Shown here: in pieces, positions 1-64,000 of the stretch | How the letters are laid out: each line of letters opens with the position of its first letter | Position numbering within the stretch: the first letter of the stretch is position 1 | Source: Tequatrovirus BCH953P4 | Sequence record: OZ035789.1 | Strand: one strand, 5' to 3' | DNA length: 64,000 nt | The notes under the pieces: model-generated | The model's input: only the letters and a program-made list of their open reading frames with translations | What the model was told of the DNA's origin: nothing | Databases searched by the model: none | Position numbers and translations under genes: made by a program

Positions 1-2
1 CC

Positions 3-2340
<2,338 letters not shown>

Positions 2341-2371
2341 ATATATTAAAGCATATTAAAGAGGATTAAAA

Positions 2372-4351
2372 ATGACTTTATTATCTCCGGGCATTGAGCT
2401 CAAAGAAACTACGGTTCAAAGCACCGTGGTTAATAACTCTACTGGTACAGCAGCTTTGGCCGGTAAATTCCAGTGGGGTCCTGCTTTTCAGATTAAACAG
2501 GTTACAAATGAAGTAGATTTAGTTAATACTTTTGGTCAACCAACCGCTGAAACTGCTGACTATTTTATGTCTGCGATGAATTTCTTGCAGTACGGAAATG
2601 ACTTACGAGTAGTTCGTGCTGTTGATAGAGATACCGCTAAAAACTCATCACCAATCGCTGGTAATATTGAATACACAATTTCTACCCCAGGTAGTAACTA
2701 TGCGGTTGGAGATAAAATCACAGTCAAATATGTTTCAGATGATATTGAAACTGAAGGTAAAATTACTGAAGTAGACGCAGATGGAAAAATTAAGAAAATT
2801 AATATTCCTACTGCAAAAATTATCGCTAAAGCGAAAGAAGTCGGTGAATATCCAACACTAGGTTCTAACTGGACTGCGGAAATTTCTTCATCTTCCTCTG
2901 GTTTAGCTGCAGTAATAACTCTTGGAAAAATTATTACTGATTCTGGTATTTTATTAGCTGAAATTGAAAATGCTGAAGCTGCTATGACAGCGGTTGACTT
3001 TCAAGCAAATCTTAAAAAATACGGAATTCCAGGAGTAGTAGCGCTTTATCCAGGAGAATTAGGCGATAAAATTGAAATTGAAATCGTATCTAAAGCTGAC
3101 TATGCAAAAGGAGCTTCTGCATTACTCCCAATTTATCCAGGTGGTGGTACTCGTGCATCTACTGCCAAAGCAGTGTTTGGATATGGACCGCAAACTGATT
3201 CACAATACGCTATTATAGTTCGTCGCAATGATGCTATTGTTCAAAGCGTTGTTCTTTCAACTAAGCGTGGTGAAAAAGATATTTACGATAGTAACATCTA
3301 TATCGATGACTTTTTCGCAAAAGGTGGTTCAGAATATATTTTTGCAACTGCACAAAACTGGCCAGAAGGCTTCTCTGGAATTTTAACTCTGTCTGGTGGA
3401 TTATCATCAAATGCTGAAGTATCAGCAGGAGATTTGATGGAAGCTTGGGACTTCTTTGCTGACCGTGAATCCGTTGATGTTCAACTGTTTATTGCAGGTT
3501 CTTGTGCCGGTGAATCTTTAGAAACAGCATCTACTGTCCAAAAACACGTCGTTTCAATTGGGGATGCTCGCCAAGATTGCTTAGTATTGTGCTCTCCTCC
3601 ACGTGAAACTGTAGTTGGAATTCCTGTAACTCGTGCAGTAGATAACTTAGTCAATTGGAGAACCGCAGCAGGTTCATACACTGATAATAACTTTAATATC
3701 AGTTCAACCTACGCAGCAATTGATGGTAACTACAAGTATCAGTATGACAAATATAATGATGTGAATCGTTGGGTTCCATTAGCAGCTGATATTGCTGGTT
3801 TATGCGCAAGAACTGATAACGTTTCTCATACTTGGATGTCTCCAGCTGGTTATAATCGTGGCCAGATTCTTAACGTTATTAAACTTGCTATTGAAACTCG
3901 CCAAGCTCAGCGCGACCGTTTATATCAAGAAGCTATCAACCCGGTAACTGGTACAGGTGGTGATGGTTACGTATTGTATGGTGATAAAACAGCTACTTCT
4001 GTTCCTTCTCCGTTTGATCGTATTAACGTTCGTCGTCTGTTTAATATGTTGAAAACGAATATCGGACGTAGTTCAAAATATCGTTTGTTCGAATTAAACA
4101 ATGCGTTTACTCGTTCATCATTCCGCACAGAAACTGCCCAGTACTTACAGGGAATTAAAGCTCTCGGTGGAATTTATGAATATCGTGTAGTTTGCGATAC
4201 AACAAATAACACTCCGTCAGTAATTGATAGAAATGAGTTTGTTGCAACATTCTACATCCAACCTGCACGCAGTATAAATTATATCCAACTTAACTTCGTT
4301 GCGACTGCTACTGGTGCAGATTTCGATGAGTTAACTGGTCTTGCAGGTTAA
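2372..4351 (+). CDS. 18: Tail sheath protein gp18
   Basis: 659 aa, T4 gp18 length and position. Confidence 0.95.
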   Translation: MTLLSPGIELKETTVQSTVVNNSTGTAALAGKFQWGPAFQIKQVTNEVDLVNTFGQPTAETADYFMSAMNFLQYGNDLRVVRAVDRDTAKNSSPIAGNIEYTISTPGSNYAVGDKITVKYVSDDIETEGKITEVDADGKIKKINIPTAKIIAKAKEVGEYPTLGSNWTAEISSSSSGLAAVITLGKIITDSGILLAEIENAEAAMTAVDFQANLKKYGIPGVVALYPGELGDKIEIEIVSKADYAKGASALLPIYPGGGTRASTAKAVFGYGPQTDSQYAIIVRRNDAIVQSVVLSTKRGEKDIYDSNIYIDDFFAKGGSEYIFATAQNWPEGFSGILTLSGGLSSNAEVSAGDLMEAWDFFADRESVDVQLFIAGSCAGESLETASTVQKHVVSIGDARQDCLVLCSPPRETVVGIPVTRAVDNLVNWRTAAGSYTDNNFNISSTYAAIDGNYKYQYDKYNDVNRWVPLAADIAGLCARTDNVSHTWMSPAGYNRGQILNVIKLAIETRQAQRDRLYQEAINPVTGTGGDGYVLYGDKTATSVPSPFDRINVRRLFNMLKTNIGRSSKYRLFELNNAFTRSSFRTETAQYLQGIKALGGIYEYRVVCDTTNNTPSVIDRNEFVATFYIQPARSINYIQLNFVATATGADFDELTGLAG

Positions 4352-4367
4352 TACGGTGCATTCTAAA

Positions 4368-4385
4368 GGCCTGCTTCGGCAGGCC
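4368..4385 (+). other. Intercistronic RNA hairpin after gene 18
   Basis: GGCCTGC-TTCG-GCAGGCC, immediately followed by TATAAATA; no T-run. Confidence 0.5.
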
Positions 4386-4386
4386 A

Positions 4387-4394
4387 TATAAATA
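4387..4394 (+). promoter_or_regulatory. Late promoter TATAAATA (first of two before gene 19)
   Basis: exact motif. Confidence 0.55.
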
Positions 4395-4445
4395 CACTAT
4401 ATCCTTAATTCTTTAATTCTATATGCCCTAGGTTAAACATAGGGA

Positions 4446-4453
4446 TATAAATA
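4446..4453 (+). promoter_or_regulatory. Late promoter TATAAATA (second before gene 19)
   Basis: exact motif ~15 nt upstream of ATG. Confidence 0.6.
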
Positions 4454-4467
4454 CTACAGAGGCTAAT

Positions 4468-4959
4468 ATGTTTGTAGATGATGTAACACGAGCGTTTGAA
4501 TCTGGTGATTTTGCTCGACCTAACTTATTCCAAGTAGAAATTTCTTATCTTGGACAAAATTTTACGTTCCAATGTAAAGCTACTGCTTTACCAGCTGGTA
4601 TTGTAGAAAAAATTCCAGTCGGATTTATGAACCGTAAAATTAACGTAGCAGGCGATCGTACATTCGATGACTGGACTGTTACAGTAATGAACGATGAAGC
4701 TCATGATGCTCGTCAGAAGTTCGTTGATTGGCAAAGCATTGCTGCGGGGCAAGGAAACGAAATTACTGGTGGAAAACCTGCAGAGTATAAAAAGAGCGCT
4801 ATCGTTCGTCAATACGCTCGTGACGCTAAAACAGTAACAAAAGAAATTGAAATTAAAGGTCTGTGGCCTACTAACGTGGGTGAACTTCAATTAGATTGGG
4901 ATTCAAACAATGAAATCCAAACCTTTGAAGTAACTCTTGCTCTCGATTATTGGGAATAA
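4468..4959 (+). CDS. 19: Tail tube protein gp19
   Basis: 163 aa, synteny; preceded by two TATAAATA motifs. Confidence 0.95.
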   Translation: MFVDDVTRAFESGDFARPNLFQVEISYLGQNFTFQCKATALPAGIVEKIPVGFMNRKINVAGDRTFDDWTVTVMNDEAHDARQKFVDWQSIAAGQGNEITGGKPAEYKKSAIVRQYARDAKTVTKEIEIKGLWPTNVGELQLDWDSNNEIQTFEVTLALDYWE

Positions 4960-4991
4960 AATGAATGGGGAGAAATCCCCATCCTGCTTAA

Positions 4992-6616
<1,625 letters not shown>

Positions 6617-6617
<1 letters not shown>

Positions 6618-6865
6618 TGGAAGGTTTAATTGAAGCTATTAAATCAAACGACCTCGTAGCCGCTCGTAAATTATTTGCTGAAGCCATGGCTGCAAGAACG
6701 ATTGATTTAATTAAAGAAGAAAAAATCGCTATCGCTCGTAATTTCTTAATCGAAGGTGAAGAACCTGATGACGAGGATGATGACGAAGACGAAGATAGTG
6801 ATGATAAAGACGACAAAAAAGACAAAGATTCTGATGAAGATGACGAAGACGAGGATGATGAATAA
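6617..6865 (+). CDS. 67: Prohead core protein gp67
   Basis: 82 aa with extremely acidic D/E-rich C-terminus; position between 20 and 68. Confidence 0.85.
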
Positions 6866-7290
6866 TGCTTCTGATCCCTGAAACTCATGAATTAGTTCTC
6901 GAGAATGTCGAAGCACTTATTCCTGAAGCACAGGGTCGCTTTGACGAATTGTCTTCTGCTTTAAATAAAGACGATATAAATACAATTGTCGAGAATATGC
7001 TTGATGATGAAACTGATTTAGCGGTTGCATTAGCTTCTATTAATGAAAATATGCCGTTAAATGAATTCATCGTTAAACATGTTTCCGCCCGTGGTGAAAT
7101 TACTCGCACTAAAGATCGCAAAACCCGCGAACGAAATGCATTTCAAACCACTGGGCTGTCTAAAGCAAAACGTAGACAAATTGCTCGTAAAGCTACCAAA
7201 ACGAAGATTGCCAATCCAGCAGGTCAATCTCGTGCTCAGCGTAAGCGTAAAAAAGCTCTTAAACGCCGTAAAGCATTAGGATTAAGCTAA
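6865..7290 (+). CDS. 68: Prohead core protein gp68
   Basis: 141 aa, basic C-terminus, synteny. Confidence 0.85.
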
Positions 7291-7928
7291 TGAATGAACC
7301 CCAATTACTAATTGAAACTTGGGGTCAACCTGGCGAAATTATTGATGGCGTGCCAATGCTTGAATCTCATGATGGAAAAGACTTAGGTTTAAAACCGGGT
7401 TTATACATCGAAGGAATATTCATGCAAGCGGAAGTTGTCAATAGAAATAAACGTCTTTATCCAAAACGTATATTAGAAAAAGCGGTAAAAGACTATATTA
7501 ATGAGCAAGTTTTAACTAAACAAGCTCTCGGAGAATTAAATCATCCTCCACGCGCTAATGTTGACCCGATGCAAGCCGCTATCATTATAGAAGATATGTG
7601 GTGGAAAGGAAATGACGTATACGGACGAGCTCGTGTTATTGAAGGTGACCATGGTCCTGGAGATAAATTAGCAGCTAATATTCGTGCCGGATGGATTCCA
7701 GGAGTTTCTTCTCGTGGATTAGGTTCATTGACTGACACAAATAAAGGTTATCGTATCGTAAACGAAGGATTCAAATTAACTGTAGGTGTTGATGCAGTAT
7801 GGGGTCCAAGTGCTCCAGATGCATGGGTAACTCCTAAGGAAATTACCGAATCACAGACGGCGGAAGCCGATACAAGTGCCGATGACGCCTATATGGCTCT
7901 CGCAGAGGCCATGAAAAAAGCGTTATAA
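7290..7928 (+). CDS. 21: Prohead core scaffold protein and protease gp21
   Basis: 212 aa, synteny and length. Confidence 0.9.
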   Translation: MNEPQLLIETWGQPGEIIDGVPMLESHDGKDLGLKPGLYIEGIFMQAEVVNRNKRLYPKRILEKAVKDYINEQVLTKQALGELNHPPRANVDPMQAAIIIEDMWWKGNDVYGRARVIEGDHGPGDKLAANIRAGWIPGVSSRGLGSLTDTNKGYRIVNEGFKLTVGVDAVWGPSAPDAWVTPKEITESQTAEADTSADDAYMALAEAMKKAL

Positions 7929-7958
7929 ATATTATTATCTAAACAACAGGACTACAAA

Positions 7959-8768
7959 ATGCTTAAAGAACAACTGATTGCCGAAGCGCAGAAAATTGAT
8001 GCTTCCGTTGCTCTTGATAGTATTTTCGAATCAGTTAATATTTCTCCGGAAGCAAAAGAAACTTTCGGCACTGTATTCGAAGCTACCGTCAAGCAGCACG
8101 CCGTTAAATTAGCTGAATCTCATATCGCTAAAATTGCTGAAAAAGCAGAAGAAGAAGTAGAAAAAAACAAAGAAGAAGCCGAAGAAAAAGCTGAGAAGAA
8201 AATCGCTGAGCAAGCTTCTAAATTCATTGACCATCTTGCGAAAGAATGGCTCGCTGAAAATAAATTAGCAGTTGATAAAGGCATCAAAGCCGAACTGTTT
8301 GAATCCATGCTTGGTGGATTAAAAGAGCTCTTTGTTGAACACAACGTTGTTGTTCCAGAAGAATCAGTTGATATTGTAGCTGAAATGGAAGAAGAGCTGC
8401 AAGAACATAAAGAAGAATCAGCTCGTCTGTTCGAAGAACTCAATAAGCGCGACGCATATATCAATTATGTGCAGCGTGAAGTGGCATTGAGCGAAAGTAC
8501 TAAAGATCTGACTGAGTCTCAAAAAGAAAAAGTCTCTGCTCTGGTCGAAGGTATGGATTATTCAGATGCATTCTCAAGTAAATTGAGTGCAATCGTAGAA
8601 ATGGTGAAGAAGTCTAATAAAGATGAAAGCACTATTACTGAGGGTATAAATACTCCTGATACTGAAGCAGCCGGACTGAATTTCGTCACTGAAGCTGTAG
8701 AAGATAAAGCTGCACAGGGTGCAGAAGATATTGTAAGTGTATATGCGAAAGTCGCATCTCGTTTCTAA
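7959..8768 (+). CDS. 22: Major prohead scaffolding core protein gp22
   Basis: 269 aa, E/K-rich coiled-coil-like, synteny. Confidence 0.9.
   Translation: MLKEQLIAEAQKIDASVALDSIFESVNISPEAKETFGTVFEATVKQHAVKLAESHIAKIAEKAEEEVEKNKEEAEEKAEKKIAEQASKFIDHLAKEWLAENKLAVDKGIKAELFESMLGGLKELFVEHNVVVPEESVDIVAEMEEELQEHKEESARLFEELNKRDAYINYVQREVALSESTKDLTESQKEKVSALVEGMDYSDAFSSKLSAIVEMVKKSNKDESTITEGINTPDTEAAGLNFVTEAVEDKAAQGAEDIVSVYAKVASRF
8645..8652 (+). promoter_or_regulatory. Late promoter TATAAATA inside 3' end of gene 22 (candidate P23)
   Basis: exact motif ~135 nt upstream of gene 23 ATG. Confidence 0.45.
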
Positions 8769-8786
8769 TTTTAAAGGTTAACACAA

Positions 8787-10352
8787 ATGACTATCAAAAC
8801 TAAAGCTGAACTTTTGAACAAATGGAAGCCATTACTGGAAGGTGAAGGTTTACCGGAAATTGCTAATAGCAAACAAGCGATTATCGCTAAAATCTTTGAA
8901 AACCAGGAAAAAGATTTCCAGACAGCTCCGGAATATAAAGACGAAAAAATTGCTCAGGCATTCGGTTCTTTCTTAACAGAAGCTGAAATTGGTGGTGACC
9001 ACGGTTACAATGCTACCAACATCGCTGCAGGTCAGACTTCTGGCGCAGTAACCCAGATTGGCCCGGCTGTTATGGGTATGGTACGTCGTGCTATTCCTAA
9101 CCTGATTGCTTTCGATATTTGCGGTGTTCAGCCGATGAACAGCCCGACTGGTCAGGTATTCGCACTGCGCGCAGTATATGGTAAAGACCCAATCGCTTCC
9201 GGCGCTAAAGAAGCATTCCACCCAATGTATGGTCCAGATGCAATGTTCTCTGGTCAGGGTGCTGCTAAGAAATTCGCTGCTTTGAAAGCAAGTGATACTC
9301 TTGAAGTCGGAACTATTTACACTCACTTCTTCCAGGAAACTGGTACAGTATATCTGCAAGCTACAGAAGTTAAACAAATTGATTCAGGCGCATCTGACGC
9401 AGACAAATTAGATGCTGAAATTAAGAAACAAATGGAAGCAGGTGTACTGGTAGAAATCGCTGAAGGTATGGCTACTTCTATCGCTGAACTTCAGGAAGGT
9501 TTTAACGGTTCTACCGATAACCCATGGAATGAAATGGGCTTCCGTATCGATAAACAAGTTATCGAAGCTAAATCTCGTCAGCTGAAAGCTGCTTACTCTA
9601 TCGAATTAGCACAAGACCTCCGCGCTGTTCACGGTATGGATGCTGATGCTGAACTGTCTGGTATTCTGGCTACAGAAATCATGCTGGAAATCAACCGCGA
9701 AGTTGTTGATTGGATTAACTACTCCGCACAGGTTGGTAAATCTGGTATGACCCTGACTCCGGGTTCTAAAGCTGGTGTATTTGACTTCCAAGACCCAATC
9801 GATATTCGTGGTGCTCGCTGGGCAGGTGAATCCTTTAAAGCTCTGTTGTTCCAGATTGACAAAGAAGCAGTTGAAATTGCTCGTCAGACTGGTCGTGGTG
9901 AAGGTAACTTCATTATCGCTTCCCGTAACGTAGTTAACGTTCTGGCTTCAGTTGATACCGGCATTTCTTATGCTGCACAGGGTCTGGCTACCGGCTTTAA
10001 CACTGATACTACCAAGTCAGTATTTGCTGGTGTTCTGGGTGGTAAATACCGCGTATATATCGACCAGTATGCTAAGCAGGATTATTTCACTGTAGGTTAT
10101 AAAGGTCCGAACGAAATGGATGCTGGTATTTACTATGCTCCATATGTAGCTCTGACTCCGCTGCGTGGTTCCGATCCGAAGAACTTCCAACCGGTAATGG
10201 GATTCAAAACTCGTTACGGTATCGGTATCAACCCATTTGCAGAATCCGCTGCTCAGGCTCCGGCTTCTCGCATCCAGAGCGGTATGCCTTCTATTCTGAA
10301 CAGCCTTGGTAAAAACGCTTACTTTAGACGTGTATATGTTAAAGGTATCTAA
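8787..10352 (+). CDS. 23: Major capsid protein gp23
   Basis: 521 aa, strongly biased codon usage, followed by strong hairpin terminator. Confidence 0.97.
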   Translation: MTIKTKAELLNKWKPLLEGEGLPEIANSKQAIIAKIFENQEKDFQTAPEYKDEKIAQAFGSFLTEAEIGGDHGYNATNIAAGQTSGAVTQIGPAVMGMVRRAIPNLIAFDICGVQPMNSPTGQVFALRAVYGKDPIASGAKEAFHPMYGPDAMFSGQGAAKKFAALKASDTLEVGTIYTHFFQETGTVYLQATEVKQIDSGASDADKLDAEIKKQMEAGVLVEIAEGMATSIAELQEGFNGSTDNPWNEMGFRIDKQVIEAKSRQLKAAYSIELAQDLRAVHGMDADAELSGILATEIMLEINREVVDWINYSAQVGKSGMTLTPGSKAGVFDFQDPIDIRGARWAGESFKALLFQIDKEAVEIARQTGRGEGNFIIASRNVVNVLASVDTGISYAAQGLATGFNTDTTKSVFAGVLGGKYRVYIDQYAKQDYFTVGYKGPNEMDAGIYYAPYVALTPLRGSDPKNFQPVMGFKTRYGIGINPFAESAAQAPASRIQSGMPSILNSLGKNAYFRRVYVKGI

Positions 10353-10367
10353 TCTTTGACGATTTAA

Positions 10368-10383
10368 GGGACCTTCGGGTCCC
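10368..10383 (+). terminator. Gene 23 terminator hairpin
   Basis: GGGACC-TTCG-GGTCCC followed by TTTAGTTGTTTTT. Confidence 0.75.
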
Positions 10384-10400
10384 TTTAGTTGTTTTTATGG

Positions 10401-10408
10401 TATAAATA
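10401..10408 (+). promoter_or_regulatory. Late promoter TATAAATA for gene 24
   Basis: exact motif ~28 nt upstream of ATG. Confidence 0.65.
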
Positions 10409-10435
10409 AATCATATAAACCAAAAGGAAAGCGCA

Positions 10436-11719
10436 ATGGCTAAAATCAACGAACTTCTGCGCGAATCAACCACAACGAATAGCAACTCAATCGGTCGCCC
10501 AAATCTCGTTGCTTTGACTCGCGCTACCACTAAATTAATATATTCTGACATTGTAGCAACGCAGAGAACTAATCAACCTGTTGCTGCTTTTTATGGTATC
10601 AAATACCTTAACCCAGACAATGAATTTACATTTAAAACTGGTGCTACTTACGCTGGTGAAGCCGGATATGTAGACCGAGAACAAATCACAGAATTAACAG
10701 AAGAGTCTAAATTAACTCTCAATAAAGGCGATTTATTCAAATATAATAATATCGTTTATAAAGTATTAGAAGATACTCCATTTGCTGATATTGAAGAAAG
10801 CGACTTAGAGTTAGCTCTTCAGATTGCAATTGTTCTTTTAAAGGTTCGTCTATTTTCTGACGCAGCATCAACAAGCAAATTTGAAAGCTCTGATAGTGAA
10901 ATTGCGGATGCTAGATTCCAGATTAATAAATGGCAAACCGCAGTTAAATCTCGTAAACTTAAAACTGGTATCACAGTTGAATTAGCACAAGATTTAGAAG
11001 CAAATGGATTCGATGCTCCTAATTTCTTGGAAGATTTGCTTGCAACTGAAATGGCAGATGAAATCAATAAAGATATTCTGCAGTCTTTGATTACAGTGTC
11101 AAAACGCTATAAAGTTACAGGAATTACTGATAGTGGATTCATCGATTTGAGTTATGCATCTGCTCCTGAAGCAGGTCGTTCATTATACCGAATGGTATGT
11201 GAAATGGTTTCACATATCCAAAAAGAATCAACTTATACAGCAACGTTCTGTGTTGCTTCAGCTCGTGCTGCTGCGATTCTTGCTGCATCAGGTTGGTTAA
11301 AACATAAACCGGAAGATGATAAATATCTTTCACAAAATGCCTACGGGTTCTTAGCTAATGGTTTACCGCTTTATTGCGATACTAACAGCCCATTAGATTA
11401 TGTAATCGTTGGTGTAGTAGAAAATATCGGTGAAAAAGAAATTGTTGGATCAATTTTCTATGCTCCGTATACAGAAGGTCTCGACTTAGATGACCCTGAA
11501 CATGTAGGTGCATTTAAAGTTGTTGTTGATCCAGAAAGCTTACAACCGTCTATCGGTTTATTAGTTAGATATGCTTTATCAGCAAATCCTTATACCGTAG
11601 CAAAAGATGAAAAAGAAGCAAGAATAATTGACGGTGGAGACATGGATAAAATGGCGGGTCGTTCAGATTTGTCTGTTTTATTAGGTGTTAAATTACCAAA
11701 AATTATTATCGATGAATAA
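10436..11719 (+). CDS. 24: Capsid vertex protein gp24
   Basis: 427 aa; sequence recognised as T4 gp24; gp23 paralog. Confidence 0.95.
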   Translation: MAKINELLRESTTTNSNSIGRPNLVALTRATTKLIYSDIVATQRTNQPVAAFYGIKYLNPDNEFTFKTGATYAGEAGYVDREQITELTEESKLTLNKGDLFKYNNIVYKVLEDTPFADIEESDLELALQIAIVLLKVRLFSDAASTSKFESSDSEIADARFQINKWQTAVKSRKLKTGITVELAQDLEANGFDAPNFLEDLLATEMADEINKDILQSLITVSKRYKVTGITDSGFIDLSYASAPEAGRSLYRMVCEMVSHIQKESTYTATFCVASARAAAILAASGWLKHKPEDDKYLSQNAYGFLANGLPLYCDTNSPLDYVIVGVVENIGEKEIVGSIFYAPYTEGLDLDDPEHVGAFKVVVDPESLQPSIGLLVRYALSANPYTVAKDEKEARIIDGGDMDKMAGRSDLSVLLGVKLPKIIIDE

Positions 11720-11725
11720 AACAAA

Positions 11726-11741
11726 GGGACCGAAAGGTCCC
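11726..11741. terminator. Bidirectional terminator hairpin
   Basis: GGGACC-GAAA-GGTCCC flanked by A-run and T-run, between gene 24 (+) and rnlB (-). Confidence 0.75.
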
Positions 11742-11748
11742 TTTTTAT

Positions 11749-12753
11749 TTAGCTCACCAACTCAATCCAAGCTGGACGAAGTACATCTTGCACCATTTTA
11801 ACTAATTCCTTTTTAATCAAAGAAGGATTATCTGCTTGAGTTAGAGTAATACCTTCACGAGAAGTTTCTTCCAAAATATCTTGAACAGTTAGCCCCATCA
11901 CCTTTCCAAAATCCTTTGGACCAATTTCGCCAATTTTAGAAATAACGTTATTTACTCGGTTCAGTGTAACGTAACAAGCTAAAATCCCCACCAATTTGTT
12001 ATCAGCTTCTGACAGTTCAACTTTAGCTTTAATAGGCTTATCAGACTTTTTCTTTTCACTAAATTTGGAATTCTTGCATTTAATCGCTACACGATTGCGA
12101 TTAGGCAGCCAAGAAGGATAACAAGGTTTCAATACATATCCTTCAGCAGTAAATACTTCGCCTTTTGCTTCGGCATTCCAGACGCATTTATTTGCATCAA
12201 CTAATCCAGCATGGTCTACTGTAAAATTATAATCTTGGACGACAGAATCTAAATCATTTGGCAATTTAATAAGCTCTTCAAATTTACCGCGACCTAAAAG
12301 TGGAGCCATTTTAAATTTAAATGTATTACAGAATGATTCCATCATATAATCGTCGACATAAGTCACATCACCACTTTCTGTAGTGACAATAATGTCAAAT
12401 ACATAAAAATCTTTATCACCATAATCAACATTCTTCTGAATGCCAGGTCCAGCGAATTCGCCAAAGACTTGATAAGATACAACCGCTGAGGTTTCCATAA
12501 TATCTTGTACTGCTTTAATGGAATCAGTGTAATTCTTTAGAATAATTTCATACCCAAAGAAATCTTCAGCGGGAAGAATCGGTCCAGTACGTTTAGCGCA
12601 AGTTACTTTATCACGCTCAATAATCAATGAGAAATTTGTGCCGTGAATCTTTTCACGAGCTACCCATTCGCCGCCAGTCAATCCTAAGCTATAAAGTTTT
12701 TCAATAAATTTAGAGTTGTAATGATTTTCAAGACTGCTATACTTTTTAAACAT
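11749..12753 (-). CDS. rnlB: RNA ligase 2 (RnlB)
   Basis: 334 aa; nucleotidyltransferase motif I KIHGTN near N-terminus. Confidence 0.9.
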
Positions 12754-12762
12754 AATTAATCC

Positions 12763-13041
12763 TCAAAATGTAATTTCTAACCAATCACCATCACGCTGAT
12801 CACTATTGACTTTAAAGCTGAATCCTTCTTTTCTCAGCCAATCACCAATTTCTTCAGTAATCAATTTATCACGAGCAATACAATAATAATTAAAATGTGT
12901 TTTACCTTGTTCAGCTGCTTTATTAGCAAGTTCCGAAAAATCTTTAATAAAACACTCTAGCTTAAACTGTTTACTTTTTAATGCTTTTTCGCGCAATTGA
13001 TTAGCAAAAGATTCATTTTCATAAAGATCATACTGTTCCAT
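12763..13041 (-). CDS. Hypothetical protein (T4 24.2 position)
   Basis: 92 aa ORF tightly packed downstream of rnlB. Confidence 0.6.
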   Translation of the reverse strand: MEQYDLYENESFANQLREKALKSKQFKLECFIKDFSELANKAAEQGKTHFNYYCIARDKLITEEIGDWLRKEGFSFKVNSDQRDGDWLEITF

Positions 13042-13243
13042 TTTTCACCTTTTTATTGATATGTCTTTTTCTATAGACAACTTTTTCTCGAGTTTCAAAT
13101 TTATTCTTAGCAGTCATAGCTCGAGCCCATAATACAGCCACTTCTTTTGCCTGTAAGTTCAATTCACGAGCAATTTCAATGAATGACTTTCCAGACTCAT
13201 GAAGAGTAAACACCACAACCTCAGTTCTCATAATCAATCTCAT
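13028..13243 (-). CDS. Small putative helix-turn-helix protein (T4 24.3 position)
   Basis: 71 aa; segment GKSFIEIARELNLQAKEVAVLWARA resembles an HTH; start uncertain. Confidence 0.55.
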   Translation of the reverse strand: MRLIMRTEVVVFTLHESGKSFIEIARELNLQAKEVAVLWARAMTAKNKFETREKVVYRKRHINKKVKNGTV

Positions 13244-13310
13244 GTTATCGAGTTGGTGCCATTATATACATCATTTTCTGATTGTGTTTTGTGTGCTTTC
13301 AAAATGAAGA

Positions 13311-13328
13311 AAGGGGCCGAAGCCCCTT
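13311..13328 (-). terminator. Hairpin downstream of hoc
   Basis: AAGGGGC-CGAA-GCCCCTT; T-rich tract on minus strand. Confidence 0.6.
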
Positions 13329-13332
13329 ATGA

Positions 13333-14751
13333 TTATGGATAGGTATAGATGATACCAGTTTCTAAAGCAGTTTTATGAATGATGTATCCATTACGCGATT
13401 CTTGGACATCAACTTCTGGATAGTCTTTCATCATCTTCTGAAGAGTGTAACGATGCAGGTAGTATTTACTATCTGGATCTTCAGTTTTCCAATCTTTACC
13501 TTCTTCAGTCATTTTTTGGATTTCATCCATAACCCACCAACCGCACCAGATGTAAGCTGAGCTACGGTGTGGAAGAGGATGAACATAAGGTAATTCACCT
13601 TCTGGTTCTGGAGCAACTTTATCAGTTACCTGAACTTGACCTTCCGCCGTAATAGTTTTGCTATCATAATCAGCAGCAGTAACAGTTGCAGTAACTTCAA
13701 TAGTTTGACTTCCAATAGATGAGGTATCAACTGTATATACATTAGTTGATCCTTCTACAGGAGAAGAATCTTTCTTCCATGAATATTCAATTTGCGCTTC
13801 TTCTGGAGCATCAGTGACATTAGCAGTAAATGTAGCCGAAGCATCTTGCTGAACGTTAATAGAAGGAGGAGTCAATGTAACCTGTGGATTCATTGTCTTC
13901 TTATTAACCGTTAATGATACTTCATTAGAAGTAACTGTTTTTGCGTCATAATCTGTTGCTGTTACTTGGGCTACGCATTTAATTCTTTTTACTCCACTTG
14001 TAGTTGGAGTATAGCTAAATGTAGAGTTAGTTTCTCCACCAACTTGTGAATCATCTACATACCACTGATACGTAGCAGATGCTCCATCAGGTTGAGAAGC
14101 TAAGGCAGCAGTAAATTGAACTGGGGTTCCGATAACTCCCGCTGAAGGACTATCGGGAGTTACTGCTAAGGTAGTTGTCTGTGTCTTTTTATTAACAGTC
14201 AGCGACACTTCATTAGAAGTAACTTCTTTTGCATCATAATCTGTCGCGGTTACTTGAGCCACACACTTAATTGTTTTAACTCCGCTTGTGGTAGGAGTGT
14301 AATTGAATGTAGCAGAAGTTGCTTCGCCCACAGGAGAACCGTCAACGTGCCATTGATACGTAGCAGATGCACCTGGTGGCTGCGAAGCTAAGGCAGCGGT
14401 AAATTCAACAGCTGTTCCAATCACTCCAGCAGCAGGACTATCAGGAGTTACTGCCAAGGTAGTTGTCTGAGTTTTATTTTGAACTGTGATAGTAGTTGAC
14501 GCTTGAGCTGTTTCAGCTTCAGTATCAGGAACTGGATTTGTTGCAACTACCTTAATAGTCTTTTGACCGGCAGGACCTTTTAGTACATAACTAAAAGTTG
14601 CAGACGTTTCTTCCTGTGGTGCATCATCAACAGTCCAAGCATATGTAATAGGTCCATCTCCAGTTTGACCACTGGGTGTGGCAGTAAACTGCTGAGTCTG
14701 ATCTATAACTCCAGTAGGTGTTTTAGGAGTTATATCAACTGTAAAAGCCAT
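13333..14751 (-). CDS. hoc: Highly immunogenic outer capsid protein Hoc, with an extra Ig-like domain
   Basis: 472 aa vs 376 aa remembered for T4; N- and C-terminal regions match T4 Hoc; internal ~96-aa domain present twice. Confidence 0.9.
   Translation of the reverse strand: MAFTVDITPKTPTGVIDQTQQFTATPSGQTGDGPITYAWTVDDAPQEETSATFSYVLKGPAGQKTIKVVATNPVPDTEAETAQASTTITVQNKTQTTTLAVTPDSPAAGVIGTAVEFTAALASQPPGASATYQWHVDGSPVGEATSATFNYTPTTSGVKTIKCVAQVTATDYDAKEVTSNEVSLTVNKKTQTTTLAVTPDSPSAGVIGTPVQFTAALASQPDGASATYQWYVDDSQVGGETNSTFSYTPTTSGVKRIKCVAQVTATDYDAKTVTSNEVSLTVNKKTMNPQVTLTPPSINVQQDASATFTANVTDAPEEAQIEYSWKKDSSPVEGSTNVYTVDTSSIGSQTIEVTATVTAADYDSKTITAEGQVQVTDKVAPEPEGELPYVHPLPHRSSAYIWCGWWVMDEIQKMTEEGKDWKTEDPDSKYYLHRYTLQKMMKDYPEVDVQESRNGYIIHKTALETGIIYTYP
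13891..14178. repeat. hoc internal tandem direct repeat, copy B (approx.)
   Basis: ~288 bp unit encoding one Ig-like domain (TLAVTPDSP...SLTVNKKT), ~85% identical to adjacent copy. Confidence 0.8.
14179..14466. repeat. hoc internal tandem direct repeat, copy A (approx.)
   Basis: second copy of the ~288 bp Ig-domain unit, in frame. Confidence 0.8.
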
Positions 14752-14760
14752 AAGTTATCC

Positions 14761-15441
14761 TTATTTTAATGTTACGAAAGAAGAATTGCGTGTTTCACGA
14801 ATTAAAACTGATCCGTCACGGTTAATGTAATAAATTAAGCTAAATAATGTTTGGTGTGCAGAAGCATGCTCAAAACTAGTTGGGTGAGATTTCCAATCCG
14901 GAGTTTCAGCAATCCATTGATAAATCCACCAAGGAACAGTGCAGAATCCTGGATTTTTTCCAATCAGCTGAAGATTTGGGCTAAAGTTTTCCGGAAGAGT
15001 AAATACAGACGGCTTTTCAGATTCAATAATCTCAGCTACAGCCTGTTCAAATTTTTCTTCAACAAAAGGAGTATCTTCAATCAAAACATCGGTATTTTCA
15101 GGAATTTTATCCTTTTCTACTACTTCAATTTTAATGTCAGATTTAACCGGAGAATCAATCAGAAGTGCTGCTTCTGGATTGACTTCTTCATCGTCATATT
15201 TTAATCCCTCTGCGGCATCAGCAGCATCAATTAAGTCTTTAATAGATAACCCATCAGTCTCTGGCATAGGTTCACTAGCGAGCTTCTGGAGGGCTTCTTC
15301 AATATCAACAACGATATTATCAAAAGATTTATTCTTTTTGACCTTTATACCAAACTGTTCAGCATATTCAGCTAATTTAGCTTTAGCTTCTTTATTATCA
15401 TCAAGAGCCTTCAGCTCTGCAATATAATCTTTATCTATCAT
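14761..15441 (-). CDS. inh: Putative inhibitor of prohead protease (Inh)
   Basis: 226 aa, position downstream of hoc as in T4. Confidence 0.7.
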   Translation of the reverse strand: MIDKDYIAELKALDDNKEAKAKLAEYAEQFGIKVKKNKSFDNIVVDIEEALQKLASEPMPETDGLSIKDLIDAADAAEGLKYDDEEVNPEAALLIDSPVKSDIKIEVVEKDKIPENTDVLIEDTPFVEEKFEQAVAEIIESEKPSVFTLPENFSPNLQLIGKNPGFCTVPWWIYQWIAETPDWKSHPTSFEHASAHQTLFSLIYYINRDGSVLIRETRNSSFVTLK

Positions 15442-15454
15442 AATATTTCCTCAG

Positions 15455-15462
15455 TATAAATA
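15455..15462 (+). promoter_or_regulatory. Late promoter TATAAATA for uvsW
   Basis: exact motif ~30 nt upstream of uvsW ATG. Confidence 0.6.
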
Positions 15463-15491
15463 TAGATATATTTATTACATGGTATTTAGAC

Positions 15492-17003
15492 ATGACTGAC
15501 ATTAAAGTACATTTTTATGATTTTAGTCACGTGAGAATTGATTGTGAAGAAAGTACATTTCATGAACTCCGTGATTTCTTTTCGTTTGAGGCAGATGGAT
15601 ATAGGTTTAATCCTCGCTTCAGATATGGCAACTGGGATGGACGAATCCGTCTTTTAGATTATAATCGTCTTCTTCCATTCGGCTTAGTCGGGCAAATTAA
15701 AAAGTTCTGTGATAACTTTGGCTATAAAGCCTGGATTGACCCACAAATTAACGAAAAAGAAGAATTATCAAGAAAAGATTTTGATGAATGGCTTTCTAAA
15801 TTAGAAATCTATTCAGGAAATAAAAGAATTGAACCACACTGGTATCAAAAAGATGCAGTGTTCGAAGGATTAGTTAATCGTCGTAGAATTCTTAATCTTC
15901 CAACATCTGCAGGTAAATCTTTAATTCAAGCTTTGCTTGCGCGATATTATTTGGAAAATTATGAAGGTAAAATTCTTATCATTGTTCCAACAACTGCTCT
16001 GACAACTCAGATGGCTGATGACTTCGTCGACTATCGTTTATTCAGCCATGCAATGATAAAGAAAATTGGCGGCGGAGCATCAAAAGATGATAAATATAAA
16101 AATGATGCACCAGTCGTTGTTGGTACATGGCAAACTGTAGTAAAACAACCAAAAGAATGGTTCTCACAGTTTGGAATGATGATGAATGATGAATGTCATC
16201 TTGCTACAGGAAAAAGTATTTCATCTATCATATCAGGTTTAAATAACTGCATGTTCAAATTCGGTTTGTCTGGTTCATTACGTGATGGCAAAGCCAATAT
16301 CATGCAGTATGTTGGAATGTTTGGTGAAATATTTAAGCCAGTAACGACTTCTAAATTAATGGAAGATGGACAAGTAACTGAGCTAAAAATTAATAGTATT
16401 TTTCTTCGCTATCCCGATGAGTTCACTACTAAATTAAAGGGAAAAACTTACCAAGAAGAAATAAAAATTATTACTGGGCTCAGTAAAAGAAATAAATGGA
16501 TCGCTAAATTAGCTATTAAGCTTGCGCAAAAAGATGAAAACGCTTTTGTCATGTTTAAACATGTATCACATGGTAAAGCTATTTTCGATTTAATTAAAAA
16601 TGAATACGATAAAGTTTATTACGTATCAGGGGAAGTTGATACCGAAACCCGCAATATAATGAAAACCTTAGCTGAAAACGGTAAAGGAATAATTATAGTA
16701 GCTAGTTATGGTGTATTTTCTACTGGTATTTCAGTTAAAAATCTGCATCACGTTGTTTTAGCGCATGGTGTTAAATCAAAAATCATTGTATTACAAACAA
16801 TCGGTCGTGTATTACGTAAGCACGGTTCTAAGACAATAGCAACTGTCTGGGACCTCATAGATGATTGTGGTGTTAAGCCAAAATCTGCTAATACGAAAAA
16901 GAAATATGTTCATTTGAACTATCTTTTAAAACACGGCATTGATCGTATTCAGCGCTACGCAGATGAAAAATTTAATTACGTAATGAAAACAGTTAATTTA
17001 TAA
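15492..17003 (+). CDS. uvsW: UvsW DNA/RNA helicase
   Basis: 503 aa; Walker A PTSAGKS, DExH box MNDECH; TATAAATA ~30 nt upstream. Confidence 0.95.
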   Translation: MTDIKVHFYDFSHVRIDCEESTFHELRDFFSFEADGYRFNPRFRYGNWDGRIRLLDYNRLLPFGLVGQIKKFCDNFGYKAWIDPQINEKEELSRKDFDEWLSKLEIYSGNKRIEPHWYQKDAVFEGLVNRRRILNLPTSAGKSLIQALLARYYLENYEGKILIIVPTTALTTQMADDFVDYRLFSHAMIKKIGGGASKDDKYKNDAPVVVGTWQTVVKQPKEWFSQFGMMMNDECHLATGKSISSIISGLNNCMFKFGLSGSLRDGKANIMQYVGMFGEIFKPVTTSKLMEDGQVTELKINSIFLRYPDEFTTKLKGKTYQEEIKIITGLSKRNKWIAKLAIKLAQKDENAFVMFKHVSHGKAIFDLIKNEYDKVYYVSGEVDTETRNIMKTLAENGKGIIIVASYGVFSTGISVKNLHHVVLAHGVKSKIIVLQTIGRVLRKHGSKTIATVWDLIDDCGVKPKSANTKKKYVHLNYLLKHGIDRIQRYADEKFNYVMKTVNL

Positions 17004-17016
17004 GGGCTTCGGCCCT

Positions 17017-17259
17017 TTGGAGAAAAAGATGTTACTAGAATTTAAACAATTTCTTTATGAAGCTTCTATTGATGAATTTATGGGTAAAATTGCCTCTTGT
17101 CAAACATTAGAAGGTCTAGAAGAACTTGAAGCTTATTATAAGAAAAGAGTCAAAGAAACTGAATTAAAAGATACTGATGACATCTCAGTCAGAGATGCTT
17201 TGGCAGGAAAAAGAGCTGAATTAGAAGATTCAGACGATGAAGTAGAAGAAAGCTTTTAA
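17017..17259 (+). CDS. uvsW.1: UvsW.1 small helicase-associated protein
   Basis: 80 aa acidic ORF immediately after uvsW. Confidence 0.75.
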   Translation: MEKKMLLEFKQFLYEASIDEFMGKIASCQTLEGLEELEAYYKKRVKETELKDTDDISVRDALAGKRAELEDSDDEVEESF

Positions 17260-17315
17260 ATTAAAAAAAGGCCCAACCAAAAAGGAAGGGCCAAAACTAT
17301 AGACTAAAGGTCACA

Positions 17316-17483
17316 CTATAGCAAAAGTTGTGTTTCATTTAATTGTTCTTCCGAACTTTCTGAAACTGGTAGTTCTTTAATGTAATTATAGCAAGGCCCA
17401 GGATGTACAGGACCTTTGTCTGTTTCAACAACCAATGCAGAATCGATTGGAGTTTTACAGACAACACAAATCTTATCTGACAT
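17316..17483 (-). CDS. Small Cys-rich ORF (55 aa, not in the ORF track)
   Basis: ATG-initiated MSDKICVVCKTP...HPGPCYNY with CxxC...C pattern; coordinates approximate. Confidence 0.4.
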   Translation of the reverse strand: MSDKICVVCKTPIDSALVVETDKGPVHPGPCYNYIKELPVSESSEEQLNETQLLL

Positions 17484-17511
17484 GATTGTCTCCTCTGAAT
17501 TATATATCTAT

Positions 17512-17736
17512 TTATACAACTCTCATATGCATATCAATGCCCATATCTTTAGAATAAAAATATTCATCAAGATATCCGGCAAATTTTCCTTTAATATAAA
17601 GGACATCTTCACCACATGGGTGGTCGGCCAGGATACGAATATCCTGACGCTTAAGATTATACTTTTTCATTAAGAATTGAATTTCCGTTTCAAATTCTTC
17701 TTCATAATTAAAAGCATCATCAATGCTATATCTCAT
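17512..17736 (-). CDS. Hypothetical protein upstream of uvsY (uvsY.-1/-2 position)
   Basis: 74 aa ORF abutting uvsY start. Confidence 0.6.
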   Translation of the reverse strand: MRYSIDDAFNYEEEFETEIQFLMKKYNLKRQDIRILADHPCGEDVLYIKGKFAGYLDEYFYSKDMGIDMHMRVV

Positions 17737-18149
17737 TATTTTCCAGCCTCAAATGCTCGCATGTCTTGAATATGCTTAATAGCAAATCCACGTGATTTAA
17801 TAGCATCAAGAGCTCCGCTACAGAAATCCAATAAAATTCCCCAATATTGTAATGAAGTATCAACCTTTAAAACATCCTTATCAGCTGATAGAACTGTCTT
17901 CATTTCTGATTTCTCGTAACGATCCATACTAAATTCATCACCATCTCCTCGTCCCGAGTAGTAGTCTAATCTAGCTTTAAGAGCAACTTTTTTCTGTGCA
18001 TCAATTCTAAGCATTTCCTTTTTAATACTTGAATGCTTATTAAGCCATTTACTATATAACATCACATTATTAGCTGCTTCATACTGTAATTTAGTCGAAT
18101 CTATAAACACATCTTTCTTCAATTCTTCTTGAAGATCTTCTAATCTCAT
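17736..18149 (-). CDS. uvsY: UvsY recombination mediator
   Basis: 137 aa; sequence recognised as T4 UvsY. Confidence 0.95.
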   Translation of the reverse strand: MRLEDLQEELKKDVFIDSTKLQYEAANNVMLYSKWLNKHSSIKKEMLRIDAQKKVALKARLDYYSGRGDGDEFSMDRYEKSEMKTVLSADKDVLKVDTSLQYWGILLDFCSGALDAIKSRGFAIKHIQDMRAFEAGK

Positions 18150-18184
18150 ATTGTTCTCTATTCAATTGTTATTGGATGGACTTA

Positions 18185-18225
18185 GATTCATTATACCACG
18201 TTTTAACGTGAAGCATTATACCCTA
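18185..18225 (-). promoter_or_regulatory. Putative MotA-dependent middle promoter of uvsY
   Basis: coding strand reads ATGCTTCA (MotA box-like) then CACGTTAAAACGTG palindrome then TATAAT; approx. coordinates. Confidence 0.6.
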
Positions 18226-18614
18226 TTACTCGAAGCCAGTTGCAGTTTTATCTGCTCAATATCATCAGGGTTATCGATGACTGAAAAGCGTATTTCTACT
18301 ATCAGAGTATAATCATCATAAACCGGTATTACATTAACTGCTAATTTATCAATACGCGGCTCGTAGTTTCTTATTGCGCTTTCGATATTGCGCTCAACAG
18401 TATCAGCAGTAAGAGGAGTCATATTCTCAAAAAGTTGATCAGATAAATCGCATCCAAATTCTGGGTCAAATGGTCTCGACCCTTTCCTGGTTGTAATAAT
18501 TCCTAAAAGGCTATTTTTAATTGACCTTAATCCAAGAGATCTTGAAACATCTTTGTCCCAATCCATTTTCATTTCTGGGTCAATGTCAGAATAAAGCTTA
18601 TTAATATTTGCCAT
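18216..18614 (-). CDS. 25: Baseplate wedge protein gp25
   Basis: 132 aa, sequence recognised. Confidence 0.93.
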   Translation of the reverse strand: MANINKLYSDIDPEMKMDWDKDVSRSLGLRSIKNSLLGIITTRKGSRPFDPEFGCDLSDQLFENMTPLTADTVERNIESAIRNYEPRIDKLAVNVIPVYDDYTLIVEIRFSVIDNPDDIEQIKLQLASSNRV

Positions 18615-19240
18615 TACAATAGCTCAAAGAATTCTTTGAGTCCTCTTATTACATGAGCGTGAGTTTTTCCACACTCTGGACACTTAATTGGAACAGCCAA
18701 ATAAACAGTAGGCTTTAAAAGCATATCTTTTATAGCTACAATATCTGACTCTGTGATGATAGAATATAAATCTTCCAATTCTTTTTCATTTAAGTCTTCA
18801 ACTGGAATGCTTTCACCATTAGCATGAATCGTTTCTATACATGATACTATCATGTGGGCTATATTTTTATCATCAAAAATTTTAGGGTAATGGAACTTAA
18901 TTTTAATGTCACCCAGTGTATACCAGAGGTCTTCTGGTGCATCTATTTGTGTATGTAATAGATTTATATGGGTTGGTATTTCAGTTCCACAGGTGCACTT
19001 CCAGGAGTTTTCGTGATTAACTTCTCCAAGAGAATGTGCCCATAAATGAATCAGCAGTAGTTCTGATTCTTGGCGGTTTAAATCTTTTGCATTTGTACAG
19101 TCTTTGATTAGCTTTTTAACGATCTCTTCTACTGAACCGTTCTTTTTAGCAGTAATAAGTTCTAGATATTCTTTAAGAGTAAATGCGCGACAGTTGATTA
19201 TTTTAGAACCAACTCTCACATCAAATTTGTATTCATACAT
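18614..19240 (-). CDS. 26: Baseplate hub protein gp26
   Basis: 208 aa, synteny. Confidence 0.88.
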
Positions 19241-19261
19241 ATTTAGCTCCTTTATTTATCA

Positions 19262-19273
19262 TATTTATAAATA
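19262..19273. promoter_or_regulatory. Palindromic TATTTATAAATA: overlapping divergent late promoters for genes 26 and 51
   Basis: TATAAATA readable on both strands between divergent late genes. Confidence 0.6.
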
Positions 19274-19290
19274 GAATAAAAGGAGCATCT

Positions 19291-20040
19291 ATGGCAAACA
19301 TTATTCGTTGTAAATTACCAGATGGTGTTCATCGTTTTAAACCATTTACGGTAGAAGATTATCGAGATTTTTTGTTAGTTCGAAACGATATAGAACATCG
19401 GTCACCACAAGAACAAAAAGAAATAATTACTGATTTAATTGATGATTATTTTGGAGACTATCCGAAGACTTGGCAACCATTTATATTTTTGCAGGTATTT
19501 GTAGGGTCGATAGGTAAAACTAAAGTACCGGTCACATTTGTATGTCCAAAATGTAAAAAAGAAAAGACAGTTCCATTTGAAATATATCAAAAAGAATTAA
19601 AGGAACCTGTTTTTGATGTAGCTAATGTTAAAATTAAATTAAAGTTTCCTTCTGAGTTTTATGAAAATAAAGCAAAGATGATTACTGAAAATATTCATTC
19701 TGTTCAAGTAGATGAAATATGGTATGATTGGAAGGAAATTAGTGAATCAAGCCAAATAGAACTTGTTGATGCCATCGAGATAGAAACATTAGAAAAAATT
19801 CTCGATGCAATGAATCCTATTAATTTAACTCTACATATGTCATGCTGTAATAAGTACATTAAAAAATACACTGATATAGTAGACGTGTTTAAGCTATTAG
19901 TTAACCCAGATGAGATATTTACTTTTTATCAAATTAATCACACACTCGTAAAAAGTAATTATAGCTTAAATTCAATAATGAAAATGATTCCTGCCGAGCG
20001 CGGATTCGTATTAAAACTGATTGAGAAGGATAAACAATAA
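19291..20040 (+). CDS. 51: Baseplate hub assembly catalyst gp51
   Basis: 249 aa, synteny. Confidence 0.88.
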
Positions 20041-21212
20041 TGAGTATGTTGCAACGCCCCGGATATCCAAATCTCAGCGTTAAATTATTTGATAGCTACG
20101 ACGCTTGGAGTAATAATAGATTTGTTGAATTAGCTGCTACTATTACCACATTAACTATGCGGGATTCTCTTTATGGACGAAATGAAGGAATGCTGCAGTT
20201 TTATGATTCTAAAAATATCCACACAAAAATGGATGGAAATGAAATAATTCAAATTTCTGTAGCTAATGCAAACGATATTAATAATGTTAAAACACGAATT
20301 TATGGATGCAAGCATTTTTCCGTGTCAGTAGATTCAAAAGGCGATAACATCATTGCTATTGAATTGGGAACTATTCATTCTATAGAAAATCTTAAATTTG
20401 GTAGACCATTTTTCCCTGATGCAGGTGAATCTATAAAAGAAATGCTTGGCGTCATTTATCAGGATCGCACATTATTAACTCCAGCAATAAATGCTATAAA
20501 TGCTTATGTTCCTGATATTCCATGGACTAGCACATTTGAAAACTATTTGTCATATGTAAGAGAAGTTGCTCTAGCTGTAGGAAGCGACAAATTTGTATTT
20601 GTGTGGCAAGACATCATGGGAGTTAACATGATGGACTATGATATGATGATAAATCAAGAACCATATCCAATGATTGTCGGTGAGCCGTCTTTAATAGGTC
20701 AATTCATCCAAGAATTAAAATATCCATTAGCATATGATTTCGTTTGGTTGACTAAATCGAATCCTTACAAACGTGACCCAATGAAAAATGCTACTATCTA
20801 TGCGCATTCATTTTTAGATTCTTCATTGCCAATGATTACTACAGGAAAGGGTGAAAACTCTATTGTAGTGTCAAGGTCAGGTGCTTATTCTGAAATGACT
20901 TATAGGAATGGATATGAAGAAGCTATTCGTCTTCAAACTATGGCACAATATGACGGCTATGCTAAATGTTCTACTGTCGGTAATTTTAACTTGACTCCTG
21001 GCGTTAAAATTATTTTTAATGATAGTAAAAACCAATTTAAAACAGAATTTTACGTTGATGAAGTTATCCATGAATTATCCAATAATAATTCAGTAACTCA
21101 TCTATATATGTTCACTAATGCAACGAAACTGGAAACAATAGACCCAGTTAAGGTTAAAAATGAATTTAAATCTGATACTACCACTGAAGAAAGTAGTTCT
21201 TCCAATAAGTAA
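20040..21212 (+). CDS. 27: Baseplate hub protein gp27
   Basis: 390 aa, synteny. Confidence 0.92.
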
Positions 21213-21693
21213 TAAAGAAGTTTCTATTCCTAAAATGGGTCTTAAACATTATAATATTTTAAAAGATGTTAAAGGTCCTGATGAAAATTTAAAACTTCTT
21301 ATTGATTCTATTTGTCCGAATTTATCACCGGCAGAAGTTGATTTCGTTTCTATTCATTTATTGGAATTTAATGGAAAGATTAAATCTCGTAAAGAAATAG
21401 ATGGTTATACTTATGACATTAATGATGTTTATGTATGCCAAAGATTAGAATTTCAATACCAAGGAAATACATTTTATTTTAGACCTCCTGGAAAATTTGA
21501 ACAATTTTTAACGGTGAGCGATATGTTATCCAAATGCTTGCTTAAGGTCAATGATGAAGTTAAAGAAATTAATTTTCTTGAGATGCCAGCATTCGTTTTA
21601 AAATGGGCAAATGATATTTTTACAACTTTAGCAATTCCTGGCCCTAATGGTCCAATAACCGGAATTGGCAATATTATTGGATTATTTGAATGA
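21160..21693 (+). CDS. 28: Baseplate hub distal subunit gp28
   Basis: 177 aa; overlaps 3' end of gene 27. Confidence 0.85.
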
Positions 21694-23462
21694 AAAAGCC
21701 ACAAGAAATGCAAACGATGCGTAGAAAAGTTATTTCAGATAATAAACCAACACAGGAAGCGGCTAAATCCGCTTCTAACACTTTATCTGGACTTAACGAT
21801 ATATCTACGAAATTGGATGATGCTCAAGCTGCTTCTGAATTAATTGCTCAAACTGTCGAAGAAAAATCGAATGAAATAATTGGAGCAATTGACAATGTAG
21901 AAAGCGCAGTGAGTGATACTACTGCTGGTTCTGAGTTAATTGCTGAAACTGTCGAAATTGGCAATAATATTAATAAAGAAATCGGTGAATCGCTCGGAAG
22001 TAAATTAGATAAATTAACGAGTTTACTCGAGCAAAAAATCCAGACAGCCGGAATTCAACAAACAGGAACTAGTTTAGCTACGGTTGAAAGCGCTATTCCT
22101 GTTAAAGTTGTTGAGGACGATACAGCTGAATCTGTGGGTCCTTTATTACCGGCTCCTGAAGCAGTTAATAATGATCCTGATGCTGATTTTTTCCCTACCC
22201 CTCAGCCAGTTGAACCTAAACAAGAATCGCCAGAAGAAAAACAGAAAAAAGACGCATTTAACTTAAAATTATCTCAAGCTTTAGATAAATTAACAAAGAC
22301 TGTTGATTTTGGATTTAAGAAATCCATTTCAATTACTGATAAAATATCAAGCATGCTATTTAAGTATACCGTTAGTGCTGCTATTGAAGCTGCTAAAATG
22401 ACTGCAATGATATTGGCTGTTGTTGTTGGAATAGATCTGCTGATGGTTCATTTCAAATATTGGTCAGATAAATTTTCGCAGGCTTGGGATTTGTTTAGTA
22501 CAGACTTTACTAAATTCTCTAGCGAAACCGGAACATGGGGTCCTTTATTACAGAGCATCTTTAGTTCTATTGATGAAATTAAAAAATTCTGGGAAGAGGG
22601 AGATTGGGGCGGTTTGACGGTAGCTATTGTAGAAGGGCTTGGAAAGGTTCTTTATAATTTAGGAGAACTTATTCAGCTTGGAATGGCTAAATTATCTGCT
22701 GCAATTCTTCGAGTCATTCCTGGCATGAAGGATACCGCTGATGAAGTAGAAGGAAGAGCACTAGAAAATTTCCAAAATTCTACTGGAGCATCTCTCAATA
22801 AAGAAGACCAGGAAAAAGTTGCAAATTATCAAGATAAACGAATGAACGGAGACCTTGGTCCGATAGCAAAAGGATTAGATAAAATTGCTAATTGGAAAAC
22901 TCGTGCATCTAACTGGATTCGTGGCGTTGATAATAAAGAAGCATTGACAACCGATGAAGAACGCGCAGCAGAAGAAGAAAAATTAAAGCAACTTTCACCT
23001 GAAGAAAGAAAAAATGCTTTAATGAAGGCTAATGAAGCCCGTGCCGCGATGATTCGTTTTGAAAAATATGCTGATTCAGCTGATATGAGTAAAGACTCAA
23101 CGGTTAAATCAGTTGAAGCTGCCTATGAAGACCTTAAAAAACGGATGGATGACCCGGATTTAAATAATTCACCGGCAGTTAAAAAAGAACTTGCTGCTAG
23201 ATTTTCTAAAATTGATGCTACTTATCAAGAGCTCAAGAAAAATCAGCCTAATGCCAAACCTGAAACTTCTGCTAAATCGCCAGAAGCAAAACAAGTCCAG
23301 GTAATAGAAAAGAACAAAGCACAGCAAGCTCCTGTTCAACAAGCATCTCCTTCGATCAATAATACTAATAATGTTATTAAGAAAAATACTGTCGTTCATA
23401 ATATGACACCCGTAACGAGCACGACTGCTCCTGGTGTATTTGATGCGACTGGAGTTAATTAA
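21690..23462 (+). CDS. 29: Baseplate hub / tail length determinator gp29
   Basis: 590 aa, synteny. Confidence 0.92.
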   Translation: MKKPQEMQTMRRKVISDNKPTQEAAKSASNTLSGLNDISTKLDDAQAASELIAQTVEEKSNEIIGAIDNVESAVSDTTAGSELIAETVEIGNNINKEIGESLGSKLDKLTSLLEQKIQTAGIQQTGTSLATVESAIPVKVVEDDTAESVGPLLPAPEAVNNDPDADFFPTPQPVEPKQESPEEKQKKDAFNLKLSQALDKLTKTVDFGFKKSISITDKISSMLFKYTVSAAIEAAKMTAMILAVVVGIDLLMVHFKYWSDKFSQAWDLFSTDFTKFSSETGTWGPLLQSIFSSIDEIKKFWEEGDWGGLTVAIVEGLGKVLYNLGELIQLGMAKLSAAILRVIPGMKDTADEVEGRALENFQNSTGASLNKEDQEKVANYQDKRMNGDLGPIAKGLDKIANWKTRASNWIRGVDNKEALTTDEERAAEEEKLKQLSPEERKNALMKANEARAAMIRFEKYADSADMSKDSTVKSVEAAYEDLKKRMDDPDLNNSPAVKKELAARFSKIDATYQELKKNQPNAKPETSAKSPEAKQVQVIEKNKAQQAPVQQASPSINNTNNVIKKNTVVHNMTPVTSTTAPGVFDATGVN

Positions 23463-23470
23463 GGAATAAT

Positions 23471-24565
23471 ATGGCAATTGTTAAAGAAATAACTGCTGAT
23501 TTAATTAAAAAGTCCGGTGAGAAAATTTCAGCCGGACAGAGTACTAAATCAGAAGTAGCAACTAAAACATACACTGCCCAGTTTCCAACTGGGCGTGCTA
23601 GTGGTAATGACACTACAGGGGACTTCCAGGTAACAGATCTATATAAGAATGGATTATTATTTACTGCATACAATATGTCATCTAGGGATTCTGGAAGTCT
23701 TAGATCGATGAGATCTAACTACTCTTCTTCATCTTCGAGTATTTTAAGTACAGCTAGAAACACTATTAGTAGTACAGTATCAAAACTGTCAAATGGATTA
23801 ATATCAGATAATAATTCAGGAACAATAAGTAAAGCCCCTGTTGCAAATATTCTTTTACCAAGATCTAAATCCGATGTTGATACATCATCACATAGATTTA
23901 ATGATGTTCAAGAAAGTCTTATCAGCAGAGGAGGAGGTACTGCTACTGGTGTGCTAAGTAATATTGCTTCAACTGCAGTATTTGGGGCACTGGAAAGTAT
24001 AACACAAGGTATAATGGCTGATAATAATGAACAGATTTATACGACAGCCAGAAGTATGTATGGTGGTGCTGAAAATAGAACTAAAGTGTTTACTTGGGAT
24101 TTGACTCCACGTTCAACAGAAGATTTAATGGCTATTATTAATATCTATCAATATTTTAACTATTTTTCTTATGGTGAAACTGGTAAATCTCAATATGCTG
24201 CTGAAATAAAGGGGTATTTAGATGATTGGTATCGTTCTACGTTAATTGAACCTTTATCTCCGGAAGACGCAGCTAAAAATAAAACACTATTTGAGAAAAT
24301 GACATCGAGTTTAACGAACGTTCTTGTAGTTTCAAACCCTACAATTTGGATGGTGAAAAACTTTGGTGCAACATCTAAGTTTGACGGAAAAACGGAAATA
24401 TTTGGTCCATGTCAAATCCAGAGTATCAGATTTGATAAAACACCTAATGGTAACTTTAACGGATTAGCTATTGCTCCAAACCTCCCTAGTACATTTACTC
24501 TCGAGATTACTATGAGAGAAATTATCACGTTAAACCGTGCTTCTTTATATGCGGGGACTTTTTAA
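23471..24565 (+). CDS. 48: Baseplate tail-tube junction protein gp48
   Basis: 364 aa, synteny. Confidence 0.92.
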   Translation: MAIVKEITADLIKKSGEKISAGQSTKSEVATKTYTAQFPTGRASGNDTTGDFQVTDLYKNGLLFTAYNMSSRDSGSLRSMRSNYSSSSSSILSTARNTISSTVSKLSNGLISDNNSGTISKAPVANILLPRSKSDVDTSSHRFNDVQESLISRGGGTATGVLSNIASTAVFGALESITQGIMADNNEQIYTTARSMYGGAENRTKVFTWDLTPRSTEDLMAIINIYQYFNYFSYGETGKSQYAAEIKGYLDDWYRSTLIEPLSPEDAAKNKTLFEKMTSSLTNVLVVSNPTIWMVKNFGATSKFDGKTEIFGPCQIQSIRFDKTPNGNFNGLAIAPNLPSTFTLEITMREIITLNRASLYAGTF

Positions 24566-25530
24566 TGTATTCTTTAGAGGAATTTAATAATCAAGCAATA
24601 AACGCAGATTTCCAACGTAATAATATGTTTAGCTGCGTTTTTGCGACAACTCCATCAACTAAAAGCTCTTCGTTGATAAGTTCAATTAGCAACTTTTCTT
24701 ATAATAACTTGGGTCTAAATTCAGACTGGTTAGGATTGACTCAAGGTGATATTAATCAAGGAATTACCACGCTAATTACTGCTGGCACACAAAAACTGAT
24801 AAGAAAATCAGGGGTTAGTAAATATCTTATTGGTGCCATGAGTCAACGTACAGTTCAAAGTTTATTGGGCTCATTTACAGTTGGTACATATTTAATTGAC
24901 TTCTTTAATATGGCATATAACTCATCTGGATTGATGATATATTCTGTAAAAATGCCAGAGAATAGATTATCCTATGAAACTGACTGGAACTATAATTCTC
25001 CTAATATTCGTATAACTGGGAGAGAATTAGACCCTTTGGTTATTTCATTTAGAATGGATTCAGAAGCTTGTAACTATCGTGCAATGCAAGACTGGGTTAA
25101 CGCTGTTCAAGACCCAGTAACTGGACTGCGTGCTTTGCCGCAAGATGTCGAGGCAGATATTCAGGTTAATCTTCATGCTCGTAATGGATTACCTCATACT
25201 GCAGTGATGTTCACCGGATGCATTCCAGTGTCAGTGAGCGCTCCTGAGTTATCATATGATGGAGATAACCAAATAACTACATTTGATGTTACTTTTGCGT
25301 ATAGAGTCATGCAGGCTGGGTCGGTTGATAGACAAGCTGCGCTTGAGTGGCTTGAATCTGCTGCTATAAATGGCATTCAAAGCGTTCTCGGAAATAGTGG
25401 AGGTGTTACTGGATTATCTAATTCGCTTTCACGACTTAGTAGATTAGGGGGAACTGCAGGAAGCATTTCAAACATTAATACTATGACAGGAATTGTCAAT
25501 TCGCAAAGTAAAATATTAGGAGCAATATAA
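24565..25530 (+). CDS. 54: Baseplate tail-tube initiator gp54
   Basis: 321 aa, synteny. Confidence 0.92.
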   Translation: MYSLEEFNNQAINADFQRNNMFSCVFATTPSTKSSSLISSISNFSYNNLGLNSDWLGLTQGDINQGITTLITAGTQKLIRKSGVSKYLIGAMSQRTVQSLLGSFTVGTYLIDFFNMAYNSSGLMIYSVKMPENRLSYETDWNYNSPNIRITGRELDPLVISFRMDSEACNYRAMQDWVNAVQDPVTGLRALPQDVEADIQVNLHARNGLPHTAVMFTGCIPVSVSAPELSYDGDNQITTFDVTFAYRVMQAGSVDRQAALEWLESAAINGIQSVLGNSGGVTGLSNSLSRLSRLGGTAGSISNINTMTGIVNSQSKILGAI

Positions 25531-25534
25531 CAAT

Positions 25535-25552
25535 GGGGACCTTTCGGTCCCC
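25535..25552. terminator. Bidirectional hairpin GGGGACC-TTTC-GGTCCCC
   Basis: perfect 7-bp GC stem with tetraloop and flanking T-run, between gene 54 (+) and minus-strand operon. Confidence 0.6.
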
Positions 25553-25558
25553 ATATTT

Positions 25559-25849
25559 TTATTTACGGAATGAAATAAAAGCAGCAACTGAAGCAACTAA
25601 ACTGTCTTCAATATAAACCTCAATTTTTACCGGAGCTTCTGACTCAAATTTACCTGTTACTACACCTTGGAAAATACTTTCAGTCTGTTCTGGCTTTGAA
25701 AAATTTTCAGAAGGAAAAATTCCGAACTTTTTATCTGTTCCAAAAATTTTGATAAATTCATCGTAAACTGCTTCATTAAAAGCATTATCAGCAGGAATAA
25801 CGCCTTCAACTACAAGTTCTTGACCTAAAAAGCGCAAAGAAGATTTCAT
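25559..25849 (-). CDS. Hypothetical protein (T4 alt.-3 position)
   Basis: 96 aa ORF; preceded by the repeated promoter/hairpin cassette. Confidence 0.65.
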   Translation of the reverse strand: MKSSLRFLGQELVVEGVIPADNAFNEAVYDEFIKIFGTDKKFGIFPSENFSKPEQTESIFQGVVTGKFESEAPVKIEVYIEDSLVASVAAFISFRK

Positions 25850-25854
25850 TTTGT

Positions 25855-25910
25855 GTTCCTCATGTTATGTCAGTAAGATTACTATAACACAACACGAGGG
25901 ACTTGTAAAC
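25855..25910 (-). promoter_or_regulatory. Repeated promoter/hairpin cassette, copy 1
   Basis: coding strand GTTTAC-N17-TATAGT with 13-bp inverted repeat whose 3' arm contains the GAGG Shine-Dalgarno; 50/53 identical to copy at 41657..41712. Confidence 0.55.
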
Positions 25911-27967
25911 TACATTTTGAACTTTTTAGACATTCCGTTGATGTTAACCAAAGAAGCTAAGATTTGAGAAACTTCGTTTTCCTCTTCTTTTGATTCTTCT
26001 ACAAGGAATTGATTAAATCCAGTCATTGGACGAACTTCACCAGTTTCCATCAAATGATCGCCATCATATACTGATTCCTCTAATTGTTCAGAAGGAGGAA
26101 CGATTGTACCTTCGATTAGATACTTGTTATAAGCAGTTTCTTTCATAAAGTACGTACTTACTTTATTAATCTTCAGTAAAATTCCACGCGGTAGAATAAC
26201 TTCAGCTTCTGATGGAAATCCTGTTAAATGACCTGGAACGATAACTTTGATTCGCTCAGCTCCTTTAATTACCATACCCACGCTAGTTTCAGCATTTTCA
26301 TTAGCGTATGTAGAATGACTACCCATATGCATCAAATCTTCTGCATCAACGGAACCTTCTCCTTCACCAGAAAATACTGCGCCGGAATCATCTAGAGCCA
26401 TATAGTTTTTACCATGCTCACCGAAGATATTTGGTTTAAGCGATGTAGATACGAAGTTCTTGAAATAGAACATTTTGTTTTCAATGTTATGACGCAAAGT
26501 TTTAAAGGTAACTTCTTGTCCACGGTAAAGTGTAGTTCCTGGAGGAAGAACTGAACCTTTAGCGAATGCAGAATCCAACGTCTCGATATGCTTAATAGCA
26601 CGTTCCATATATTCTTCGCGGGTAGAATCAGGTTTACCCAAAAGGAATGAGTTCATTTCAACATATGAATCTGCACAATAATCTTCAATTACATCAGATT
26701 CAGCTTGAGTTAATCCTTTTGGAGTTACTTCAGTACTTGCATATTCATATGCCTGGGTAGCAGATTCATTAATCAATTTATAAATGCCATTCATTACAAA
26801 TTGAATAATAGCTGTCTTTTCATCTGGCGTAGCTTTAGAACCTTTAACCAAATCATTGATAATTTTCTTAATAACATCAAAGCTGTTAGAAATATTAATA
26901 TCAGCAAGATCGCTTAAAATTTTATCAGTTTTATAATCAAAGAATTCTTTATTTTTTAAATATTCTTGAGAACCTTGATACGATATATCGCTCTGCAACT
27001 TGATGGATGGATCACGTAAACGTGCATGGGCTAATGCAATATGATTTCGGAAGTTTTCTAGTTCATAATCGTTAGATTTAAAACGAGAAGCACTTCTCAT
27101 ACCACCGATAGCTCCTTTGCTGAAGTTTGAACCAATCTGAATAACGCCAGAGTTCATTGGTCCTTCTGCTTTATATACCGGAACTTTAGATTCAAACTCT
27201 TGATATTTCTTGGCAGCGAAGCTATCACCCTGAAGTGAAGCATCAACAGTAGAATATTGAGCTTGTGCTGCTAATCGACGACTAATTTTAGTTTTCTGAA
27301 TAACAGCTTGATCCGTGCGCTTATCATTTTCTAAAGCAATAGAAGCAGCAACAGCGACAGCTTTAGGAACAGCATTTCCTGTTTTAACGTCTACATAAAC
27401 ATCACCAACCTTTGATTCAACTTTTGTGAATAACTCAGTTGAAATAGGAGGTACACCTGGAATGTCTTCTAAATTGGCATTTTTACGGTAAACCATAATA
27501 TATGCATACTTTTTATCATAGTCCCAGATTTCCTTTAAAAGAACATATCGACCTGCTCCTTTGGTACGTACTAAACGGTCAGCAATAACTTGCATTTGAC
27601 GAGCAGCGCCATTTGTTTTACTCTTTAGTACACGGAATAAGCACGCGTCAATTTTATACTGCTTCATTGTTTGAAGAGCAGTATCAAAAACAGCATTAAT
27701 GACGCCAATTGGATTTCCACCCAAGTTTCTAAGCTTAACCAGTGATAATTTCTCGTTGACACCTATCATTACGATATGCATCATTTTATCGCCCGGCTTA
27801 ACGTTTTTATTTGTATCACCACCGGAGGTGTATGTACAAAATCTAAATCCAGGAAGCACGCTTTCTTCGCCGGCTTGAATAGCAAAAATTTGAGGTATTT
27901 TATGCTTAGGATTTAAGTTAACAACCGGCGCCGAAGCGCCGTCAAATAATTCTGTAATAAGTTCCAT
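25910..27967 (-). CDS. Alt-like ADP-ribosyltransferase paralog (full length)
   Basis: 685 aa; N-terminus MELITELFD...NLNPK.KIPQIF and R-S-ExE motifs (YRGQ, FVSTSL, EAEV) shared with Alt; divergent middle. Confidence 0.8.
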   Translation of the reverse strand: MELITELFDGASAPVVNLNPKHKIPQIFAIQAGEESVLPGFRFCTYTSGGDTNKNVKPGDKMMHIVMIGVNEKLSLVKLRNLGGNPIGVINAVFDTALQTMKQYKIDACLFRVLKSKTNGAARQMQVIADRLVRTKGAGRYVLLKEIWDYDKKYAYIMVYRKNANLEDIPGVPPISTELFTKVESKVGDVYVDVKTGNAVPKAVAVAASIALENDKRTDQAVIQKTKISRRLAAQAQYSTVDASLQGDSFAAKKYQEFESKVPVYKAEGPMNSGVIQIGSNFSKGAIGGMRSASRFKSNDYELENFRNHIALAHARLRDPSIKLQSDISYQGSQEYLKNKEFFDYKTDKILSDLADINISNSFDVIKKIINDLVKGSKATPDEKTAIIQFVMNGIYKLINESATQAYEYASTEVTPKGLTQAESDVIEDYCADSYVEMNSFLLGKPDSTREEYMERAIKHIETLDSAFAKGSVLPPGTTLYRGQEVTFKTLRHNIENKMFYFKNFVSTSLKPNIFGEHGKNYMALDDSGAVFSGEGEGSVDAEDLMHMGSHSTYANENAETSVGMVIKGAERIKVIVPGHLTGFPSEAEVILPRGILLKINKVSTYFMKETAYNKYLIEGTIVPPSEQLEESVYDGDHLMETGEVRPMTGFNQFLVEESKEEENEVSQILASLVNINGMSKKFKM

Positions 27968-27970
27968 GAT

Positions 27971-30019
27971 TTATCCTTGAACGAACTTGTAAGGCATGTT
28001 TGTAATATCTATGCAAGACGCAATAATTCCAAGAGATGATTCTACTTTCTGTTTAACATTTGATGAAACAAATGATGCAAAGTCAACTCTATCTTCTATA
28101 TCACCTGTCATTGTAACCAATTCACCAGTTTCCATTAAATGGTCTCCGTCATAGATTACCGATTCGGTGAGTTCTTCTGTGGTCATAACTTCAGCTTGAA
28201 TAAGCTTGTTGTTAGTTTTAACTGTTCCATCATTGTAAGATGCATCGGTTATTTTATTAACTTTGACCATTAATCCACGTGGCAAAATGACTTCCATTTC
28301 ATTTGAAGGCGCTAAACTTCCACCGGGTAAAACAACATTGACCTTATCAGCCCCAGTAATAACCCATCCAATTCCAACTAAATTATCGCTAGAATTTACT
28401 AGTCCTTCATCAGTTTTATCAATAGAAACACTTAGACGCTTTTCGTCTGGTAAAACACCTATAGATGAATCAGTCATCCAAGTACCAAAAATATTTGGAT
28501 ATAATGATGTTGACACAAAGTTTCTAAAATAAAAAACTCGATTTTTTACCATTGCTTCATATATTGAAGGTAACATTCGTTGTGAACGATACAAAGTAAT
28601 ACCTTTTGGTAATCGTTCACCATTTTTAAAGGCTGAATCTAAATTATCAATGGCTTGTTCTATTTCAGGTGCTGTTAAAATACTTGTACGCTCATCTGGA
28701 TTATATAATCCCAAAAGAGCATTATTCATGTCTACGTATCCTGAACCTACATATTCACGAATTCCGCGTTTTTGCGCTGGTGTGTATTTAGATGAATCTT
28801 TATTTTCGACTATAGGATGTAATGACCATCCAGCGGTAAGAGCATATCCACGTAATTCTCTTCGAATAATCTTTGTTTTTATTGCATTCCAAGAATTTTG
28901 TACTAACTCATTTGCAGCATCTTGGTTTAAATGCGAATGTTTGTTAATATTTCTTTCAAACCAAGCACCTTTATATTTTTCTAAAGTATCATCGACGATA
29001 GAAGCAATAGTTTCTAAAGTTTTTATTGAAGTAATAGATTCTTTTCGTAATTTTTCTAAAGCTTTATTTTTTATTTCTGCATTAATAATGGATTCTTTAT
29101 CTTCAGGAATTATAGAAGCTTCTCTGAATGCCATCCCAGCTGTAATACTGCTAAGAGCATTCTCTAGTGCAAATCCTGAAGTAGAAATTACCGTTAATTC
29201 ATTAGAATCAGAAATTAAAGGCGCGTCCGCTGGTTTATTTAATTCTGCCGCTGAAGCCTCAAATTTTTGAAACATCGGTGTTTCAAATCTAGAAGATTCC
29301 AATGACTGACTTTGTGCAATTGCTCTACGGGAAATTTTAACTTTAACGATTACAGCTTGGTCAGAACGTTTATCATTTTCTTGTGCAATAGATGCTGCAA
29401 TTGCCTCATTTTTAGTTACTTGAGCTCCAGTATCTTTATTGATATAAACATCACCGACCTTCGATTCAACTTTAGTAAAGAGCTCGGTACTAATTTCCGG
29501 AACTCCTGGAATGTCTTCTAGTGATACATTTTTGCGATGTATAAGAATATATGCATACTTTTTATCGTAATCCCAGAGTTCCTTAAGAAGGACGTATCTG
29601 CCACCTGAACGACTACGGATAAGTCTATCAGCAATAACTTGAATTTGTCGAGCTTGACCAGCGGTTTTAGACTTAAGAATACGAAGCATACAAGCATCAA
29701 TTTTATACTGGCGCATTGTTTGCATTGCAACAGTAAAAACTGAATTGATATAATTAATTGGGCTTGGACCAAGACCTTTTAATTTAGCAATTGAACCTTT
29801 AGCAGTTAATGTAAAAGGAACAATATGCATCATTTTATCGCCCATCTTTAAATCGCGATTAGTATCACCTCCAGATGTATAGGTGCATAAACGAAAGCCT
29901 GGTTGTTCAATTGCATCATCAACATGAACTGAAAAAATTTGCGGTATTTTCTTCTTTGGATTTAAGTTTGTAATCGGAAGAGTAGTATCTTCGTCAAATA
30001 ATTCTGTAATAAGTTCCAT
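27971..30019 (-). CDS. alt: Alt ADP-ribosyltransferase
   Basis: 682 aa from second Met; matches T4 Alt as remembered; motifs YRSQ, FVSTSL, EMEV. Confidence 0.9.
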   Translation of the reverse strand: MELITELFDEDTTLPITNLNPKKKIPQIFSVHVDDAIEQPGFRLCTYTSGGDTNRDLKMGDKMMHIVPFTLTAKGSIAKLKGLGPSPINYINSVFTVAMQTMRQYKIDACMLRILKSKTAGQARQIQVIADRLIRSRSGGRYVLLKELWDYDKKYAYILIHRKNVSLEDIPGVPEISTELFTKVESKVGDVYINKDTGAQVTKNEAIAASIAQENDKRSDQAVIVKVKISRRAIAQSQSLESSRFETPMFQKFEASAAELNKPADAPLISDSNELTVISTSGFALENALSSITAGMAFREASIIPEDKESIINAEIKNKALEKLRKESITSIKTLETIASIVDDTLEKYKGAWFERNINKHSHLNQDAANELVQNSWNAIKTKIIRRELRGYALTAGWSLHPIVENKDSSKYTPAQKRGIREYVGSGYVDMNNALLGLYNPDERTSILTAPEIEQAIDNLDSAFKNGERLPKGITLYRSQRMLPSIYEAMVKNRVFYFRNFVSTSLYPNIFGTWMTDSSIGVLPDEKRLSVSIDKTDEGLVNSSDNLVGIGWVITGADKVNVVLPGGSLAPSNEMEVILPRGLMVKVNKITDASYNDGTVKTNNKLIQAEVMTTEELTESVIYDGDHLMETGELVTMTGDIEDRVDFASFVSSNVKQKVESSLGIIASCIDITNMPYKFVQG

Positions 30020-30042
30020 CATAGCCTCTCTAGTGTTTATTC

Positions 30043-30050
30043 TATTTATA
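30043..30050 (-). promoter_or_regulatory. Late promoter TATAAATA for alt
   Basis: minus-strand TATAAATA ~22 nt upstream of alt ATG. Confidence 0.6.
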
Positions 30051-30055
30051 AAATT

Positions 30056-30073
30056 AAAGGCCCGAAGGCCTTT
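30056..30073. terminator. Hairpin AAAGGCC-CGAA-GGCCTTT
   Basis: perfect stem with tetraloop between gene 30 operon and alt. Confidence 0.5.
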
Positions 30074-30260
30074 AATAATCTAGTGGTAAGAGAGTACGAT
30101 ATATTTCAAACTTTGGACCTTTTTCATAAGCATCAAAAGTTTCTGTGAATTTATTATAAGCATATGCATCGATAAATTCAATCATGATTTGTGATACAGA
30201 AGTAGAAACATCTCCACCTTCTTTTTGAGCCACGACAATTGTTTCTAAGTAAGCTTTCAT
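30072..30260 (-). CDS. Hypothetical small protein between gene 30 and alt
   Basis: 62 aa; start overlaps gene 30 stop. Confidence 0.45.
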   Translation of the reverse strand: MKAYLETIVVAQKEGGDVSTSVSQIMIEFIDAYAYNKFTETFDAYEKGPKFEIYRTLLPLDY

Positions 30261-31720
30261 AGACCAGTTACCTCATGAAAATCACCAAATACATCCTCGA
30301 ATGTATTAGCTTTCATTTTATCTTCACGTAAACGAATCGCAATCGGAAGAAATAATTTAACGTAATCAGTACGGCCATCAGATTTTAACCAACCGTTGCA
30401 TTCGCACTCTAGAATTTTTCCAATATAATAATTTTGGTTTTCCATAATGCGAGTACGGTCAAGTTCATGTGATTTTACGCCGGCTTTATCTTTTAAGCCT
30501 GAACCAGCATTTACTTTAATTTTTCCACACTCTGATTCAAGAATAAATCCACCTGCTTTAGTAGGGTCTTTACGGTGAGGATAAATTCCTACAATTTTTA
30601 AATCAACATCAATTACTTCTTTAAATTTATAGAGATTTTTTGAACGAGCATTTTCCCATAATCCATCGATATTTTTGAGAATAATACCTTCAAGACCTTG
30701 GTCAATATACTTTTTATAAATTACCTTAGCTTCATCTAGGTTATTTACTACCTGGTTTTCAATTAAAATTACTTTATCATAACCTGATGTCATTTGTTCT
30801 AGTTTAGAAAAACGTACATCATACTTTAAACGAAATGCAGGAAGATCGTATATTTCTACCAACGGGACATAATCCCAGACCTGAAACTTCATGCATTGAG
30901 CTTCTTTTTCAGAAATGGTTCCCTTTAAAGATTTATTGGCGATGCCATTAGATGCAGTACGTGATTCAGCTACTTCTGTGAAGTCTTTAACTTTGCTGTT
31001 TTCAGGATGAGCATCAAAAAGAAAATCTAGGCCTTCTGGCTCCTTTTTAACTTGCTCATGGTATACCAATTCGCCATCAATTAACACGCCTTCTGGATGA
31101 ATCTGGCGGGCTTCAGCGGTCATTTTGATTAATTCTTCCTTAAGAAGATCTAATCCTAGATATTCATTACCAGCTCGTGATAAAAGACGAACATCATCTA
31201 ATTCATCACCTCTGACTTCGGCAAAGCACCGAGCCCCATCAGCTTTTAACTGGGCAAAGGCTGGAAATTTGATATTCTTATTAATGCCTTTTTCATCATA
31301 AGAACTTGCAAGCATTTGAGGTTGTTCAGGAATTAAACCTGGCCAAACTTTGTTTGCAATAGATACTGAAGCACCACATTCAAGGTCTCGCATCATCACT
31401 CGACGCAAAACTTCAACATCATCTTTTTTACCATCGGTGATATATCCAGTTAATTCCTCAATTGCTGCATTTCCAGTCAATTTCCGAGTAGCTAATGTGA
31501 ATTCAATGAAGTCAAGCATATCGGTAAGAGTCAACATTCCAAAACTCTGGGTAGCAATACCAGGTTTAGGCCATTTCTTGATATAATACTGCAACCCACG
31601 AGAATAAGTCAGACGATATACTCGTTTAAGCAATTCATTATCTTTATTCTTTTCAAGAATTGCTTGCTTCTGCTTAGTTGAACCAATAGATGCTATTTCG
31701 TTCAGAATTTTAAGAATCAT
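30257..31720 (-). CDS. 30: DNA ligase gp30
   Basis: 487 aa; adenylation motif KADGAR. Confidence 0.95.
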   Translation of the reverse strand: MILKILNEIASIGSTKQKQAILEKNKDNELLKRVYRLTYSRGLQYYIKKWPKPGIATQSFGMLTLTDMLDFIEFTLATRKLTGNAAIEELTGYITDGKKDDVEVLRRVMMRDLECGASVSIANKVWPGLIPEQPQMLASSYDEKGINKNIKFPAFAQLKADGARCFAEVRGDELDDVRLLSRAGNEYLGLDLLKEELIKMTAEARQIHPEGVLIDGELVYHEQVKKEPEGLDFLFDAHPENSKVKDFTEVAESRTASNGIANKSLKGTISEKEAQCMKFQVWDYVPLVEIYDLPAFRLKYDVRFSKLEQMTSGYDKVILIENQVVNNLDEAKVIYKKYIDQGLEGIILKNIDGLWENARSKNLYKFKEVIDVDLKIVGIYPHRKDPTKAGGFILESECGKIKVNAGSGLKDKAGVKSHELDRTRIMENQNYYIGKILECECNGWLKSDGRTDYVKLFLPIAIRLREDKMKANTFEDVFGDFHEVTGL

Positions 31721-31986
31721 TATTCATCCTTCAGAGTTTGGTTTACAGCTCTATTATAAATCAATTCATCATTAAGCTCAGTCAAAGACTTATGATATGT
31801 GGTTCTAACTTTATTTCCTTGCATCCAGTGCTTGACGTAAATGAAACCTTGCTCTACACATTTTTTAAAAATTCGTTCGTCTTTTTGAGCTCGGAATTCT
31901 GGATTGCATCTAAAAAATTGATTTACGTGACCGTAATCACGTGTAGTATTACCTTCATTTTCATAAATGGTATGAACAACAAACAT
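31720..31986 (-). CDS. Hypothetical protein (gene 30 downstream cluster)
   Basis: 88 aa, overlaps gene 30 start codon. Confidence 0.65.
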   Translation of the reverse strand: MFVVHTIYENEGNTTRDYGHVNQFFRCNPEFRAQKDERIFKKCVEQGFIYVKHWMQGNKVRTTYHKSLTELNDELIYNRAVNQTLKDE

Positions 31987-32825
31987 TAGAATGCTCCTTG
32001 GAAAATATTATCACCACTAGTAGGTCTATTATACAAATACTCTATGCCACCAGGTTTAATATAGTTCCATGTCTGAAACGGATGTGTCTGATATGGATGA
32101 TATAGATGATTATAAGGATTAAATCCAGGAGTTCTCCAGGTAGTGTTCCAAGGAAAAGAATCGTTTTTGATCATCTTCTCAATTACATCTTTTATAACTT
32201 TTTCACTATCAAAACTTTCTTTATTTTCCTTCGATGGAAAAAGCTTATTCTCTACATCATTCCATGTATAAACTCGCTGTGCAGTTTTTGGAATACTGTC
32301 ACGCTCTCCTCGAGCCATCCAATAAACTGGAACATTTAATATTTCACTCGCATGATCACAGTGGTGAGCGAGATCGTCAATATAACAAATTACGTTATAT
32401 TTCTCTTTTGCCTTTTTGAACAACTCTTCTTTTGAAGAATCATGACCACACATCAGTACTTCTGAGAAGGCACCAGGAAAAAGAGCATTCAAATTAAATT
32501 GACGATTCAGCAGAGCGTCAATAGAATCACCCAGTGCTGTAACAGCTACAAAATTATAATCTTCTTTTAATTTGTTAATTACACACAGGGCATCTTTATA
32601 TGGAGACAAGTAACGAATAAAATCTGAACGATTATATTTTTCAATTAACTTGACACCAAGTTCTTCATCGCAATTAAAGAGCTTACCAGGAGAAATAAAT
32701 TTTTCGTCCTGAATCATTTTTAAAATATGTTCTAATGGAAGATTATATTTTTGGGCAAAATAAGGAAGGCCTGATTGCCAGCTTAAACACACCCCGTCAA
32801 TATCAGTCAAAATAGTAGGCTTCAT
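31986..32825 (-). CDS. HAD-superfamily phosphatase-like protein
   Basis: 279 aa; N-terminal ILTDIDGV resembles HAD motif I (DxDG). Confidence 0.6.
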   Translation of the reverse strand: MKPTILTDIDGVCLSWQSGLPYFAQKYNLPLEHILKMIQDEKFISPGKLFNCDEELGVKLIEKYNRSDFIRYLSPYKDALCVINKLKEDYNFVAVTALGDSIDALLNRQFNLNALFPGAFSEVLMCGHDSSKEELFKKAKEKYNVICYIDDLAHHCDHASEILNVPVYWMARGERDSIPKTAQRVYTWNDVENKLFPSKENKESFDSEKVIKDVIEKMIKNDSFPWNTTWRTPGFNPYNHLYHPYQTHPFQTWNYIKPGGIEYLYNRPTSGDNIFQGAF

Positions 32826-33286
32826 AGAGAGTCTCTTAATAGGTTTAACACATCAATAAATTCAGCTTCGGTTAATATTGTATCATCTTTTGTTAGACCA
32901 CTAGCCATGCTGTGCTTCAAAACTTTTCCTTTTGAGGCTTGTAAGGCATCACGAAACCCCTTGTTTTGAATCGCTGCTTCAAAATATGCATTTGTGTATA
33001 ATTCTTTCCACGCCGGGGAATATCTTGAAAACGGAACTCCAATCCAGAAGAGGGTCCCACGGTCCTGAGCTCTAGCATAAGACCTTCCAGCTTGTTGGGC
33101 GGCAAGCCCGGATAACCCAAATATACGACGTTGTTGTTCAACATTTTTCACCTTACACCCTTGGAGGAATCCTTCAAGACCTCCAAATTGAATACCATCC
33201 ATAACGAAAGGCCATTGGGCGAAATTACTTAATGCACATGATGGCCACCTAAAATTGCTTCTAATCTCTAACTCAGACATTTTCAA
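32822..33286 (-). CDS. NADAR/YbiA-like (DUF1768) domain protein
   Basis: 154 aa; SNFAQWPFVMDGIQF...EGFLQGCK resembles YbiA motif SNF..WP..DG...E..FQ..K. Confidence 0.55.
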   Translation of the reverse strand: MKMSELEIRSNFRWPSCALSNFAQWPFVMDGIQFGGLEGFLQGCKVKNVEQQRRIFGLSGLAAQQAGRSYARAQDRGTLFWIGVPFSRYSPAWKELYTNAYFEAAIQNKGFRDALQASKGKVLKHSMASGLTKDDTILTEAEFIDVLNLLRDSL

Positions 33287-33479
33287 TGCTTATAATTTCA
33301 ACATCAGCCCAATGACCATAGCAAGGAAGACGAAATTCAACTGGCCAGTTAGGGTCCTTTTCTAATATAATAGACTCAACTCGTGGTTCTTCATGTTCAT
33401 CAGTATATGGATTTTTATCTGTTACTTTATATGTGACCTTAATGTACTGAATTCCAAAAATCTTATTAATTATATTCAT
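33273..33479 (-). CDS. Hypothetical protein
   Basis: 68 aa ORF in operon. Confidence 0.55.
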   Translation of the reverse strand: MNIINKIFGIQYIKVTYKVTDKNPYTDEHEEPRVESIILEKDPNWPVEFRLPCYGHWADVEIISIENV

Positions 33480-33673
33480 ACTAATTCCTTTAATCCGTAG
33501 ATAGGAGATAATTCATCACCCATACGAAGGTCTTCATTTCCATCTACCCAGGAAACAATATAAGCCTCTTTTATTTGAATACCACTCCATTTAAATGGAG
33601 GTAGAACCTTAGAAATTAATCCAGGTATACCAACTCCCTTTAATTCAACAGTTTGACCTAAAAAGAATTTCAT
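33476..33673 (-). CDS. Hypothetical protein
   Basis: 65 aa ORF, overlapping stops/starts. Confidence 0.55.
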   Translation of the reverse strand: MKFFLGQTVELKGVGIPGLISKVLPPFKWSGIQIKEAYIVSWVDGNEDLRMGDELSPIYGLKELV

Positions 33674-33960
33674 TAGAACCTCATCTGAAAACCGTGCGAT
33701 TTAACATTACCGCCGCCAATATCAGAAATGTTAATTTCACGCGCAATTGAAGGGTCAATGTCAATTTCGCGATTGAGTTTAGTGATAGCTAAAGTATCAC
33801 GCCCATTTACAGTACGAAACTCTAAAGGACAAACCACATCAACGTAGTTTTTAATCGATTCGCTAGTAGGTTGCAAATGTGCAGGAAGGTCTTTAGGCGA
33901 CTTTGAGAAAACTACTTCGCAGAAGTTTTTACGGGTATCAAAATAAGTAGTCATAAACAT
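33673..33960 (-). CDS. Hypothetical protein
   Basis: 95 aa ORF. Confidence 0.6.
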   Translation of the reverse strand: MFMTTYFDTRKNFCEVVFSKSPKDLPAHLQPTSESIKNYVDVVCPLEFRTVNGRDTLAITKLNREIDIDPSIAREINISDIGGGNVKSHGFQMRF

Positions 33961-34001
33961 AACATTTTCCTCAGTAAGGGGCCAAAGCCCCTCATTTTAT
34001 T

Positions 34002-34367
34002 TTAAATATCAAATTCGTTAAGAACTACATCAAAGATTGCTTCAAGATGCTCAGGTTTAGCTCTGTTACTCAGAATATGACGAATCCAAGTTTTAACCAA
34101 AAGCTTGCGATTAGCACCATTCCAGCAAGGATGAGTCCCTAAATCACGTTGACGAAAATCATCATCCAGAGCGATTTTGAAGTTTGAACCTTCCATTGTG
34201 ATTGAAACCGTGATTCCATTTTCAAATCGCATATAAACGTAATTAGGAGTCATATACTGCTCAATTTCGCATACTGATCCATTTTGATGTTTCCAAAGGC
34301 AAATAGTATCAATAGAACCTGCAATACAATTAGAAACATATTTACGTTCAAAATTGATGTAGTTCAT
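34002..34367 (-). CDS. Hypothetical protein
   Basis: 121 aa from ATG with GGAG RBS (track ORF begins at upstream TTG). Confidence 0.6.
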   Translation of the reverse strand: MNYINFERKYVSNCIAGSIDTICLWKHQNGSVCEIEQYMTPNYVYMRFENGITVSITMEGSNFKIALDDDFRQRDLGTHPCWNGANRKLLVKTWIRHILSNRAKPEHLEAIFDVVLNEFDI

Positions 34368-34394
34368 TTTATTCTCCAAGATGTTTAATTGCGG

Positions 34395-34430
34395 TACAGG
34401 TATATAATATCATATCCTGTACCAAAGTAA
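34395..34430 (-). promoter_or_regulatory. Early-type promoter GTTTAC-N17-TATTAT with 8-bp inverted repeat flanking the -10
   Basis: coding strand GTTTACtttGGTACAGGatatgaTATTATataCCTGTACC; approx. coordinates. Confidence 0.5.
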
Positions 34431-34434
34431 ACAA

Positions 34435-34767
34435 TTATTTTACTACTTTCCAATGCTGCATGTCAAGTTTACCAACTTTTTTCATCTTCTCAATTAAGCG
34501 TTCGGCACGTTGGCGAGCTGTAACATAATACCATTCACCTAATTCATTTTGTTCAATTTTTCCAACGATTACTGTATTCAATTCATAAATCCAACCAGTA
34601 AAGAAATTATGAACTTGAATTGTAAAGGTGAAATCTGTTCCCATACCTTCTGTTGTTTCTACTTCAATAATATCACCTTCAACTGCCATTAAGAACCACA
34701 TAGTTTCATCATATTTACCATTGAAGCATTTAGTTTTAACTGTAGCGTTCAGATTAATCGTTTTCAT
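34435..34767 (-). CDS. Hypothetical protein
   Basis: 110 aa; GGAG RBS; promoter-like GTTTAC-N18-TAGTAT upstream. Confidence 0.6.
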   Translation of the reverse strand: MKTINLNATVKTKCFNGKYDETMWFLMAVEGDIIEVETTEGMGTDFTFTIQVHNFFTGWIYELNTVIVGKIEQNELGEWYYVTARQRAERLIEKMKKVGKLDMQHWKVVK

Positions 34768-34854
34768 TTTATTCTCCTTTGTTTGTGTAAGATAATACTA
34801 TCACAAAGGAACCGTACTGTAAACAACTTTGTGCAATCTTTGGAAAATAAAAAA

Positions 34855-34872
34855 GGACTCCCGAAGGAGTCC
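34855..34872 (-). terminator. Hairpin GGACTCC-CGAA-GGAGTCC with T-run
   Basis: perfect 7-bp stem and tetraloop, followed on minus strand by TTTTTTATTTT. Confidence 0.65.
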
Positions 34873-34877
34873 TTAAC

Positions 34878-35054
34878 TTATGCTTTCTGCTTACCAAAAC
34901 GAGAAGCATCATCTCGAAGAACCGCACGTGCTCGGCGCATGATCTTCTCAACAGTTTGATTGATACGAGAGTTCGACCCACGCTTGTAGCCAGCGCGTTT
35001 AGAATCACCAACTTTCTTTTCAACTGCTTTCTTTGCTTTAGCTTGTTTTGCCAT
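34878..35054 (-). CDS. Small basic protein
   Basis: 59 aa from ATG (MAKQAKAKK...); K/R-rich. Confidence 0.5.
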   Translation of the reverse strand: MAKQAKAKKAVEKKVGDSKRAGYKRGSNSRINQTVEKIMRRARAVLRDDASRFGKQKA

Positions 35055-35342
35055 TATAAATTCTCTTTTAAATGAAAATGCAGGACTTATTGGCATTGCC
35101 TGCGCAAGCCCTCAAGGGGAACATAGGTTTTTGGATATTTAACGACCAGGATAACCATAAACCCGTCATCATACCACCAAGACTTACACAGATAACACTT
35201 TTCTGACGCATGATAGTAACATTCAAGAGGTACACCGTAAAACTGCCGGGGTCTTAAAACTATAATGATTCGCAAATCATTAATCAGACAGTTCGACGGC
35301 TCCTCGATTTAGCTCACACTAAGGCAGTGAATCTCCAATAAA

Positions 35343-35591
35343 TTACTTCAATGTTACCACAAAGTGACGAACTGCTTTTCGTGCAGCAGAAGCCAGAGGC
35401 TTAGCATATTTAAGTTCATCTTTTTCCTGAAGCTCAGCAGCTAATGCAGTTTGAGCAGGATTCAGATGTTTGAAATAACGCAGGATTTCAAGAGCTTCGG
35501 CTTCAACATCAATAGATGCGCCATAGTTTTCGTGACCATTATTCCATGCGTTTCGTTGCAGTTCAAGAGCGTGTTGTAATTGTTTAATCAT
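35343..35591 (-). CDS. rIII: rIII lysis inhibition accessory protein
   Basis: 82 aa; sequence recognised. Confidence 0.9.
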   Translation of the reverse strand: MIKQLQHALELQRNAWNNGHENYGASIDVEAEALEILRYFKHLNPAQTALAAELQEKDELKYAKPLASAARKAVRHFVVTLK

Positions 35592-35730
35592 TTAAAAATT
35601 CTCGTTAGAGATTAAAACTCGGTAGTCACGTTCTTCTGAATTTCATCTTCTTTCGACAGATCTCTCAGTTGTAGACTACCACATAGAATTGTTCGGTTAA
35701 CTTATTATTCCGACACCCAATTCATATTAT

Positions 35731-35738
35731 TATTTATA
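35731..35738 (-). promoter_or_regulatory. Late promoter TATAAATA upstream of rIII
   Basis: minus-strand TATAAATA just after gene 31 stop. Confidence 0.5.
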
Positions 35739-36074
35739 TCACTTATAAAGACACGGAATAGCTTTATAGTGACAGGTAACAAATTTTTGTTTAATTTCTT
35801 TTGGCTGCTTAAGACCCAGAGCTACAAAAGGATGCGGAACATTTCGAATTTGACCAACTGGAAGAGAAGTCAAATCACCAACTTCGCAGAAACCTTCAGG
35901 AACATCAGGACCGACAGAGTGAACTACACACAGTTCAGGAACTTCACCTTGAACACGTTTACCGATAATAAGTCCTGATTCTGTAACTTCTTCATCACCG
36001 GCTTGTGCAGGTTCAGAAACTAAAATAACATATTCACCGACAGCACGAATTGGTAGCTGTTGTACTTCAGACAT
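35739..36074 (-). CDS. 31: Co-chaperonin gp31 (GroES analogue)
   Basis: 111 aa; sequence recognised. Confidence 0.95.
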
Positions 36075-36130
36075 CGTTTTTCCTTTTTGTTAACAGATGA
36101 ATTAATAATAACAAATAATTCTTAAAGCAT

Positions 36131-36439
36131 TTATTTACCAATAAATTGAAGCAAATGCTCAACTTTCATACCATTAACGGAAATCAATTTGTCAATAGAA
36201 AAACCTCGCCACGCACCAAGCTCAACATCAAATACTGGAATCATATCAGTAGATTCTTTCCGGGTAGATTCAGTCAATTTACCAGTTTGCATGGTTGGCA
36301 TAAAGTCTGCGTCGCGAGTACCTTTCATAGTACGAATAGTACCATCAGACTTTTCAAAAACTACGTTTGAAACACCCATGGACAATTTAGTTTTCAAAAT
36401 TTCACGAATTGCTACTTTCTGCTCAGTTGTCAGTTTCAT
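36131..36439 (-). CDS. Hypothetical protein (31.1 position)
   Basis: 102 aa. Confidence 0.65.
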   Translation of the reverse strand: MKLTTEQKVAIREILKTKLSMGVSNVVFEKSDGTIRTMKGTRDADFMPTMQTGKLTESTRKESTDMIPVFDVELGAWRGFSIDKLISVNGMKVEHLLQFIGK

Positions 36440-36676
36440 TTATTTACCTATTACAGTTTTAATATGAGTTGTTCCACGTTCTTTAAGGGTGGAAAGTAAT
36501 TTTTGGCATTTTTCTAAATCAGATTTCCAACTATATGGTCTATCAATACTAGTCCAATCAGTTTTATAATACTGTTTCCATTTAGAGAAAAAATATTTCT
36601 TATACTCTACAGCAAATGAGATGTTCTCATTAGAATAAGAACTAATTGCTGTGAGCTTTACCAAACGAAATTTCAT
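36440..36676 (-). CDS. Hypothetical protein (31.2 position)
   Basis: 78 aa. Confidence 0.6.
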   Translation of the reverse strand: MKFRLVKLTAISSYSNENISFAVEYKKYFFSKWKQYYKTDWTSIDRPYSWKSDLEKCQKLLSTLKERGTTHIKTVIGK

Positions 36677-37257
36677 TATTCACCACAGAATTCGTTGATA
36701 TTTTCCCAATTTAACTTATTCAAGTTTTTCTTAGGAACATTAAACACTTCAATACCCGCATTTCGCAGAATATCATCCCAGCCAGGTTTATTTTTATCGT
36801 ATGTTTCACAATAAACCAGCTTTTTAATACCAGATTGAGCTATCGCTTTTGCGCAATCTGGACAGGGAGAAAGTGTTACATACATAGTAGCACCTTCAAT
36901 TGAAGAACCGTTTCGTGCAGCAAACAAAATCGCATTTAGTTCAGCATGAATTTCATTTTTAGACGACCATTCAGAGTGAGCGCTACGATGTTCTTTCGCC
37001 AAGACAAAGCGATCAGTTGAACCAAATGATACGCATTCAGGCTTATGGCCTTGGATGATAGTATGTTTAGGTTTATTCAGCAACCAACCTTGCTCAGCGG
37101 CATAATCACAACAGTTCACACCTCCTGCGGGTGAACCATTATACCCAGTAGAAATAATACGTCCATTCTTTTCAATTACTGCTCCTACCTTCCAGGAGCA
37201 ACATTTTGATTCTTGTGATACTAAATATGCAATTTGAAGTACTGTACTCGCTTTCAT
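36676..37257 (-). CDS. cd: dCMP deaminase
   Basis: 193 aa; zinc motifs HAELNAI and PCPDCAKAI. Confidence 0.95.
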   Translation of the reverse strand: MKASTVLQIAYLVSQESKCCSWKVGAVIEKNGRIISTGYNGSPAGGVNCCDYAAEQGWLLNKPKHTIIQGHKPECVSFGSTDRFVLAKEHRSAHSEWSSKNEIHAELNAILFAARNGSSIEGATMYVTLSPCPDCAKAIAQSGIKKLVYCETYDKNKPGWDDILRNAGIEVFNVPKKNLNKLNWENINEFCGE

Positions 37258-37592
37258 TTCATAATCACCAGATAAGCAGATTTAGCAGTTTCAACACGAT
37301 AAATTTCATGACGAAGTTTAGTTATACTTTTAATAACAGAACTAATTATATTCTGTCCGTCTTTAAAGCGGTTTTTCTTATCAATAAAAATTGCGCCAAC
37401 CATCTTTTTGTGAAGCTCAACTGGATACTTCGTCACAATAATAGCATCATATACAGAAGGATGAATACTATTTACTAGAGTGTCATTCATTAAAGTTATT
37501 CTAATGAACTGTGCTGTTTCAGAGTCAAGCGCTCTATGATCGCCAGTATCATTTTCAAGACAATTATCAATTATATCAGTTAAATTCATCAT
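37254..37592 (-). CDS. Hypothetical protein (cd cluster)
   Basis: 112 aa. Confidence 0.6.
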   Translation of the reverse strand: MMNLTDIIDNCLENDTGDHRALDSETAQFIRITLMNDTLVNSIHPSVYDAIIVTKYPVELHKKMVGAIFIDKKNRFKDGQNIISSVIKSITKLRHEIYRVETAKSAYLVIMK

Positions 37593-37825
37593 AGTACGCC
37601 ATACACCCTTTGTGCTTCAACTAATCCATCAAAATCCAATTTAAGATGTGTTATTTGATCACCATCACCTGGATTCACAATTACTAATACTGAACGAGGA
37701 GTTTCGGTAATAACACGAACCGATGTTTCAGGAAATCGTTCAGAAACCTTATTTACCAATTCCTGTGCAAATAGCTTAACTTTTTCTTGGAATTCTTTAA
37801 CAGTAATCGGTTTTTCACTTAGCAT
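37589..37825 (-). CDS. Hypothetical protein (cd cluster)
   Basis: 78 aa. Confidence 0.6.
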   Translation of the reverse strand: MLSEKPITVKEFQEKVKLFAQELVNKVSERFPETSVRVITETPRSVLVIVNPGDGDQITHLKLDFDGLVEAQRVYGVL

Positions 37826-38361
37826 GTTGATCCCAGCTCCTTACTTTCAACGTTTTTAACTAATTTGACAGAAACTAATTCAGCATCTTGAGTAATCATT
37901 ACCGGGCCTTCTTCATACTCTTCAAGATATTCTAGAGCTTTCTTTTTAGCTTCTTCCTTCGTATCAGTTTGAGCATAGATATAAAACATACAACCAGTAA
38001 TACCTACTACTTTCCATTTAATTTCTTTATCAGTTTTAATTTCAAATTTACTGACAGAATCATCTTTTTGAACTTCTTCGAAAAAATAATATTCTGACAT
38101 ATAAGTAATTGAAAATAATGGGCTATCTTTATAGCATTCACCCATTACATCAACAGCTTTATACCAGTAATCGTCAATTTCACGTTTAATGCTAATAACA
38201 TTTTTCGCGGGATCAATTTTTACTTTAAATGAATTTTCCCCAATAAACTGAGCAATTCGTTTATTAGCCCCGCAAGTTTCATTAAAAATATCTTTATATC
38301 CAGCTTTAAAGCGATAAACCTTATCTTCTTCAAACCATTCGCTCATTTTCAATTTCCTCAT
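37819..38361 (-). CDS. Hypothetical protein (cd cluster)
   Basis: 180 aa (or 175 aa from second ATG with AGGAAA RBS); GTTTAC-N18-TATTAT promoter-like motif upstream. Confidence 0.65.
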   Translation of the reverse strand: MRKLKMSEWFEEDKVYRFKAGYKDIFNETCGANKRIAQFIGENSFKVKIDPAKNVISIKREIDDYWYKAVDVMGECYKDSPLFSITYMSEYYFFEEVQKDDSVSKFEIKTDKEIKWKVVGITGCMFYIYAQTDTKEEAKKKALEYLEEYEEGPVMITQDAELVSVKLVKNVESKELGSTC

Positions 38362-38408
38362 TTGTTTGGTAGAGCCATAATATCACAACTCTACTGTAAA
38401 GTAAACTA

Positions 38409-38684
38409 TTAAATCGCTTTGAATTCCGCAGTTTGAGATTCAAAGCGAATGTCGCCTTTGATAACTAACTCAGCATCAAGACCGAATACGACAATGATAT
38501 GCGCGGAACCTGGATACAGCGTAATGGCAACAGAATCCACCTGGTCTGGAAGCAAAGTGTTTAATACATGAGTCACTTGAGCATGGATTCGAAGTTCGGC
38601 TGCGTTATCAAGCTTTTCAAACATATTATTAGCGATAATTTGACTAAACACTACTTCTACGATTTTAGAATAAGTCGGAAACAT
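38409..38684 (-). CDS. Hypothetical protein (cd cluster)
   Basis: 91 aa. Confidence 0.6.
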   Translation of the reverse strand: MFPTYSKIVEVVFSQIIANNMFEKLDNAAELRIHAQVTHVLNTLLPDQVDSVAITLYPGSAHIIVVFGLDAELVIKGDIRFESQTAEFKAI

Positions 38685-38686
38685 AT

Positions 38687-38887
38687 TTACCTCACATAAT
38701 TTTCTTCAAGCCAATCAATAACATCCAAAGCGTTATCAAAAGTTGAACCATCTACTTTGTCTTCTGTTTCATAATCAAGAACATCTAAGCCTACTCTTCC
38801 GTCAACAATAGGCCATAAACAAAATAGATATTTCTTTTCTTTTTCAATTTTATCACAAAGACGATAAATCTTTTCTATGTTATTCAT
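38687..38887 (-). CDS. Hypothetical protein (cd cluster)
   Basis: 66 aa. Confidence 0.55.
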   Translation of the reverse strand: MNNIEKIYRLCDKIEKEKKYLFCLWPIVDGRVGLDVLDYETEDKVDGSTFDNALDVIDWLEENYVR

Positions 38888-39076
38888 AAGTTTTCCATGG
38901 TAAAGGCAGTTTAGTTTTCTTTACTGTTAGTTCAACATCAGGATTCTTTTCTCTCAATTTAAGACATTCCTCCCAAGCTCTGATTTCACTAGTGAATACA
39001 CAAAATTGCCCATTACTAGTACCGACTAAACCACTATTTACAATAATAATAGCCCAAGTTTCATGATGCCACGCCA

Positions 39077-39077
<1 letters not shown>
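38880..39077 (-). CDS. Hypothetical small protein upstream of cd cluster
   Basis: 65 aa, overlaps neighbours by a few nt. Confidence 0.45.
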
Positions 39078-40280
<1,203 letters not shown>

Positions 40281-40284
<4 letters not shown>

Positions 40285-40511
40285 TTATTTTTCTCAACCA
40301 ATGATTGAATATAATCATGCAGGTCTTTAGATGCTTTACCCCACTTATTTTGGTATTCATTTTTAAGATTAGCACGTGATTGAGCTAATAAAACATCATT
40401 AGTTGGAGGTAAAGATTCTAATCGTTGAATCTGACGTCCATAAATCATTGCTGCCATCTCTGATTCATAAATCAATCCTTTGAGATGTTCAAATTGATGC
40501 CATGAAATCAT
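40281..40511 (-). CDS. Hypothetical protein (pseT cluster)
   Basis: 76 aa. Confidence 0.55.
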
Positions 40512-40807
40512 TTACATTTATCCTCTTTTAACTCTTGACGATAATAACATATCATAGTTTTCTGGTCATGTACATATCGTTTTACATCATTAAGCCAAAT
40601 ACGAAATTCCTGAGAATCTTCAAATGGCATACCGACCCAAGCTTTACCATCGATAACTTTAACTTGCCAAGATAGTTTAGCTTCGTCATATGACTTTATT
40701 TGCACAGGCCAATTAGGATGAACTGTTTCTTTCTTTACTTCTAGAGGCTTTGTCGAACAACCAACTAGAAGACCAATAGATAATATTACTGCTGATAGTT
40801 TAATCAT
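40508..40807 (-). CDS. Putative o-spanin (outer membrane lipoprotein)
   Basis: 99 aa; signal peptide with lipobox LLVGC|S; follows the i-spanin-like gene with ATGA overlap. Confidence 0.7.
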   Translation of the reverse strand: MIKLSAVILSIGLLVGCSTKPLEVKKETVHPNWPVQIKSYDEAKLSWQVKVIDGKAWVGMPFEDSQEFRIWLNDVKRYVHDQKTMICYYRQELKEDKCK

Positions 40808-41157
40808 TTAGAAAGGTCCTGGATGTCTTCTGCGAACTTGTTGAAGGAGTTGTTGATTTGTTTTTCAACCAATCCTGGCTTATGAGCCACCACATCCGCC
40901 TTCTTTGCGTCTTTGCGCAGCTTTTCATTTTCACGCTCAATTGCAGCAATTGATTCACGATTTTTATTATTCATTGCATCAATATAATTATATTGATTTT
41001 TTAAATCATTTAATGCTAAGGCGTTTTCATTGGCCGTTTTTGTAATTTCTACAACAGACGTTTCTAATCTTTCAATTTTATTTTTTAAAATTAAAGAAGT
41101 TCCGCCCAATGCAATTACAATTAATAACAAGCCTGCTGTCGTATTACTTACATGCAT
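40804..41157 (-). CDS. Putative i-spanin
   Basis: 117 aa; N-terminal transmembrane helix AGLLLIVIALGGTSLIL followed by coiled-coil-like region. Confidence 0.7.
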   Translation of the reverse strand: MHVSNTTAGLLLIVIALGGTSLILKNKIERLETSVVEITKTANENALALNDLKNQYNYIDAMNNKNRESIAAIERENEKLRKDAKKADVVAHKPGLVEKQINNSFNKFAEDIQDLSK

Positions 41158-41654
41158 AAAGTTTTAATAACCTCTATAATATCGTCTTGAGAAAGACCGT
41201 TAATTAAAATATGATGTTCAGCCGGAGATTTAGAAATTTTAAAGCATGCCTCAACATCTTCTGCCATATCCGATGCACTACGATTTGGATTACTAATTCC
41301 AAGACGATGCTTTCCCGTCAAAGGATTAACGATGATATAGCATTTACAGCTATTGATATGAACATTAGGTTGAGTCTGATTAATGAACACTTCGCAATCA
41401 TACTTAGCGAGTTGATTTTCTAAAAAGACTTTCATCTCCTCAACCGCATCAGGAAGCATATCACGGGCTTGCTCAAGACGACGATTTCGATATTCTTTAA
41501 TGGTCGTTTTCCGCTTAACTTGCTTAGCTAAATCTTTCTTAAGATCGGTGATATATCCAACTCGACGATTTCCTTTGAATACAGAAATCCCATCTGTAGT
41601 ATCACCGTATGCTTCAACGACCATTTCAGTAGTAATAAGCTGTAAATCCATCAT
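41148..41654 (-). CDS. alc: Putative Alc (inhibitor of host transcription)
   Basis: 168 aa; position between spanin pair and rnlA as in T4. Confidence 0.6.
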   Translation of the reverse strand: MMDLQLITTEMVVEAYGDTTDGISVFKGNRRVGYITDLKKDLAKQVKRKTTIKEYRNRRLEQARDMLPDAVEEMKVFLENQLAKYDCEVFINQTQPNVHINSCKCYIIVNPLTGKHRLGISNPNRSASDMAEDVEACFKISKSPAEHHILINGLSQDDIIEVIKTLCM

Positions 41655-41656
41655 AA

Positions 41657-41712
41657 AGTCCTCATGTTATGTCAGTAAGACTACTGTAACACAACATGAG
41701 GGACTTGTAAAC
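41657..41712 (-). promoter_or_regulatory. Repeated promoter/hairpin cassette, copy 2
   Basis: GTTTAC motif plus 13-bp inverted repeat covering GAGG RBS of alc; near-identical to 25855..25910. Confidence 0.55.
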
Positions 41713-41715
41713 AGC

Positions 41716-43303
<1,588 letters not shown>

Positions 43304-43330
43304 AATAAAATGGGCCTTGCGGCCCACTCC

Positions 43331-44509
43331 TTAAAAATATTTTTTAAAACTCATCATAACTTTATCATCAACATCATTATCAATCTGTGCTACAAGATAA
43401 GATGACAGTTCTACTTCTTGTGGCGCGGATTGAACATTATCAGAATTAAGATATTCACGAATCCAAGGATACGGATGTTTAACCGGAGCATCGGTAATTG
43501 GGCATGGAAGACCACACTGTTTCATACGAGATACAGTTAAGTAATCAATAAAGCTCCACATGCTATTTGTATTTAATCCAGGAACATCGCCGTCTTTAAA
43601 TAAATGAACTGCCCAATCTTTTTCTTGGCGGTTAACTTCCATGAAAATATCAACTGCTTCTTGTTCACACTCTTGAGCAATTTTAACCCATTCATCGCCA
43701 TCAGTACCAGATTGAAGTTGACGAATAATATATTGAGTGCCTTTAAGGTGAAGCTGCTCATCACGTGCAATGAACTTCATAATTTTGGCATTACCTTCCA
43801 TGATTTCCATGTTTTTATGGAAGTTAAAGGTACATGCGAAAGATACATAAAAACGAATAGCTTCCAATGCGTTGATTACATGCAAACAGAGGTAAAGAGA
43901 TTTCATTAGCTCATGCTTCCAATATGTCTCATGCTCAATAGCATCTTCAATAACGTCTTCGTCTGCATTAATTTCTTTTTGGTATTCGATATCAGCTTTA
44001 GCGTTTTCCCAATAACGAGTTTTAATCAGAACATCATCATAATAACGTCCAATGGATTCAGCACGTTTCATAATAGCTTCATCTAATACAATTTCATCAA
44101 ATACCTTCGATGGATCAGTATAAAGATTTCGCATGATATGTGTGTATGAACGGCTGTGAATAGTTTCACTAAAAGTCCACGTAGCAACCCATGTATCAAG
44201 GCTTGGGTCTGAAATTAATGACATAAGTACAGCAGACGGCGCACGACCCTGAATGCTATCCAAAAGTGATTGATATTTCAGATTATTAGTAAAAATATTT
44301 TGCTGATACTGAGGAAGCTTATTAAACTGTGCAGCATCCATCATCAAGTTTACTTCTTCAGGACGCCAAAAAAATGATAAAGATTTCTCAATAAGTTCTT
44401 CAAATACTCTATGTCGTTGAATATCATATCGAGCTAAACCCAATCCAGAACCAAAAAACATCGGCTCAGTCAAAATATTAACAGGGGATGTATTAAAAAC
44501 TGTACTCAT
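43331..44509 (-). CDS. nrdB: Ribonucleotide reductase small subunit, uninterrupted
   Basis: 392 aa continuous ORF; no intron. Confidence 0.93.
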   Translation of the reverse strand: MSTVFNTSPVNILTEPMFFGSGLGLARYDIQRHRVFEELIEKSLSFFWRPEEVNLMMDAAQFNKLPQYQQNIFTNNLKYQSLLDSIQGRAPSAVLMSLISDPSLDTWVATWTFSETIHSRSYTHIMRNLYTDPSKVFDEIVLDEAIMKRAESIGRYYDDVLIKTRYWENAKADIEYQKEINADEDVIEDAIEHETYWKHELMKSLYLCLHVINALEAIRFYVSFACTFNFHKNMEIMEGNAKIMKFIARDEQLHLKGTQYIIRQLQSGTDGDEWVKIAQECEQEAVDIFMEVNRQEKDWAVHLFKDGDVPGLNTNSMWSFIDYLTVSRMKQCGLPCPITDAPVKHPYPWIREYLNSDNVQSAPQEVELSSYLVAQIDNDVDDKVMMSFKKYF

Positions 44510-45147
44510 TTAGAATCCTTAAATTTACATTTATCATAATGCCATCTTAAAGCATTGCCTTTATTAACTTTCTTGCCACAATGCGGACAAGGCGGATACT
44601 CTGTACCTTGCTTAGTTCTCAAAGAAATCAAATCACGGGTTTCTTTAGTATGAGGAACATCTCTTGTCGGAGAGATTGTACCATACATTGGATTAAGCAC
44701 GCCGACTTTAGCAGCAGCTATATTCTTTTTAGCTTCTTCGGTTTTAGGTTTTCTCATGCGAGCTAAATGCTCTTTGGTAAATTTCCTTCCTTTAAGGGCT
44801 CTACTTATCTTTTCTCTGGTTTCCATAGAAACTTCACGTCCTATAGCAGCTTCAGATAAACGTCGTCTACCTAATTCGTACAGTTGAGAAGAAATTTTAT
44901 ATGAGCGATTTTTACCGGTCAAGCACATTAAACCAAAAGCTTTCTTTAATCCTGGGGTGTCATATATTTTACATAAAAGCCAATGAGCTATAAAATGCTC
45001 TCTACCTGTTAATTCAACTAAATTTTCTTTATCATCAGAACCTCCCATACATCTAGGGATTATATGATGTGTCTCTTTATATTCGGATAAAGGTTCCCGA
45101 GCCTGAGCTCGGGAAATTAGGTCATTATAGATTTTTTGATAATTCAT
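44506..45147 (-). CDS. mobE: HNH homing endonuclease (MobE-like)
   Basis: 213 aa; HNH motif HHIIPRCMGGSDDKENLVELTGREHFIAHWLL; inserted between nrdA and nrdB. Confidence 0.75.
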   Translation of the reverse strand: MNYQKIYNDLISRAQAREPLSEYKETHHIIPRCMGGSDDKENLVELTGREHFIAHWLLCKIYDTPGLKKAFGLMCLTGKNRSYKISSQLYELGRRRLSEAAIGREVSMETREKISRALKGRKFTKEHLARMRKPKTEEAKKNIAAAKVGVLNPMYGTISPTRDVPHTKETRDLISLRTKQGTEYPPCPHCGKKVNKGNALRWHYDKCKFKDSK

Positions 45148-47411
45148 TACAATTTACACGCTGCACAATCTTCAGCTTTTGGAGTTTCTATTTCATAATC
45201 ATCAGTACCAGAACCATCGCGGGTATTATGATAATAGAAATTTTTTCCGCCAAAATACCAAAAATACAAAAGGTCATCAATCATTATTGACATTGGAACC
45301 TTTCCTTTTGGAAAAATCTGCGGGTCATAGTATGTATTCGCTGAAGCTGATTGACATACCCATTTCAGCATAATAGCTACCTGCGTAAGATAAGGTTTAT
45401 TACCTTTCTTAGCTAATTTCCATGTATAATCATAAAGGTCTATGTTATGCTCAATATTGGGCACGACTTGATTAAAGGAGCCCTCTTTTGATTCTTTAAC
45501 AGAGACTGGTCCACGTGGAGGCTCGATACCGTTTGTACTGTTAGAAACTTGGGAAGATGACTCACATGGCATAAGTGCTGATAATGTGCTATTACGGATG
45601 CCAAAGAGCTTAAGGTCTTCCCGCAGCGACGACCAGTCACAAACGTATTTTGGAGCTGCGATTTGGTCAATCTTTTTATTGTACCAGTCGATAGGTAATT
45701 CGCCTCGAGACCAACGAGTGTCTGAATAATATTCGCAAGGTCCTTTTTCTTTGGCGAGCTTAATGGATGCTTTAATGAGTCCATACTGTAATCTCTCAAA
45801 TAGTTCATGTGTTAAATCGTTAGCATCTTCATAAGAAGCAAAGTTACTTGCCAGCCAAGCTGCATAGTTAGTAACACCTACACCGAGGTTACGACGCTTT
45901 TTAGCTTTTTCTGCTTCAGGAACTGGATATCCTTGGTAATCCAAAAGATTATCAAGAGCACGAACTTGAACTTCTGCCAATTCATTAATTTTATCTTGGT
46001 CTTGCCAGTCAAAATTATCTAGTACGAATGCAGAGAGAGTACACAATCCAATTTCAGCATCAGGACTATTCACATCATTTGTTGGAATAGCAATTTCACA
46101 GCACAAGTTACTCTGACGAATAGGTGCCTTTTCACGAATAAATGGAGTATAGTTATTCGTATTATCAATGAACTGTACATAAATCCTTGCTGTTCCTGAA
46201 CGTTCAGTCATGAGCAATTCAAACAGTTCACGGGCTTTAATACGCTTTTTACGAATATTAGGGTCTTTTTCTGCTGCTTCGTATAATTCACGGAAACGGT
46301 CTTGGTCTTTAAAATAAGAATAATAAAGCTCTCCACCCATTTCATGTGGACTAAACAAAGTAATGTAATCGTTCTTTCCAAAACGTTCCATCATCAAATC
46401 ATTCAGCTGAACACCATAATCCATATGACGAATGCGGTTTTCTTCTACGCCTTTGTTATTTTTCAAAACGAGAAGATTTTCAACTTCCAAATGCCAAATA
46501 GGATAATAAGCAGTAGCAGCGCCGCCACGAATTCCACCCTGTGAGCATGATTTAACTGCAGTCTGAAAATGTTTCCAAAAAGGAATAACACCGGTATGGC
46601 GTACTTCACCCATGCCAATCTTAGAACCTTCAGCACGAATCATACCAACGTTAATACCAATTCCAGCGCGTTTAGAGATATATTCAACAATTGAAGCGGA
46701 AGCCTTATTGATAGACTTCAGCGAATCACCTGCCTCAATAACAACACATGAACTAAACTGTCGAGTCGGAGTACGACAACCAGCCATAATAGGAGTTGGC
46801 AGTGAAATCTGTCGAGTAGATACTGCTTCATAAAAACGGATAACATGTTTTAATCTATCAACAGGTTCATCTTGATGCAGTGCCATTCCAATAGCCATAA
46901 ATGCAAACTGTGGAGTTTCATAAATTTGACCAGTGGTTTTATCTTTAACTAGATATTTTTCTTTTAATTGCATCGCCCCGGAATAAGTAAATTCCATATC
47001 CCGCTCGTGCTTAATTTTTGATTCTAAAAATGTAATTTCTTCTGCTGAATATTTTGACAATAATTCAGGGTCATATTTACCTGCATTTACACAATAAGAA
47101 ATATGGTCAATAAATGAACGTGGTTCATACTGCCCATAAACATGCTTACGAAGAGCGAACATTAAACAACGTGCAGCTACATATTGGTAATCAGGCTCTT
47201 CAACCGAAATAGAATTCGCAGCGGCCTTAATGACAATAGTCTGAATATCATCAGTTGTCATTCCATCACGGAGATAAGATTTAATATTTTCATATAATTC
47301 ATAAGGATCTACTGATGTTCCCTCAGCTGCCCAAGATAAAACTTTAATAATTTTTTGTGGGTCAAAGCTCTGAGAAACACCACTACTTTTGATAACATTA
47401 ATTAATTGCAT
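45147..47411 (-). CDS. nrdA: Ribonucleotide reductase large subunit
   Basis: 754 aa; length and synteny. Confidence 0.95.
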   Translation of the reverse strand: MQLINVIKSSGVSQSFDPQKIIKVLSWAAEGTSVDPYELYENIKSYLRDGMTTDDIQTIVIKAAANSISVEEPDYQYVAARCLMFALRKHVYGQYEPRSFIDHISYCVNAGKYDPELLSKYSAEEITFLESKIKHERDMEFTYSGAMQLKEKYLVKDKTTGQIYETPQFAFMAIGMALHQDEPVDRLKHVIRFYEAVSTRQISLPTPIMAGCRTPTRQFSSCVVIEAGDSLKSINKASASIVEYISKRAGIGINVGMIRAEGSKIGMGEVRHTGVIPFWKHFQTAVKSCSQGGIRGGAATAYYPIWHLEVENLLVLKNNKGVEENRIRHMDYGVQLNDLMMERFGKNDYITLFSPHEMGGELYYSYFKDQDRFRELYEAAEKDPNIRKKRIKARELFELLMTERSGTARIYVQFIDNTNNYTPFIREKAPIRQSNLCCEIAIPTNDVNSPDAEIGLCTLSAFVLDNFDWQDQDKINELAEVQVRALDNLLDYQGYPVPEAEKAKKRRNLGVGVTNYAAWLASNFASYEDANDLTHELFERLQYGLIKASIKLAKEKGPCEYYSDTRWSRGELPIDWYNKKIDQIAAPKYVCDWSSLREDLKLFGIRNSTLSALMPCESSSQVSNSTNGIEPPRGPVSVKESKEGSFNQVVPNIEHNIDLYDYTWKLAKKGNKPYLTQVAIMLKWVCQSASANTYYDPQIFPKGKVPMSIMIDDLLYFWYFGGKNFYYHNTRDGSGTDDYEIETPKAEDCAACKL

Positions 47412-47728
47412 AAGTCCTCAACTTGAAAATCGTCTTTAAACAATCGGTTAACTATATGAGCTATTATATCACCATGACACGGCTTTGGTTTACATGTGCA
47501 TCCTAGCCTCATTCCACGTAAAGGCTCTAAATGTGCTTTAGTTATTTCTCCGGATTTAATTCGACGTATAAAATCTTTTTTGAATAATTCAATGGCAGCC
47601 TCCCGGCTGCCAGCATCTTTACCGACGTAATTTCCCCAAAATGTACCGCGGTGAATATTAACATCAAAGTCGGATTTATATTTATTCACTACTCGGCATA
47701 GACGGCCCACGCTGGAATAATTCGTCAT
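47402..47728 (-). CDS. Hypothetical Cys/His-motif protein (nrdA.1 position)
   Basis: 108 aa; C-terminal [13 protein letters not shown] suggests metal binding. Confidence 0.6.
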
Positions 47729-47945
47729 ATTGTTTTTCCGTTAATACAGTAATATCATAGTAACAATCGGAAGAAGTTTTAACTGTGGAAATTTTATTAT
47801 CAAAATACTCACGAGTCATTTTATGAGTATAATATTTTTTACCATAAATGATAATAGGCTGTTCTGGTCCTGGAACTTCTAACTCGCTTGGGTTAGGAAG
47901 TGTAAAAAGAACAACGCCAGAAGTATCTTTAAATCGTAAAATCAT
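47682..47945 (-). CDS. Hypothetical protein (nrdA.2 position)
   Basis: 87 aa; overlaps td stop and downstream ORF. Confidence 0.6.
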
Positions 47946-48253
47946 ATTGCCATTTTCCCTTTAATTGCTGGATGCGATTCATAATTTTCAAGGATAAAAT
48001 CTTTCGGTTTCATGTATTCAGTTAACCAGTAAAGCTGTGTTTCGGTGTCACAATTTCCAAACTCTATAGGCCAATCAATTTTAAGTTCACATAGTTCTTT
48101 AGGCTCACGACGTAAAATTTCTTTACATTGCTCAGTATGATTCATATAGATGTGAGTATTACCGCCAGAAAATATCAAATCTCCCGGAATAAGATTACAC
48201 ATCTTAGCTACAATATGAACTAACGCAGCGTATGATGCAATATTGAACGGTAG
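47942..48253 (-). CDS. td: Thymidylate synthase, exon 2
   Basis: begins CTACCGTTCAAT after intron terminal G; encodes [11 protein letters not shown]...; exon1+exon2 = 286 aa. Confidence 0.9.
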
Positions 48254-49269
48254 CATTATGTTCAGATAAGGTCGTTAATCTTACCCCGGAATTATATCCA
48301 GCTGCATGTCACCATGCAGATCAGACTATATCTCCAACTTGTTAAAGCAAGTTGTCTATCGTTTCGAGTCACTTGACCCTACTCCCCAAAGGGATAGTCG
48401 TTAGGCATTTATGTAGAACCAATTCCATTTATCAGATTTTACACGATAAGTAACTAATCCAGACGAAATTTTAAAATGTCTAGCTGCATCTGCTGCACAA
48501 TCAAAAATAACCCCATCACATGAAATCTTTTTAATATTACTAGGCTTTTTACCTTTCATCTTTTCTGATATTTTAGATTTAGTTATGTCTGAATGCTTAT
48601 GATTAAAGAATGAATTATTTTCACCTGAACGATTTCTGCATTTACTACAAGTATAAGCAGAAGTTTGTATGCGAACACCGCACTTACAAAACTTATGGGT
48701 TTCTGGATTCCAACGCCCGTTTTTACTTCCGGGTTTACTGTAAAGAGCTTTCCGACCATCAGGTCCAAGTTTAAGCATCTTAGCTTTAACAGTTTCAGAA
48801 CGTTTCTTAATAATTTCTTCTTTTAATGGATGCGTAGAACATGTATCACCAAACGTTGCATCAGCAATATTGTATCCATTAATTTTAGAATTAAGCTCTT
48901 TAATCCAAAAATTTTCTCGTTCAATAATCAAATCTTTCTCATATGGAATTTCTTCCAAAATAGAACATTCAAACACATTACCATGTTTGTTAAAAGACCT
49001 CTGAAGTTTTATAGAAGAATGGCATCCTTTTTCTAAATCTTTAAAATGCCTCTTCCATCTCTTTTCAAAATCTTTAGCACTTCCTACATATACTTTATTG
49101 TTTAAAGTATTTTTAATCTGATAAATTCCGCTTTTCATAAATACCTCTTTAAATATAGAAGTATTTATTAAAGGGCAGTCCTACAATTTAGCACGGGATT
49201 GTCTACTAGAGAGGTTCCCCGTTTAGATAGATTACAAGTATAAGTCACCTTATACTCAGGCCTCAATTA
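48254..49269 (-). mobile_element. td group I self-splicing intron
   Basis: 1016 nt; 5' end TAATTGAGGCCTGAGTATAAGGTGACTTATAC follows exon-1 ...TTGGGT; 3' end ...CATAATG; contains I-TevI ORF. Confidence 0.9.
48401..49138 (-). CDS. I-TevI: Intron-encoded GIY-YIG homing endonuclease I-TevI
   Basis: 245 aa; GIYQIKN...YVGSA; C-terminal zinc finger CKCGVRIQTSAYTCSKC. Confidence 0.92.
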   Translation of the reverse strand: MKSGIYQIKNTLNNKVYVGSAKDFEKRWKRHFKDLEKGCHSSIKLQRSFNKHGNVFECSILEEIPYEKDLIIERENFWIKELNSKINGYNIADATFGDTCSTHPLKEEIIKKRSETVKAKMLKLGPDGRKALYSKPGSKNGRWNPETHKFCKCGVRIQTSAYTCSKCRNRSGENNSFFNHKHSDITKSKISEKMKGKKPSNIKKISCDGVIFDCAADAARHFKISSGLVTYRVKSDKWNWFYINA

Positions 49270-49818
49270 ACCCAAGAAAACATCTACTGATCGTTGATAC
49301 CATTGTAAATCAAGATAACCATTACGCACATTAAATTGATAGAACATATGACAAGGTGGTAATGCCATCTGCTTGAGTTCAGCTGGATTCCATGCTGAAA
49401 CAATTTGACGCCTATCATTTGGCAGTTTTTTAATGCGATCAATAACTTCTATAATTTGGTCTACACCGCCAAAATCACGCCATTGTTTTCCATAAATTGG
49501 ACCAAGTTCACCACTATGGTATCCTAAATCTTTTGCTTGATTTTCGTAATTTTCATCCCAGACTGTTTTGCCTTGGATTAACGAATCATGCTGAATTAAT
49601 CGTAAATCATTGACATTTGTGCTTCCTGATAAAAACCATATTAACTCAGAAATGCAAGCTTTCCAGGCGAGCTTTTTAGTTGTTACTGCAGGAAAACCTT
49701 TGGTTAAATCCCAACGCAATTTAGTACCGAACAAAGCAATTGTTCCTGTGCCTGTTCGGTCATCAGTTTCATAACCATTTTCAAAAATGTCTTTAATTAA
49801 ATCTTGGTATTGTTTCAT
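49270..49818 (-). CDS. td: Thymidylate synthase, exon 1
   Basis: 183 codons ending ...VDVFLG at 5' splice site; active-site region PPCH. Confidence 0.92.
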
Positions 49819-49859
49819 TTAGTACCTTATATAAATTATAATACATTTTATGAAGCTAA

Positions 49860-50219
49860 TTAATATGGTTTAGCAACAAATTTTCTCTCAATTTCAGGTG
49901 TGAAATATAATTCTTTACCGCGTTTGGAAAAACGACCAATAATATGATAATTATTCTCATCAAACGTGATATTACCAATATCCATAGCTTTCAACCAAAT
50001 ATCGATATTTCTATCCAGCTTTATGTCAAAATTCCAATACGGAGAACTATTACCGAAAATACTGCAAGCGGATTCAGTGAAACAACTGCTATAAATCTTG
50101 TCTTTAGGAACTATTAATTGATAGACACCTTTAATAAACTGAGGACCCTGCCACTTTGGCTGTTTCGCGTCTTTTTCTAATAAAATAGGGTAATAATTAA
50201 AATTCATATTTTCCGCCAC
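49860..50219 (-). CDS. Hypothetical protein inserted between frd and td
   Basis: 119 aa from GTG (or 115 aa from ATG at ~50207); no recognisable motif. Confidence 0.5.
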   Translation of the reverse strand: MAENMNFNYYPILLEKDAKQPKWQGPQFIKGVYQLIVPKDKIYSSCFTESACSIFGNSSPYWNFDIKLDRNIDIWLKAMDIGNITFDENNYHIIGRFSKRGKELYFTPEIERKFVAKPY

Positions 50220-50227
50220 GCGTTATT

Positions 50228-51054
<827 letters not shown>

Positions 51055-51064
51055 ATTATTTTCC

Positions 51065-51400
51065 TTAAACAGACTTTTTCACAATTTTCCAATCAGCTTT
51101 AAACTGCTCGACGTCAGAATGGTAAATCCAGAATCCTGCGCTTTCTCCGTCTTCATAAAGAGGACATCCATCACATTCATCTTCCCACCCCATATCACGT
51201 AAAAGGTGTTCAGCTTTTTCAACAAGCTCAGAATCTTTACCGATGATATTAAAATACCATTTACCTCTAACTTCTGAATCTTTAATGCTCTGACGTTGTA
51301 ATCTCATTTTATTCTCCTCATGTAGTTGATAGGGTAATAGTATCACACTACTACCCTGTTGTAAACAATTATTTTTAAATTTTATCGAGCCACTTACCAA
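51065..51400 (-). CDS. Hypothetical protein (frd cluster)
   Basis: 111 aa max; start uncertain. Confidence 0.55.
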   Translation of the reverse strand: MVSGSIKFKNNCLQQGSSVILLPYQLHEENKMRLQRQSIKDSEVRGKWYFNIIGKDSELVEKAEHLLRDMGWEDECDGCPLYEDGESAGFWIYHSDVEQFKADWKIVKKSV

Positions 51401-51671
51401 GCTTAATCATTTCTTTAGTAGCCTTTTCCATACTTCTGAACTTAACCAATAGAGGATAGGTATCGACACCCATAACTAAACTGGTTACAAGACTGTGTTC
51501 ACCCACAAGCCATAACGAATACGTTTGAATATCGAGCCCGTAATTTCTGTCTTTGTGGACCCGTACACCCATCACTTCAAATTTCTCACTAGCTTTTTCT
51601 ACCGCATCCAGGAAATCATCTTTAGTCATATTAGGCCTTAAAAGTTTTTCGCAAAAGTTCAATGATTTCAT
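51375..51671 (-). CDS. Hypothetical protein (frd cluster)
   Basis: 98 aa. Confidence 0.55.
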   Translation of the reverse strand: MKSLNFCEKLLRPNMTKDDFLDAVEKASEKFEVMGVRVHKDRNYGLDIQTYSLWLVGEHSLVTSLVMGVDTYPLLVKFRSMEKATKEMIKLGKWLDKI

Positions 51672-51996
51672 CTACATTATTTTCGTCAACAATGCAGTGA
51701 ATTTTTGTTACGCCAGAAACCGTGTCTTTGACTTCATCCTCTTCAGAAGTCGGTTCTTTATACTCGCGAAAACAATGAAATTCGTCTTCACAAACGTTAA
51801 AGTAAAAATGCTTTCCATTTGCGCATTCAATGTGTTTTATTACTCTAAATCCATCAACAAAGAAAGCTTCTTTAACTTCAAACCATCCACCATTTTCTTG
51901 AATAATTTTAACTATTGATGAATTAGAACGTGGGCGATAATTAATAAATGTATCAATAAGTCTTGGAACAAGCTCATACTTTTTGCCAATATACAT
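51631..51996 (-). CDS. Hypothetical protein (frd cluster)
   Basis: 121 aa. Confidence 0.6.
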   Translation of the reverse strand: MYIGKKYELVPRLIDTFINYRPRSNSSIVKIIQENGGWFEVKEAFFVDGFRVIKHIECANGKHFYFNVCEDEFHCFREYKEPTSEEDEVKDTVSGVTKIHCIVDENNVDEIIELLRKTFKA

Positions 51997-52040
51997 TACG
52001 TTTTCCTCATTTTAACGGGGCTGTAATAGCCCCTTGATAA

Positions 52041-52268
52041 TTATTGTTCAATCAGTCCCATGTAAAATTCTGCGTCTTCAGAATCCATACCATCACAATA
52101 TTCATTAGCCATAAAGCGGGTAAGGTCTTCAAGAGGACCTTCAATAACGATTTGAATACTCCAAAACTTAGAATCTTGTACGCTTGTGATACTAAGTTCA
52201 GGATAACGATTACGAATAATCTCTTCAATATATTCAAAATCAACGATGTCAATATCAACTTTAGCCAT
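52041..52268 (-). CDS. Hypothetical small acidic protein
   Basis: 75 aa from MAKVDIDIV; promoter-like GTTTAC-N18-TACTAT upstream. Confidence 0.5.
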
Positions 52269-52373
52269 ATTATTTTCCTCTTTAATCATCAGCAGTATTG
52301 CCGATAGTTGTATAGTACCATGGAAGGACAAGGATGTAAACTGTTTTGTGAAAAAAATTTTTGAAATAAAAAA

Positions 52374-52392
52374 GGGGACCTCTAGGGTCCCC
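52374..52392 (-). terminator. Gene 32 terminator hairpin
   Basis: GGGGACC-tctag-GGTCCCC followed by T-run on minus strand. Confidence 0.65.
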
Positions 52393-52414
52393 AATTAATT
52401 AGTAATATAATCTA

Positions 52415-53320
52415 TTAAAGGTCATTCAAAAGGTCATCCAGGTCCGTGTCATCAGCACTAGATGAACTGCCAGAGCTTGAGCTCATAAAATCATCTTCAG
52501 TTTTTGTATTGAAGTCATCAACATTGAATGCATCCAAATCATCAGCAACTTTATCAGCTTTCTTAGCAGCAGTCGCTGCGGCACCGCCCATCACAGCAGT
52601 TCCCATAACTTGACCGAATTTAGTATTCAGTTCTTCAAACGATTTGAATTTATCTTTAGAAGTCATTTCAGAAAGGTCAACCATTTGTTCGAACAGTTCT
52701 TTCTGGAAAGATTCATCATCAATGTTTGGAATCGCAGATTGATTCAGGAATTTAGATTCGTCGTAGTTACTAAAACCAGAAACTTGTTTAACTTTCAGTA
52801 CAAAGTTAGCACCTTCCCACGGACAAGTTACATCAACCGGAGTTTCACCCATTTCAACATCAACCGCAATCATCGCGTTGATTTTATCCCAGATTTTCTT
52901 ACCGAAACGATATTTAAATACTTTACCTTCATTTTCTGGAGCAGCTGGGTCTTTTACAACAAGAATATTAGCCCAGTAAGAAGTTTTACGTTTAACAAGA
53001 CTGTACTCTTTATTGTCAGTGTTGTACAGATCATTTTTACTGATGTACTGACATACTGGACAAGAATCGTAATCACCATGGGTAGATGAACATGTTTCAA
53101 TATACCATTTACCATTTTTCTTGAAACCGTGATTTACAAGAATTGCGAATGGTGCTTGTTCATCATTTTTAGACGGAAGAAAACGAATTACTGCTTGACC
53201 GTTACCCGCATTATCGAGTTTCAGTTTCCACTCGCCTTTATCTTCAGAAGAAAAACCTTTATTGCCATTCAGTTTAGCCATTTGTGCAGCAAGTTCAGCA
53301 GTAGATTTACGTTTAAACAT
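52415..53320 (-). CDS. 32: Single-stranded DNA-binding protein gp32
   Basis: 301 aa; sequence recognised; acidic C-terminus. Confidence 0.97.
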
Positions 53321-53395
53321 TTTATTTCCTTTTTAATTTAATTTAATTTAATTAACAGTTGGTGCTATGACACTTTACCTCATAGCTGGCATAAT
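53321..53395 (-). promoter_or_regulatory. Gene 32 translational operator (pseudoknot plus UUAAA repeats)
   Basis: coding strand ...CCAGCUAUGAGGUAAAGUGUCAUAGCACCAACUGUUAAUUAAAUUAAAUUAAAUUAAAAAGGAAAUAAAAUG. Confidence 0.8.
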
Positions 53396-54012
53396 TCGCA
53401 ATACTCTGGGTCTTCGAGAGGTATCCAACCTGAGTTGAAATACTTTACCATCGATTTAGCAGTTGTATCAGTTATATTTATATTACCTTTAACTCTTCGC
53501 CATCCAGGAGTTTTACCGTACAGATTAGAGGATAATAATAACACATAATTCTCGTAAGCAATATGAGATAATTTCCAAGACTCTATATTAGCTCGTGATG
53601 TTTTCCAAGGTCTAAAATCGTCACGGTTCATATAATTAGCCAATCTCATATGCTCTCTAACTTCCGGGTCTTTGGCTGGATGAGTTTCACCACTCACACC
53701 AAATCCACCACCAGCATATACCAGATTAAAATAGTCTGGATTATCTCTGGCATTTACTTCAAGTTGGTATTTTCGTTCTGCTTCAATAACATCCAAGTCA
53801 TCATCAATTTGAATTATTTTAACGCTCGGTTTTTGAAGCATTAGCGCATTCAAAAATCTTTTTTGTTTACATGAGCTCCAGTATTCCTTTCCGGAAGAGT
53901 CATATATTATTCCGTTCTCAAATGAGCAATTTAATTTACTACCGATATAATAGTATGGCGGAGTCTTATTTTTGACACGGTCTTCAAATGTAAACCAATA
54001 TACTATATTCAT
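53380..54012 (-). CDS. segG: Putative GIY-YIG homing endonuclease (SegG-like)
   Basis: 210 aa; N-terminal IVYWFTF...YYYIGSK spacing resembles GIY-YIG; located between genes 32 and 59. Confidence 0.55.
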   Translation of the reverse strand: MNIVYWFTFEDRVKNKTPPYYYIGSKLNCSFENGIIYDSSGKEYWSSCKQKRFLNALMLQKPSVKIIQIDDDLDVIEAERKYQLEVNARDNPDYFNLVYAGGGFGVSGETHPAKDPEVREHMRLANYMNRDDFRPWKTSRANIESWKLSHIAYENYVLLLSSNLYGKTPGWRRVKGNINITDTTAKSMVKYFNSGWIPLEDPEYCELCQL

Positions 54013-54013
54013 A

Positions 54014-54667
54014 TCAATACTTGCAAGATTTCACAGTTTCAATGAAAACATTTTTAGCTTTCTGTGAATCAATATTTAAAATTTTTCTATAAGCCTTTAA
54101 CTTTATAGAATAATTATTCCAGACTAAATTATCAGTCTGTTCATCGTGTTTATCAATTATATTTAAAAACGAATCAAGCAAGATAAACGTTTCAAACGAA
54201 ATTATATTCGACTGAAGCAGTTTAAAAATATAACTTGATTGAACCTTTGGATTATATTCAAAGATTTCTTTAAAAGCAGAAACTTCAACTTTTTTACTAA
54301 AATAATAAATGTTGCGAATATCTTCTTCAAACTTAAATTTAATTTGCTTTAAGCGTCCGATATATTCACGATAAAACACAAGTGCATCAGCGTCAGAGAT
54401 GTCACCAATCCAAGCATCTTGGTTAGCAACCAGATTGCTTATAAAGATTAAAGCAAGTTCCTTTAATTTATATTTTTCTGATAACTTCTGGAAAAAATAC
54501 TTATCCCTTCGCTTTTGATAAGCGGCATCAGACACCCGCATGCACCAATTATACTTAATAACATCATACTTTCCATTCATATGTTGTTTTATCATTAAGT
54601 ATAATTTATAAACTGATTTACCATCAATGTATCTTTCACCACCAGCAGGCATGCGGAGTTTAATCAT
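54014..54667 (-). CDS. 59: Helicase loader gp59
   Basis: 217 aa; sequence recognised. Confidence 0.93.
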   Translation of the reverse strand: MIKLRMPAGGERYIDGKSVYKLYLMIKQHMNGKYDVIKYNWCMRVSDAAYQKRRDKYFFQKLSEKYKLKELALIFISNLVANQDAWIGDISDADALVFYREYIGRLKQIKFKFEEDIRNIYYFSKKVEVSAFKEIFEYNPKVQSSYIFKLLQSNIISFETFILLDSFLNIIDKHDEQTDNLVWNNYSIKLKAYRKILNIDSQKAKNVFIETVKSCKY

Positions 54668-55002
54668 AGTAGAAAATCTAATGTATTAGTTTTTTCACAA
54701 CGAACAACAGAAGGACGTAAAAGATTTTCGTCGATAGCTTCTGACTGAATTTTTTCAATTATACCCGAAGGAATAAATTTAGCAAATTGAGTTTCAGGAA
54801 TAGAGTTTTCTTCCAAGAATGCTGTCGTAGCTTCAAGATAACTCATTCCAAACTCTTCTACCATTTTTTCAATAATAAATCCATTTTCTTGACGATCAAG
54901 AAGCTTTGCTATTTCATCCTTTTCTTTCTTAATTGAAAGTTCTTTTTCTGAAAGACCGGTCTCATCGACCGGACGAATATCATTTAGAGAAAACTGTGTC
55001 AT
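54664..55002 (-). CDS. 33: Late transcription co-activator gp33
   Basis: 112 aa from MTQFSLNDIRP. Confidence 0.88.
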   Translation of the reverse strand: MTQFSLNDIRPVDETGLSEKELSIKKEKDEIAKLLDRQENGFIIEKMVEEFGMSYLEATTAFLEENSIPETQFAKFIPSGIIEKIQSEAIDENLLRPSVVRCEKTNTLDFLL

Positions 55003-55249
55003 AAAGTTCAACTACCTCTTCAGTTTCAGCTTCAAACACATCACGGTTATCTTTATGATACAAAGCTAATAGACGATTAAACATCTTACCATCAACGCCA
55101 AGTTCATCTTTGGCACGAATTCGAATATCTTTAATCAATTCATTATAACCAGAAATTTTCAGTTTATGATCAGATGCTTCTTTAATAAATTTAGCCAAAT
55201 CTTCGCCGTGGATAGCTTCATCAAATTCAACCATTTCTTTTTTAGCCAT
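54980..55249 (-). CDS. dsbA: Double-stranded DNA-binding protein DsbA
   Basis: 89 aa, synteny. Confidence 0.85.
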   Translation of the reverse strand: MAKKEMVEFDEAIHGEDLAKFIKEASDHKLKISGYNELIKDIRIRAKDELGVDGKMFNRLLALYHKDNRDVFEAETEEVVELYDTVFSK

Positions 55250-55257
55250 TATTCACC

Positions 55258-56175
55258 TCAAAATTCATTAATGCTATTAGTTAATTTAGAAAGACCCGCT
55301 TTTACAAAATATGAATAAATTTTGCCACGCGGTGGTAATTTATATGAATTATAGTAATTCACAATGTTTGAAGCAATATTATCAGGAATATAATCAAAAT
55401 CAATTAGAACTAAATTTTCTTTATAACGATTATATTCAGATTCTGTGAGAAGCACCTTAGCTTGCTCACGGTCATTAGCAATAGCTTCAACGATTGAAGT
55501 TTTCATTGAAGGAGTTCGTTCACCTTCAACTCTGGTAAACCAAAAGTCAGATCGTACTTTAACTGAAGCAACGTTATCCTTTTTGTCGCCTTTAAGGATT
55601 TTAGTCATACAGTCAATTTCAGCAGAACCGCTTTTAATTTTAACCCATTTCTTGTGCATCGGTGACCATTGCTTAACATTTGGGTATTTGTGAAGTTGAG
55701 TAAAGTCACCATCCGATGAAATGATTAAAATCTTATGTCCTTCTAAAGAGAACTTTTTAACAAGAACAGCAATATGGTCATCTGCTTCATACTTATCAAT
55801 ATCCATAACGATGTATGGCATATAAGCTTTCAATTCATCTATAACTTTATGACTGGATTCAAAATAACCTTCCCAGTCCCAAGTCGATTCTTCTCGTGCT
55901 TTTCCACGGTTTTTCTTATAATAATAAGCGAAATCACGACGCCAGTATCCAGATTTCGCGTTATCAATACACAGTACAATTTTAGTGTATCCAAGCGTTT
56001 TTGCTTTTTTGACATTAAACTTAATTGAGTTCAATATCAAATGACGAACCATTGATAAATTAATTTTTTCTTTATCTGGGAAGTTTACTAAAGCAGTTGA
56101 AAGCGCAATTTGACTAAAGTCAATAAAGCAAATTCCTTCTTTGTAATCTTCATCCAGCATCATTTCTAAATCCAT
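55258..56175 (-). CDS. rnh: RNase H (5'-3' exonuclease/flap endonuclease)
   Basis: 305 aa from MDLEMMLDED. Confidence 0.93.
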   Translation of the reverse strand: MDLEMMLDEDYKEGICFIDFSQIALSTALVNFPDKEKINLSMVRHLILNSIKFNVKKAKTLGYTKIVLCIDNAKSGYWRRDFAYYYKKNRGKAREESTWDWEGYFESSHKVIDELKAYMPYIVMDIDKYEADDHIAVLVKKFSLEGHKILIISSDGDFTQLHKYPNVKQWSPMHKKWVKIKSGSAEIDCMTKILKGDKKDNVASVKVRSDFWFTRVEGERTPSMKTSIVEAIANDREQAKVLLTESEYNRYKENLVLIDFDYIPDNIASNIVNYYNSYKLPPRGKIYSYFVKAGLSKLTNSINEF

Positions 56176-56237
56176 ATGAACCTCGTTCAATTAGTGAGAT
56201 TTCTATTATATACCATCCAAATCTTAAAGTAAACAAG

Positions 56238-56245
56238 TATAAATA
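56238..56245 (+). promoter_or_regulatory. Late promoter TATAAATA for gene 34
   Basis: exact TATAAATA ~35 nt upstream of ATG. Confidence 0.65.
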
Positions 56246-56279
56246 CTTATTATTGAAAACACAATAGGAGCCCGGGAGA

Positions 56280-59200
56280 ATGGCCGAGATTAAAAGAAAG
56301 TTCAGAGCAGAAGATGGTCTGGACGCAGGTGGTGATAAAATAATCAACGTAGCTTTAGCTGATCGTACCGTAGGAACTGACGGTGTTAACGTTGATTACT
56401 TAATTCAAGAAAACACAGTTCAACAATATGATCCAACTCGTGGATATTTAAAAGATTTTGTAATCATTTATGATAACCGCTTTTGGGCTGCTATAAATGA
56501 TATTCCAAAACCAGCAGGAGCTTTTAATAGCGGACGCTGGAGAGCATTACGTACCGATGCTAACTGGATTACGGTTTCATCTGGTTCATATCAATTAAAA
56601 TCCGGTGAAGCAATTTCGGTTAATACTGCAGCTGGAAATGACATCACGTTTACTTTACCATCTTCTCCAATTGACGGTGATACTATCGTTCTCCAAGACA
56701 TTGGAGGAAAACCTGGAGTTAATCAAGTTTTAATTGTAGCTCCAGTGCAAAGTATTGTAAACTTCAGAGGTGAACAGGTACGTTCAGTACTAATGACTCA
56801 TCCAAAGTCACAGTTAGTTTTAATTTTTAGTAATCGTCTGTGGCAAATGTATGTAGCTGATTATAGTAGAGAAGCTGTAGTTGTAACACCAGCGAATACT
56901 TATCAAGCGCAATCTAATGATTTTATCGTGCGTAGATTTACTTCTGCTGCACCGATAAATATTAAACTTCCAAGATTTGCTAATCATGGCGATATTATTA
57001 ATTTCGTCGATTTGGATAAATTAAATCCGCTTTATCATACAATTGTTACTACATACGATGAAACGACTTCAGTACAAGAAGTTGGAACTCATTCCATTGA
57101 AGGCCGTACATCAATTGACGGTTTCTTGATGTTTGATGATAATGAGAAATTGTGGAGATTGTTTGACGGGGATAGTAAAGCACGTTTACGTATCATAACA
57201 ACTAATTCAAACATTCGTCCAAATGAAGAAGTTATGGTATTTGGTGCGAATAATGGAACAACTCAGACAATTGAGCTTAAGCTTCCAACTAATATTTCTG
57301 TTGGTGATACTGTTAAAATTTCCATGAATTACATGAGAAAAGGACAAACAGTTAAAATCAAAGCTGCTGATGAAGATAAAATTGCTTCTTCAGTTCAATT
57401 GCTGCAATTCCCAAAACGCTCAGAATATCCGCCTGAAGCTGAGTGGGTTACAGTCCAAGAATTAGTTTTTAATGGTGAAACTAATTATGTTCCAGTTTTA
57501 GAGCTTGCTTATATAGAAGATTCTGATGGAAAATACTGGGTTGTACAGCAAAACGTTCCAACCGTAGAAAGAGTAGATTCTTTAAATGATTCTACTAGAG
57601 CAAGATTAGGCGTAATTGCTTTAGCTACACAAGCTCAAGCTAATGTCGATTTAGAAAATTCTCCACAAAAAGAATTAGCAATTACTCCAGAAACGTTAGC
57701 TAATCGCACTGCTACTGAAACTCGCAGAGGTATTGCAAGAATAGCAACTACTGCTCAAGTGAATCAGAACACCACATTCTCTTTTGCAGATGACCTTATC
57801 ATTACTCCTAAAAAGCTGAATGAAAGAACTGCTACAGAAACTCGTAGAGGTGTCGCAGAAATTGCTACGCAGCAAGAAACTAATACAGGTACTGATGATA
57901 CTACAATCATTACTCCTAAAAAGCTTCAAGCTCGTCAAGGTTCTGAATCATTATCTGGTATTGTAACTTTTGTATCTACTGCAGGTGCTACTCCAGCTTC
58001 TAGCCGTGAATTAAATGGTACGAATGTTTATAATAAAAACACTAATAATTTAGTTGTTTCACCTAAAGCTTTGGATCAGTATAAAGCTACGCCTACTCAA
58101 CAGGGTGCAGTAATTTTAGCAGTTGAAAGTGAAGTAATTGCTGGACAAAGTCAGCAAGGATGGGCAAATGCTGTTGTAACGCCAGAAACGTTACATAAAA
58201 AGACATCAACTGATGGAAGAATTGGTTTAATTGAAATTGCTACGCAAAGTGAAGTTAATACAGGAACTGATTATACTCGTGCAGTCACTCCTAAAACTTT
58301 AAATGACCGTAGAGCAACTGAAAGTTTAAGTGGTATAGCTGAAATTGCTACACAAGTTGAATTCGACGCAGGCGTCGACGATACTCGTATCTCTACACCA
58401 TTAAAAATTAAAACCAGATTTAATAGTACTGATCGTACTTCTGTTGTTGCTCTATCTGGATTAGTTGAATCAGGAACTCTCTGGGACCATTATACCCTTA
58501 ATATTCTTGAAGCAAATGAGACACAGCGTGGTACACTTCGTGTGGCTACACAAGTTGAAGCTGCTGCAGGAAAATTAGATAATGTTTTAATAACTCCTAA
58601 AAAGCTTTTAGGTACTAAATCTACCGAATCGCAAGAGGGTGTTATTAAAGTTGCAACTCAGTCTGAAGCTGTGGCTGGAACGTCAGCAAATACTGCTATA
58701 TCTCCAAAAAATTTAAAATGGATTGTGCAGAGTGAACCTTCTTGGAGAGCAACTACTGCGATAAGAGGTTTTGTTAAAACTTCATCTGGTTCAATTACAT
58801 TCGTTGGTAATGATACCGTCGGTTCTACCCAAGATTTAGAACTTTATGAGAAAAATAATTATGCAGTATCACCATATGAATTAAACCGTGTATTAGCAAA
58901 TTATTTGCCATTAAAAGCAAAAGCTGCTGATACAAATTTATTGGATGGTCTAGATTCATCTCAGTTCATTCGTAGGGATATTGCACAGACGGTTAATGGT
59001 TCACTAACCTTAACCCAACAAACGAATCTGAGTGCCCCTCTTGTATCATCTAGTACTGCTACGTTTGGTGGTTCAGTTTCGGTAAATACATTAACTATTT
59101 CTAAAACTGGAACAGCAGCTCGTCTGATTTTTGAGAAAGGACCTCAAACTGAAACTAACCCAGCGCAGACGATGACTATCAAAGTTTGGGGAAACCAGTT

Positions 59201-60149
59201 TAGTGGCAGACCAGATTCAACGCGTTCTACTGTATTTGAAGTTGGTGATGAAACATCTCATCACTTTTATTCTCAGCGCAATACAGCTGGAAAGATATTG
59301 TTTAATATCAATGGTACTGTAATGCCGATAGATGTAAATGCTTCTGGTTCATTGAATGCGAATGGCGTTGCAACATTTGGTAATTCAGTTACTGCTAATG
59401 GAGAATTTACCAGTAAATCAGCAAATGCTTTTAGAGCAATAAATGGAAATTACGGATTCTTTATTCGTAATGCTGGTAATGACACCTATTTTATGCTCAC
59501 TGCAGCCGGTGATCAGTTTGGTGGATTTAATGGATTACGTCCATTATCAATTAATAATCAATCCGGTCAAGTTACAATTGGTGAAGGGCTTATCATTAGT
59601 AAAGGTGGAGCAACAATTAACAGCGGTGGTTTAACTGTTAACTCGAGAATTCGTTCTCAGGGTACTAAAACATCTGATTTATATACCCGTGCGCCAACAT
59701 CTGATACGGTAGGATTCTGGTCAATTGATATTAACGATTCAGCCACTTATAACCAGTTCCCGGGTTATTTTAAAATGGTTGAAAAAACTAATGAAGTGAC
59801 TGGGCTTCCATACTTAGAACGTGGCGAAGAAGTTAAATCTCCTGGTACACTGACTCAGTTTGGTAACACACTTGATTCGCTTTACCAAGATTGGATTACT
59901 TATCCAACTACCCCAGAAGCACGCACCACTCGCTGGACACGTACATGGCAGAAAACCAAAAACTCTTGGTCAAGTTTTGTTCAGGTATTTGACGGAGGTA
60001 ACCCTCCTCAACCATCTGATATCGGTGCTTTACCATCTGATAACGCTACAATGGGGAATCTTACTATTCGTGATTTCTTACGAATTGGTAATGTTCGCAT
60101 TGTTCCTGACCCAGTGAATAAATCTGTTAAATTTGAATGGGTTGAATAA
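56280..60149 (+). CDS. 34: Long tail fiber proximal subunit gp34
   Basis: 1289 aa; repeated ~40-aa motifs (TPK/TPE..L); synteny. Confidence 0.95.
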   Translation: MAEIKRKFRAEDGLDAGGDKIINVALADRTVGTDGVNVDYLIQENTVQQYDPTRGYLKDFVIIYDNRFWAAINDIPKPAGAFNSGRWRALRTDANWITVSSGSYQLKSGEAISVNTAAGNDITFTLPSSPIDGDTIVLQDIGGKPGVNQVLIVAPVQSIVNFRGEQVRSVLMTHPKSQLVLIFSNRLWQMYVADYSREAVVVTPANTYQAQSNDFIVRRFTSAAPINIKLPRFANHGDIINFVDLDKLNPLYHTIVTTYDETTSVQEVGTHSIEGRTSIDGFLMFDDNEKLWRLFDGDSKARLRIITTNSNIRPNEEVMVFGANNGTTQTIELKLPTNISVGDTVKISMNYMRKGQTVKIKAADEDKIASSVQLLQFPKRSEYPPEAEWVTVQELVFNGETNYVPVLELAYIEDSDGKYWVVQQNVPTVERVDSLNDSTRARLGVIALATQAQANVDLENSPQKELAITPETLANRTATETRRGIARIATTAQVNQNTTFSFADDLIITPKKLNERTATETRRGVAEIATQQETNTGTDDTTIITPKKLQARQGSESLSGIVTFVSTAGATPASSRELNGTNVYNKNTNNLVVSPKALDQYKATPTQQGAVILAVESEVIAGQSQQGWANAVVTPETLHKKTSTDGRIGLIEIATQSEVNTGTDYTRAVTPKTLNDRRATESLSGIAEIATQVEFDAGVDDTRISTPLKIKTRFNSTDRTSVVALSGLVESGTLWDHYTLNILEANETQRGTLRVATQVEAAAGKLDNVLITPKKLLGTKSTESQEGVIKVATQSEAVAGTSANTAISPKNLKWIVQSEPSWRATTAIRGFVKTSSGSITFVGNDTVGSTQDLELYEKNNYAVSPYELNRVLANYLPLKAKAADTNLLDGLDSSQFIRRDIAQTVNGSLTLTQQTNLSAPLVSSSTATFGGSVSVNTLTISKTGTAARLIFEKGPQTETNPAQTMTIKVWGNQFSGRPDSTRSTVFEVGDETSHHFYSQRNTAGKILFNINGTVMPIDVNASGSLNANGVATFGNSVTANGEFTSKSANAFRAINGNYGFFIRNAGNDTYFMLTAAGDQFGGFNGLRPLSINNQSGQVTIGEGLIISKGGATINSGGLTVNSRIRSQGTKTSDLYTRAPTSDTVGFWSIDINDSATYNQFPGYFKMVEKTNEVTGLPYLERGEEVKSPGTLTQFGNTLDSLYQDWITYPTTPEARTTRWTRTWQKTKNSWSSFVQVFDGGNPPQPSDIGALPSDNATMGNLTIRDFLRIGNVRIVPDPVNKSVKFEWVE

Positions 60150-60157
60150 GAGGTATT

Positions 60158-61273
60158 ATGGAAAAATTTATGGCAGAGTTTGGACAAGGATATGTCCAAA
60201 CGCCATTTTTATCGGAAAGTAATTCAGTAAGATACAAAATAAGTATAGCGGGTTCTTGCCCGCTTTCTACTGCAGGACCATATGTTAAATTTCAAGATAA
60301 TCCTGTCGGAAGTCAAACATTTAGCACAGGCCTTCATTTAAGAGTTTTTGACCCTTCTACAGGAGCATTAGTTGATAGTAAGTCATATGCTTTTTCGACT
60401 TCAAATGATACTACATCAGCTGCTTTTGTTAGTTTCATGAATTCTTTGACGAATAATAGACTTGTTGCTATATTAACTAACGGAAAGGTTAATTTTCCTC
60501 CTGAAGTAGTATCTTGGTTAAGAACCGCCGGAACGTCTGCCTTTCCATCTGATTCTGTATTGTCAAGATTCGACGTATCATATGCTGCTTTTTATACTTC
60601 TTCTAAAAGAGCTATTGCATTAGAGCATGTTAAACTGAGTAATAGAAAAAGCACAGATGATTATCAAACTATTTTAGATGTTGTATTTGACAGTTTAGAA
60701 GACGTAGGAGCTACCGGGTTTCCAAGAAGAACGTATGAAAGCGTTGAGCAATTCATGTCAGCAGTTGGTGGAACTAATAACGAAATTGCGAGATTGCCAA
60801 CTTCGGCTGCAATAAGTAAATTATCTGATTATAATTTAATTCCTGGAGATGTTCTTTATCTTAAAACACAGCTATACGCCGATGCCGATTTACTTGCTCT
60901 TGGAACTACGAATATATCCATTCGATTTTATAATGCATCTAACGGATATATTTCCTCGACACAAGCTGAATTTACTGGGCAAGCTGGATCTTGGGAATTA
61001 AAGGAAGATTATGTAGTTGTTCCAGAAAACGCTGTAGGATTTACGATATATGCACAAAGAACTGCACAAGCTGGCCAAGGTGGCATGAGAAATTTAAGCT
61101 TTTCTGAGGTGTCAAGAAATGGTAGTATTTCGAAACCCGCTGAATTTGGCGTCAATGGTATTCGTGTTAATTATATCTGTGAATCCGCTTCACCTCCGGA
61201 TATAATGGTACTTCCTACACAAGCATCGTCTAAAACTGATAAAGTGTTTGGGCAAGAATTTAGAGAAGTATAA
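60158..61273 (+). CDS. 35: Long tail fiber hinge protein gp35
   Basis: 371 aa, synteny. Confidence 0.9.
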   Translation: MEKFMAEFGQGYVQTPFLSESNSVRYKISIAGSCPLSTAGPYVKFQDNPVGSQTFSTGLHLRVFDPSTGALVDSKSYAFSTSNDTTSAAFVSFMNSLTNNRLVAILTNGKVNFPPEVVSWLRTAGTSAFPSDSVLSRFDVSYAAFYTSSKRAIALEHVKLSNRKSTDDYQTILDVVFDSLEDVGATGFPRRTYESVEQFMSAVGGTNNEIARLPTSAAISKLSDYNLIPGDVLYLKTQLYADADLLALGTTNISIRFYNASNGYISSTQAEFTGQAGSWELKEDYVVVPENAVGFTIYAQRTAQAGQGGMRNLSFSEVSRNGSISKPAEFGVNGIRVNYICESASPPDIMVLPTQASSKTDKVFGQEFREV

Positions 61274-61278
61274 ATTGA

Positions 61279-61297
61279 GGGAGCCTTCGGGTTCCCT
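61279..61297 (+). terminator. Terminator after gene 35
   Basis: GGGAGCC-TTCG-GGTTCCC followed by TTTTTTT. Confidence 0.65.
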
Positions 61298-61306
61298 TTT
61301 TTTCTT

Positions 61307-61314
61307 TATAAATA
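61307..61314 (+). promoter_or_regulatory. Late promoter TATAAATA for gene 36
   Basis: TATAAATA after a hairpin/T-run terminator. Confidence 0.6.
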
Positions 61315-61337
61315 CTATTAAAATAAAGGGGCATACA

Positions 61338-62003
61338 ATGGCTGATTTAAAAGTAGGTTCAACAACTGGAGGCTCTGTCATTTGGCATCAAGGAAATTTT
61401 CCATTGAATCCAGCCGGTGACGATGTACTCTATAAATCATTTAAAATATATTCAGAATATAATAAACCACAAGCTGCTGATAACGATTTCGTTTCTAAAG
61501 CTAATGGTGGTACTTATGCATCAAAGGTAACATTTAACGGCGGTGTCCAAGTCCCGTATGCTCCACACATCATGAGCCCATGCGGTATTTATGGGGGTAA
61601 CGGTGATGCAGCTACTTTTGATACAGCAAATATCGATATTGTTTCATGGTATGGCGTAGGATTTAAATCGTCATTTGGTTCAGCAGGCCGAACTGTTGTA
61701 ATTAATACACGCAATGGTGATATTAGTACAAAAGGCGTTGTGACAGCAGTAGGTCAAGTAAGAAGTAATGCAGTTGCTCCTATAGCAGCGAATGACCTTA
61801 CTAGAAAGGACTATGTTGATGGAGCAATAAATAATGTTACAGCAAATGCGAACTCTAGAGTGTTGCGTTCTGGTGACACTATGACAGGTAATTTAACGGC
61901 GCCAAACTTTTTCTCACAGAATCCTGCATCTCAACCTTCACATGTTCCACGATTTGACCAAATCGTAATTAAGGATTCTGTTCAAGATTTCGGCTATTAT
62001 TAA
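61338..62003 (+). CDS. 36: Long tail fiber distal connector gp36
   Basis: 221 aa from [12 protein letters not shown] (track ORF extends 30 codons upstream). Confidence 0.9.
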
Positions 62004-62012
62004 GAGGACTTA

Positions 62013-64000
62013 TGGCTACTTTAAAACAAATACAATTTAAAAGAAGCAAAACCGCAGGTGCACGTCCTGCTGCTTCAGTATTAGCCGAAGGTGAATTGGC
62101 TATAAACTTAAAAGATAGAACAATTTTTACTAAAGATGATTCAGGAAATATCATTGATCTAGGTATTGCTAAAGGCGGCCAGGTTGATGGTGATGTAACT
62201 ATCAACGGTAAATTAACATTAAATGGCGCGTATGTTCAGACGCTGGCTGGTATTAATACTACGGGTGGTATTAATTCTGGAGCCGCTATAAGTGCAACAA
62301 CTTATTATGCTCGGTCTGGTTCTTTTTATGCTCGTGCTCCAGATGCCAATGCGAATACACATGTTTGGTTTGAAAATAACAATGGTATAGAACGTGGTGT
62401 GATTTGGGCTGTTCCGAACACTTCAGACCTAGGCTCGGTACGTATTCGAGCAAAAACTGCAGGTGGTGTTTTTGCTGGCGAGTACAGTTTCCGCTCTGAC
62501 GGCCAATTTGATGTTCCTGTAGCAGTTAAAATCGGCGGAGCAGCGATGCTAACCAAAGACGGCAACATTACCTCTGGTTCTATGTTTGGCGGTAACCTTA
62601 ACAACTATTTGACTTCTATTAAAAATGACATTGTTGCTGGTGATAATAAGAAAGTAAGTAAAACCGGTGACACGATGTCCGGTAACTTGACTATTAACGC
62701 TAACTTAAAAGTCGAAAACCCTAATGGAACGTATGTTGATTTAGGTTCAGAGAACTCTAGTGGGTATAGCAGATTAACTCTTGCTCGTAAAATTGGCGAT
62801 GGCGCTGGTGTAGCAATGCTTAAAGTTACTCCTGAAGGATACGTGCAATTTGGTTATCAACCTACAGTTGCTACTCCATCTCCTACCAAGTATATTCTAA
62901 TTAAATCTAACGGTCTTGAAGTAGAAGGTGATTTAGTTTTTAAGCAAACTTATCGTGGTACTGAAGAAGCAGTTGATATTACTGATCAGACTATTGACCT
63001 TAATAGCCTGATTATTAGACATTCAGATTTAGGTACTCGTAAGCTGTATAAATGCAGATCATCTGGCGGTGGTTCTAATATATTGAACAAACCTACATCT
63101 GACGGAAACTTTACTCTTGAAGTTCTGTCTTTACGCAAGGTTTCTGATACCGATTGGTCATGTAAGCAGACCTTTACTACAAAGAACAATAATGTTGTAG
63201 GCGTATATGTTCGCTACGGGCAAGGCGGCTCATGGTCTGCATGGCAAGAGGTTGTTGCTGGTGTTCAACCAATTAATTTAGGTGGTACTGGAGCAACTTC
63301 TGTAGCTGCTGCCCGTAATAACCTTGGTGTTGGTGCAGGCCAAACTGTAACATTCGGTAATTTAGTTACCACCGATTTAACCGTAAATGGAAATGCTAGA
63401 TTAGTCGGAAGACTGAACTTTGGTTCTAATTCTCAGTCGGCTGGTGTATTACGAGCCAACGAAGGTGGGGCTGTTGTTTTAGGTTCTGCAATTGGTGCAA
63501 ACATCCACATCAGAGCAGGAAGCGGCGATACTTCTACAGGTGAAACTCGCTTTGAGCCAAATGGTAACGTTGTAGTTAGTGGTGCTATTACAGCATCTCG
63601 GTCTATTACAGTTAATACTGCCGCTGATGCTATTATTATTAATGCTCCAACGCAAGAGTCTTCTAACTTCATCCAAGGACGTAAAGCCAATGTTAATAAA
63701 TGGTATGTGGGTATTGTCTCCGAAGGGGATATGGTACGTCTACATAACCAAGTATATTCTCACGGTATTGCATTAAACTCTGATACTGTCGATATTACTA
63801 AGCCTCTTAAAGTTGGAAATGTCAAACTAGGAACTGATGGTAATATTACCGGTGGTTCTGGCAATTTTTCTAACTTGAACACAACATTAAACCGTAAAGT
63901 TAATGTTGGCGTATGGTCAGGTACCACTAAAACAGTAGGCTGGTACTGGTACAAATTTGCTACTGTAACAATGCCACAATCTACATCTACCGCGCGTTTC
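62013..64000 (+). CDS. 37: Long tail fiber distal subunit gp37, 5' partial
   Basis: open frame from [13 protein letters not shown] to window end (~662 codons, no stop). Confidence 0.9.

Follow-up and report, generated by a model that had tools for sequence, protein, structure and literature searches.

Background

Phage T4's Hoc protein (376 aa; PDB 5vf3, 8t1x) forms a fibre of four domains, 18 nm in length, the C-terminal domain of which binds gp23* hexamers as visualized by cryo-electron microscopy (PMC10385173). It serves as a display scaffold and has been proposed as a mucus-adherence factor of T4-like therapeutic phages. Variability of Ig-like domain number in Hoc has already been published: in a set of 650 Hoc homologues the number is variable and reaches 10 in phage Muldoon (Fokine et al. 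2023; PMC10385173), T4-like phages vary in how many Hoc domains they have and in how these are arranged (Wu et al. 2024), and a Tequatrovirus Hoc without domain 3 has been described (Fu et al. 2024).

The present analysis concerns the hoc gene of Tequatrovirus BCH953P4, located in a stretch of 64,000 nucleotides (sequence record OZ035789.1; hereafter, the window). An earlier reading of this stretch from its letters and open reading frames alone (hereafter, the sequence-only reading) had drawn attention to an in-frame tandem duplication of an Ig-like domain in hoc. The duplication consists of two diverged versions of domain 2, here termed alpha and beta. Full-text searches of the literature returned no explicit account of this alpha-beta tandem in Tequatrovirus, only general statements that domain number is variable and cases that involve other domains. 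The hoc gene of the window is nonetheless an old, widespread allele of a known modular protein; it is not peculiar to this genome and, as it stands today, is no active hot spot.

Identity and genomic context of hoc

The gene for the highly immunogenic outer capsid (head decoration) protein occupies positions 13333-14751 of the window on the minus strand, an open reading frame of 472 codons plus stop. Its product matches T4 Hoc (PDB 5vf3_Z, 376 aa) with E = 5.6e-220 in phmmer, and the same gene is annotated in relatives as hoc or Hoc-like head decoration, so that the assignment made by the sequence-only reading, a hoc gene of 472 aa, stands. The T4 length of 376 aa against which that reading had measured it is likewise correct, being the length of 5vf3_Z and of the product of the 1131-nt hoc gene of T4 strain 147 (GenBank KJ477685). 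Alignment of the two proteins falls into two blocks, in which window residues 1-113 correspond to T4 residues 1-113 and window residues 189-472 correspond to T4 residues 93-376; thus, the window Hoc is T4 Hoc with exactly one additional 96-aa copy of domain 2. The objection that T4 Hoc might already contain the same number of domains, which had been named as the observation that would overturn the claim, does not apply, T4 having a single unit.

The surroundings of the gene are those of T4-type hoc. Immediately upstream is inh, encoding the inhibitor of prohead protease (14761-15441, minus strand, 226 aa), identified as an open reading frame and by synteny with a 226-aa gene that in relatives is annotated inh or has the Pfam domains Phage_Inh_N/C. 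Downstream is a gp24.3-like gene of the DUF2774 family (13028-13243, minus strand, 71 aa), identified in the same manner, the relatives' gene at this position being annotated 24.3 or DUF2774. The order in the window (uvsW-like helicase, inh, hoc, 24.3, 24.2, RNA ligase) is the annotated order in T4, RB14, VEc74 and slur02, and the slot flanked by inh and gene 24.3, in the vicinity of uvsW and rnlB, is the conserved position of T4-type Hoc. Many Tequatrovirus genomes match the window at 97.2-97.6% identity across 25 kb, which marks its source as a T4-like coliphage. The sole opposite-strand open reading frame that overlaps hoc (13375-13560, 61 aa) does not reach the repeat and is without support.

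The tandem duplication of domain 2

Two repeat-finding tools report a single array of two 288-nt units, 13894-14181 and 14182-14469, with 79% matches, no insertions or deletions, and a TRF score of 737. Copy A (14182-14469, minus strand; aa 95-190) is of the alpha type and is the copy without a T4 counterpart; copy B (13894-14181, minus strand; aa 191-286) is of the beta type and is the counterpart of T4 Hoc domain 2. Compared in register, the copies are identical at 228 of 288 nucleotides (79.2%), a match with a chance probability of approximately 2e-66 if a chance match rate of 30% is assumed, and at 82 of 96 amino acids (85.4%), in agreement with the direct repeat of about 288 bp and the segments of about 96 aa and 85% identity that had been described from the sequence alone. 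Third codon positions account for 42 of the 60 nucleotide differences. Long perfect homology between the two window copies was not found, the longest exact in-register run being 18 nt.

Both units begin at codon position 1, and the duplication is therefore in frame. The sequences at the unit junctions (NKT/QTTTL, KKT/QTTTL and KKT/MNPQ) indicate that the repeated unit is exactly one domain with its linker. The adjacent units are thus of equal length, share a reading frame and end at the borders of Ig-like domains, which is the signature of an in-frame tandem domain duplication. The interval 13891-14466 given by the sequence-only reading designates the same array, but is shifted by one codon from the better phase of 13894-14469; the phase that places the units at aa 95-190 and 191-286 is preferred, since Q95 and Q191 are the same residue and Q191 and M287 are not.

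Domain layout and predicted structure

The remainder of the protein follows T4 Hoc from end to end. Ig-like domain 1 (aa 1-94; 14470-14751, minus strand) aligns to T4 Hoc 1-94, is modelled by AlphaFold2 as a beta-sandwich with pLDDT of approximately 85-94, and shares 38 of its 94 residues with the domain 2 unit. Ig-like domain 3 (approximately aa 287-378; 13618-13893, minus strand) aligns to T4 Hoc 191-282 and is matched by Pfam Ig_3 and I-set at aa 289-373, with AlphaFold2 strands that extend to aa 376. The linker and C-terminal capsid-binding domain (aa 379-472, with the stop codon; 13333-13617, minus strand) are nearly identical to T4 Hoc 283-376, and the few substitutions between window residues 377-472 and T4 residues 281-376 leave this domain recognizable as the capsid-binding domain. 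The overall acidity of the protein is preserved (pI 4.49, versus 4.74 for T4 Hoc).

Three lines of evidence identify an N-terminal string of Ig-like domains of the PKD or I-set type. The Pfam families matched by the window Hoc are PKD, PKD_4, Ig_3, Ig_2 and I-set. AlphaFold2, supplied with a shallow alignment of 34 sequences, predicts four consecutive beta-sandwich domains in aa 1-378, with block-mean pLDDT mostly above 90 and dips to approximately 79-85, and gives the identical strand pattern to aa 95-190 and aa 191-286. The top Foldseek matches in the PDB are strings of four Ig domains, from Sidekick, Dscam, ICAM-5 (D1-D4) and a bacterial Ig-repeat ice adhesin. The C-terminal domain is poorly modelled (pLDDT below 50), probably on account of the shallow alignment. 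The claim of one Ig module more than in T4, arising by in-frame tandem duplication of domain 2, is accordingly borne out by the alignment, the repeat and the model. Identity among Hoc domains 1, 2 and 3 is 28-40%, and the whole of Hoc was therefore built by serial domain duplication, with the domain 2 tandem as its youngest layer.

Copy number among relatives

Hoc lengths among the best 120 homologue clusters are 376 aa (79 clusters), 472 aa (29 clusters) and 568 aa (7 clusters), apart from a few near-variants, and a hidden Markov model of the unit detects exactly one, two or three full 96-aa units, in register, in these respective classes. No homologue longer than three units ranked above these classes. 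Among phage records in GenBank, 655 matched, and an evenly spaced sample of 60 yielded approximately 50 full-length matches, of which approximately 21 span about 1419 nt (two-copy) and approximately 29 span about 1131 nt (one-copy, including T4 and RB14); the two-copy hoc is thus present in roughly 40% of sampled Tequatrovirus records. NCBI and Logan already contain the window protein with an identical sequence, and its 90% identity cluster has 167 members, among them the Hoc proteins of RB30 (AAM52483.1), slur02, Sf23 and IME340. The two-copy allele is therefore common, annotated and public.

The number of units (one, two or three) varies within Tequatrovirus even among genomes with approximately 97% identity across the 25 kb around the gene. 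The nearest relatives of the window by this measure (97.2-97.6%) include FL12, KK4, QOTSP, G2540 and VEc74, which have two copies, and BCH953P2, vB_Eco_NR1 and vB_Eco_CP, which have one. Divergence is also locally higher in hoc than around it: for FL12, identity to the window is 97.5% across 25 kb and drops to 91.5% in hoc.

Age of the duplication and selection on the copies

By the method of Nei and Gojobori, copies A and B differ by dS = 1.09 and dN = 0.089, for a dN/dS ratio of 0.08, and in seven other two-copy hoc genes the copies differ by dS of 0.58-1.37 with dN/dS of 0.08-0.26. Orthologous comparisons between the window and T4 give far lower values of dS: 0.36 for domain 1, 0.16 for copy B versus T4 domain 2, and 0.24 for domain 3 with the C-terminus. 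Copy A is at dS = 0.84 from T4 domain 2 and at 0.31 from RB14 domain 2. Because the distance between copies A and B is far above the orthologous distances between the window and T4, the divergence of the units long predates the separation of the window phage from T4. At synonymous sites the copies are close to saturation, and the duplication is not recent.

The low dN/dS, together with confident folding of both copies in the AlphaFold2 model, indicates that both are kept as functional coding sequence, and the codon comparison argues that both have been retained under purifying selection since they diverged. Any implication that the duplication is recent or specific to this phage is contradicted by a dS of approximately 1.1, by two copies in approximately 40% of sampled records, and by the public availability of the exact protein. 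The suggestion that the repeat marks a recombination-prone site holds for the history of the locus, as witnessed by the states of one, two and three units and by alpha-to-beta chimeras (see below), but not for the present: with dS of approximately 1.1 and no more than 18 nt of exact in-register homology, the window pair is a poor substrate for unequal crossing-over today.

Evolution of the alpha and beta units

A neighbour-joining tree was made from the 288-nt units of 22 hoc genes (the window, 20 public genes of one to three copies, and one metagenomic gene of three copies). The units fall into two clades, such that all first copies are alpha and all second and third copies are beta. Single units are found in both, those of RB14, IMG4, O157kw, BCH953P2 and CP in the alpha clade, and those of T4, FL34, IMG2, IMG3, EcMI02, SHBML-50-1, MLF4 and REP1 in the beta clade. 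Copy B of the window pairs with T4, and copy A joins the RB14 single unit and the first copies found in other two-copy and three-copy phages.

The units were also painted by 23 sites diagnostic of alpha versus beta, none of which is in the first 89 nt of the unit; the sites were defined on two-copy genes, so that only the units of one-copy and three-copy genes constitute an independent test, and the single-copy genes painted at the DNA level are a small sample of 13. By this criterion the single unit of IMG4 is pure alpha and that of RB14 nearly so, and the single units of FL34 and IMG2 are pure beta. The T4 unit is beta with a short alpha patch, and copy B of the window has the same alpha-type patch at nt 226-235 of the unit. 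The single unit of O157kw is a clean alpha-to-beta chimera, and that of CP is largely of this type but broken up in its 5' part; those of BCH953P2, MLF4 and REP1 are mosaics rather than simple chimeras with one switch. Three-copy genes have alpha, then a beta-like unit, then a third type, and the pattern of the latter in UGKSEcP1, termed gamma, recurs in the lone unit of EcMI02 and in unit two of sb4. At the protein level, where three tightly linked residues (unit positions 46, 49 and 50) reveal the core type of a unit but not chimeras, these core residues assign 57 of the 77 single-copy clusters to the alpha type. Average-linkage clustering of the protein units at several thresholds gave fragmented, position-mixed clusters, attributable to the mosaicism of the units, and the DNA tree and painting are clearer. 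The existence of single copies of A type, of B type and of A-to-B chimeric type points to repeated recombination, and the picture as a whole agrees with one old alpha-beta tandem that was later altered by recurrent deletion and by patches of gene conversion.

The explanation that we favour, with a probability of about 0.9, is that the window hoc contains an old alpha-beta tandem maintained by purifying selection, that it represents one of the states in a copy-number polymorphism (one, two or three units) of long standing within the genus, and that a longer fibre is its probable consequence. The alpha-beta arrangement would be old relative to the radiation of T4-like phages, and purifying selection would keep both copies folded and functional. 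Homologous recombination, both from unit to unit and between co-infecting phages, would have deleted, added or patched units repeatedly, and the 376-aa Hoc of T4 is the state with the beta unit only. The direction of change may have followed either of two routes, namely losses from an ancestral alpha-beta tandem or the joining of two diverged single-copy alleles.

The latter route, in which single-copy hoc is ancestral and the tandem was put together by unequal or illegitimate recombination between the alpha and beta alleles of co-infecting phages, draws on the existence of both pure alpha and pure beta single-copy genes, the alpha type being the majority (57 of 77 single-copy clusters), on the character of hoc as a mosaic hot spot (as in the FL12 comparison above), and on the occurrence of the gamma unit as a single copy in EcMI02, a second copy in sb4 and a third copy in UGKSEcP1. 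It has to contend with an order of units in which alpha invariably precedes beta (all 8 of the sampled two-copy genes, the window and both three-copy genes), which fits a single origin, and with the alpha-to-beta chimeric single copies, which are what deletion from a tandem predicts. On balance, the joining of alleles is possible but rather unlikely.

Other explanations fare considerably worse. A recent and unstable tandem duplication, confined to the window phage or its immediate lineage and flickering in copy number within populations by unequal crossing-over, might be imagined from the differences in copy number between close relatives, and tandem repeats in general are substrates that the very active recombination system of T4 readily uses. 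The copies in question differ at 60 of 288 nt, with dS of approximately 1.1 and an exact in-register match of 18 nt at most; they are orthologous by position across at least nine two-copy and two three-copy genes; and the 472-aa form occurs in 29 separate clusters at 90% identity. Divergence, positional orthology and wide occurrence make such a recent event highly improbable, and it is rejected. An artefact of assembly or annotation, by which collapsed or expanded repeats create a false extra unit, has precedents among public hoc sequences (a frame-breaking tandem duplication of 77 nt in BYEP02 and a 1-nt insertion or deletion in PST), but assemblers would not confuse copies that are 21% diverged, the open reading frame is intact, and identical as well as many near-identical proteins are present in independent isolates and metagenomes; this explanation is rejected as having next to no likelihood. 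Horizontal gain of the extra module from some other Ig-domain protein is equally implausible: Ig-like domains are reportedly promiscuous among phage structural proteins, yet the closest relatives of copy A are the domain 2 units of other Tequatrovirus Hoc proteins, such as that of RB14 (dS 0.31), and copy A has 85% identity with copy B, as against approximately 40% with domains 1 and 3. A foreign source of the Ig domain is therefore also rejected.

Possible function of the longer Hoc

Since the capsid-binding domain is unchanged, the window Hoc should still dock by means of it, presumably with one monomer seated centrally on every gp23* hexamer of the mature head. By analogy with the T4 fibre, that of the window would be longer by one Ig module, approximately 4-4.5 nm or roughly a quarter of the T4 length, which would position domain 1 farther from the capsid. 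It would also add a second copy of a surface that has been reported to bind fucosylated mucin. The motif NEVSLT occurs once in T4 Hoc (aa 180) and twice in the window Hoc, at aa 180-185 in copy A (14197-14214, minus strand) and at aa 276-281 in copy B (13909-13926, minus strand).

Published data on mucin binding by domain 2 are in conflict. In domain 2 of the PNJ-9 Hoc, residues S183, L184 and T185 of NEVSLT were reported to be essential for binding of fucose on MUC2 (PMC11853027). In the PNJ-6 Hoc, which is a four-domain protein of the T4 type, MUC2 was bound by domain 1 but not by isolated domain 2 (PMC11150434), and a mucus-adaptive change in T4 Hoc was mapped to domain 3 (PMC9271167). The AlphaFold2 model places the SLT residues within the last beta-strand of domain 2 (strand 182-187), so that loss of binding upon mutation could reflect unfolding. 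An effect of the additional Ig module on adhesion or display, as the sequence-only reading had envisaged, is plausible. A stronger proposal is that the polymorphism of one, two and three units is selected, a recombination-driven tuning of fibre length and glycan avidity in which alpha and beta are distinct modules and T4 Hoc is a derived deletion. We advance this only tentatively and consider it improbable as a whole; if it is true, the work on mucus adherence and vaccine display that used T4 Hoc describes only the short allele.

The value of the window hoc as a discovery is small, since the allele is common in nature and the decoration protein that it encodes is non-essential and well studied. 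Its practical relevance is that approximately 40% of sampled Tequatrovirus genomes are predicted to have a longer fibre, in which the domain linked by one study to MUC2 binding is present twice. The longer Hoc matters for extrapolation from T4, for anti-Hoc reagents and for comparisons of gut retention among isolates, and the naturally occurring forms with one, two and three units lend themselves, as they are, to a test of whether fibre length or domain valency affects adherence.

Comparison with known Hoc proteins

T4 Hoc is the product of the same gene in the same slot, between inh and 24.3. Its domain 2 (T4 residues 93-188) is the counterpart of copy B of the window and nearly identical to it in protein sequence. 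The difference is the alpha copy A, which has no counterpart in T4: the window Hoc has two domain 2 units instead of one and is 96 aa longer. The 472-aa Hoc proteins of RB30, slur02, Sf23, VEc74 and FL12 have the same alpha-beta tandem, encoded by a gene of 1419 nt, and 88-96% protein identity; Tequatrovirus Hoc proteins of this length differ from that of the window only by point substitutions and small alpha/beta conversion patches. The 568-aa Hoc of Escherichia phages UGKSEcP1 and UGKSEcP2 and of metagenomic contigs has the same unit, in the same register and between the same flanking domains, but differs by one further unit, gamma or beta-like, after alpha and beta.

Beyond Tequatrovirus, Hoc proteins of a sister Tevenvirinae lineage (IMG/VR loci L005-L012) are 282, 377 and 472 aa in length, likewise separated by steps of a whole domain. 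These were compared by multiple alignment, as blastp of distant Hoc homologues against themselves listed no internal repeats, probably due to culling of hits. Their 472-aa form has an extra module resembling domain 3, and their 282-aa form is without domain 2; this length series is an independent modular change and not the event seen in the window. Published Hoc proteins of variable length illustrate the same principle, a conserved capsid-binding domain preceded by a string of Ig-like domains, but the domains gained or lost are different ones, in other lineages.

Variation in unit number and type

The two-unit form of Hoc is previously on record under that name from a classic RB phage, since the 90% identity cluster of the window protein (13336-14751, 472 aa) also holds 'outer capsid protein Hoc [Enterobacteria phage RB30]' (AAM52483.1, 472 aa). 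Expansion of domain 2 extends to a three-unit hoc encoding 568 aa, which occupies positions 301-2007 of the locus both in phage UGKSEcP1 and in a metagenome scaffold. The third unit of UGKSEcP1 is of a distinct type (gamma); units of this type are also found in Shigella phage sb4, as the second of the gene, and in phage Ec_MI-02, where hoc has no other unit.

The alpha and beta types of unit share a first segment (unit nt 1-89) in which there are no fixed differences between them. Further along, at unit nt 226-235, a short alpha-type patch covering three diagnostic sites is common to the beta-type copy B of the window (13894-14181) and the single beta unit of T4; it has the appearance of a tract left by gene conversion long ago.

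The hoc gene (13333-14751, minus strand) is a local hot spot of diversity in comparison with window positions 1-25000: it is 95.6% identical to its best public match, and some genomes have 97.5% identity across the surrounding 25 kb, yet only ~91% within hoc. Between the window and T4, the highest dN/dS ratio among the regions of Hoc is that of domain 1 (0.36).

Two public records contain a disrupted hoc. In Escherichia phage BYEP02 (OR757454; locus positions 601-2096), the gene is split into two annotated CDSs, and its frame is broken by a 77-nt tandem duplication where the C-terminal domain begins; either the gene has become a pseudogene or the record was misassembled. The two-unit hoc of Yersinia phage PST (NC_027404; locus positions 301-1720) contains a 1-nt indel, because of which the RefSeq CDS begins only at locus position 791; the indel probably reflects either a frameshift or faulty sequencing.

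Comparison with a sister lineage

Four IMG/VR loci (L005, L006, L007 and L011), in which hoc runs from position 1501 onward, represent a sister lineage within the Tevenvirinae, with Hoc proteins that are ~50% identical and have an N-terminus beginning MAYTV. Their lengths follow the same stepwise series, at 282, 377 and 472 aa. The 472-aa protein of the sister lineage has an additional module resembling domain 3, and the 282-aa protein is without domain 2. Thus, gain and loss of whole domains has happened independently, in different domains of Hoc.

Follow-up and report, generated by a model that had tools for sequence, protein, structure and literature searches.

A second, intact Alt-type gene in a Tequatrovirus: a candidate injected ADP-ribosyltransferase whose targets may differ from those of Alt

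[quoted passage not shown] In the 64,000-nucleotide stretch of Tequatrovirus BCH953P4 analyzed here (OZ035789.1; the window), a first-pass annotation described two adjacent minus-strand ORFs of Alt type, 682 and 685 aa in length and 3 nt apart. This raises the question of what the second gene, hereafter Alt2, encodes, and whether its product merely repeats the activity of Alt. The coordinates and spacing of both ORFs were reproduced, and Alt2 is indeed one intact frame (25910-27967). The features of the locus, from upstream to downstream, are as follows.

30072..30260, minus strand: alt.1 (62 aa), the upstream neighbor of alt; an ORF with a Pfam Phage_blade match (6.9e-29) in the position of T4 alt.1
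30056..30073, minus strand: hairpin AAAGGCC-TTCG-GGCCTTT beyond the alt.1 stop codon, with a T-rich stretch behind it (read from the sequence)
30043..30050, minus strand: predicted late promoter, T4-type consensus TATAAATA, unique as an exact match in the interval from alt.1 to gene 54
30025..30030, minus strand: Shine-Dalgarno sequence GAGAGG of alt, 5 nt from the ATG at 30019 and 2 nt from the alternative ATG at 30022
27971..30019, minus strand: alt, encoding a T4-type Alt ADP-ribosyltransferase of 682 aa (674/682 identical to T4 Alt; Pfam PF03496, 2.4e-34; PHROG 802)
27974..27978, minus strand: Shine-Dalgarno sequence AAGGA of Alt2, within the last alt codons and followed by TAA, 'atc' and ATG
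25910..27967, minus strand: Alt2, the intact 685-aa Alt paralog (ORF; PHROG 802 over the full length, 2.2e-255)
25909..25881: sigma-70-like TTTACA-17-TATAGT upstream of alt.-3
25559..25849, minus strand: alt.-3 (96 aa, DUF5498), the final gene of the predicted late operon (ORF, Pfam, T4 gene order)
25533..25554, both strands: bidirectional hairpin terminator where alt.-3 and gene 54 converge (9-bp stem, 6 GC pairs)

The gene order is that of the Alt-family locus, in which the pair lies between DNA ligase/alt.1 and alt.-3/gene 54. The late promoter motif TATAAATA occurs 18 times in the 64 kb against 8.6 expected, and the copy at 30043..30050 is the only one within 19274-35730; the motif scan found one upstream of alt and none before Alt2. 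The single late promoter motif and the terminator predict late transcription of the locus, and alt and Alt2 most likely share this one promoter. The hairpin at the end of alt.1 is absent from the list of the terminator scan. An alternative in-frame ATG at 30022 would give an alt product of 683 aa; the start at 30019 is preferred because of the spacing of the GAGAGG sequence. Between the alt stop codon (TAA, 27973-27971) and the Alt2 ATG (27967) lie only the three nucleotides 'atc', a spacing that is also found in T2, L004, and QL01, and translation of Alt2 may be coupled to that of alt.

The upstream ORF is T4 Alt (99% identity), in agreement with the first-pass annotation, and the paralogy of the two proteins holds: BLASTP aligned them with 300/719 identities (42%, E 9e-161), far beyond chance, and both open with MELITELFD and contain YR[S/G]Q, FVSTSL, E-x-E-VILPRG, and DGDHLMETGE. 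Pfam ADPrib_exo_Tox (PF03496) scores 118.8 bits on Alt and 70.5 bits on Alt2 (cut-off 23.4), and PHROG 802 aligns with Alt2 from end to end.

Comparison with T4 explains the origin of two small T4 genes. As the first-pass annotation had stated, T4 (NC_000866) carries only the fragments alt.-1 (61 aa) and alt.-2 (67 aa) at the position of Alt2. By blastn, positions 3105-3883 of the T4 locus correspond to window positions 27620-28399 and positions 2601-3113 to 25415-25929, both at ~96.7% DNA identity, and the following segment is missing from between them.

25930..27619, no strand assigned: 1.69-kb segment missing from T4, with the junction at an ACT[T/C]TTTAG microhomology (blastn, T4 against the window)

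The alt.-1 product corresponds to Alt2 residues 1 to ~55 and that of alt.-2 to residues 62 to ~117; the T4 frameshift follows GGDTNK, and the deletion takes everything from residue ~117 onward, so that the middle and ART domains are lost in full. In addition, PHROGs of 61 and 67 aa, the sizes of the T4 fragments, match Alt2 at 2e-40 and 1e-37. The fragments alt.-1 and alt.-2 are the T4 remains of the gene that is intact here as Alt2. The T4 record itself describes these fragments as an old duplication of alt (NC_000866), and alt paralogy was already noted in 2006 (PMC1524935).

The rarity that had been implied for the tandem pair does not survive a wider survey. Full-length Alt2 (at least 90% identical) is present in about 400 phage records, including T2, vs. 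91 with the T4 deletion, and the intact tandem is the majority state in Tequatrovirus. The window protein is 98% identical to the representative of a 772-member cluster (90% identity). Its T2 ortholog, T2_202 (YP_010073850), has the same position, 3-nt spacing, and length of 685 aa, with 98-99% amino acid identity per segment; the ortholog in the BASEL phage Bas37 (KarlGJung), bas37_0032, likewise agrees in position, spacing, and length (dN 0.008 against the window gene). The orthologs do not differ in substance; their upstream partner is a T2-type Alt allele in T2 and Bas37 and a T4-type allele here. Orthologs conserved in position occur in another genus, and a Dhakavirus carries three Alt-family genes in tandem. 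RefSeq gives the annotation 'Alt-like ... (x2)' and the Bas37 record 'ADP-ribosyltransferase Alt2'; as a sequence feature, Alt2 is already known, annotated, and ordinary. A literature search found no paper characterizing its activity or targets and no virion proteomics detecting it.

T4 and 90 other records lack Alt2, and phages can therefore do without the gene, in the laboratory and in certain natural settings at any rate. The 1.69-kb deletion in these records might suggest that Alt2 is a decaying duplicate on its way to becoming a pseudogene, as in T4, a reading to which we give very little credence. The dN/dS ratio is 0.03-0.04 overall against T2 and Bas37, with a maximum of 0.11 in any segment, and 0.06-0.11 in the middle domain among close orthologs; for the divergent copy in L004 it is 0.12. 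Moreover, about 400 records hold an unbroken frame, none of the catalytic residues varies, and positional orthologs persist in the other genus. The selection analysis effectively refutes a functionless duplicate.

A transposon library of Bas37 provides a further observation: Alt2 is classed as 'Intermediate', with 116/164 TA sites and a mean count of 44.5, whereas Alt has a mean of 203.6, and alt.-3 and alt.1 reach about 170-198 (bioRxiv 10.1101/2025.11.20.689424). This class hints at a fitness contribution of Alt2; the low counts could also reflect toxic truncated products or a local insertion bias instead of lost function. On CFT073, a clinical strain, the insertions showed no conditional depletion (log2FC 0.11), nor did they in one other comparison (0.19) (bioRxiv 10.1101/2025.11.20.689424), and there is consequently no anti-defense phenotype of Alt2 on record from these two comparisons.

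The first-pass annotation had pointed to an R-S-ExE signature, and Alt2 retains all of it on an ART fold. The catalytic codons lie on the minus strand.

26522-26524, minus strand: R482
26447-26449, minus strand: S507
26207-26209, minus strand: E587
26201-26203, minus strand: E589

Across an alignment of 30 diverse family members, R482, S507-T-S, and E587-A-E589 do not vary, and PF03496 covers residues 416-620 (E 1.6e-19). An AF2 model (pLDDT 78.3) searched against the PDB with Foldseek matched Vis (5.8e-8), Certhrax, C3bot, CDTa, and VIP2, all with probability 1.0. Alt2 thus resembles the C3/VIP2/iota/Vis/Certhrax toxins in its catalytic fold (TM ~0.6 on the target) and in R, S-T-S, and E-x-E; by contrast, these toxins share only 13-19% identity with it and do not have the N-terminal module, the helical middle domain, or the protease-removed propeptides. 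In T4 Alt, mutation of the ExE glutamate abolishes activity (PMC11404850). As judged from its residues and modeled fold, Alt2 looks like a working enzyme, and by analogy with the E-x-E rule for C3/iota-type enzymes it would be specific for arginine.

If Alt2 is an enzyme, is it delivered into the host? The protein has the two-domain architecture of the T-even Alt family (PF26846 plus PF03496) and can be divided as follows.

27950..27967, minus strand: codons 1-6 (MELITE), predicted N-propeptide ending at the gp21 motif ITE-6, identical to T4 Alt
27254..27949, minus strand: conserved N-terminal alpha/beta domain, aa 7-238, PF26846 Tevenvirinae_ADPRT, 68% identical to Alt
26732..27253, minus strand: clade-specific helical middle domain, aa 239-412, 24% identical to Alt, with a confident all-helical model
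26075..26731, minus strand: ART domain, aa 413-631, ending at the gp21-type motif LEE-631 (PF03496, 1.6e-19)
25913..26074, minus strand: predicted C-propeptide, aa 632-685, aligned with the 63-residue C-propeptide of T4 Alt
26036-26068, minus strand: YDGDHLMETGE box in the C-propeptide, family-wide

The PF26846 assignment was read from precomputed matches, which exist for the cluster representative at 98% identity and for every homolog. N-domains of this type have 69 representatives in 1.84 billion, nearly all at residues 1-240 of proteins of 600-712 aa, and the domain is proposed to be a head-packaging and ejection module. In T4 Alt, gp21 cleavage at ITE-6 and LTE-619 was mapped by mass spectrometry, and the 63-residue C-propeptide is removed (PMC5694885). 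Alt2 keeps [L/I]-x-E motifs at both ends, ITE-6 and LEE-631 aligning with the T4 sites, and E6 and E631 are invariant in the 30 family members. The low-confidence parts of the model (pLDDT below 50 at residues 1-11 and 629-679) correspond to the two predicted propeptides. The DGDHLMETGE box shared by the two proteins is not special to them; the motif occurs throughout the family, shortly behind the C-terminal gp21 site and within the part that T4 Alt loses as its C-propeptide (PMC5694885).

It is conceivable, albeit improbable, that Alt2 is no injected effector and instead acts late in the producing cell, or that it mainly serves to build the prohead core, its ART activity being secondary. The late promoter context would suit such a role, Alt is on record both as an enzyme and as a phage core protein (PMC11404850), and a structural role could account for the lower fitness of the Bas37 insertion mutants on K-12. 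However, a purely structural protein is difficult to reconcile with catalytic residues that are invariant family-wide, and T4 heads assemble normally without Alt2. Furthermore, Alt2 has the N-terminal module and the two protease motifs of Alt, a protein whose ejection is established (PMC9026906).

Alt2 shares with T4 Alt (gpAlt, NP_049811) its length, its layout of N-propeptide, N-domain, middle domain, ART domain, and C-propeptide, the gp21 motifs, R-S-ExE, and the late operon and locus. Identity between the two is nevertheless uneven: 68% in the N-domain, 24% over residues 239-412, and 38% in the ART domain (413-631). The conserved N-terminus with a different body that was described at first is thus borne out, although the diverged center spans about 175 residues and not ~350. 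In the N-domain, synonymous sites are saturated (pS about 0.65; dN/dS 0.19), and the retained identity therefore reflects selection, not recent conversion. Comparison of the clade profiles of the middle domains by hhalign detected no homology (probability 1%). The ART domains of Alt and Alt2 fall into separate deep clades, and the aromatic residue of the ARTT loop, F584 in Alt2, is absent from T4 Alt, which has proline, and from T2 Alt. The Alt2 clade is widespread: from other T-even genera, JS10, the third gene of QL01, KM16, Acj9, and the 'Alt' of an Acinetobacter phage belong to it and keep the ARTT aromatic. Alt2 is 45-57% identical to the JS10 and QL01 proteins in the middle and ART domains, whereas other members of the clade have unrelated middle domains; the Alt2-type gene of QL01 also adjoins alt.-3. 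Assignment of Alt2 as an ortholog of the effector part (middle plus ART) of T4 Alt was considered and rejected on the grounds of the hhalign result, the ART divergence, the separate clade, and the coexistence of Alt-type and Alt2-type genes in QL01.

These comparisons bear on the possibility that Alt2 is a redundant copy, packaged and active on essentially the targets of Alt (RNA polymerase alpha and others) as an extra dose or back-up. We regard this as unlikely, if slightly less so than a structural or late-acting protein. The two proteins are alike in architecture, ExE type, operon, and propeptides, T4 Alt has been described as a modifier of many proteins (PMC5512222), and either gene is lost in viable phages, Alt2 in T4 and the Alt-type effector in ECML-134 and PST, whose only effector is of Alt2 type on an Alt-like N-domain. 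Redundancy would, however, sit poorly with middle domains that have no detectable homology and with ART domains from two different deep clades, both of them kept under strong constraint from a time before Tequatrovirus and Dhakavirus separated. In addition, one Alt variant does not substitute for another against Mokosh (bioRxiv 10.1101/2025.11.20.689424), and Alt2 insertions are under-represented in Bas37 even with Alt intact.

We therefore favor, with moderate confidence, the reading that Alt2 is packaged in the head and injected as a second ADP-ribosyltransferase, specific for arginine and with targets unlike those of Alt. The catalytic residues and fold, the conserved N-terminal module on a different body, the purifying selection, the predicted late co-transcription, and the gp21 motifs agree with a packaged second ART that has another target, which is what the first-pass annotation had suggested. 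In this model, alt and Alt2 are most likely read together, late, from the one late promoter, and translation of Alt2 is coupled across the 3-nt spacer, from the Shine-Dalgarno sequence inside the last alt codons. The N-terminal module would direct the protein into the prohead core, gp21 would next trim it at ITE-6 and LEE-631 to about 69 kDa, and the trimmed form would enter the host by ejection together with the DNA. Its predicted activity in the host is that of a mono-ADP-ribosyltransferase of the E-x-E type, specific for arginine and modifying proteins other than those modified by Alt, for host takeover or counter-defense. The set of host proteins is probably different because the helical middle domain, proposed as the target-recognition part, is unrelated to that of Alt and the ARTT loop differs.

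What is known of injected phage ADP-ribosyltransferases was learned almost entirely from T4 Alt, and the Alt2 locus of T4 is a deletion allele. Most Tequatroviruses, including T2, would carry two different injected enzymes, and a Dhakavirus possibly three, and the design of the Alt family appears to combine a conserved delivery module with swappable effector cassettes. It is tempting to speculate, more tentatively, that the Alt2 clade, and not T4 Alt, represents the more widespread packaged ART of T-even phages, with a distinct host target, possibly in defense or stress, and a measurable contribution to fitness; T4 would thus lack an injected takeover or counter-defense activity that most of its relatives have. 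If Alt2 has targets of its own, the blanket label 'RNA polymerase ADP-ribosylase' is unverified for proteins of the Alt2 clade, including those of JS10, Acj9, and Acinetobacter phages, and part of the early takeover or counter-defense of T-even phages would be invisible in the model system T4.

The minus strand of this portion of a T4-like (Tequatrovirus) genome carries, in order, DNA ligase (gene 30), alt.1, two large ORFs and alt.-3, with genes 54 and 48 convergent. The two ORFs are separated by 3 nt (TAA-atc-ATG).

27971-30019, minus strand: alt, the upstream ORF, 682 aa
25910-27967, minus strand: Alt2, the paralog encoded by the downstream ORF, 685 aa
25533-25554, bidirectional: terminator that follows alt.-3

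The upstream protein is identical to T4 Alt at 674/682 residues. It shares 42% identity with Alt2 (300/719, E 9e-161), and both proteins pass the Pfam ADPrib_exo_Tox threshold and match PHROG 802 ("Alt-like RNA polymerase ADP-ribosyltransferase") end to end. The tandem pair of full-length Alt-type genes described in the first-pass annotation is thus real in its coordinates, its 3-nt gap and the ADP-ribosyltransferase (ART) domain of both members. Only the extent of divergence was overstated, since the strongly diverged centre, put at ~350 residues, comprises ~175 (239-412) by segment identity. A sequence search of solved structures returned nothing at E <= 0.01, and an NCBIfam search gave no match; across the whole window (1-64000), no tRNA genes were found by ARAGORN and no Rfam families above the gathering score.

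Segments of the two proteins, with identity between Alt and Alt2
Residues 1-238: N-domain, 68%
Residues 239-412: middle region, 24%
Residues 413-631: ART domain, 38%
Residues 632-685: C-terminal tail, 44%

Recent gene conversion can be dismissed as the source of the N-terminal similarity because synonymous sites in the N-domain are saturated (pS 0.65); the N-domains of Alt and Alt2 differ with a dN/dS of 0.19. The initial 28 nt of the two genes are nevertheless identical (window 29992-30019 and 27940-27967) against this otherwise saturated background, which could reflect either micro-conversion or a constraint on the nucleotide sequence around the translation start. The alt start is itself an ATGATG doublet (window 30017-30022), of which Shine-Dalgarno spacing favors the second ATG (682 aa).

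At the position of the paralog, T4 (NC_000866) has just two short ORFs, alt.-1 (61 aa) and alt.-2 (67 aa), in agreement with the fragmentary alt-like ORFs mentioned in the first-pass annotation; the T4 record itself describes them as an old duplicate of the initial portion of alt. In the DNA alignment, T4 is without window 25930-27619 (1.69 kb), both flanks are collinear at ~96.7% identity, and the deletion ends lie in a short imperfect direct repeat or microhomology, ACT[T/C]TTTAG (window 25930 / 27619). A frameshift after GGDTNK divides the T4 remnant into its two ORFs. The PHROGs of 61 and 67 aa, linked to T4 alt.-1 and alt.-2 by their equal size, match Alt2 residues 1-56 and 62-117, and match Alt much less well. 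From the collinear flanks, the deletion and these PHROG matches, the window therefore represents the undeleted state of the T4 locus, here combined with a T4-type alt allele. The deletion junction is contiguous in 91 records, many of them natural isolates, and hence the T4 deletion is an old allele of natural origin rather than a laboratory artefact.

In 400 phage records, matches of 93.5-98% nucleotide identity cover at least 80% of the effector half of the paralog (window 25910-27253), and tblastn returned the identical count; these are counts of records, some phages being entered twice (GenBank and RefSeq). Set against the 91 records with the T4 deletion, they make the intact pair the majority state. 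The 90%-identity protein cluster of the paralog has 772 members. Classical phage T2 contains a pair of 697 and 685 aa with 3 nt between them; the pair is also kept, with the same gap, in a more divergent relative (L004; 697 and 694 aa), and Dhakavirus QL01 (864-7124) has three tandem Alt-family genes of 694, 681 and 707 aa, again with 3-nt gaps. The middle QL01 gene represents a third effector type, with an ART domain 32-39% identical to the other types compared. The paralog has been labeled "Alt-like ... (x2)" in RefSeq, "alt.-2" in RB32 and RB51, and "ADP-ribosyltransferase Alt2" in the BASEL phage Bas37 (KarlGJung), and alt paralogy, with a full-length duplicate in phage 44RR, was already noted by Nolan et al. 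2006 (PMC1524935).

Alt2 is not a pseudoenzyme or a decaying copy, as judged from its catalytic residues and its dN/dS. An alignment of 30 family members shows no variation at R482, S507, E587 and E589, and dN/dS is 0.03-0.04 overall against the T2 and Bas37 orthologs (<=0.11 in every segment) and 0.12 against the divergent L004 copy. An AlphaFold model of the paralog (pLDDT 78.3, pTM 0.67) matches the ADP-ribosyltransferases Vis, Certhrax, C3, CDTa and VIP2, each with probability 1.0. C3/iota-like enzymes with the E-x-E form of the motif are of the arginine-specific type. In T4 Alt, ADP-ribosylation is abolished in the mutant "E577A" (PMC11404850). The ExE glutamates are E574 and E576 in the 682-aa numbering, and the published numbering is one higher; via this inferred one-residue offset, the mutated residue is most likely the second ExE glutamate (E576), which aligns with E589 of the paralog.

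About 40 copies of the prohead core protein T4 Alt are present in each head and are ejected along with the DNA (PMC9026906). Its cleavage by the prohead protease gp21 was shown by mass spectrometry to occur at ITE-6 and LTE-619 and to give a product of 68.2 kDa (PMC5694885), which is also the computed mass of residues 7-619. In register with these sites, the paralog has ITE-6 and LEE-631; E6 and E631 are invariant in the Alt family, and the predicted mature protein has a computed mass of 69.2 kDa. The low-confidence parts of the paralog model are residues 1-11 and 629-679. The DGDHLMETGE box, earlier put forward as a feature shared by the two proteins, is present, but it is a family-wide motif located immediately past the C-terminal cut and hence part of the propeptide lost on cleavage.

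Profiles of the middle regions of the Alt and Alt2 clades have no detectable homology (hhalign probability 1%), and the paralog's middle region is modeled as a confident all-helical domain. The ART-domain tree splits the family into an Alt clade (T4 Alt, T2-type Alt, the first QL01 gene and PM2) and an Alt2 clade (the paralog, JS10, the third QL01 gene, KM16, Acj9 and Acinetobacter-phage proteins). Since the Alt2-type gene of QL01 also adjoins alt.-3, the Alt/Alt2 split and the gene order are older than the separation of the two genera. Unlike the ART tree, the N-domain tree groups proteins by phage lineage, as N-domains do over longer times. The aromatic residue of the ARTT (F584-x-x-E-x-E) is kept in the Alt2 clade, whereas T4 Alt and T2 Alt are without it. 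Judged from sequence, the target of Alt2 is likely to differ from that of Alt.

Of the pair, the upstream alt is the polymorphic gene, and its T4-type core (the effector half of alt, window 27971-29305) occurs in only 173/514 records. Between T2 Alt and T4 Alt, identity is 99-100% for the N-domain and 92-94% for the C-propeptide, as against 31% for the middle and 65% for the ART domain, with dS of 0.07 in the N-domain and >1.1 in the core. T2 Alt and the first QL01 gene share 94% identity in the ART domain and only 47% in the N-domain, a contrast that points to cassette exchange between genera. Four metagenomic contigs (L003, L007, L002 and L008) and the isolates ECML-134, SCS4 and PST carry, in place of the tandem pair, one hybrid gene in which an Alt-like N-domain is joined to the middle, ART and C-terminal parts of Alt2; the crossovers in the four contigs fall at four different N-domain points. 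Exact stretches of 18-32 nt shared by the paralogs make an assembly artefact conceivable in short-read contigs, but this reading was rejected, the same architecture being present in the three isolate genomes. Phages with the hybrid gene have lost the T4-type Alt effector altogether. By sequence, the N-domain is confined to the Alt family (69 representatives in 1.84 billion, nearly all with the Alt layout); its joining to other cargo was rejected at this level, nearly all matches still having an ART domain, and two weak matches are without any Pfam domain. Large myovirus proteins, some of which bear Zeta-toxin, deaminase or ParB annotations, show an N-domain-like fold at 10-18% identity, and these low-identity fold matches are only suggestive of other cargos.

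Near the locus, the late-promoter motif occurs in exact form only once, as TATAAATA (30043-30050, minus strand), immediately upstream of alt and past the hairpin that trails alt.1; none precedes the paralog or alt.-3. The Shine-Dalgarno sequence of the paralog (AAGGA) falls within the final codons of alt. Together with the terminator, these signals predict a single late operon, alt - alt2 - alt.-3, with translational coupling. The gene that comes after the paralog, alt.-3 (DUF5498; window 25559-25849), has its own sigma-70-like promoter (TTTACA-17-TATAGT, 25881-25909). C-terminal extension mutants of T4 Alt.-3 escape CmdTAC defence (PMC11618068), and insertions in the Bas37 ortholog are depleted on E. 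coli CFT073 (log2FC -2.70, adjusted p 0.02; bioRxiv 10.1101/2025.11.20.689424 supplement).

In the same 2025 preprint, T4 Alt aids evasion of the type I Mokosh system, and Bas37 "Alt" (bas37_0033), which is the upstream, T2-type gene of the Bas37 pair, is unable to substitute for it (bioRxiv 10.1101/2025.11.20.689424); effector variants are thus not interchangeable. Alt2 is not discussed in the preprint text, and its supplement classes bas37_0032 (Alt2) as "Intermediate," with 116/164 TA sites occupied and a mean of 44.5 counts, compared with 203.6 for Alt, 169.7 for alt.-3 and 197.7 for alt.1, and with no extra depletion on CFT073. These low transposon counts suggest that Alt2 contributes fitness on K-12; alternatively, they may reflect toxic truncated products or local insertion bias. 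Searches of the published literature on "Alt2," virion proteomics of two-Alt phages and Alt with Mokosh found no characterisation of the paralog, and no paper was found on Alt2 activity, targets or virion presence. The tandem arrangement is the norm among T4 relatives and, being annotated already (Alt2), is a known sequence feature. As a predicted function, a second injected ART with a different target, as proposed in the first-pass annotation, is the best available explanation.

Follow-up and report, generated by a model that had tools for sequence, protein, structure and literature searches.

We analysed a 64-kb window of phage DNA (the whole stretch of 64,000 nt), which is Tequatrovirus sequence and in which two intergenic regions carry near-identical copies of a short regulatory cassette on the minus strand (table 1). 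Copy 1 lies between an alt-like ADP-ribosyltransferase gene and the small gene alt.-3, and copy 2 lies about 15.8 kb away between rnlA and alc. Both regions are 97-99% identical to the corresponding DNA of RB32, RB33, teqhal and hundreds of other T4-like coliphages. Next to copy 1 is a plastic spot, at which the alt-like gene is full-length here and reduced to remnants in T4; copy 2 is flanked by the conserved genes rnlA and alc.

Table 1. Genes, cassette copies and cassette elements in the window (positions are those of the window; all sites of transcription start are predicted).
Feature	Position	Strand	Basis
bidirectional intrinsic-terminator-like hairpin closing the alt.-3 transcription unit against gene 54	25533..25554	.	
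alt.-3 (96 aa, DUF5498), gene served by copy 1	25559..25849	-	
cassette copy 1, 54-nt unit from -35 to Shine-Dalgarno (SD), between the alt-like stop codon and alt.-3	25857..25910	-	sequence match, repeat search
copy 1, 3' arm of lower stem, GACAUAACAUGAGG; last 4 nt (25858-25861) are the GAGG SD of alt.-3	25858..25871	-	fold
copy 1, predicted transcription start, A of CTTAC, 7 nt past the -10	25874	-	promoter geometry
copy 1, extended -10 TGT-TATAGT, in the top of the 5' arm, bulge and upper stem	25881..25889	-	promoter scan, fold
copy 1, 5' arm of lower stem, CCUCGUGUUGUGUU, inside the promoter spacer	25886..25899	-	fold
copy 1, -35 GTTTACA; its G is the last base of the alt-like TAG stop	25904..25910	-	promoter scan
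alt-like ADP-ribosyltransferase paralogue (PF03496), full-length, upstream of copy 1	25910..27967	-	
late-promoter motif TATAAATA immediately before alt, from which late read-through RNA probably reaches copy 1	30043..30050	-	
early promoter of gene 30.8, third, non-identical member; spacer UUCCUUUGU pairs with SD-containing ACAAAGGAG	34775..34824	-	fold, covariance model
alc, whose product inhibits host transcription; served by copy 2	41148..41654	-	
cassette copy 2, 54-nt unit between the rnlA stop codon and alc	41659..41712	-	sequence match, repeat search
copy 2, 3' arm of lower stem, ACAUAACAUGAGG; 41660-41663 are the GAGG SD of alc	41660..41672	-	fold
copy 2, predicted transcription start	41676	-	promoter geometry
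copy 2, extended -10 TGT-TACAGT	41683..41691	-	promoter scan
copy 2, 5' arm of lower stem, CCUCAUGUUGUGU; stem extended outward to AGUCC/GGACU in long RNA	41689..41701	-	fold
copy 2, -35 GTTTACA, 3 nt past the rnlA TAA stop	41706..41712	-	promoter scan
rnlA (gene 63), RNA ligase 1 and tail-fibre attachment, upstream of copy 2	41716..42876	-	

The initial annotation of this DNA had described a near-identical 53-nt cassette in two distant places with three mismatches. Searching the window with this 53-mer gave 25858-25910 (minus strand, no mismatches) and 41660-41712 (minus strand, three mismatches), with chance matches in none of 100 dinucleotide-preserving shuffles, which bears the description out. 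A repeat search of the window extended the pair to 54 nt at 94% identity. The two-place repeat is therefore real, while its start lies at 25857 or 25858 and not at 25855 as first given, a difference of 2-3 nt. Read on the minus strand, identity between the copies begins with the G of GTTTAC and ends with the motif GAGGA, and the DNA on either side of the two copies shows no relatedness.

A genome-wide search for more copies had also been proposed. Comparison of the 53-mer by blastn with 50,697 phage records returned 995 places in 498 records, which corresponds to two for each genome, and these were in T4-like phages only. The T4 genome carries both copies, with one base different between them. 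In a single genome, that of G28, three places were found, owing to a local tandem duplication of the cassette together with the 5' part of alc; apart from this local copy, blastn revealed no further near-identical copy at any new locus among the 498 matching records. With 94% identity between the copies and two copies per genome, the element is a duplicated, sequence-conserved module, as had been claimed. We also scanned IMG/VR with GTTTACAAGT-N39-GAGGA for an unbiased set of T4-type variants, which returned mainly unrelated chance matches and few true copies.

Both copies scored in a promoter scan as T4-type early promoters, TTTACA-N17-TA(T/C)AGT with a TG extended -10. The T4 early promoter type comprises a GTTTACA -35, a 17-bp spacer, a TGn extended -10, a TAnnnT -10 and CTTAC near the start (Hinton 2010, PMC2988021), and both copies fit it. 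This consensus alone accounts for 64-80% identity between cassettes, whereas the copies share 94-100%, and it leaves the 13-14 bp of complementarity between spacer and SD region of the copies unexplained. In the public record of phage fPS-65, a 'predicted early promoter' is annotated at the copy-1 site. Together with the scan and the early expression of alc and alt.-3 in T4 (see below), this supports the view that the -35-like GTTTAC and the -10-like TATAGT pointed out earlier form a T4 early promoter. A motif search for the late motif TATAAATA within either cassette was negative. In the literature searched we found no mapped 5' ends, named early promoters, toeprints or translation data for the two sites.

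RNA folding showed that the cassette forms a hairpin of about 18 bp in total, with a lower stem of 13-14 bp, a bulge of 2 nt, an upper stem of 4-5 bp and a loop of 4 nt. The lower stem pairs CCUCRUGUUGUGU(U) with (G)ACAUAACAUGAGG, and the -10 hexamer falls in the bulge and the 5' side of the upper stem. The element had been described as a 13-bp inverted repeat with the -10 in its loop; the inverted repeat stands, but the stem is longer and the -10 occupies bulge and upper stem, not a simple loop. The 3' arm does hold the SD of the next gene, as proposed: GAGG forms its last four nucleotides, at a distance of 8 nt from the ATG of alt.-3 and of 5 or 8 nt from the two ATGs of alc. The free energy of the hairpin was -20.8 kcal/mol for copy 1 (z = -7.0) and -22.5 kcal/mol for copy 2 (z = -5.8), and none of 200 shuffled sequences was as stable, while leaders starting at the cassette's own promoter folded no better than shuffled sequence.

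The initial annotation had suggested that transcripts reading through the element would sequester the ribosome-binding site, that transcripts initiated inside it would leave the SD free, and that folding both kinds of RNA would be a check. We computed the cost of opening the SD in RNA starting 100 nt upstream, which was 11.3 kcal/mol for copy 1 and 8.0 kcal/mol for copy 2, as against 2.2 and 1.4 kcal/mol in RNA starting at the own promoter. The predicted probability that the SD is unpaired in read-through RNA was 0.001-0.003. In silico, these opening costs support the suggested switch. In alc cassettes of five other genera, opening the SD cost 5.2-13.7 kcal/mol in read-through RNA versus 0.7-2.3 kcal/mol in own-promoter RNA.

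The identity of the element as an intrinsic terminator was also considered. The stems continue into AACACAAAAUG and ACUUUAUGAUG, with no U-run after either, and a terminator scan of the window called neither cassette; on these grounds the identity was rejected. No curated Rfam family matched anywhere in the window at the gathering score.

We propose that each copy is an early-only translational gate, in which the SD would be hidden in read-through RNA and open in RNA from the cassette's own promoter, and we put the probability of this reading at roughly 0.6. As DNA, the cassette would act as a strong early promoter of the sigma-70 class (GTTTACA, 17-bp spacer, TGn-TAYAGT); in the transcript, that spacer would become the 5' arm, and the SD region the 3' arm, of the hairpin. 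A polymerase coming from upstream would copy both arms, having transcribed alt and the alt-like gene in the case of copy 1, also from the late promoter of alt, and nrd, denA and rnlA in the case of copy 2. The hairpin on such read-through RNA would hide the GAGG and thereby keep the alt.-3 or alc cistron silent. RNA from the own promoter would start about 7 nt past the -10, in the loop or 3' arm, and, as the -10 lies above the 5' arm, it would lack the whole of that arm, have an open leader and be translated. Because early promoters are switched off within minutes, the gate would be open early only.

Read-through into the cassettes is to be expected because the upstream genes stop 0-3 nt before the -35, no terminator-like site is found at the cassettes and a late motif precedes alt. 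Alt is a packaged virion protein and so presumably made late, and middle promoters, PI-TevIII and PnrdB, are known farther upstream of rnlA in T4. The repeat, the promoter match, the stability of the hairpin, the computed hiding of the SD and the conservation with covariation are direct results of the analysis; the start sites, the presence and abundance of read-through RNA and the block to its translation we infer. In T4, time-course omics data (supplements of PMC9697503) place alc and alt.-3 early both as RNA and as protein, whereas rnlA is early as RNA but late as protein, and alt.-1 and alt.-2 are middle as RNA. This time course fits a translation of the downstream genes that is confined to the immediate-early period while the upstream gene is still expressed.

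The same design was found at a third early promoter of the window, that of gene 30.8, which is not a copy of the cassette. We examined eight strong T4-type early promoters in the window. At those of alt.-3, alc and 30.8, opening the SD cost at least 8 kcal/mol in read-through RNA versus at most 2.2 kcal/mol in own-promoter RNA; at the remaining five it cost no more than 4.8 kcal/mol in read-through RNA, and three of these (30.7, 38405 and 51365) have an inverted repeat straddling the -10. The design thus extends beyond the duplicated cassette, yet is not universal among early promoters.

We then collected the upstream regions of alc in other genera by means of the Alc protein. The spacer between rnlA and alc, taken from GTTTAC to ATG, has an almost constant length of 58-64 nt. 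GTTTACA with the 5' arm directly after it, the -10 in the loop, and a 3' arm with GGAG or GAGG as its last bases, in this order, were present in at least nine genus-level lineages, namely Tequatrovirus, Gelderlandvirus, Karamvirus, Jiaodavirus, Dhakavirus, Bragavirus, EcS1-like phages, Erwinia phage Cronus and locus L045. The sequences of the arms vary by lineage, for example UCUCCAUUUGGUU/AACCAAAUGGAGA, UCCUCAUCAG/CUGAUGAGGA and CCUCUCGUUUUUG/CAAAAACGAGAGG. The same layout with different, compensating arms before alc in at least nine lineages indicates that the hairpin is under selection.

To quantify this compensation, we used a MAFFT alignment of nine collinear sequences, which is blind to structure. 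Thirteen pairs were formed in 96.6% of cases, compared with 90.1 +/- 1.3% after column shuffling (reached in 0 of 500 shuffles), and the covariation score was 0.235, compared with 0.104 in shuffles (again 0 of 500). Double-sided changes were seen in four pairs, one of which occurs as G-C, C-G and U-A, and pairing fell to 32-52% when the partners were slid against each other. In a model-fitted alignment restricted to 31 distinct cassettes in sense orientation, pairing was present in 96% of the cells versus 68 +/- 1.6% after shuffling (0 of 1000), with double-sided changes in all 13 pairs (shuffle mean 7.5, maximum 11); this alignment leans towards structure, and the MAFFT result is the more conservative of the two. 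Two other alignments were left out of pair counting: a single MAFFT alignment of all 27 hairpin-bearing cassettes, in which lineages stand in differing registers, and the raw model-search alignment, in which antisense hits mirror the same helices and would be counted twice. With a covariance model built from the non-T4 genera, the best hits in the 64-kb window were exactly the two copies, with 22.9 bits for copy 2 and 21.2 bits for copy 1, and, at 20.8 bits, the gene 30.8 promoter. This conservation of the hairpin across genera by compensatory change is the strongest new evidence.

Not all lineages hide the SD at alc. In Mosigvirus-like phages there is only a small hairpin inside the spacer and the SD is free, and in Tegunavirus, Providencia phage PSTCR6 and locus L038 a hairpin surrounds the -10 with the SD again free. 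Acinetobacter phage 133 has a shorter hairpin that sequesters the SD, with its 5' arm abutting the -10, and in Gaprivervirus an extra ORF is inserted in the alc upstream region. Since some lineages leave the SD free, hiding it may not be the ancestral or the general function of the hairpin.

As a possible test of a role in RNA, we compared the stability of sense and antisense hairpins. The sense hairpin was the more stable in 16 of 33 cases across the family, so that the comparison is uninformative family-wide; in the T4 type, the sense RNA exceeds the antisense in stability by 4-9 kcal/mol owing to two G.U pairs. The G.U asymmetry would thus favour a sense-strand, RNA-level role for the T4 type only and does not prove one.

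The distribution of the two cassettes suggests where the alt.-3 copy came from. Upstream of alt.-3 in Gaprivervirus, Dhakavirus, Karamvirus, Marfavirus and a Mosigvirus-like phage we found another early-promoter cassette, with a mini-hairpin of 4-6 bp in the spacer, an AAGGA-type loop (ATGGAT in the Mosigvirus-like phage) and a free SD. The hairpin that hides the SD is widespread at alc and present at alt.-3 in Tequatrovirus only, and the T4-type cassette is clearly related to the Dhakavirus alc cassette (CCUCAUGAUGUG...AACAUGAGGAG). Most likely, therefore, the alt.-3 copy was taken from the alc cassette in an ancestor of Tequatrovirus, its ends falling at motifs that all early cassettes share. 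We saw no rearrangement junction.

The two loci also appear to exchange sequence. Among 24 T4-type copies, no position separates those at alc from those at alt.-3, and the modal sequence is identical at both loci. The three cassettes of G28 are identical to each other and share TATAAT and AATC, which among the fetched copies were otherwise seen at alt.-3 loci. Taken together, these patterns suggest occasional gene conversion between the two loci. The alc cassette of Mosigvirus-like phages resembles alt.-3-type cassettes (78% identity, versus 64-70% to the alc type), although this is a weak point because background identity among early cassettes is already 64-80%.

Variation among the 24 T4-type copies, small as these numbers are, comprised 10 distinct substitutions. 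Pairing is kept or improved by five of the 10 (G.U to A-U, U.G to U-A, C-G to U.G and, at the base, a new U-A). Of the others, three fall in loop or bulge positions, one disrupts the terminal pair, and one makes the upper stem weaker but gives rise to the consensus TATAAT. In none of these copies was any of the inner 12 lower-stem pairs broken.

The principle by which such a gate would work is known from T4. The hairpins of e, soc, 49 and I-TevI, and also those of I-TevII, I-TevIII, mobE and segB, sequester the ribosome-binding site and have an internal late promoter (PMC3014915). In e, soc, 49 and I-TevI as in our copies, the promoter lies within the DNA of the hairpin's 5' part and the long RNA hides the SD or AUG; RNA from the internal promoter lacks the 5' arm and is translated, which for the copies is predicted only. 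The promoters of the known cases, however, are late (TATAAATA), whereas those of the copies are early sigma-70 promoters (GTTTACA...TATAGT), so the gate would open early and close later, in reverse timing. A further difference is that the present cassette is duplicated almost exactly within one genome. The initial annotation had invoked the logic of e, soc and I-TevI, and this is retained as far as SD pairing and promoter placement are concerned, but promoter class and timing are reversed. By analogy, the cassette would work like the e/soc/I-TevI device without being a strict member of that group, which is defined by a late promoter. The list in the review of T4 post-transcriptional control (PMC3014915) contains neither alc nor alt.-3 nor any early-promoter case. 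A mention of an alc or alt.-3 hairpin was likewise not found in the literature searched; the older T4 literature may hold one, which somewhat lowers the claim to novelty.

A second published relative, absent from the initial annotation, is the PeSL (promoter-early stem-loop) cassette of T4-type phages. PeSLs are repeated intergenic modules that combine an early promoter of sigma-70 type with a stem-loop and with the next gene's SD and start codon; they have been proposed to recombine with each other (Arbiol et al. 2010, PMC2839356; Comeau et al. 2014, PMC4122927). In phi1 and RB49 the stem-loop is often located between -35 and -10 or overlaps the -10, while in PST and T4 the promoter consensus is TTTACW-N17-TAYWAT and the stem-loops are placed just upstream of the promoter (PMC2839356; PMC4122927). 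Both of our copies fit TTTACW-N17-TAYWAT, have a stable stem-loop at the promoter and carry the SD and start codon at the 3' end, and their 5' arm in the spacer and stem enclosing the -10 match the phi1/RB49 subclass. The proposed recombination of PeSLs may also have a counterpart in the alt.-3 copy, which appears to be copied from alc, and in an apparent continuing homogenisation of the copies, although these signs are indirect. Unlike the PST/T4 stem-loops upstream of the promoter, the stem here surrounds the -10, has the SD as its 3' arm and runs into no U-tract; and PeSLs lie preferentially in hyperplastic regions by ORFans, whereas the copies flank conserved genes 15.8 kb apart, copy 1 being next to the plastic spot noted above. 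The cassette is nonetheless formally of PeSL type and belongs to the PeSL family in the broad sense. The first of the PeSL papers reads the stem-loops as terminators or attenuators; in a reporter, one stem-loop reduced lacZ output as a strong terminator would (Arbiol et al. 2010, PMC2839356). Sequestration of the ribosome site is not discussed in the two PeSL papers (PMC2839356; PMC4122927), where 'translation', 'ribosome' and 'sequest' have no occurrences. With the principle and the ordinary promoters already known, what appears to be new, judged from sequence comparison, is the reversed timing, the deep conservation at alc and a transplanted cassette that still exchanges sequence.

The published interpretation of PeSLs leads to an explanation other than a gate, namely that the stem-loop stops or attenuates incoming transcription, or protects the processed 3' end of the upstream mRNA, and that its overlap with the SD is secondary. 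In its favour are the reading of promoter-embedded stem-loops in RB49 and phi1, including the one reporter experiment (PMC2839356), and the occurrence, in several lineages and at several other early promoters of the window, of a -10 hairpin that excludes the SD. We nevertheless consider this unlikely, given that in no lineage is the stem followed by a U-tract, an A-rich spacer between SD and ATG standing in its place, that neither site was called by the scan, and that in at least nine lineages the 3' arm has the SD as its exact end and covaries with the 5' arm. The drop in the reporter of Arbiol et al. would be equally expected from a translational block. Translational coupling would instead keep the SD closed unless a ribosome translating the alt-like gene or rnlA opens the hairpin, which would make downstream translation on long RNA dependent on upstream translation and not block it. 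The upstream stop codons, 0-3 nt before the -35, are only 10-11 nt from the base of the stem, a layout that resembles classical coupling hairpins. A ribosome at the stop is expected to unwind about 5-9 nt, however, and would barely or not at all reach an 18-bp stem 10-11 nt away; for this reason we rate coupling as less likely, indeed as rather improbable, and in T4 the RnlA protein is late while the Alc protein is early, which speaks against coupling too.

The inverted repeat could also work in double-stranded or extruded DNA, the RNA hairpin being a by-product: it might modulate the early promoter, as an operator bound by a protein or as a cruciform, or serve mainly as a substrate for recombination through PeSL shuffling, which moves regulatory cassettes. 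Such a role would agree with the about equal stability of sense and antisense hairpins family-wide, with the ends of the duplicated unit exactly at the motifs of all early cassettes (GTTTAC and GAGGA), with the identical G28 cassettes carrying alt.-3-typical variants and the lack of a fixed difference between the loci, and with the alt.-3 type of the Mosigvirus-like alc cassette. What is conserved between genera, on the other hand, is complementarity and inclusion of the SD and not the sequence of the arms, which is unlike an operator; recombination explains the origin of the copy but not the pairing kept in at least nine lineages; and the T4-type sense RNA is favoured over the antisense through its two G.U pairs. 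We regard a purely DNA-level role as about as improbable as coupling. Least probable by far is that the copies are a product of chance or a purely historical duplicate, in which case two strong promoters that resemble each other would do nothing besides initiating transcription. While the extended T4 early consensus already puts unrelated cassettes at 64-80% identity, the copies are 94-100% identical over 54 nt, including non-consensus spacer and leader, their hairpins have z-scores of -6 to -7, and the arms covary across genera.

The early-only gate could be one case of something wider. Tentatively, and at somewhat less than even odds, T4-like phages may have an ancient, undescribed class of early-only gates, with the spacer of an early promoter as the anti-Shine-Dalgarno arm of a hairpin, which would allow translation only from a gene's own immediate-early transcript and keep it silent on abundant middle and late read-through RNA. 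Compensatory changes would have preserved the alc gate in most enterobacterial Tevenvirinae genera, Acinetobacter phage 133 having a variant of it, and the cassette from -35 to SD would be movable, having passed from alc to alt.-3 in Tequatrovirus, with the opposite replacement in Mosigvirus-like phages, and having been homogenised by gene conversion.

T4 is a reference system for temporal gene control, and its known hairpins that hide a ribosome-binding site all delay translation until late. If the early-only gate is true, it would be a way for compact genomes to stop the production of early proteins such as Alc despite ongoing transcription from upstream middle and late promoters, and PeSL stem-loops would have a concrete post-transcriptional function, whether in addition to termination or in its place. 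That the unit from promoter to SD is duplicated exactly, with signs of exchange between the loci, suggests that regulatory timing may be transplanted between genes as one 54-nt piece, which would be relevant to the evolution of phage genomes and could serve as a compact part for synthetic biology.

The design of the alt.-3 and alc cassettes, in which an early promoter is combined with a hairpin that hides the Shine-Dalgarno (SD), recurs at the early promoter of gene 30.8 in a sequence unrelated to theirs. Here, the spacer UUCCUUUGU is complementary to the SD-containing ACAAAGGAG. The computed cost of opening the SD was 0.2 kcal/mol in RNA started at the gene's own promoter, compared with 8.3 kcal/mol in read-through RNA started upstream. 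With a strong intrinsic terminator directly preceding the promoter, this terminator-then-promoter arrangement is the layout of the promoter-early stem-loop (PeSL) cassettes of PST and T4 (Arbiol et al. 2010, PMC2839356; Comeau et al. 2014, PMC4122927). Three other strong early promoters carry inverted repeats of 10-13 bp that straddle the -10, with the 5' arm lying within the spacer and the other arm located at either the -10 or the +1; at all three, the SD is free of the repeat.

Upstream of alt.-3, the ADP-ribosyltransferase gene alt and its alt-like paralogue share about 70% nucleotide identity (repeat families D2 and D3). In T4, all that is left of alt-like is alt.-1 and alt.-2, remnants with a reading frame that extends into the cassette. 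The hairpin that separates gene 54 from alt.-3 resembles a terminator acting in both directions, and the phage fPS-65 record annotates a terminator on both strands at the corresponding hairpin. Other repeats in the window include two tandem 288-nt units, 79% identical (family D1, 13894-14469), and short diverged direct repeats 108-375 nt apart (families D4, D6 and D11, 57684-58606), the latter probably a repetitive protein-coding region.

Coordinates of the features (window positions unless a phage is named)
Feature	Position	Strand
Gene 30.8 early promoter with SD-pairing hairpin	34775-34824	-
Intrinsic terminator upstream of it	34853-34874	-
T4-type early promoters with inverted repeat across -10	about 34431, 38405, 51365	-
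alt	27971-30022	-
alt-like, full-length, in tandem with alt	25910-27967	-
GC-rich hairpin with a perfect 9-bp stem, where genes 54 and alt.-3 converge	25533-25554	
GIY-YIG (seg-like) homing-endonuclease ORF immediately upstream of rnlA (the gene upstream of alc)	42893-43327	-
Middle-promoter-like motif ATGCTTCC ... TGGTACTAT after this ORF, just before the rnlA start	42880-42915	-
Phage G28 cassettes (L109, MG867727)	32846-32898, 33197-33249, 17331-17383	

Upstream of alc in Acinetobacter phage 133 (L110), an 8-bp hairpin (AGUCCUCA / UGAGGACU) is predicted to sequester the SD, with a TATAGT -10 immediately adjoining its 5' arm; this is a compact form of the cassette logic in a distant relative. 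Mosigvirus-like phages (L009 and L053 of phage NHEP10; L036) have an alc promoter cassette that lacks the SD hairpin and resembles alt.-3-type cassettes, its spacer containing the mini-hairpin ACACC-AAGGAA-GGTGT; in Tequatrovirus, the situation is reversed. Phage G28 has duplicated the cassette and the 5' part of alc in tandem. Its three cassettes are identical, all with TATAAT and AATC, variants otherwise seen, among the copies fetched, only at alt.-3 loci. This suggests gene conversion between the alc and alt.-3 loci.

What the first reader, a model, noticed from the sequence alone, without database searches (positions are those of the whole stretch)
31986..33286. NADAR/YbiA-like and HAD-like ORFs in the gene 30 early operon, near the Alt pair
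The 154-aa ORF 32822..33286 contains SNFAQWPFVMDGIQF...EGFLQGCK, which resembles the DUF1768/NADAR signature of E. coli YbiA; NADAR enzymes act on ADP-ribose linkages, including reversal of DNA guanine ADP-ribosylation. The preceding 279-aa ORF starts with a HAD motif I (ILTDIDGV). A hydrolase module of this kind 3 kb from two ADP-ribosyltransferases suggests a phage-encoded ADP-ribosylation control or counter-defence function (for example against DarT-like toxins).
Basis: inference. Interest (0 to 1): 0.6.

Follow-up and report, generated by a model that had tools for sequence, protein, structure and literature searches.

The report
Known phage anti-DarT enzyme plus phosphatase
The 152-residue gene is the T4 gene 30.3 (adfN), an enzyme already shown to strip toxic ADP-ribose off phage DNA and defeat the bacterial DarTG1 defence; its neighbour is a conserved phosphatase of unknown substrate that published data show is not needed for that job.

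The parts
32822..33280 (-). Gene 30.3 = adfN, 152 aa: NADAR-family DNA (guanine) ADP-ribosylglycohydrolase. Catalytic codons are E36 (33175..33173), K43 (33154..33152) and the phage-type H123 (32914..32912). The C-terminal helix (residues 138-151) is intact.
   Evidence: 150/152 residues identical to T4 gp30.3. PF08010 E 4.5e-70. AF2 pLDDT 95, pTM 0.90. Foldseek hits only YbiA 2b3w, 8bat and 8bau. Function published for T4.
31986..32825 (-). Gene 30.2, 279 aa: HAD-superfamily phosphatase with a helical C1 cap (residues ~1-195) and a disordered, variable C-terminal tail (~200-279) that carries a GIEYLxNxPT motif. Motif I is D8/D10 (32804..32796), motif II T96 (32540..32538), motif III K132 (32432..32430), motif IV D150/D151 (32378..32373).
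32917..33144 (-). Gene 30.3', a 75-aa ORF in the +1 frame inside adfN (DUF2883).
   Evidence: PF11097 E 6.7e-51. Annotated in T4. The ORF is kept only in close relatives.
33273..33479 (-). Gene 30.4, 68 aa, directly upstream of adfN, with its stop overlapping the adfN start. No known family.
   Evidence: In the published DarTG1 screen it shows log2FC -1.79, padj 0.014.
31720..31986 (-). Gene 30.1 (DUF3045), downstream of 30.2 with an overlapping stop/start. Context only.
   Evidence: PF11243 E 1e-63.
30257..31720 (-). Gene 30, ATP-dependent DNA ligase. It closes the run of overlapping genes 30.4-30.3-30.2-30.1-30. Context only.
   Evidence: PF01068 E 4.1e-33. T4 synteny.
25910..30022 (-). Two tandem full-length Alt-type ADP-ribosyltransferase genes (685 and 683 aa). 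Context only; no functional link to 30.3 or 30.2 was found.
   Evidence: PF03496 in both. T4 has one alt plus fragments. alt is neutral on DarTG1.

Best explanation
Gene 30.3 is the orthologue of T4 adfN. It encodes a small, core-only NADAR enzyme. When the host toxin DarT1 attaches ADP-ribose to guanine in phage DNA and blocks replication, this enzyme cleaves the N-glycosidic guanine-ADP-ribose bond, releases ADP-ribose and restores a replicable template. It uses E36 and K43, plus a histidine (H123) where other NADARs have Glu or Asp. That step is shown experimentally for the 99%-identical T4 protein and is inferred here by orthology.

Gene 30.2 is translated from the same run of overlapping genes. 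It is a separate, dispensable, catalytically intact HAD phosphatase. My best guess, which is inference, is that it is a (deoxy)nucleoside-monophosphate phosphatase of the 5'(3')-deoxyribonucleotidase type acting on the infected cell's nucleotide pool. The two genes sit together because of conserved T4-type gene order, not because they form a two-enzyme ADP-ribose module. Neither depends on the nearby Alt transferases.
For: Identity to T4: 150/152 residues for 30.3 and 270/279 for 30.2, in the same gene order as T4.

NADAR evidence. PF08010 E 4.5e-70. A 60-sequence family profile finds YbiA at E 0.0016, with the SNFA...E..Q..K motifs aligned. The AF2 model (pLDDT 95) matches only 2b3w YbiA (E 5.4e-5, TM 0.66), 8bat G. 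lovleyi NADAR and 8bau Phytophthora NADAR with ADP-ribose. N19 and E36 are invariant, and K43 and H123 are present in at least 90% of the 60 homologues. The literature names His as the phage-type catalytic residue.

Function, from papers. T4 AdfN removes ADPr from DarT1-modified DNA, and E36A and K43A impair rescue of RB69. It acts on guanosine-ADPr, not thymidine- or cytidine-ADPr. adfN insertions are lost on DarTG1 hosts, log2FC -7.25.

Independence of the two genes. 30.2 shows log2FC -0.12 and alt -0.01 on DarTG1. A 30.2-type HAD lies within 6 kb of the NADAR in 23 of 80 viral loci and within 4 kb in 1 of 80 bacterial loci. AdfN alone is active in vitro.
Against: Nothing was tested on this window's own proteins, so function is transferred from T4. 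PF08719 (NADAR) does not match this protein directly, and the Foldseek E-values to 8bat and 8bau are weak (0.016, 0.043).

T4 AdfN does not rescue uninfected E. coli or T5/Bas25 fully. Something else in T-even infection contributes, and it is unidentified.
Confidence: 0.85

Rival explanations
1. 30.3 and 30.2 form a two-enzyme ADP-ribose-processing module. The NADAR releases ADP-ribose or acts on ADP-ribosylated guanine nucleotides, and the HAD dephosphorylates a product or substrate of that reaction.
For: The ATG of 30.2 overlaps the stop of 30.3. Both genes occur in about 1450-1500 phage records with nearly the same genus distribution. Rare fusion proteins join a 30.3-type NADAR to an NT5C-type HAD: P0135 has NT5C E 1.6e-16 and P0140 has E 1.8e-5. 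P0135 carries the motif VFVDMDNVLVDFQSGL, against ILTDIDGVCLSWQSGL in gp30.2 (hhalign E 2.3e-4). P0135 also sits in a bacterial cluster with ADP-ribosylglycohydrolase, a second NADAR, RtcB and phosphatases.
Against: T4 30.2 insertions are neutral on DarTG1 (log2FC -0.12, padj 1) while 30.3 insertions are lost. AdfN alone is active in vitro, and Bas32/Bas60 NADARs work alone in vivo. Adjacency holds in only 23 of 80 viral and 1 of 80 bacterial loci. In Serratia phage CBH8 the two genes are tens of kb apart. NADAR-HAD fusions are 2 to 4 of the 150 best family representatives, alongside LRR, ASCH and lipase fusions. P0140 lacks the DxD motif.
Confidence: 0.08
2. The NADAR controls the phage's own ADP-ribosylation by reversing marks laid down by the neighbouring Alt paralogues (or ModA/ModB).
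For: It lies about 2.8 kb from two Alt genes. Alt-30-30.x synteny is shared with T4 and RB69.
Against: The published substrates of T4 NADAR are guanine-ADPr on DNA and RNA. It does not remove T-ADPr or C-ADPr. Alt targets proteins such as RNA polymerase alpha. alt is neutral in the condition where adfN is essential. In most NADAR loci no conserved neighbour family was found.
Confidence: 0.03
3. The main role of gp30.3 is to degrade small ADP-ribose-derived immune signals or riboflavin-pathway intermediates, as YbiA does and as comparative genomics predicted for phage NADARs. DNA repair would be secondary.
For: Iyer et al. [quoted passage not shown] YbiA is the best structural match.
Against: There is direct genetic and biochemical evidence for DNA de-ADP-ribosylation and DarTG1 counter-defence. 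The phage clade is reported closest to DarG1, not YbiA.
Confidence: 0.05
4. gp30.2 is a nucleic-acid end-healing 3'-phosphatase that works with the adjacent DNA ligase, like the HAD domain of T4 polynucleotide kinase.
Against: It has a roughly 80-residue helical cap between motifs I and II. From general knowledge of HAD enzymes, a cap points to small-molecule substrates, whereas Pnkp-type phosphatases lack one. Capped small-molecule phosphatases score higher.
Confidence: 0.1

Closest known systems
T4 AdfN (gp30.3), anti-DarT factor NADAR (Johannesman et al. 2025, PMC11825919)
   Same: Orthologue: 150/152 residues identical, same length, same gene order, E36/K43/H123 present and the C-terminal helix intact.
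   Different: Two conservative substitutions (L80I, I125M). This phage carries a second full-length Alt gene nearby, which T4 lacks.
DarG1, the NADAR antitoxin of DarTG1 (G. lovleyi structure 8bat)
   Same: Same fold and same chemistry: removal of guanine-linked ADP-ribose from DNA. Reported as the closest clade to phage NADARs.
   Different: The phage protein lacks the N-terminal extension, has His where DarG1 has Asp, is not encoded next to a DarT, and the T4 version cannot replace DarG1 in uninfected cells.
E. coli YbiA (PF08719 NADAR, structure 2b3w)
   Same: Best structural match (TM 0.66).
   Different: Only 19% identity, and PF08719 does not reach significance on this protein. YbiA has Glu at the third catalytic position, also removes C-ADPr, and has a housekeeping role.
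Cytosolic/mitochondrial 5'(3')-deoxyribonucleotidases (NT5C family, e.g. 2jao, 2i7d, 3bwv)
   Same: gp30.2 shares the capped HAD fold, all four motifs and the DGV..aromatic.SGL segment after motif I.
   Different: Identity is 17-20%. PF06941 does not match. gp30.2 has an extra roughly 80-residue disordered tail. Its activity is untested.
T5 Dmp deoxynucleoside-5'-monophosphatase
   Same: A phage-encoded dNMP phosphatase with HAD-like motifs (IWDLDGTI ... MIDDHKG), which is a precedent for the role I guess for gp30.2.
   Different: No significant sequence relationship (hhalign E 0.038, probability 1.4%) and no Pfam hit.

Membership tests
NADAR superfamily (YbiA fold) | Alpha+beta YbiA fold: five core helices flanked by small beta-hairpins | tested here: met
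   AF2 model with pLDDT 95 and pTM 0.90. The only credible PDB matches are 2b3w YbiA, 8bat and 8bau (probability 0.99-1.00); the next hit has probability 0.04.
NADAR superfamily (YbiA fold) | Conserved catalytic Glu and Lys in the E-x-x-x-Q-x-x-K segment (T4 E36, K43) | tested here: met
   EGFLQGCK is present. E36 is invariant and K43 is present in at least 90% of 60 homologues. The segment aligns to YbiA SEHYFQAQK. The residues were mutated in T4.
NADAR superfamily (YbiA fold) | Significant match to Pfam PF08719 (NADAR) | tested here: not met
   No PF08719 hit at E <= 1 for this protein. Only some longer relatives reach E 5e-6 to 9e-3, below the gathering score. The family has its own model, PF08010.
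Phage NADAR / gp30.3 (AdfN) family, PF08010 | Match to PF08010 above the gathering score | tested here: met
   234 bits against a cut-off of 36, E 4.5e-70, full-length.
Phage NADAR / gp30.3 (AdfN) family, PF08010 | Histidine in the last strand in place of the Glu (YbiA) or Asp (DarG1) catalytic residue | tested here: met
   H123 lies in LKHSM, within predicted strand 120-122 and its end. It is present in at least 90% of 60 homologues.
Phage NADAR / gp30.3 (AdfN) family, PF08010 | Intact C-terminal helix (lost in the inactive RB69 allele) | tested here: met
   Full 152 aa with helix 138-151. RB69 30.3 is 137 aa.
Phage NADAR / gp30.3 (AdfN) family, PF08010 | Guanine-ADP-ribose glycohydrolase activity and protection from DarTG1 | not testable with these tools
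   Shown for the 99%-identical T4 protein in vitro and in vivo. Not measured for this phage.
HAD (haloacid dehalogenase-like) phosphatase superfamily | Four catalytic motifs: DxD, S/T, K, DD | tested here: met
   D8, D10, K132, D150 and D151 are invariant, and T96 is present in at least 90%, of 38 homologues.
HAD (haloacid dehalogenase-like) phosphatase superfamily | Rossmann-like HAD core fold with a cap insertion | tested here: met
HAD (haloacid dehalogenase-like) phosphatase superfamily | Significant match to a Pfam or NCBIfam HAD model (PF00702, PF13419, PF06941) | tested here: not met
   Only HAD_PNKP at E 0.18 in Pfam. Nothing relevant in NCBIfam. PHROG 420 is 'unknown function'.
NT5C 5'(3')-deoxyribonucleotidase family | Sequence membership (PF06941) and dNMP phosphatase activity | tested here: inconclusive
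   No PF06941 hit. The profile hit to cdN 2jao has E 0.055. Structural similarity is high but not distinct from other capped HADs. Activity cannot be tested here.

The most novel reading that the evidence does not exclude
The neighbours of adfN may still matter. Two separate readings remain open.

(i) The HAD phosphatase gp30.2 could cooperate with phage NADARs in a setting other than DarTG1. Examples are clearing ADP-ribosylated guanine mononucleotides or ADP-ribose-derived phosphosugars. The hint is the rare NADAR-NT5C fusion proteins, one of which sits in a bacterial ADP-ribose/RNA-repair gene cluster.

(ii) The 68-residue gp30.4 directly upstream could be the unidentified T-even factor that T4 AdfN needs for full activity. 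The published screen shows a modest but significant DarTG1-specific depletion of 30.4 insertions.
Probability: 0.1. Interest if true: 0.55.

Novelty: already known. Interest (0 to 1): 0.15.

Why it matters
The enzyme matters because it shows a lytic phage carrying an orphan antitoxin-like enzyme that repairs ADP-ribosylated DNA and defeats a toxin-antitoxin defence. That was published in 2024-2025 for T4, and this window adds only another near-identical allele. The practical use here is annotation. Most public T4-like genomes still label these genes 'hypothetical'. They can be named adfN and HAD-family phosphatase. An intact, non-frameshifted adfN predicts resistance to DarTG1. Two questions stay open and testable: the substrate of the widely conserved gp30.2, and the identity of the T-even factor that potentiates AdfN.

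Tried and rejected
- Single-sequence searches did not connect either protein to its superfamily. Pfam gave no NADAR or HAD hit above threshold. NCBIfam gave nothing. phmmer against PDB sequences gave only E about 1.
- The word-indexed homologue search for 30.3 returned only 22 close relatives. The exhaustive profile search was needed to reach 1451 family representatives.
- A local HMM of gp30.2 found no hit in the NADAR fusion proteins at E <= 10. The link to P0135 appeared only with hhalign (E 2.3e-4, probability 45%) and is weak. P0243 gave nothing.
- The hypothesis that gp30.2 is the missing T-even cofactor of AdfN is consistent with RB69 having 30.2. It is rejected because 30.2 insertions are neutral on DarTG1.
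- T5 Dmp as a homologue of gp30.2 is not significant.
- The promoter and terminator scan showed no enrichment over shuffles: 23 against 21.9 promoter-like sites, and 4 against 3.9 terminator-like sites. No transcription-unit claim rests on it.
- I tried to read the 30.2 row of the LB-versus-M9 sheet but fetched the wrong part of the table and did not pursue it. 30.2 is never mentioned in that paper's main text.
- Literature search for 'gp30.2' found no paper.

Full report
**What is in the sequence**

The region lies in a run of minus-strand genes. Their order and products match T4 genes alt, alt.1, 30, 30.1, 30.2, 30.3, 30.4 ... 31, cd. DNA of 31700-33500 is 97-98% identical to many Tequatrovirus genomes. 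With the ATG at 33280, which is the T4 start, it encodes 152 aa, of which 150 are identical to T4 gp30.3. The 279-aa ORF is T4 gene 30.2, with 270/279 identical.

The genes overlap head to tail, as the sequence shows directly:
- The 30.4 stop and 30.3 start overlap as ATGTCTGA.
- The 30.3 stop and 30.2 start overlap as ATGA.
- The 30.2 stop and 30.1 start overlap as TAATG.

Two full-length Alt-type ADP-ribosyltransferase genes lie at 25910..30022, both matching PF03496. T4 has one alt gene plus fragments.

**Gene 30.3 is a NADAR**

The protein belongs to PF08010, 'Phage_30_3' (E 4.5e-70). I tested the link to NADAR in three ways.
- An exhaustive profile search found 1451 family representatives. 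Five of 40 multidomain members also touch PF08719 weakly.
- A 60-sequence profile finds E. coli YbiA in PDB sequences at E 0.0016.
- An AlphaFold model (pLDDT 95, pTM 0.90) matches only three PDB folds. These are YbiA 2b3w (E 5.4e-5, TM 0.66), Geobacter lovleyi NADAR 8bat, and Phytophthora NADAR 8bau bound to ADP-ribose. All other hits have probability <= 0.04.

In 60 homologues E36 is invariant, and K43 and H123 are present in at least 90%.

**The function is already published**

- Schuller-group work lists gp30.3 proteins as the phage NADAR family, marked by a histidine at the third catalytic position. It shows that T4 gp30.3 removes guanosine-ADPr but not thymidine-ADPr in vitro (PMC11125620).
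- Johannesman et al. renamed 30.3 adfN. They showed it is necessary and sufficient for T-even resistance to DarTG1. E36A and K43A impair it. The RB69 allele is a frameshift lacking the last helix. The purified protein removes ADP-ribose from DarT1-modified DNA (PMC11825919).
- A T4 transposon screen found adfN insertions lost on DarTG1 hosts (bioRxiv 10.1101/2025.11.20.689424). In the supplementary table the value is log2FC -7.25, padj 0.
- A 2026 paper adds that T4 NADAR does not remove cytidine-ADPr (PMC12945103).

The window allele has both catalytic residues, the histidine and the full C-terminal helix. By orthology it should be an active AdfN.

**Gene 30.2 is a HAD phosphatase of unknown substrate**

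No curated HMM passes threshold. Even so, D8, D10, G11, K132, D150 and D151 are invariant in 38 homologues down to 34% identity, and T96 is present in at least 90% of them. These are the four HAD motifs.

A helical cap lies between motifs I and II. From general knowledge of HAD enzymes this argues for a small-molecule substrate. My best guess is a (deoxy)nucleotide phosphatase, held at modest confidence. T4 30.2 tolerates insertions at 72 of 72 TA sites on E. coli K-12, so it is dispensable there.

**Are the two genes a module, and are they tied to Alt?**

Evidence for a module:
- The genes are translationally overlapped.
- Both are near-core genes of T4-like phages, found in 1509 and 1451 records with nearly matching genus counts.
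- A few proteins fuse a 30.3-type NADAR to an NT5C-type HAD: P0135 and P0140.
- P0135 lies in a bacterial contig beside an ADP-ribosylglycohydrolase, another NADAR, RtcB and phosphatases.

Evidence against:
- In the T4 screen on DarTG1, 30.2 is neutral (71 sites, log2FC -0.12, p 0.61), as are alt (-0.01) and adfA/61.2 (-0.34).
- AdfN works alone in vitro, and other phage NADARs work alone in vivo.
- Among 80 IMG/VR loci with a 30.3 homologue, only 23 have a 30.2-type HAD within 6 kb. Those I checked have the T4-type layout with ligase downstream, and no other neighbour family is shared.
- Among 80 bacterial or MAG loci only one has such a HAD. That contig is 178 kb and looks like a T4-like phage genome.
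- Fusions to HAD are a small minority among fusions to LRR, ASCH, lipase and tandem NADAR domains.

I conclude that adjacency reflects inherited gene order, and that the Alt pair is context only.

**An open point in the literature**

T4 AdfN does not rescue uninfected E. coli from DarT1 and only partly rescues T5 and Bas25. The authors propose an unknown T-even factor. gp30.2 was a natural candidate, since RB69 has it, but the transposon data argue against it.

In the same table the small upstream gene 30.4 is depleted on DarTG1 (log2FC -1.79, padj 0.014). The transposon carries no terminator. Insertions in 30.1, directly upstream of the essential ligase gene, are tolerated. Simple polarity is therefore not assured. 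This is a lead, not a finding.

**Verdict**

It is, however, the already characterised T4 adfN in a close relative. The HAD neighbour is a genuine but uncharacterised phosphatase that published genetics separates from the DarTG1 function. Novelty: already known. Interest is low, with two modest testable leads.

Noticed in passing
window 33273..33479 (-), gene 30.4: In the published T4 transposon screen, insertions in 30.4 are significantly depleted on DarTG1 hosts (log2FC -1.79, padj 0.014). 30.4 is a 68-aa gene with no known family whose stop overlaps the adfN start. The depletion could be partial polarity on adfN. Alternatively gp30.4 could be the unidentified T-even factor that AdfN needs. 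The 30.4 family lies directly upstream of the NADAR in 13 of 80 viral loci, and RB69 has it.
   Followed up: partly
window 32917..33144 (-), gene 30.3': A 75-aa ORF in the +1 frame lies wholly inside adfN and matches PF11097 DUF2883 (E 6.7e-51). It is annotated in T4 as an internal translation product. The ORF (74-75 aa, or 53 aa from a later start) persists in relatives whose adfN is at least 84% identical and is absent in distant ones.
   Followed up: partly
window 31986..32225 (-), C-terminal tail of gp30.2 (residues ~200-279): The tail is predicted disordered and is highly variable or absent: 42 of 100 homologues are <= 235 aa. Yet 16 of 100 homologues, from 45% to 99% identity, keep a short motif [ST]G-I-E-Y-L-x-x-[QR]-P-T-[AS] about 10-20 residues from the C-terminus. 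It looks like a docking motif for an unknown partner.
   Followed up: partly
window 25910..27967 and 27971..30022 (-): There are two tandem full-length Alt-type ADP-ribosyltransferase genes (685 and 683 aa, both PF03496). T4 has one alt gene plus the fragments alt.-1 and alt.-2 at this position.
   Followed up: partly
L082:1-8851 (Logan ERR9710099 contig): A bacterial contig encodes, on one strand: DUF1810, ADP-ribosylglycohydrolase, a PF08719 NADAR, a 30.3-type fragment, a metallopeptidase-like protein, RtcB, a 30.3-type NADAR fused to an NT5C HAD, a PTP-NADK-like protein and a low-molecular-weight phosphatase. It looks like an ADP-ribose/RNA-repair gene cluster.
   Followed up: no
L135:4001-5551 (Flagellimonas marina contig NZ_JBHSCL010000010.1, 178 kb): This is the only bacterial-assembly locus with adjacent 30.3 and 30.2 homologues (HAD E 3.2e-76). 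The contig size and gene content suggest a T4-like phage genome assembled with the isolate.
   Followed up: no
L136, L141, L148 and L137, L139, L140, L146 (Gastranaerophilales/Melainabacteria MAGs): 30.3-type NADARs in these gut bacteria carry conserved extra regions of about 180-200 residues, C-terminal in one group and N-terminal in another. I did not identify these regions.
   Followed up: no
window 34437..34466 (-) and 34853..34874 (-): The best sigma-70-like site in the region (TTGACA-18-TAAAAT, 11 of 12) lies just upstream of gene 30.7. A strong hairpin followed by a T-run lies upstream of 30.8. Overall site counts do not exceed shuffled controls, so these are only candidates for the operon boundaries.
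   Followed up: no

Follow-up and report, generated by a model that had tools for sequence, protein, structure and literature searches.

Composite elements that combine an early promoter with a stem-loop were described by Arbiol et al. (2010) in RB49 and phi1 as 'promoter-early stem-loops' (PeSLs) (PMC2839356). The published PeSL consists of an A/T-rich tract, an early promoter, a stem-loop, an SD and an ATG, and the stem-loop is most often located between the promoter hexamers or overlaps the -10 (PMC2839356). Comeau et al. (2014) extended PeSLs to PST/T4 and nt-1/KVP40, with a promoter consensus of TTTACW-N17-TAYWAT for PST/T4 and stems that are variable and AU-richer (PMC4122927). The authors favour functions in termination and in recombination that shuffles genes (PMC2839356, PMC4122927); translation or occlusion of the SD is discussed in neither paper, and both are without statistics, a strand-bias test or a covariation test. 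Promoter/inverted-repeat elements had also been reported by Repoila et al. (1994) to flank the internal-protein (IP) genes of T-even phages (via PMC2839356). As far as that account goes, these too are early promoters of T4 whose AT-rich stem-loops vary in size, but they concern the IP loci only and were read as recombination linkers, whereas the feature described here is genome-wide.

For a different group of T4 genes, comprising e, 49, I-TevI/II/III, segB and soc, translational control by a promoter located inside a hairpin has been documented or implicated (PMC3014915, PMC2988022), and the late-promoter hairpins of e and I-TevI are proven (PMC3014915). In elements of the e/I-TevI type the SD lies in a helix whose 5' strand is upstream of the start site of a nearby promoter, and long transcripts are silent while promoter-proximal transcripts are translated. 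The promoters involved are late (gp55; TATAAATA) or middle internal promoters that provide a late switch-on, unlike the early sigma-70 promoters considered below, and in reviews of T4 the hairpins listed as sequestering an SD all belong to late or middle internal promoters (PMC3014915, PMC2988022).

The window, which is the whole stretch of 64,000 nucleotides of Tequatrovirus BCH953P4 (OZ035789.1) analysed here, aligns with about 96-157 kb of T4 (AF158101) and belongs to a T4-like genome; the 3 kb around the focal site are 97-99% identical to many Tequatrovirus genomes. The nrdB group I intron of T4 with I-TevIII (T4 138457-139058) is absent from this phage (window 43833-43836). An earlier note on the window had pointed to GTTTAC-type promoters on the minus strand with short inverted repeats around the -10, and all of the repeats that it listed are present on that strand. 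The pattern GTTTAC-N16-19-TAnnnT occurs at nine sites where 3.4 are expected, in all nine cases on the minus strand, and a PWM derived from T4 accepts seven of them; together with the focal site, which has a 17-nt spacer, this leaves eight credible early promoters. Six of the eight are surrounded by a significant hairpin with its 5' strand in the spacer and its 3' strand past the -10, and the sense RNAs of these six cassettes fold with -11.1 to -25.6 kcal/mol (z -2.3 to -6.8). An SD and ATG follow 3' of all eight cassettes, and an A/T-rich tract precedes the -35 at the focal cassette and similarly at the others. The window thus contains the sequence-level features of a PeSL, namely spaced early hexamers, an A/T tract, a stem-loop and an SD with ATG, in the same order. 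The likeness extends to the TTTACW-N17-TAYWAT consensus, which matches the window sites, and to the G-T pairs noted in published stems. PeSLs also sit beside small genes of unknown function and indels; in the window, genes 30.7 and 30.8 are hypothetical and indels adjoin three cassettes but not the focal one. The arrangement of promoter and stem-loop is therefore already described in kind, as PeSL, although the RB49 stems are built from a G-run and a C-run whereas those in the window are AU-richer, promoter-specific and without U-tracts. No Rfam family scored above threshold across the whole window.

Repeat frequencies were obtained by assembling the whole T4 genome and applying the promoter rule of the earlier note, which gave 45 sites; each was scored by the longest stretch of its spacer that is perfectly complementary to sequence in the 25 nt 3' of the -10. 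Perfect repeats of at least 6 bp occur at 20 of the 45 T4 sites, compared to 4.3 expected from the downstream regions of other promoters and 2.9 from shuffles, so the frequency exceeds the three to four sites expected in the comparison with shuffled controls that the earlier note had called for. Repeats of at least 7 bp are found at 13 sites (0.8 expected) and of at least 8 bp at eight (0.1-0.2 expected), and reassigning the downstream regions among the promoters gives a permutation p of 0.0002. Within the window, seven of the nine pattern sites have a repeat of at least 6 bp where 0.7-1.2 are expected (permutation p about 0.0007), so that the rates amount to 44% in T4 and 78% in the window as against 6-10% in control pairings. 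The excess persists when paralogues are collapsed by retaining the weakest member of each cluster (14/31 vs 7.4%, p about 1e-8), and SD-ATG sites without an upstream GTTTAC carry a repeat in 7.4% of cases (n = 54). In a sliding frame the excess is sharpest with the gap placed on the -10 (offset 0), where, for a 14-nt downstream arm, 31% of sites reach 6 bp and 20% reach 7 bp, compared to 0-13% and 0-4%, respectively, beyond +/-12 nt. Between 21 and 24 of the 45 T4 sites fold significantly better than shuffles that preserve the -10, which leaves about half of the early promoters without such a hairpin. Promoter-bracketing repeats recur in RB69. The repeats are real, strongly enriched and centred on the -10.

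The focal cassette is the early promoter of gene 30.7 (34392..34432, minus strand) and was characterised by sequence and folding. On the early (minus) strand it is situated in the gap that separates the 30.8 stop codon from the 30.7 start; the products of both genes are hypothetical. Its -35 GTTTAC (34432-34427) and -10 TATTAT (34409-34404) are preceded by a 15-nt tract, agtagtaaaataatt, with 13 A or T residues, and the arms GGTACAGG (34423-34416) and CCTGTACC (34400-34393) bracket the -10 and form a core stem that is lengthened by ATAT/ATAT past a 1-nt bulge. The SD of gene 30.7, GGAG, is located at 34377-34374 and the ATG at 34367; the stem stops 15 nt short of the SD, which places the cassette in the SD-sparing class A defined below. 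The sense fold reaches -16.1 kcal/mol (z -5.46) and the antisense fold -15.0 kcal/mol, making the two strands nearly equal. The computed probability that the SD is unpaired is 0.83 on the cassette's own transcript and 0.81 on read-through RNA, so no pairing of the SD is predicted in the long RNA. Read-through across the site is to be expected, since 392 nt without a terminator-like site separate it from the 30.8 promoter upstream.

Conservation of the focal arms was followed in 24 orthologues representing 14 haplotypes, where only one of the 16 arm columns is variable, compared to six of nine in the non-hexamer part of the loop and 46 of 50 in the flanks; the arms are as constrained as the -35 and -10 hexamers. 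The sole variant is a C to U change that yields a G.U pair, and the 24 orthologues contain no covariation in the arms. Comparison was extended to 23 related loci from viral and metagenomic contigs and to part of RB69, and the 22 of these loci that span the 30.7 promoter, found via gp30.7, provide no further variation in the arms. As there is no covariation and the fold is nearly equal on both strands, RNA and DNA levels are inseparable at this element, which may have a role at the DNA level, including that of an operator.

Two further promoter-like sites adjoin the focal cassette. Because the element is nearly palindromic, a mirror site, GTTTAA-16-TAATAT, faces the opposite way on the plus strand (34383-34410). 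A near-consensus sigma-70 site, TTGACA-18-TAAAAT (34437-34466, minus strand), with 11 of 12 matches, lies in the last part of gene 30.8, with 34 nt between it and the focal -35 downstream, and could be a tandem second promoter or due to chance.

The stems fall into two classes, depending on whether the 3' strand stops before the SD (class A) or includes it (class B). Class A is represented in the window by the cassettes of 30.7, the cd-cluster and the frd region, and in T4 also by those of ipI, ipII, ipIII, dmd and motB; the T4 scan finds repeats of 10, 14 and 8 bp at the ipI, ipII and ipIII promoters (73939, 65799 and 66498), respectively. The cd-cluster promoter (38369..38406, minus strand), an orthologue of T4 Pe133.3, has its -35 at 38406-38401 and its -10 TATTAT at 38382-38377. 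The GTAGAG/CTCTAC repeat that had been noted before the cd-cluster ORF is found at 38394-38389 and 38374-38369, and the fold amounts to -11.1 kcal/mol (z -3.1). The T4 GenBank record describes 14 bp at T4 133300-133313 (window 38375-38388) as the 'inverted complement of previously reported sequence', a correction said to concern the early promoter Pe133295. These 14 bp are exactly the loop between the GGTAGAG/CTCTACC arms, so in the earlier T4 sequence the loop was inverted, through an artefact at the hairpin or because that sequence represents a real inversion variant. The frd-region promoter (51331..51366, minus strand; -35 51366-51361, -10 TACTAT 51342-51337) contains the AGGGTA/TACCCT repeat at 51357-51352 and 51336-51331, again as claimed; here the spacer strand AGGGTAGTAGTG is paired to the -10 together with TACCCT (51336-51331), with a fold of -15.2 kcal/mol (z -4.0).

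Class B members in the window are the promoters of 30.8, alc and alt.-3, and those in T4 include regB, dexA, modB, denV, nrdC.9 and the ndd region. The 30.8 promoter (34774..34824, minus strand) has its -35 at 34824-34819 and its -10 TAGTAT at 34800-34795, and the partner of its spacer strand UUCCUUUGU is ACAAAGGAG, within which the SD is located (34779-34774); the fold is -12.1 kcal/mol (z -2.26). The repeat TTTGTG/CACAAA proposed for this site is present near 34805/34785, but a better pairing, TCCTTTGT/ACAAAGGA, covers the SD. At alc (41656..41712, minus strand; -35 41712-41707, -10 TACAGT 41688-41683) the stem is made up of AAGTCCCTCATGTT in the spacer and of AACATGAGGACTT, which includes the SD (41663-41660) with the ATG (41654) directly after it, and the fold reaches -25.6 kcal/mol (z -6.7). 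At alt.-3 (25855..25910, minus strand; -35 25910-25905, -10 TATAGT 25886-25881) the strand opposite the spacer is AACATGAGGAAC, with the SD (25861-25858) inside it, and the fold amounts to -23.0 kcal/mol (z -6.8). The alc and alt.-3 cassettes are near-identical, paralogous copies and correspond to the two '13-bp cassettes' of the earlier note, located at 41712 and 25910.

Two window promoters serve as contrast. The perfect hexamers GTTTAC-18-TATAAT (56197..56234, minus strand) are accompanied by a weak 6-bp repeat, AGATTT/AAATCT, and the hairpin at this site is like shuffles (-3.1 kcal/mol, z -0.03). The promoter with the highest PWM score (52312..52341, minus strand), of the 'acaactatc...' leader family, is hairpin-less (-6.0 kcal/mol, z -0.75, like shuffles) and provides an internal negative example. 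In its family (window 52268-52341, minus strand; T4 167086, 163673, 146875, 70696, 55384 and 27080) both an upstream tract, ttttttcacaaaac, and a leader of about 25 nt, acaactatcaactactgatac..., are conserved. Several members immediately follow UUCG-type terminators, and the family has the appearance of a second repeated promoter cassette.

A third arrangement, in which a hairpin or palindrome lies entirely within the spacer, is seen at T4 2458, 50973, 146875 and 55384 and at two contig loci (L011:17610, L012:5813). The hairpin CCACAaggaTGTGG has TGTGG, just before the -10, as its 3' arm, and ATAAAGCTTTAT is a 12-bp palindrome. Spacer-internal stems of at least 5 bp occur at 4 of 42 T4 sites against 0.6 expected, and these four are two paralogue pairs. 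The repeat of the uvsY middle promoter, CACGTT-AA-AACGTG (18197..18210, minus strand), belongs to this type. The sequence CACGTTAAAACGTG (18210-18197) does lie between the MotA box TGCTT and the -10 TATAAT, as had been stated, but it is a 6-bp repeat around AA and not the perfect palindrome for which it had been taken. The repeat is identical in sequence in T4, at 115398, and its hairpin is confined to the spacer.

The consequences of the two classes were computed as the accessibility of the SD on a transcript starting 7 nt past the -10 and on read-through RNA. A genome-wide T4 data set of start sites or 3' ends was not found in the literature. With the 5' strand of the stem within the spacer at the window cassettes, the cassette's own transcript would, by sigma-70 geometry, be without it, and because its start lies inside the hairpin only RNA initiated upstream could fold. 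In class B cassettes the probability that the SD is unpaired is mostly 0.4-0.96 for the own transcript and drops to about 0.00 for read-through RNA. For 30.8 the values are 0.96 and 0.00 and for alc 0.55 and 0.00, and for alt.-3 the read-through value is 0.00. In class A, shuffling the spacer lowers the accessibility of the SD on read-through RNA at 8 of 10 sites, which is a trend only. The same calculation returns an SD unpaired probability of 0.00 on read-through RNA for e, 49, I-TevI, I-TevII and segB, and own-transcript values of 0.85 for e and 0.84 for I-TevII, the only two where an exact TATAAATA was found and the value could be computed; soc as a positive control was not recovered by this simple calculation. 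Class B thus shares its computed signature with e and I-TevII. It differs from the e/I-TevI type in that the anti-SD strand is the spacer of the gene's own promoter and would confine translation to the first minutes, while the focal class A element differs in leaving its SD uncovered. Anti-SD 4-mers occur in 10 of 42 T4 spacers where 2.2 are expected and in 5 of 13 RB69 spacers where 1.5 are expected, and strong class B stems, 11-13 bp in length, are present in RB69.

The strand on which the stems form is indicated by their folding and their base pairs. Sense folds of the 45 T4 sites reach -11.6 kcal/mol compared to -8.9 kcal/mol for antisense folds, and the bias is retained when each strand is normalised to its own composition-matched shuffles (z -2.57 sense vs -1.66 antisense, p = 1.5e-4). 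G.U pairs number 42 in the significant sense stems as opposed to eight in antisense folds. A G.U pair corresponds to a mismatch in DNA and to A.C on the opposite strand, and the imbalance speaks for a helix in the RNA of the early transcript. Orthologous promoters add compensatory changes to this picture. The cd-cluster arms are GGTAGAG/CTCTACC in T4-type phages and GGTAGGAC/GTCCTACC in Mosigvirus, with two compensatory pairs and one U.G to C-G change among the orthologues, and 97% of the cells in their alignment are paired as against 19-54% in slid registers. The alc arms CCTCGTGTT/AACATGAGG correspond to TCTCCTCAT/ATGAGGAGA in Mosigvirus with the SD buried in both, the alt.-3 cassette of one contig locus (L009) has a 5' arm altered to fit its own 3' context, and the T4 paralogues 57990 and 20612 show compensatory and wobble differences. 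These changes come from few independent lineages, with about one clade split per promoter, and indicate that stem pairing is maintained in evolution. Taken in aggregate, the sense bias, the G.U pairs and the compensatory and wobble changes speak for the suggestion of the earlier note that the repeats are RNA structures on read-through transcripts, and the early-promoter repeats probably do fold into hairpins on such RNA.

It is proposed that the repeats are the stem-loop halves of PeSL-type composite early-promoter cassettes, which would be arranged as an A/T-rich tract, the -35 GTTTAC, a spacer of 17-18 nt, the -10, the SD and the start codon, and in which the spacer, and often the -10 too, is complementary to the sequence just 3'. 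RNA from the cassette's own promoter would start about 7 nt past the -10, within the repeat, as expected from sigma-70 geometry, and would therefore lack the 5' strand and stay open, whereas RNA from an upstream co-directional promoter would carry both strands and fold. Under this scheme, class B read-through RNA would be translationally silent and expression would come from the gene's own early promoter only. In class A the AU-rich promoter sequence would be locked in a local hairpin with the ribosome site left open, and such a stem would fit an insulating, stabilising or attenuating intercistronic structure. As a whole, PeSL-type cassettes with a hairpin on read-through RNA and this class A/B logic are considered the best explanation, and one that is held with moderate confidence; folding and function of the stems in vivo are predicted from their sequence. 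A more tentative proposal, put at somewhat below an even chance, is that this two-state logic is genome-wide and that the early-promoter spacer doubles as an RNA regulatory strand, either anti-SD or insulating. About a quarter of early promoters (among them alc, regB, modB, dexA, denV, 30.8 and alt.-3) would then have an anti-SD spacer, and their genes would be translated in the first minutes only and be silent on the abundant read-through and middle-mode RNA, while another quarter would have an insulating local hairpin and allow translation from any transcript.

The alternative that survives best, although it is unlikely, is that the stem-loops are attenuators or terminators of upstream transcription, with the cassette ending one transcript and starting the next. 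The reduction of lacZ expression by a PeSL stem-loop in RB49 equalled that by the rrnB T1 terminator (PMC2839356), and clear canonical terminators just upstream of T4 promoters lie mostly at the hairpin-less ones (5/6), which suggests that terminator and hairpin are alternatives to each other, but this anticorrelation is not significant (Fisher test). The promoter hairpins resemble intrinsic terminators such as the UUCG hairpin at 34874-34853 in being intercistronic and on the early strand, but they enclose the -10, their loops are larger, spanning 4-15 nt, and no U-tract follows any of them in the window or in T4, the next 8 nt being A-rich. A scan of 33500-39000 that does find the UUCG terminator calls none of the promoter hairpins, and the absence of a U-tract and of a scan call rules out an intrinsic terminator on sequence. 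As terminators, moreover, the SD-covering stems would be pointless.

Slightly less probable still is the reading of the repeats as DNA-level landmarks or substrates for PeSL-mediated, cassette-shuffling recombination with RNA folding as an incidental property. Mini-circles have been shown in RB49/phi1 (PMC2839356), and indels between the window and T4 adjoin three cassettes. At the cd-cluster cassette (38406) an inserted ORF of 520 bp fits exactly between the SD and the start codon of cd.2 (37825-38352), the alt.-3 cassette at 25910 is directly preceded by 1.7 kb of inserted sequence that includes alt-like fragments (25930-27619), and the surroundings of the frd-region cassette at 51366 are replaced relative to T4 (51319-51637). 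The near-identity of the alc and alt.-3 cassettes and the occurrence of a T4 motB-type cassette at another locus in Mosigvirus fit this reading as well. Homologous exchange, however, needs similarity between cassettes and not an intramolecular repeat, and the arms differ between cassettes; compensatory changes keep the pairing within each cassette, the G.U bias is strand-specific, and no indel adjoins the focal cassette in any of the 24 orthologues. A role in recombination can coexist with the RNA role. The motB cassette of T4 (7215; GGGACC/GGTCCC) recurs in the alc-pseT region of Mosigvirus and Gaprivervirus (L011:3303, L014:2698), where it precedes an unrelated ORF and has undergone a compensatory change to GGGAGC/GCTCCC, and is an example of a cassette moving between loci.

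An operator, at which a dimeric phage or host protein on half-sites across the -10 would control initiation, for instance in early shut-off, is very unlikely as the general explanation, for which the earlier note had also put it forward. The focal element comes closest to one, as its half-sites GGTACAGG/CCTGTACC are invariant like the hexamers, are without covariation and form a symmetric element that folds equally on both strands, and the mechanism by which T4 early promoters are shut off is still unexplained (PMC2988021). However, no half-site is common to the promoters. The arms differ at every promoter and GGTACAGG, which occurs once more in the window at an unrelated site, is found at none of the other window promoters, which makes a shared operator unlikely and rules out a common operator motif. 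The sense bias and G.U content of the stems in aggregate also argue against an operator, as do the orthologous stems that switch sequence yet stay paired and the one focal variant, a transition that preserves pairing as G.U. Read-through RNA structure is thus favoured over a common DNA operator in aggregate. Chance, in the sense of short repeats that are normal in AT-rich 50-nt stretches and were picked out by eye, could account for the 56234 repeat, which is indistinguishable from shuffles, and for a background of 6-bp repeats in control pairings, but as an explanation of the whole it has practically no probability left and is ruled out by the non-cognate, shuffled, paralogue-collapsed and non-promoter controls and by the position-specific excess in the sliding frame.

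The early-promoter anti-SD reading appears to be an extension of a known kind of control, and what appears to go beyond the literature consulted are the statistics that indicate selection for pairing on the sense strand, the division into stems that bury and stems that spare the SD, and the enrichment of anti-SD sequences in spacers. Two features of T4 early promoters are regarded as unsolved, the conserved information beyond RNA polymerase contacts and the curtailment of their activity within minutes (PMC2988021). With half of the early promoters embedded in predicted sense-strand RNA hairpins, a subset of which bury the SD, a post-transcriptional layer can be proposed that is cheaply testable. 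The finding also calls for practical caution, as spacer and initial-transcribed sequences would be constrained when these promoters serve as parts or when phages are engineered. If the two-state logic is true, it would provide the PeSL stem-loops with a defined post-transcriptional function and would extend the 'promoter inside a hairpin' device of late genes to the immediate-early genes.
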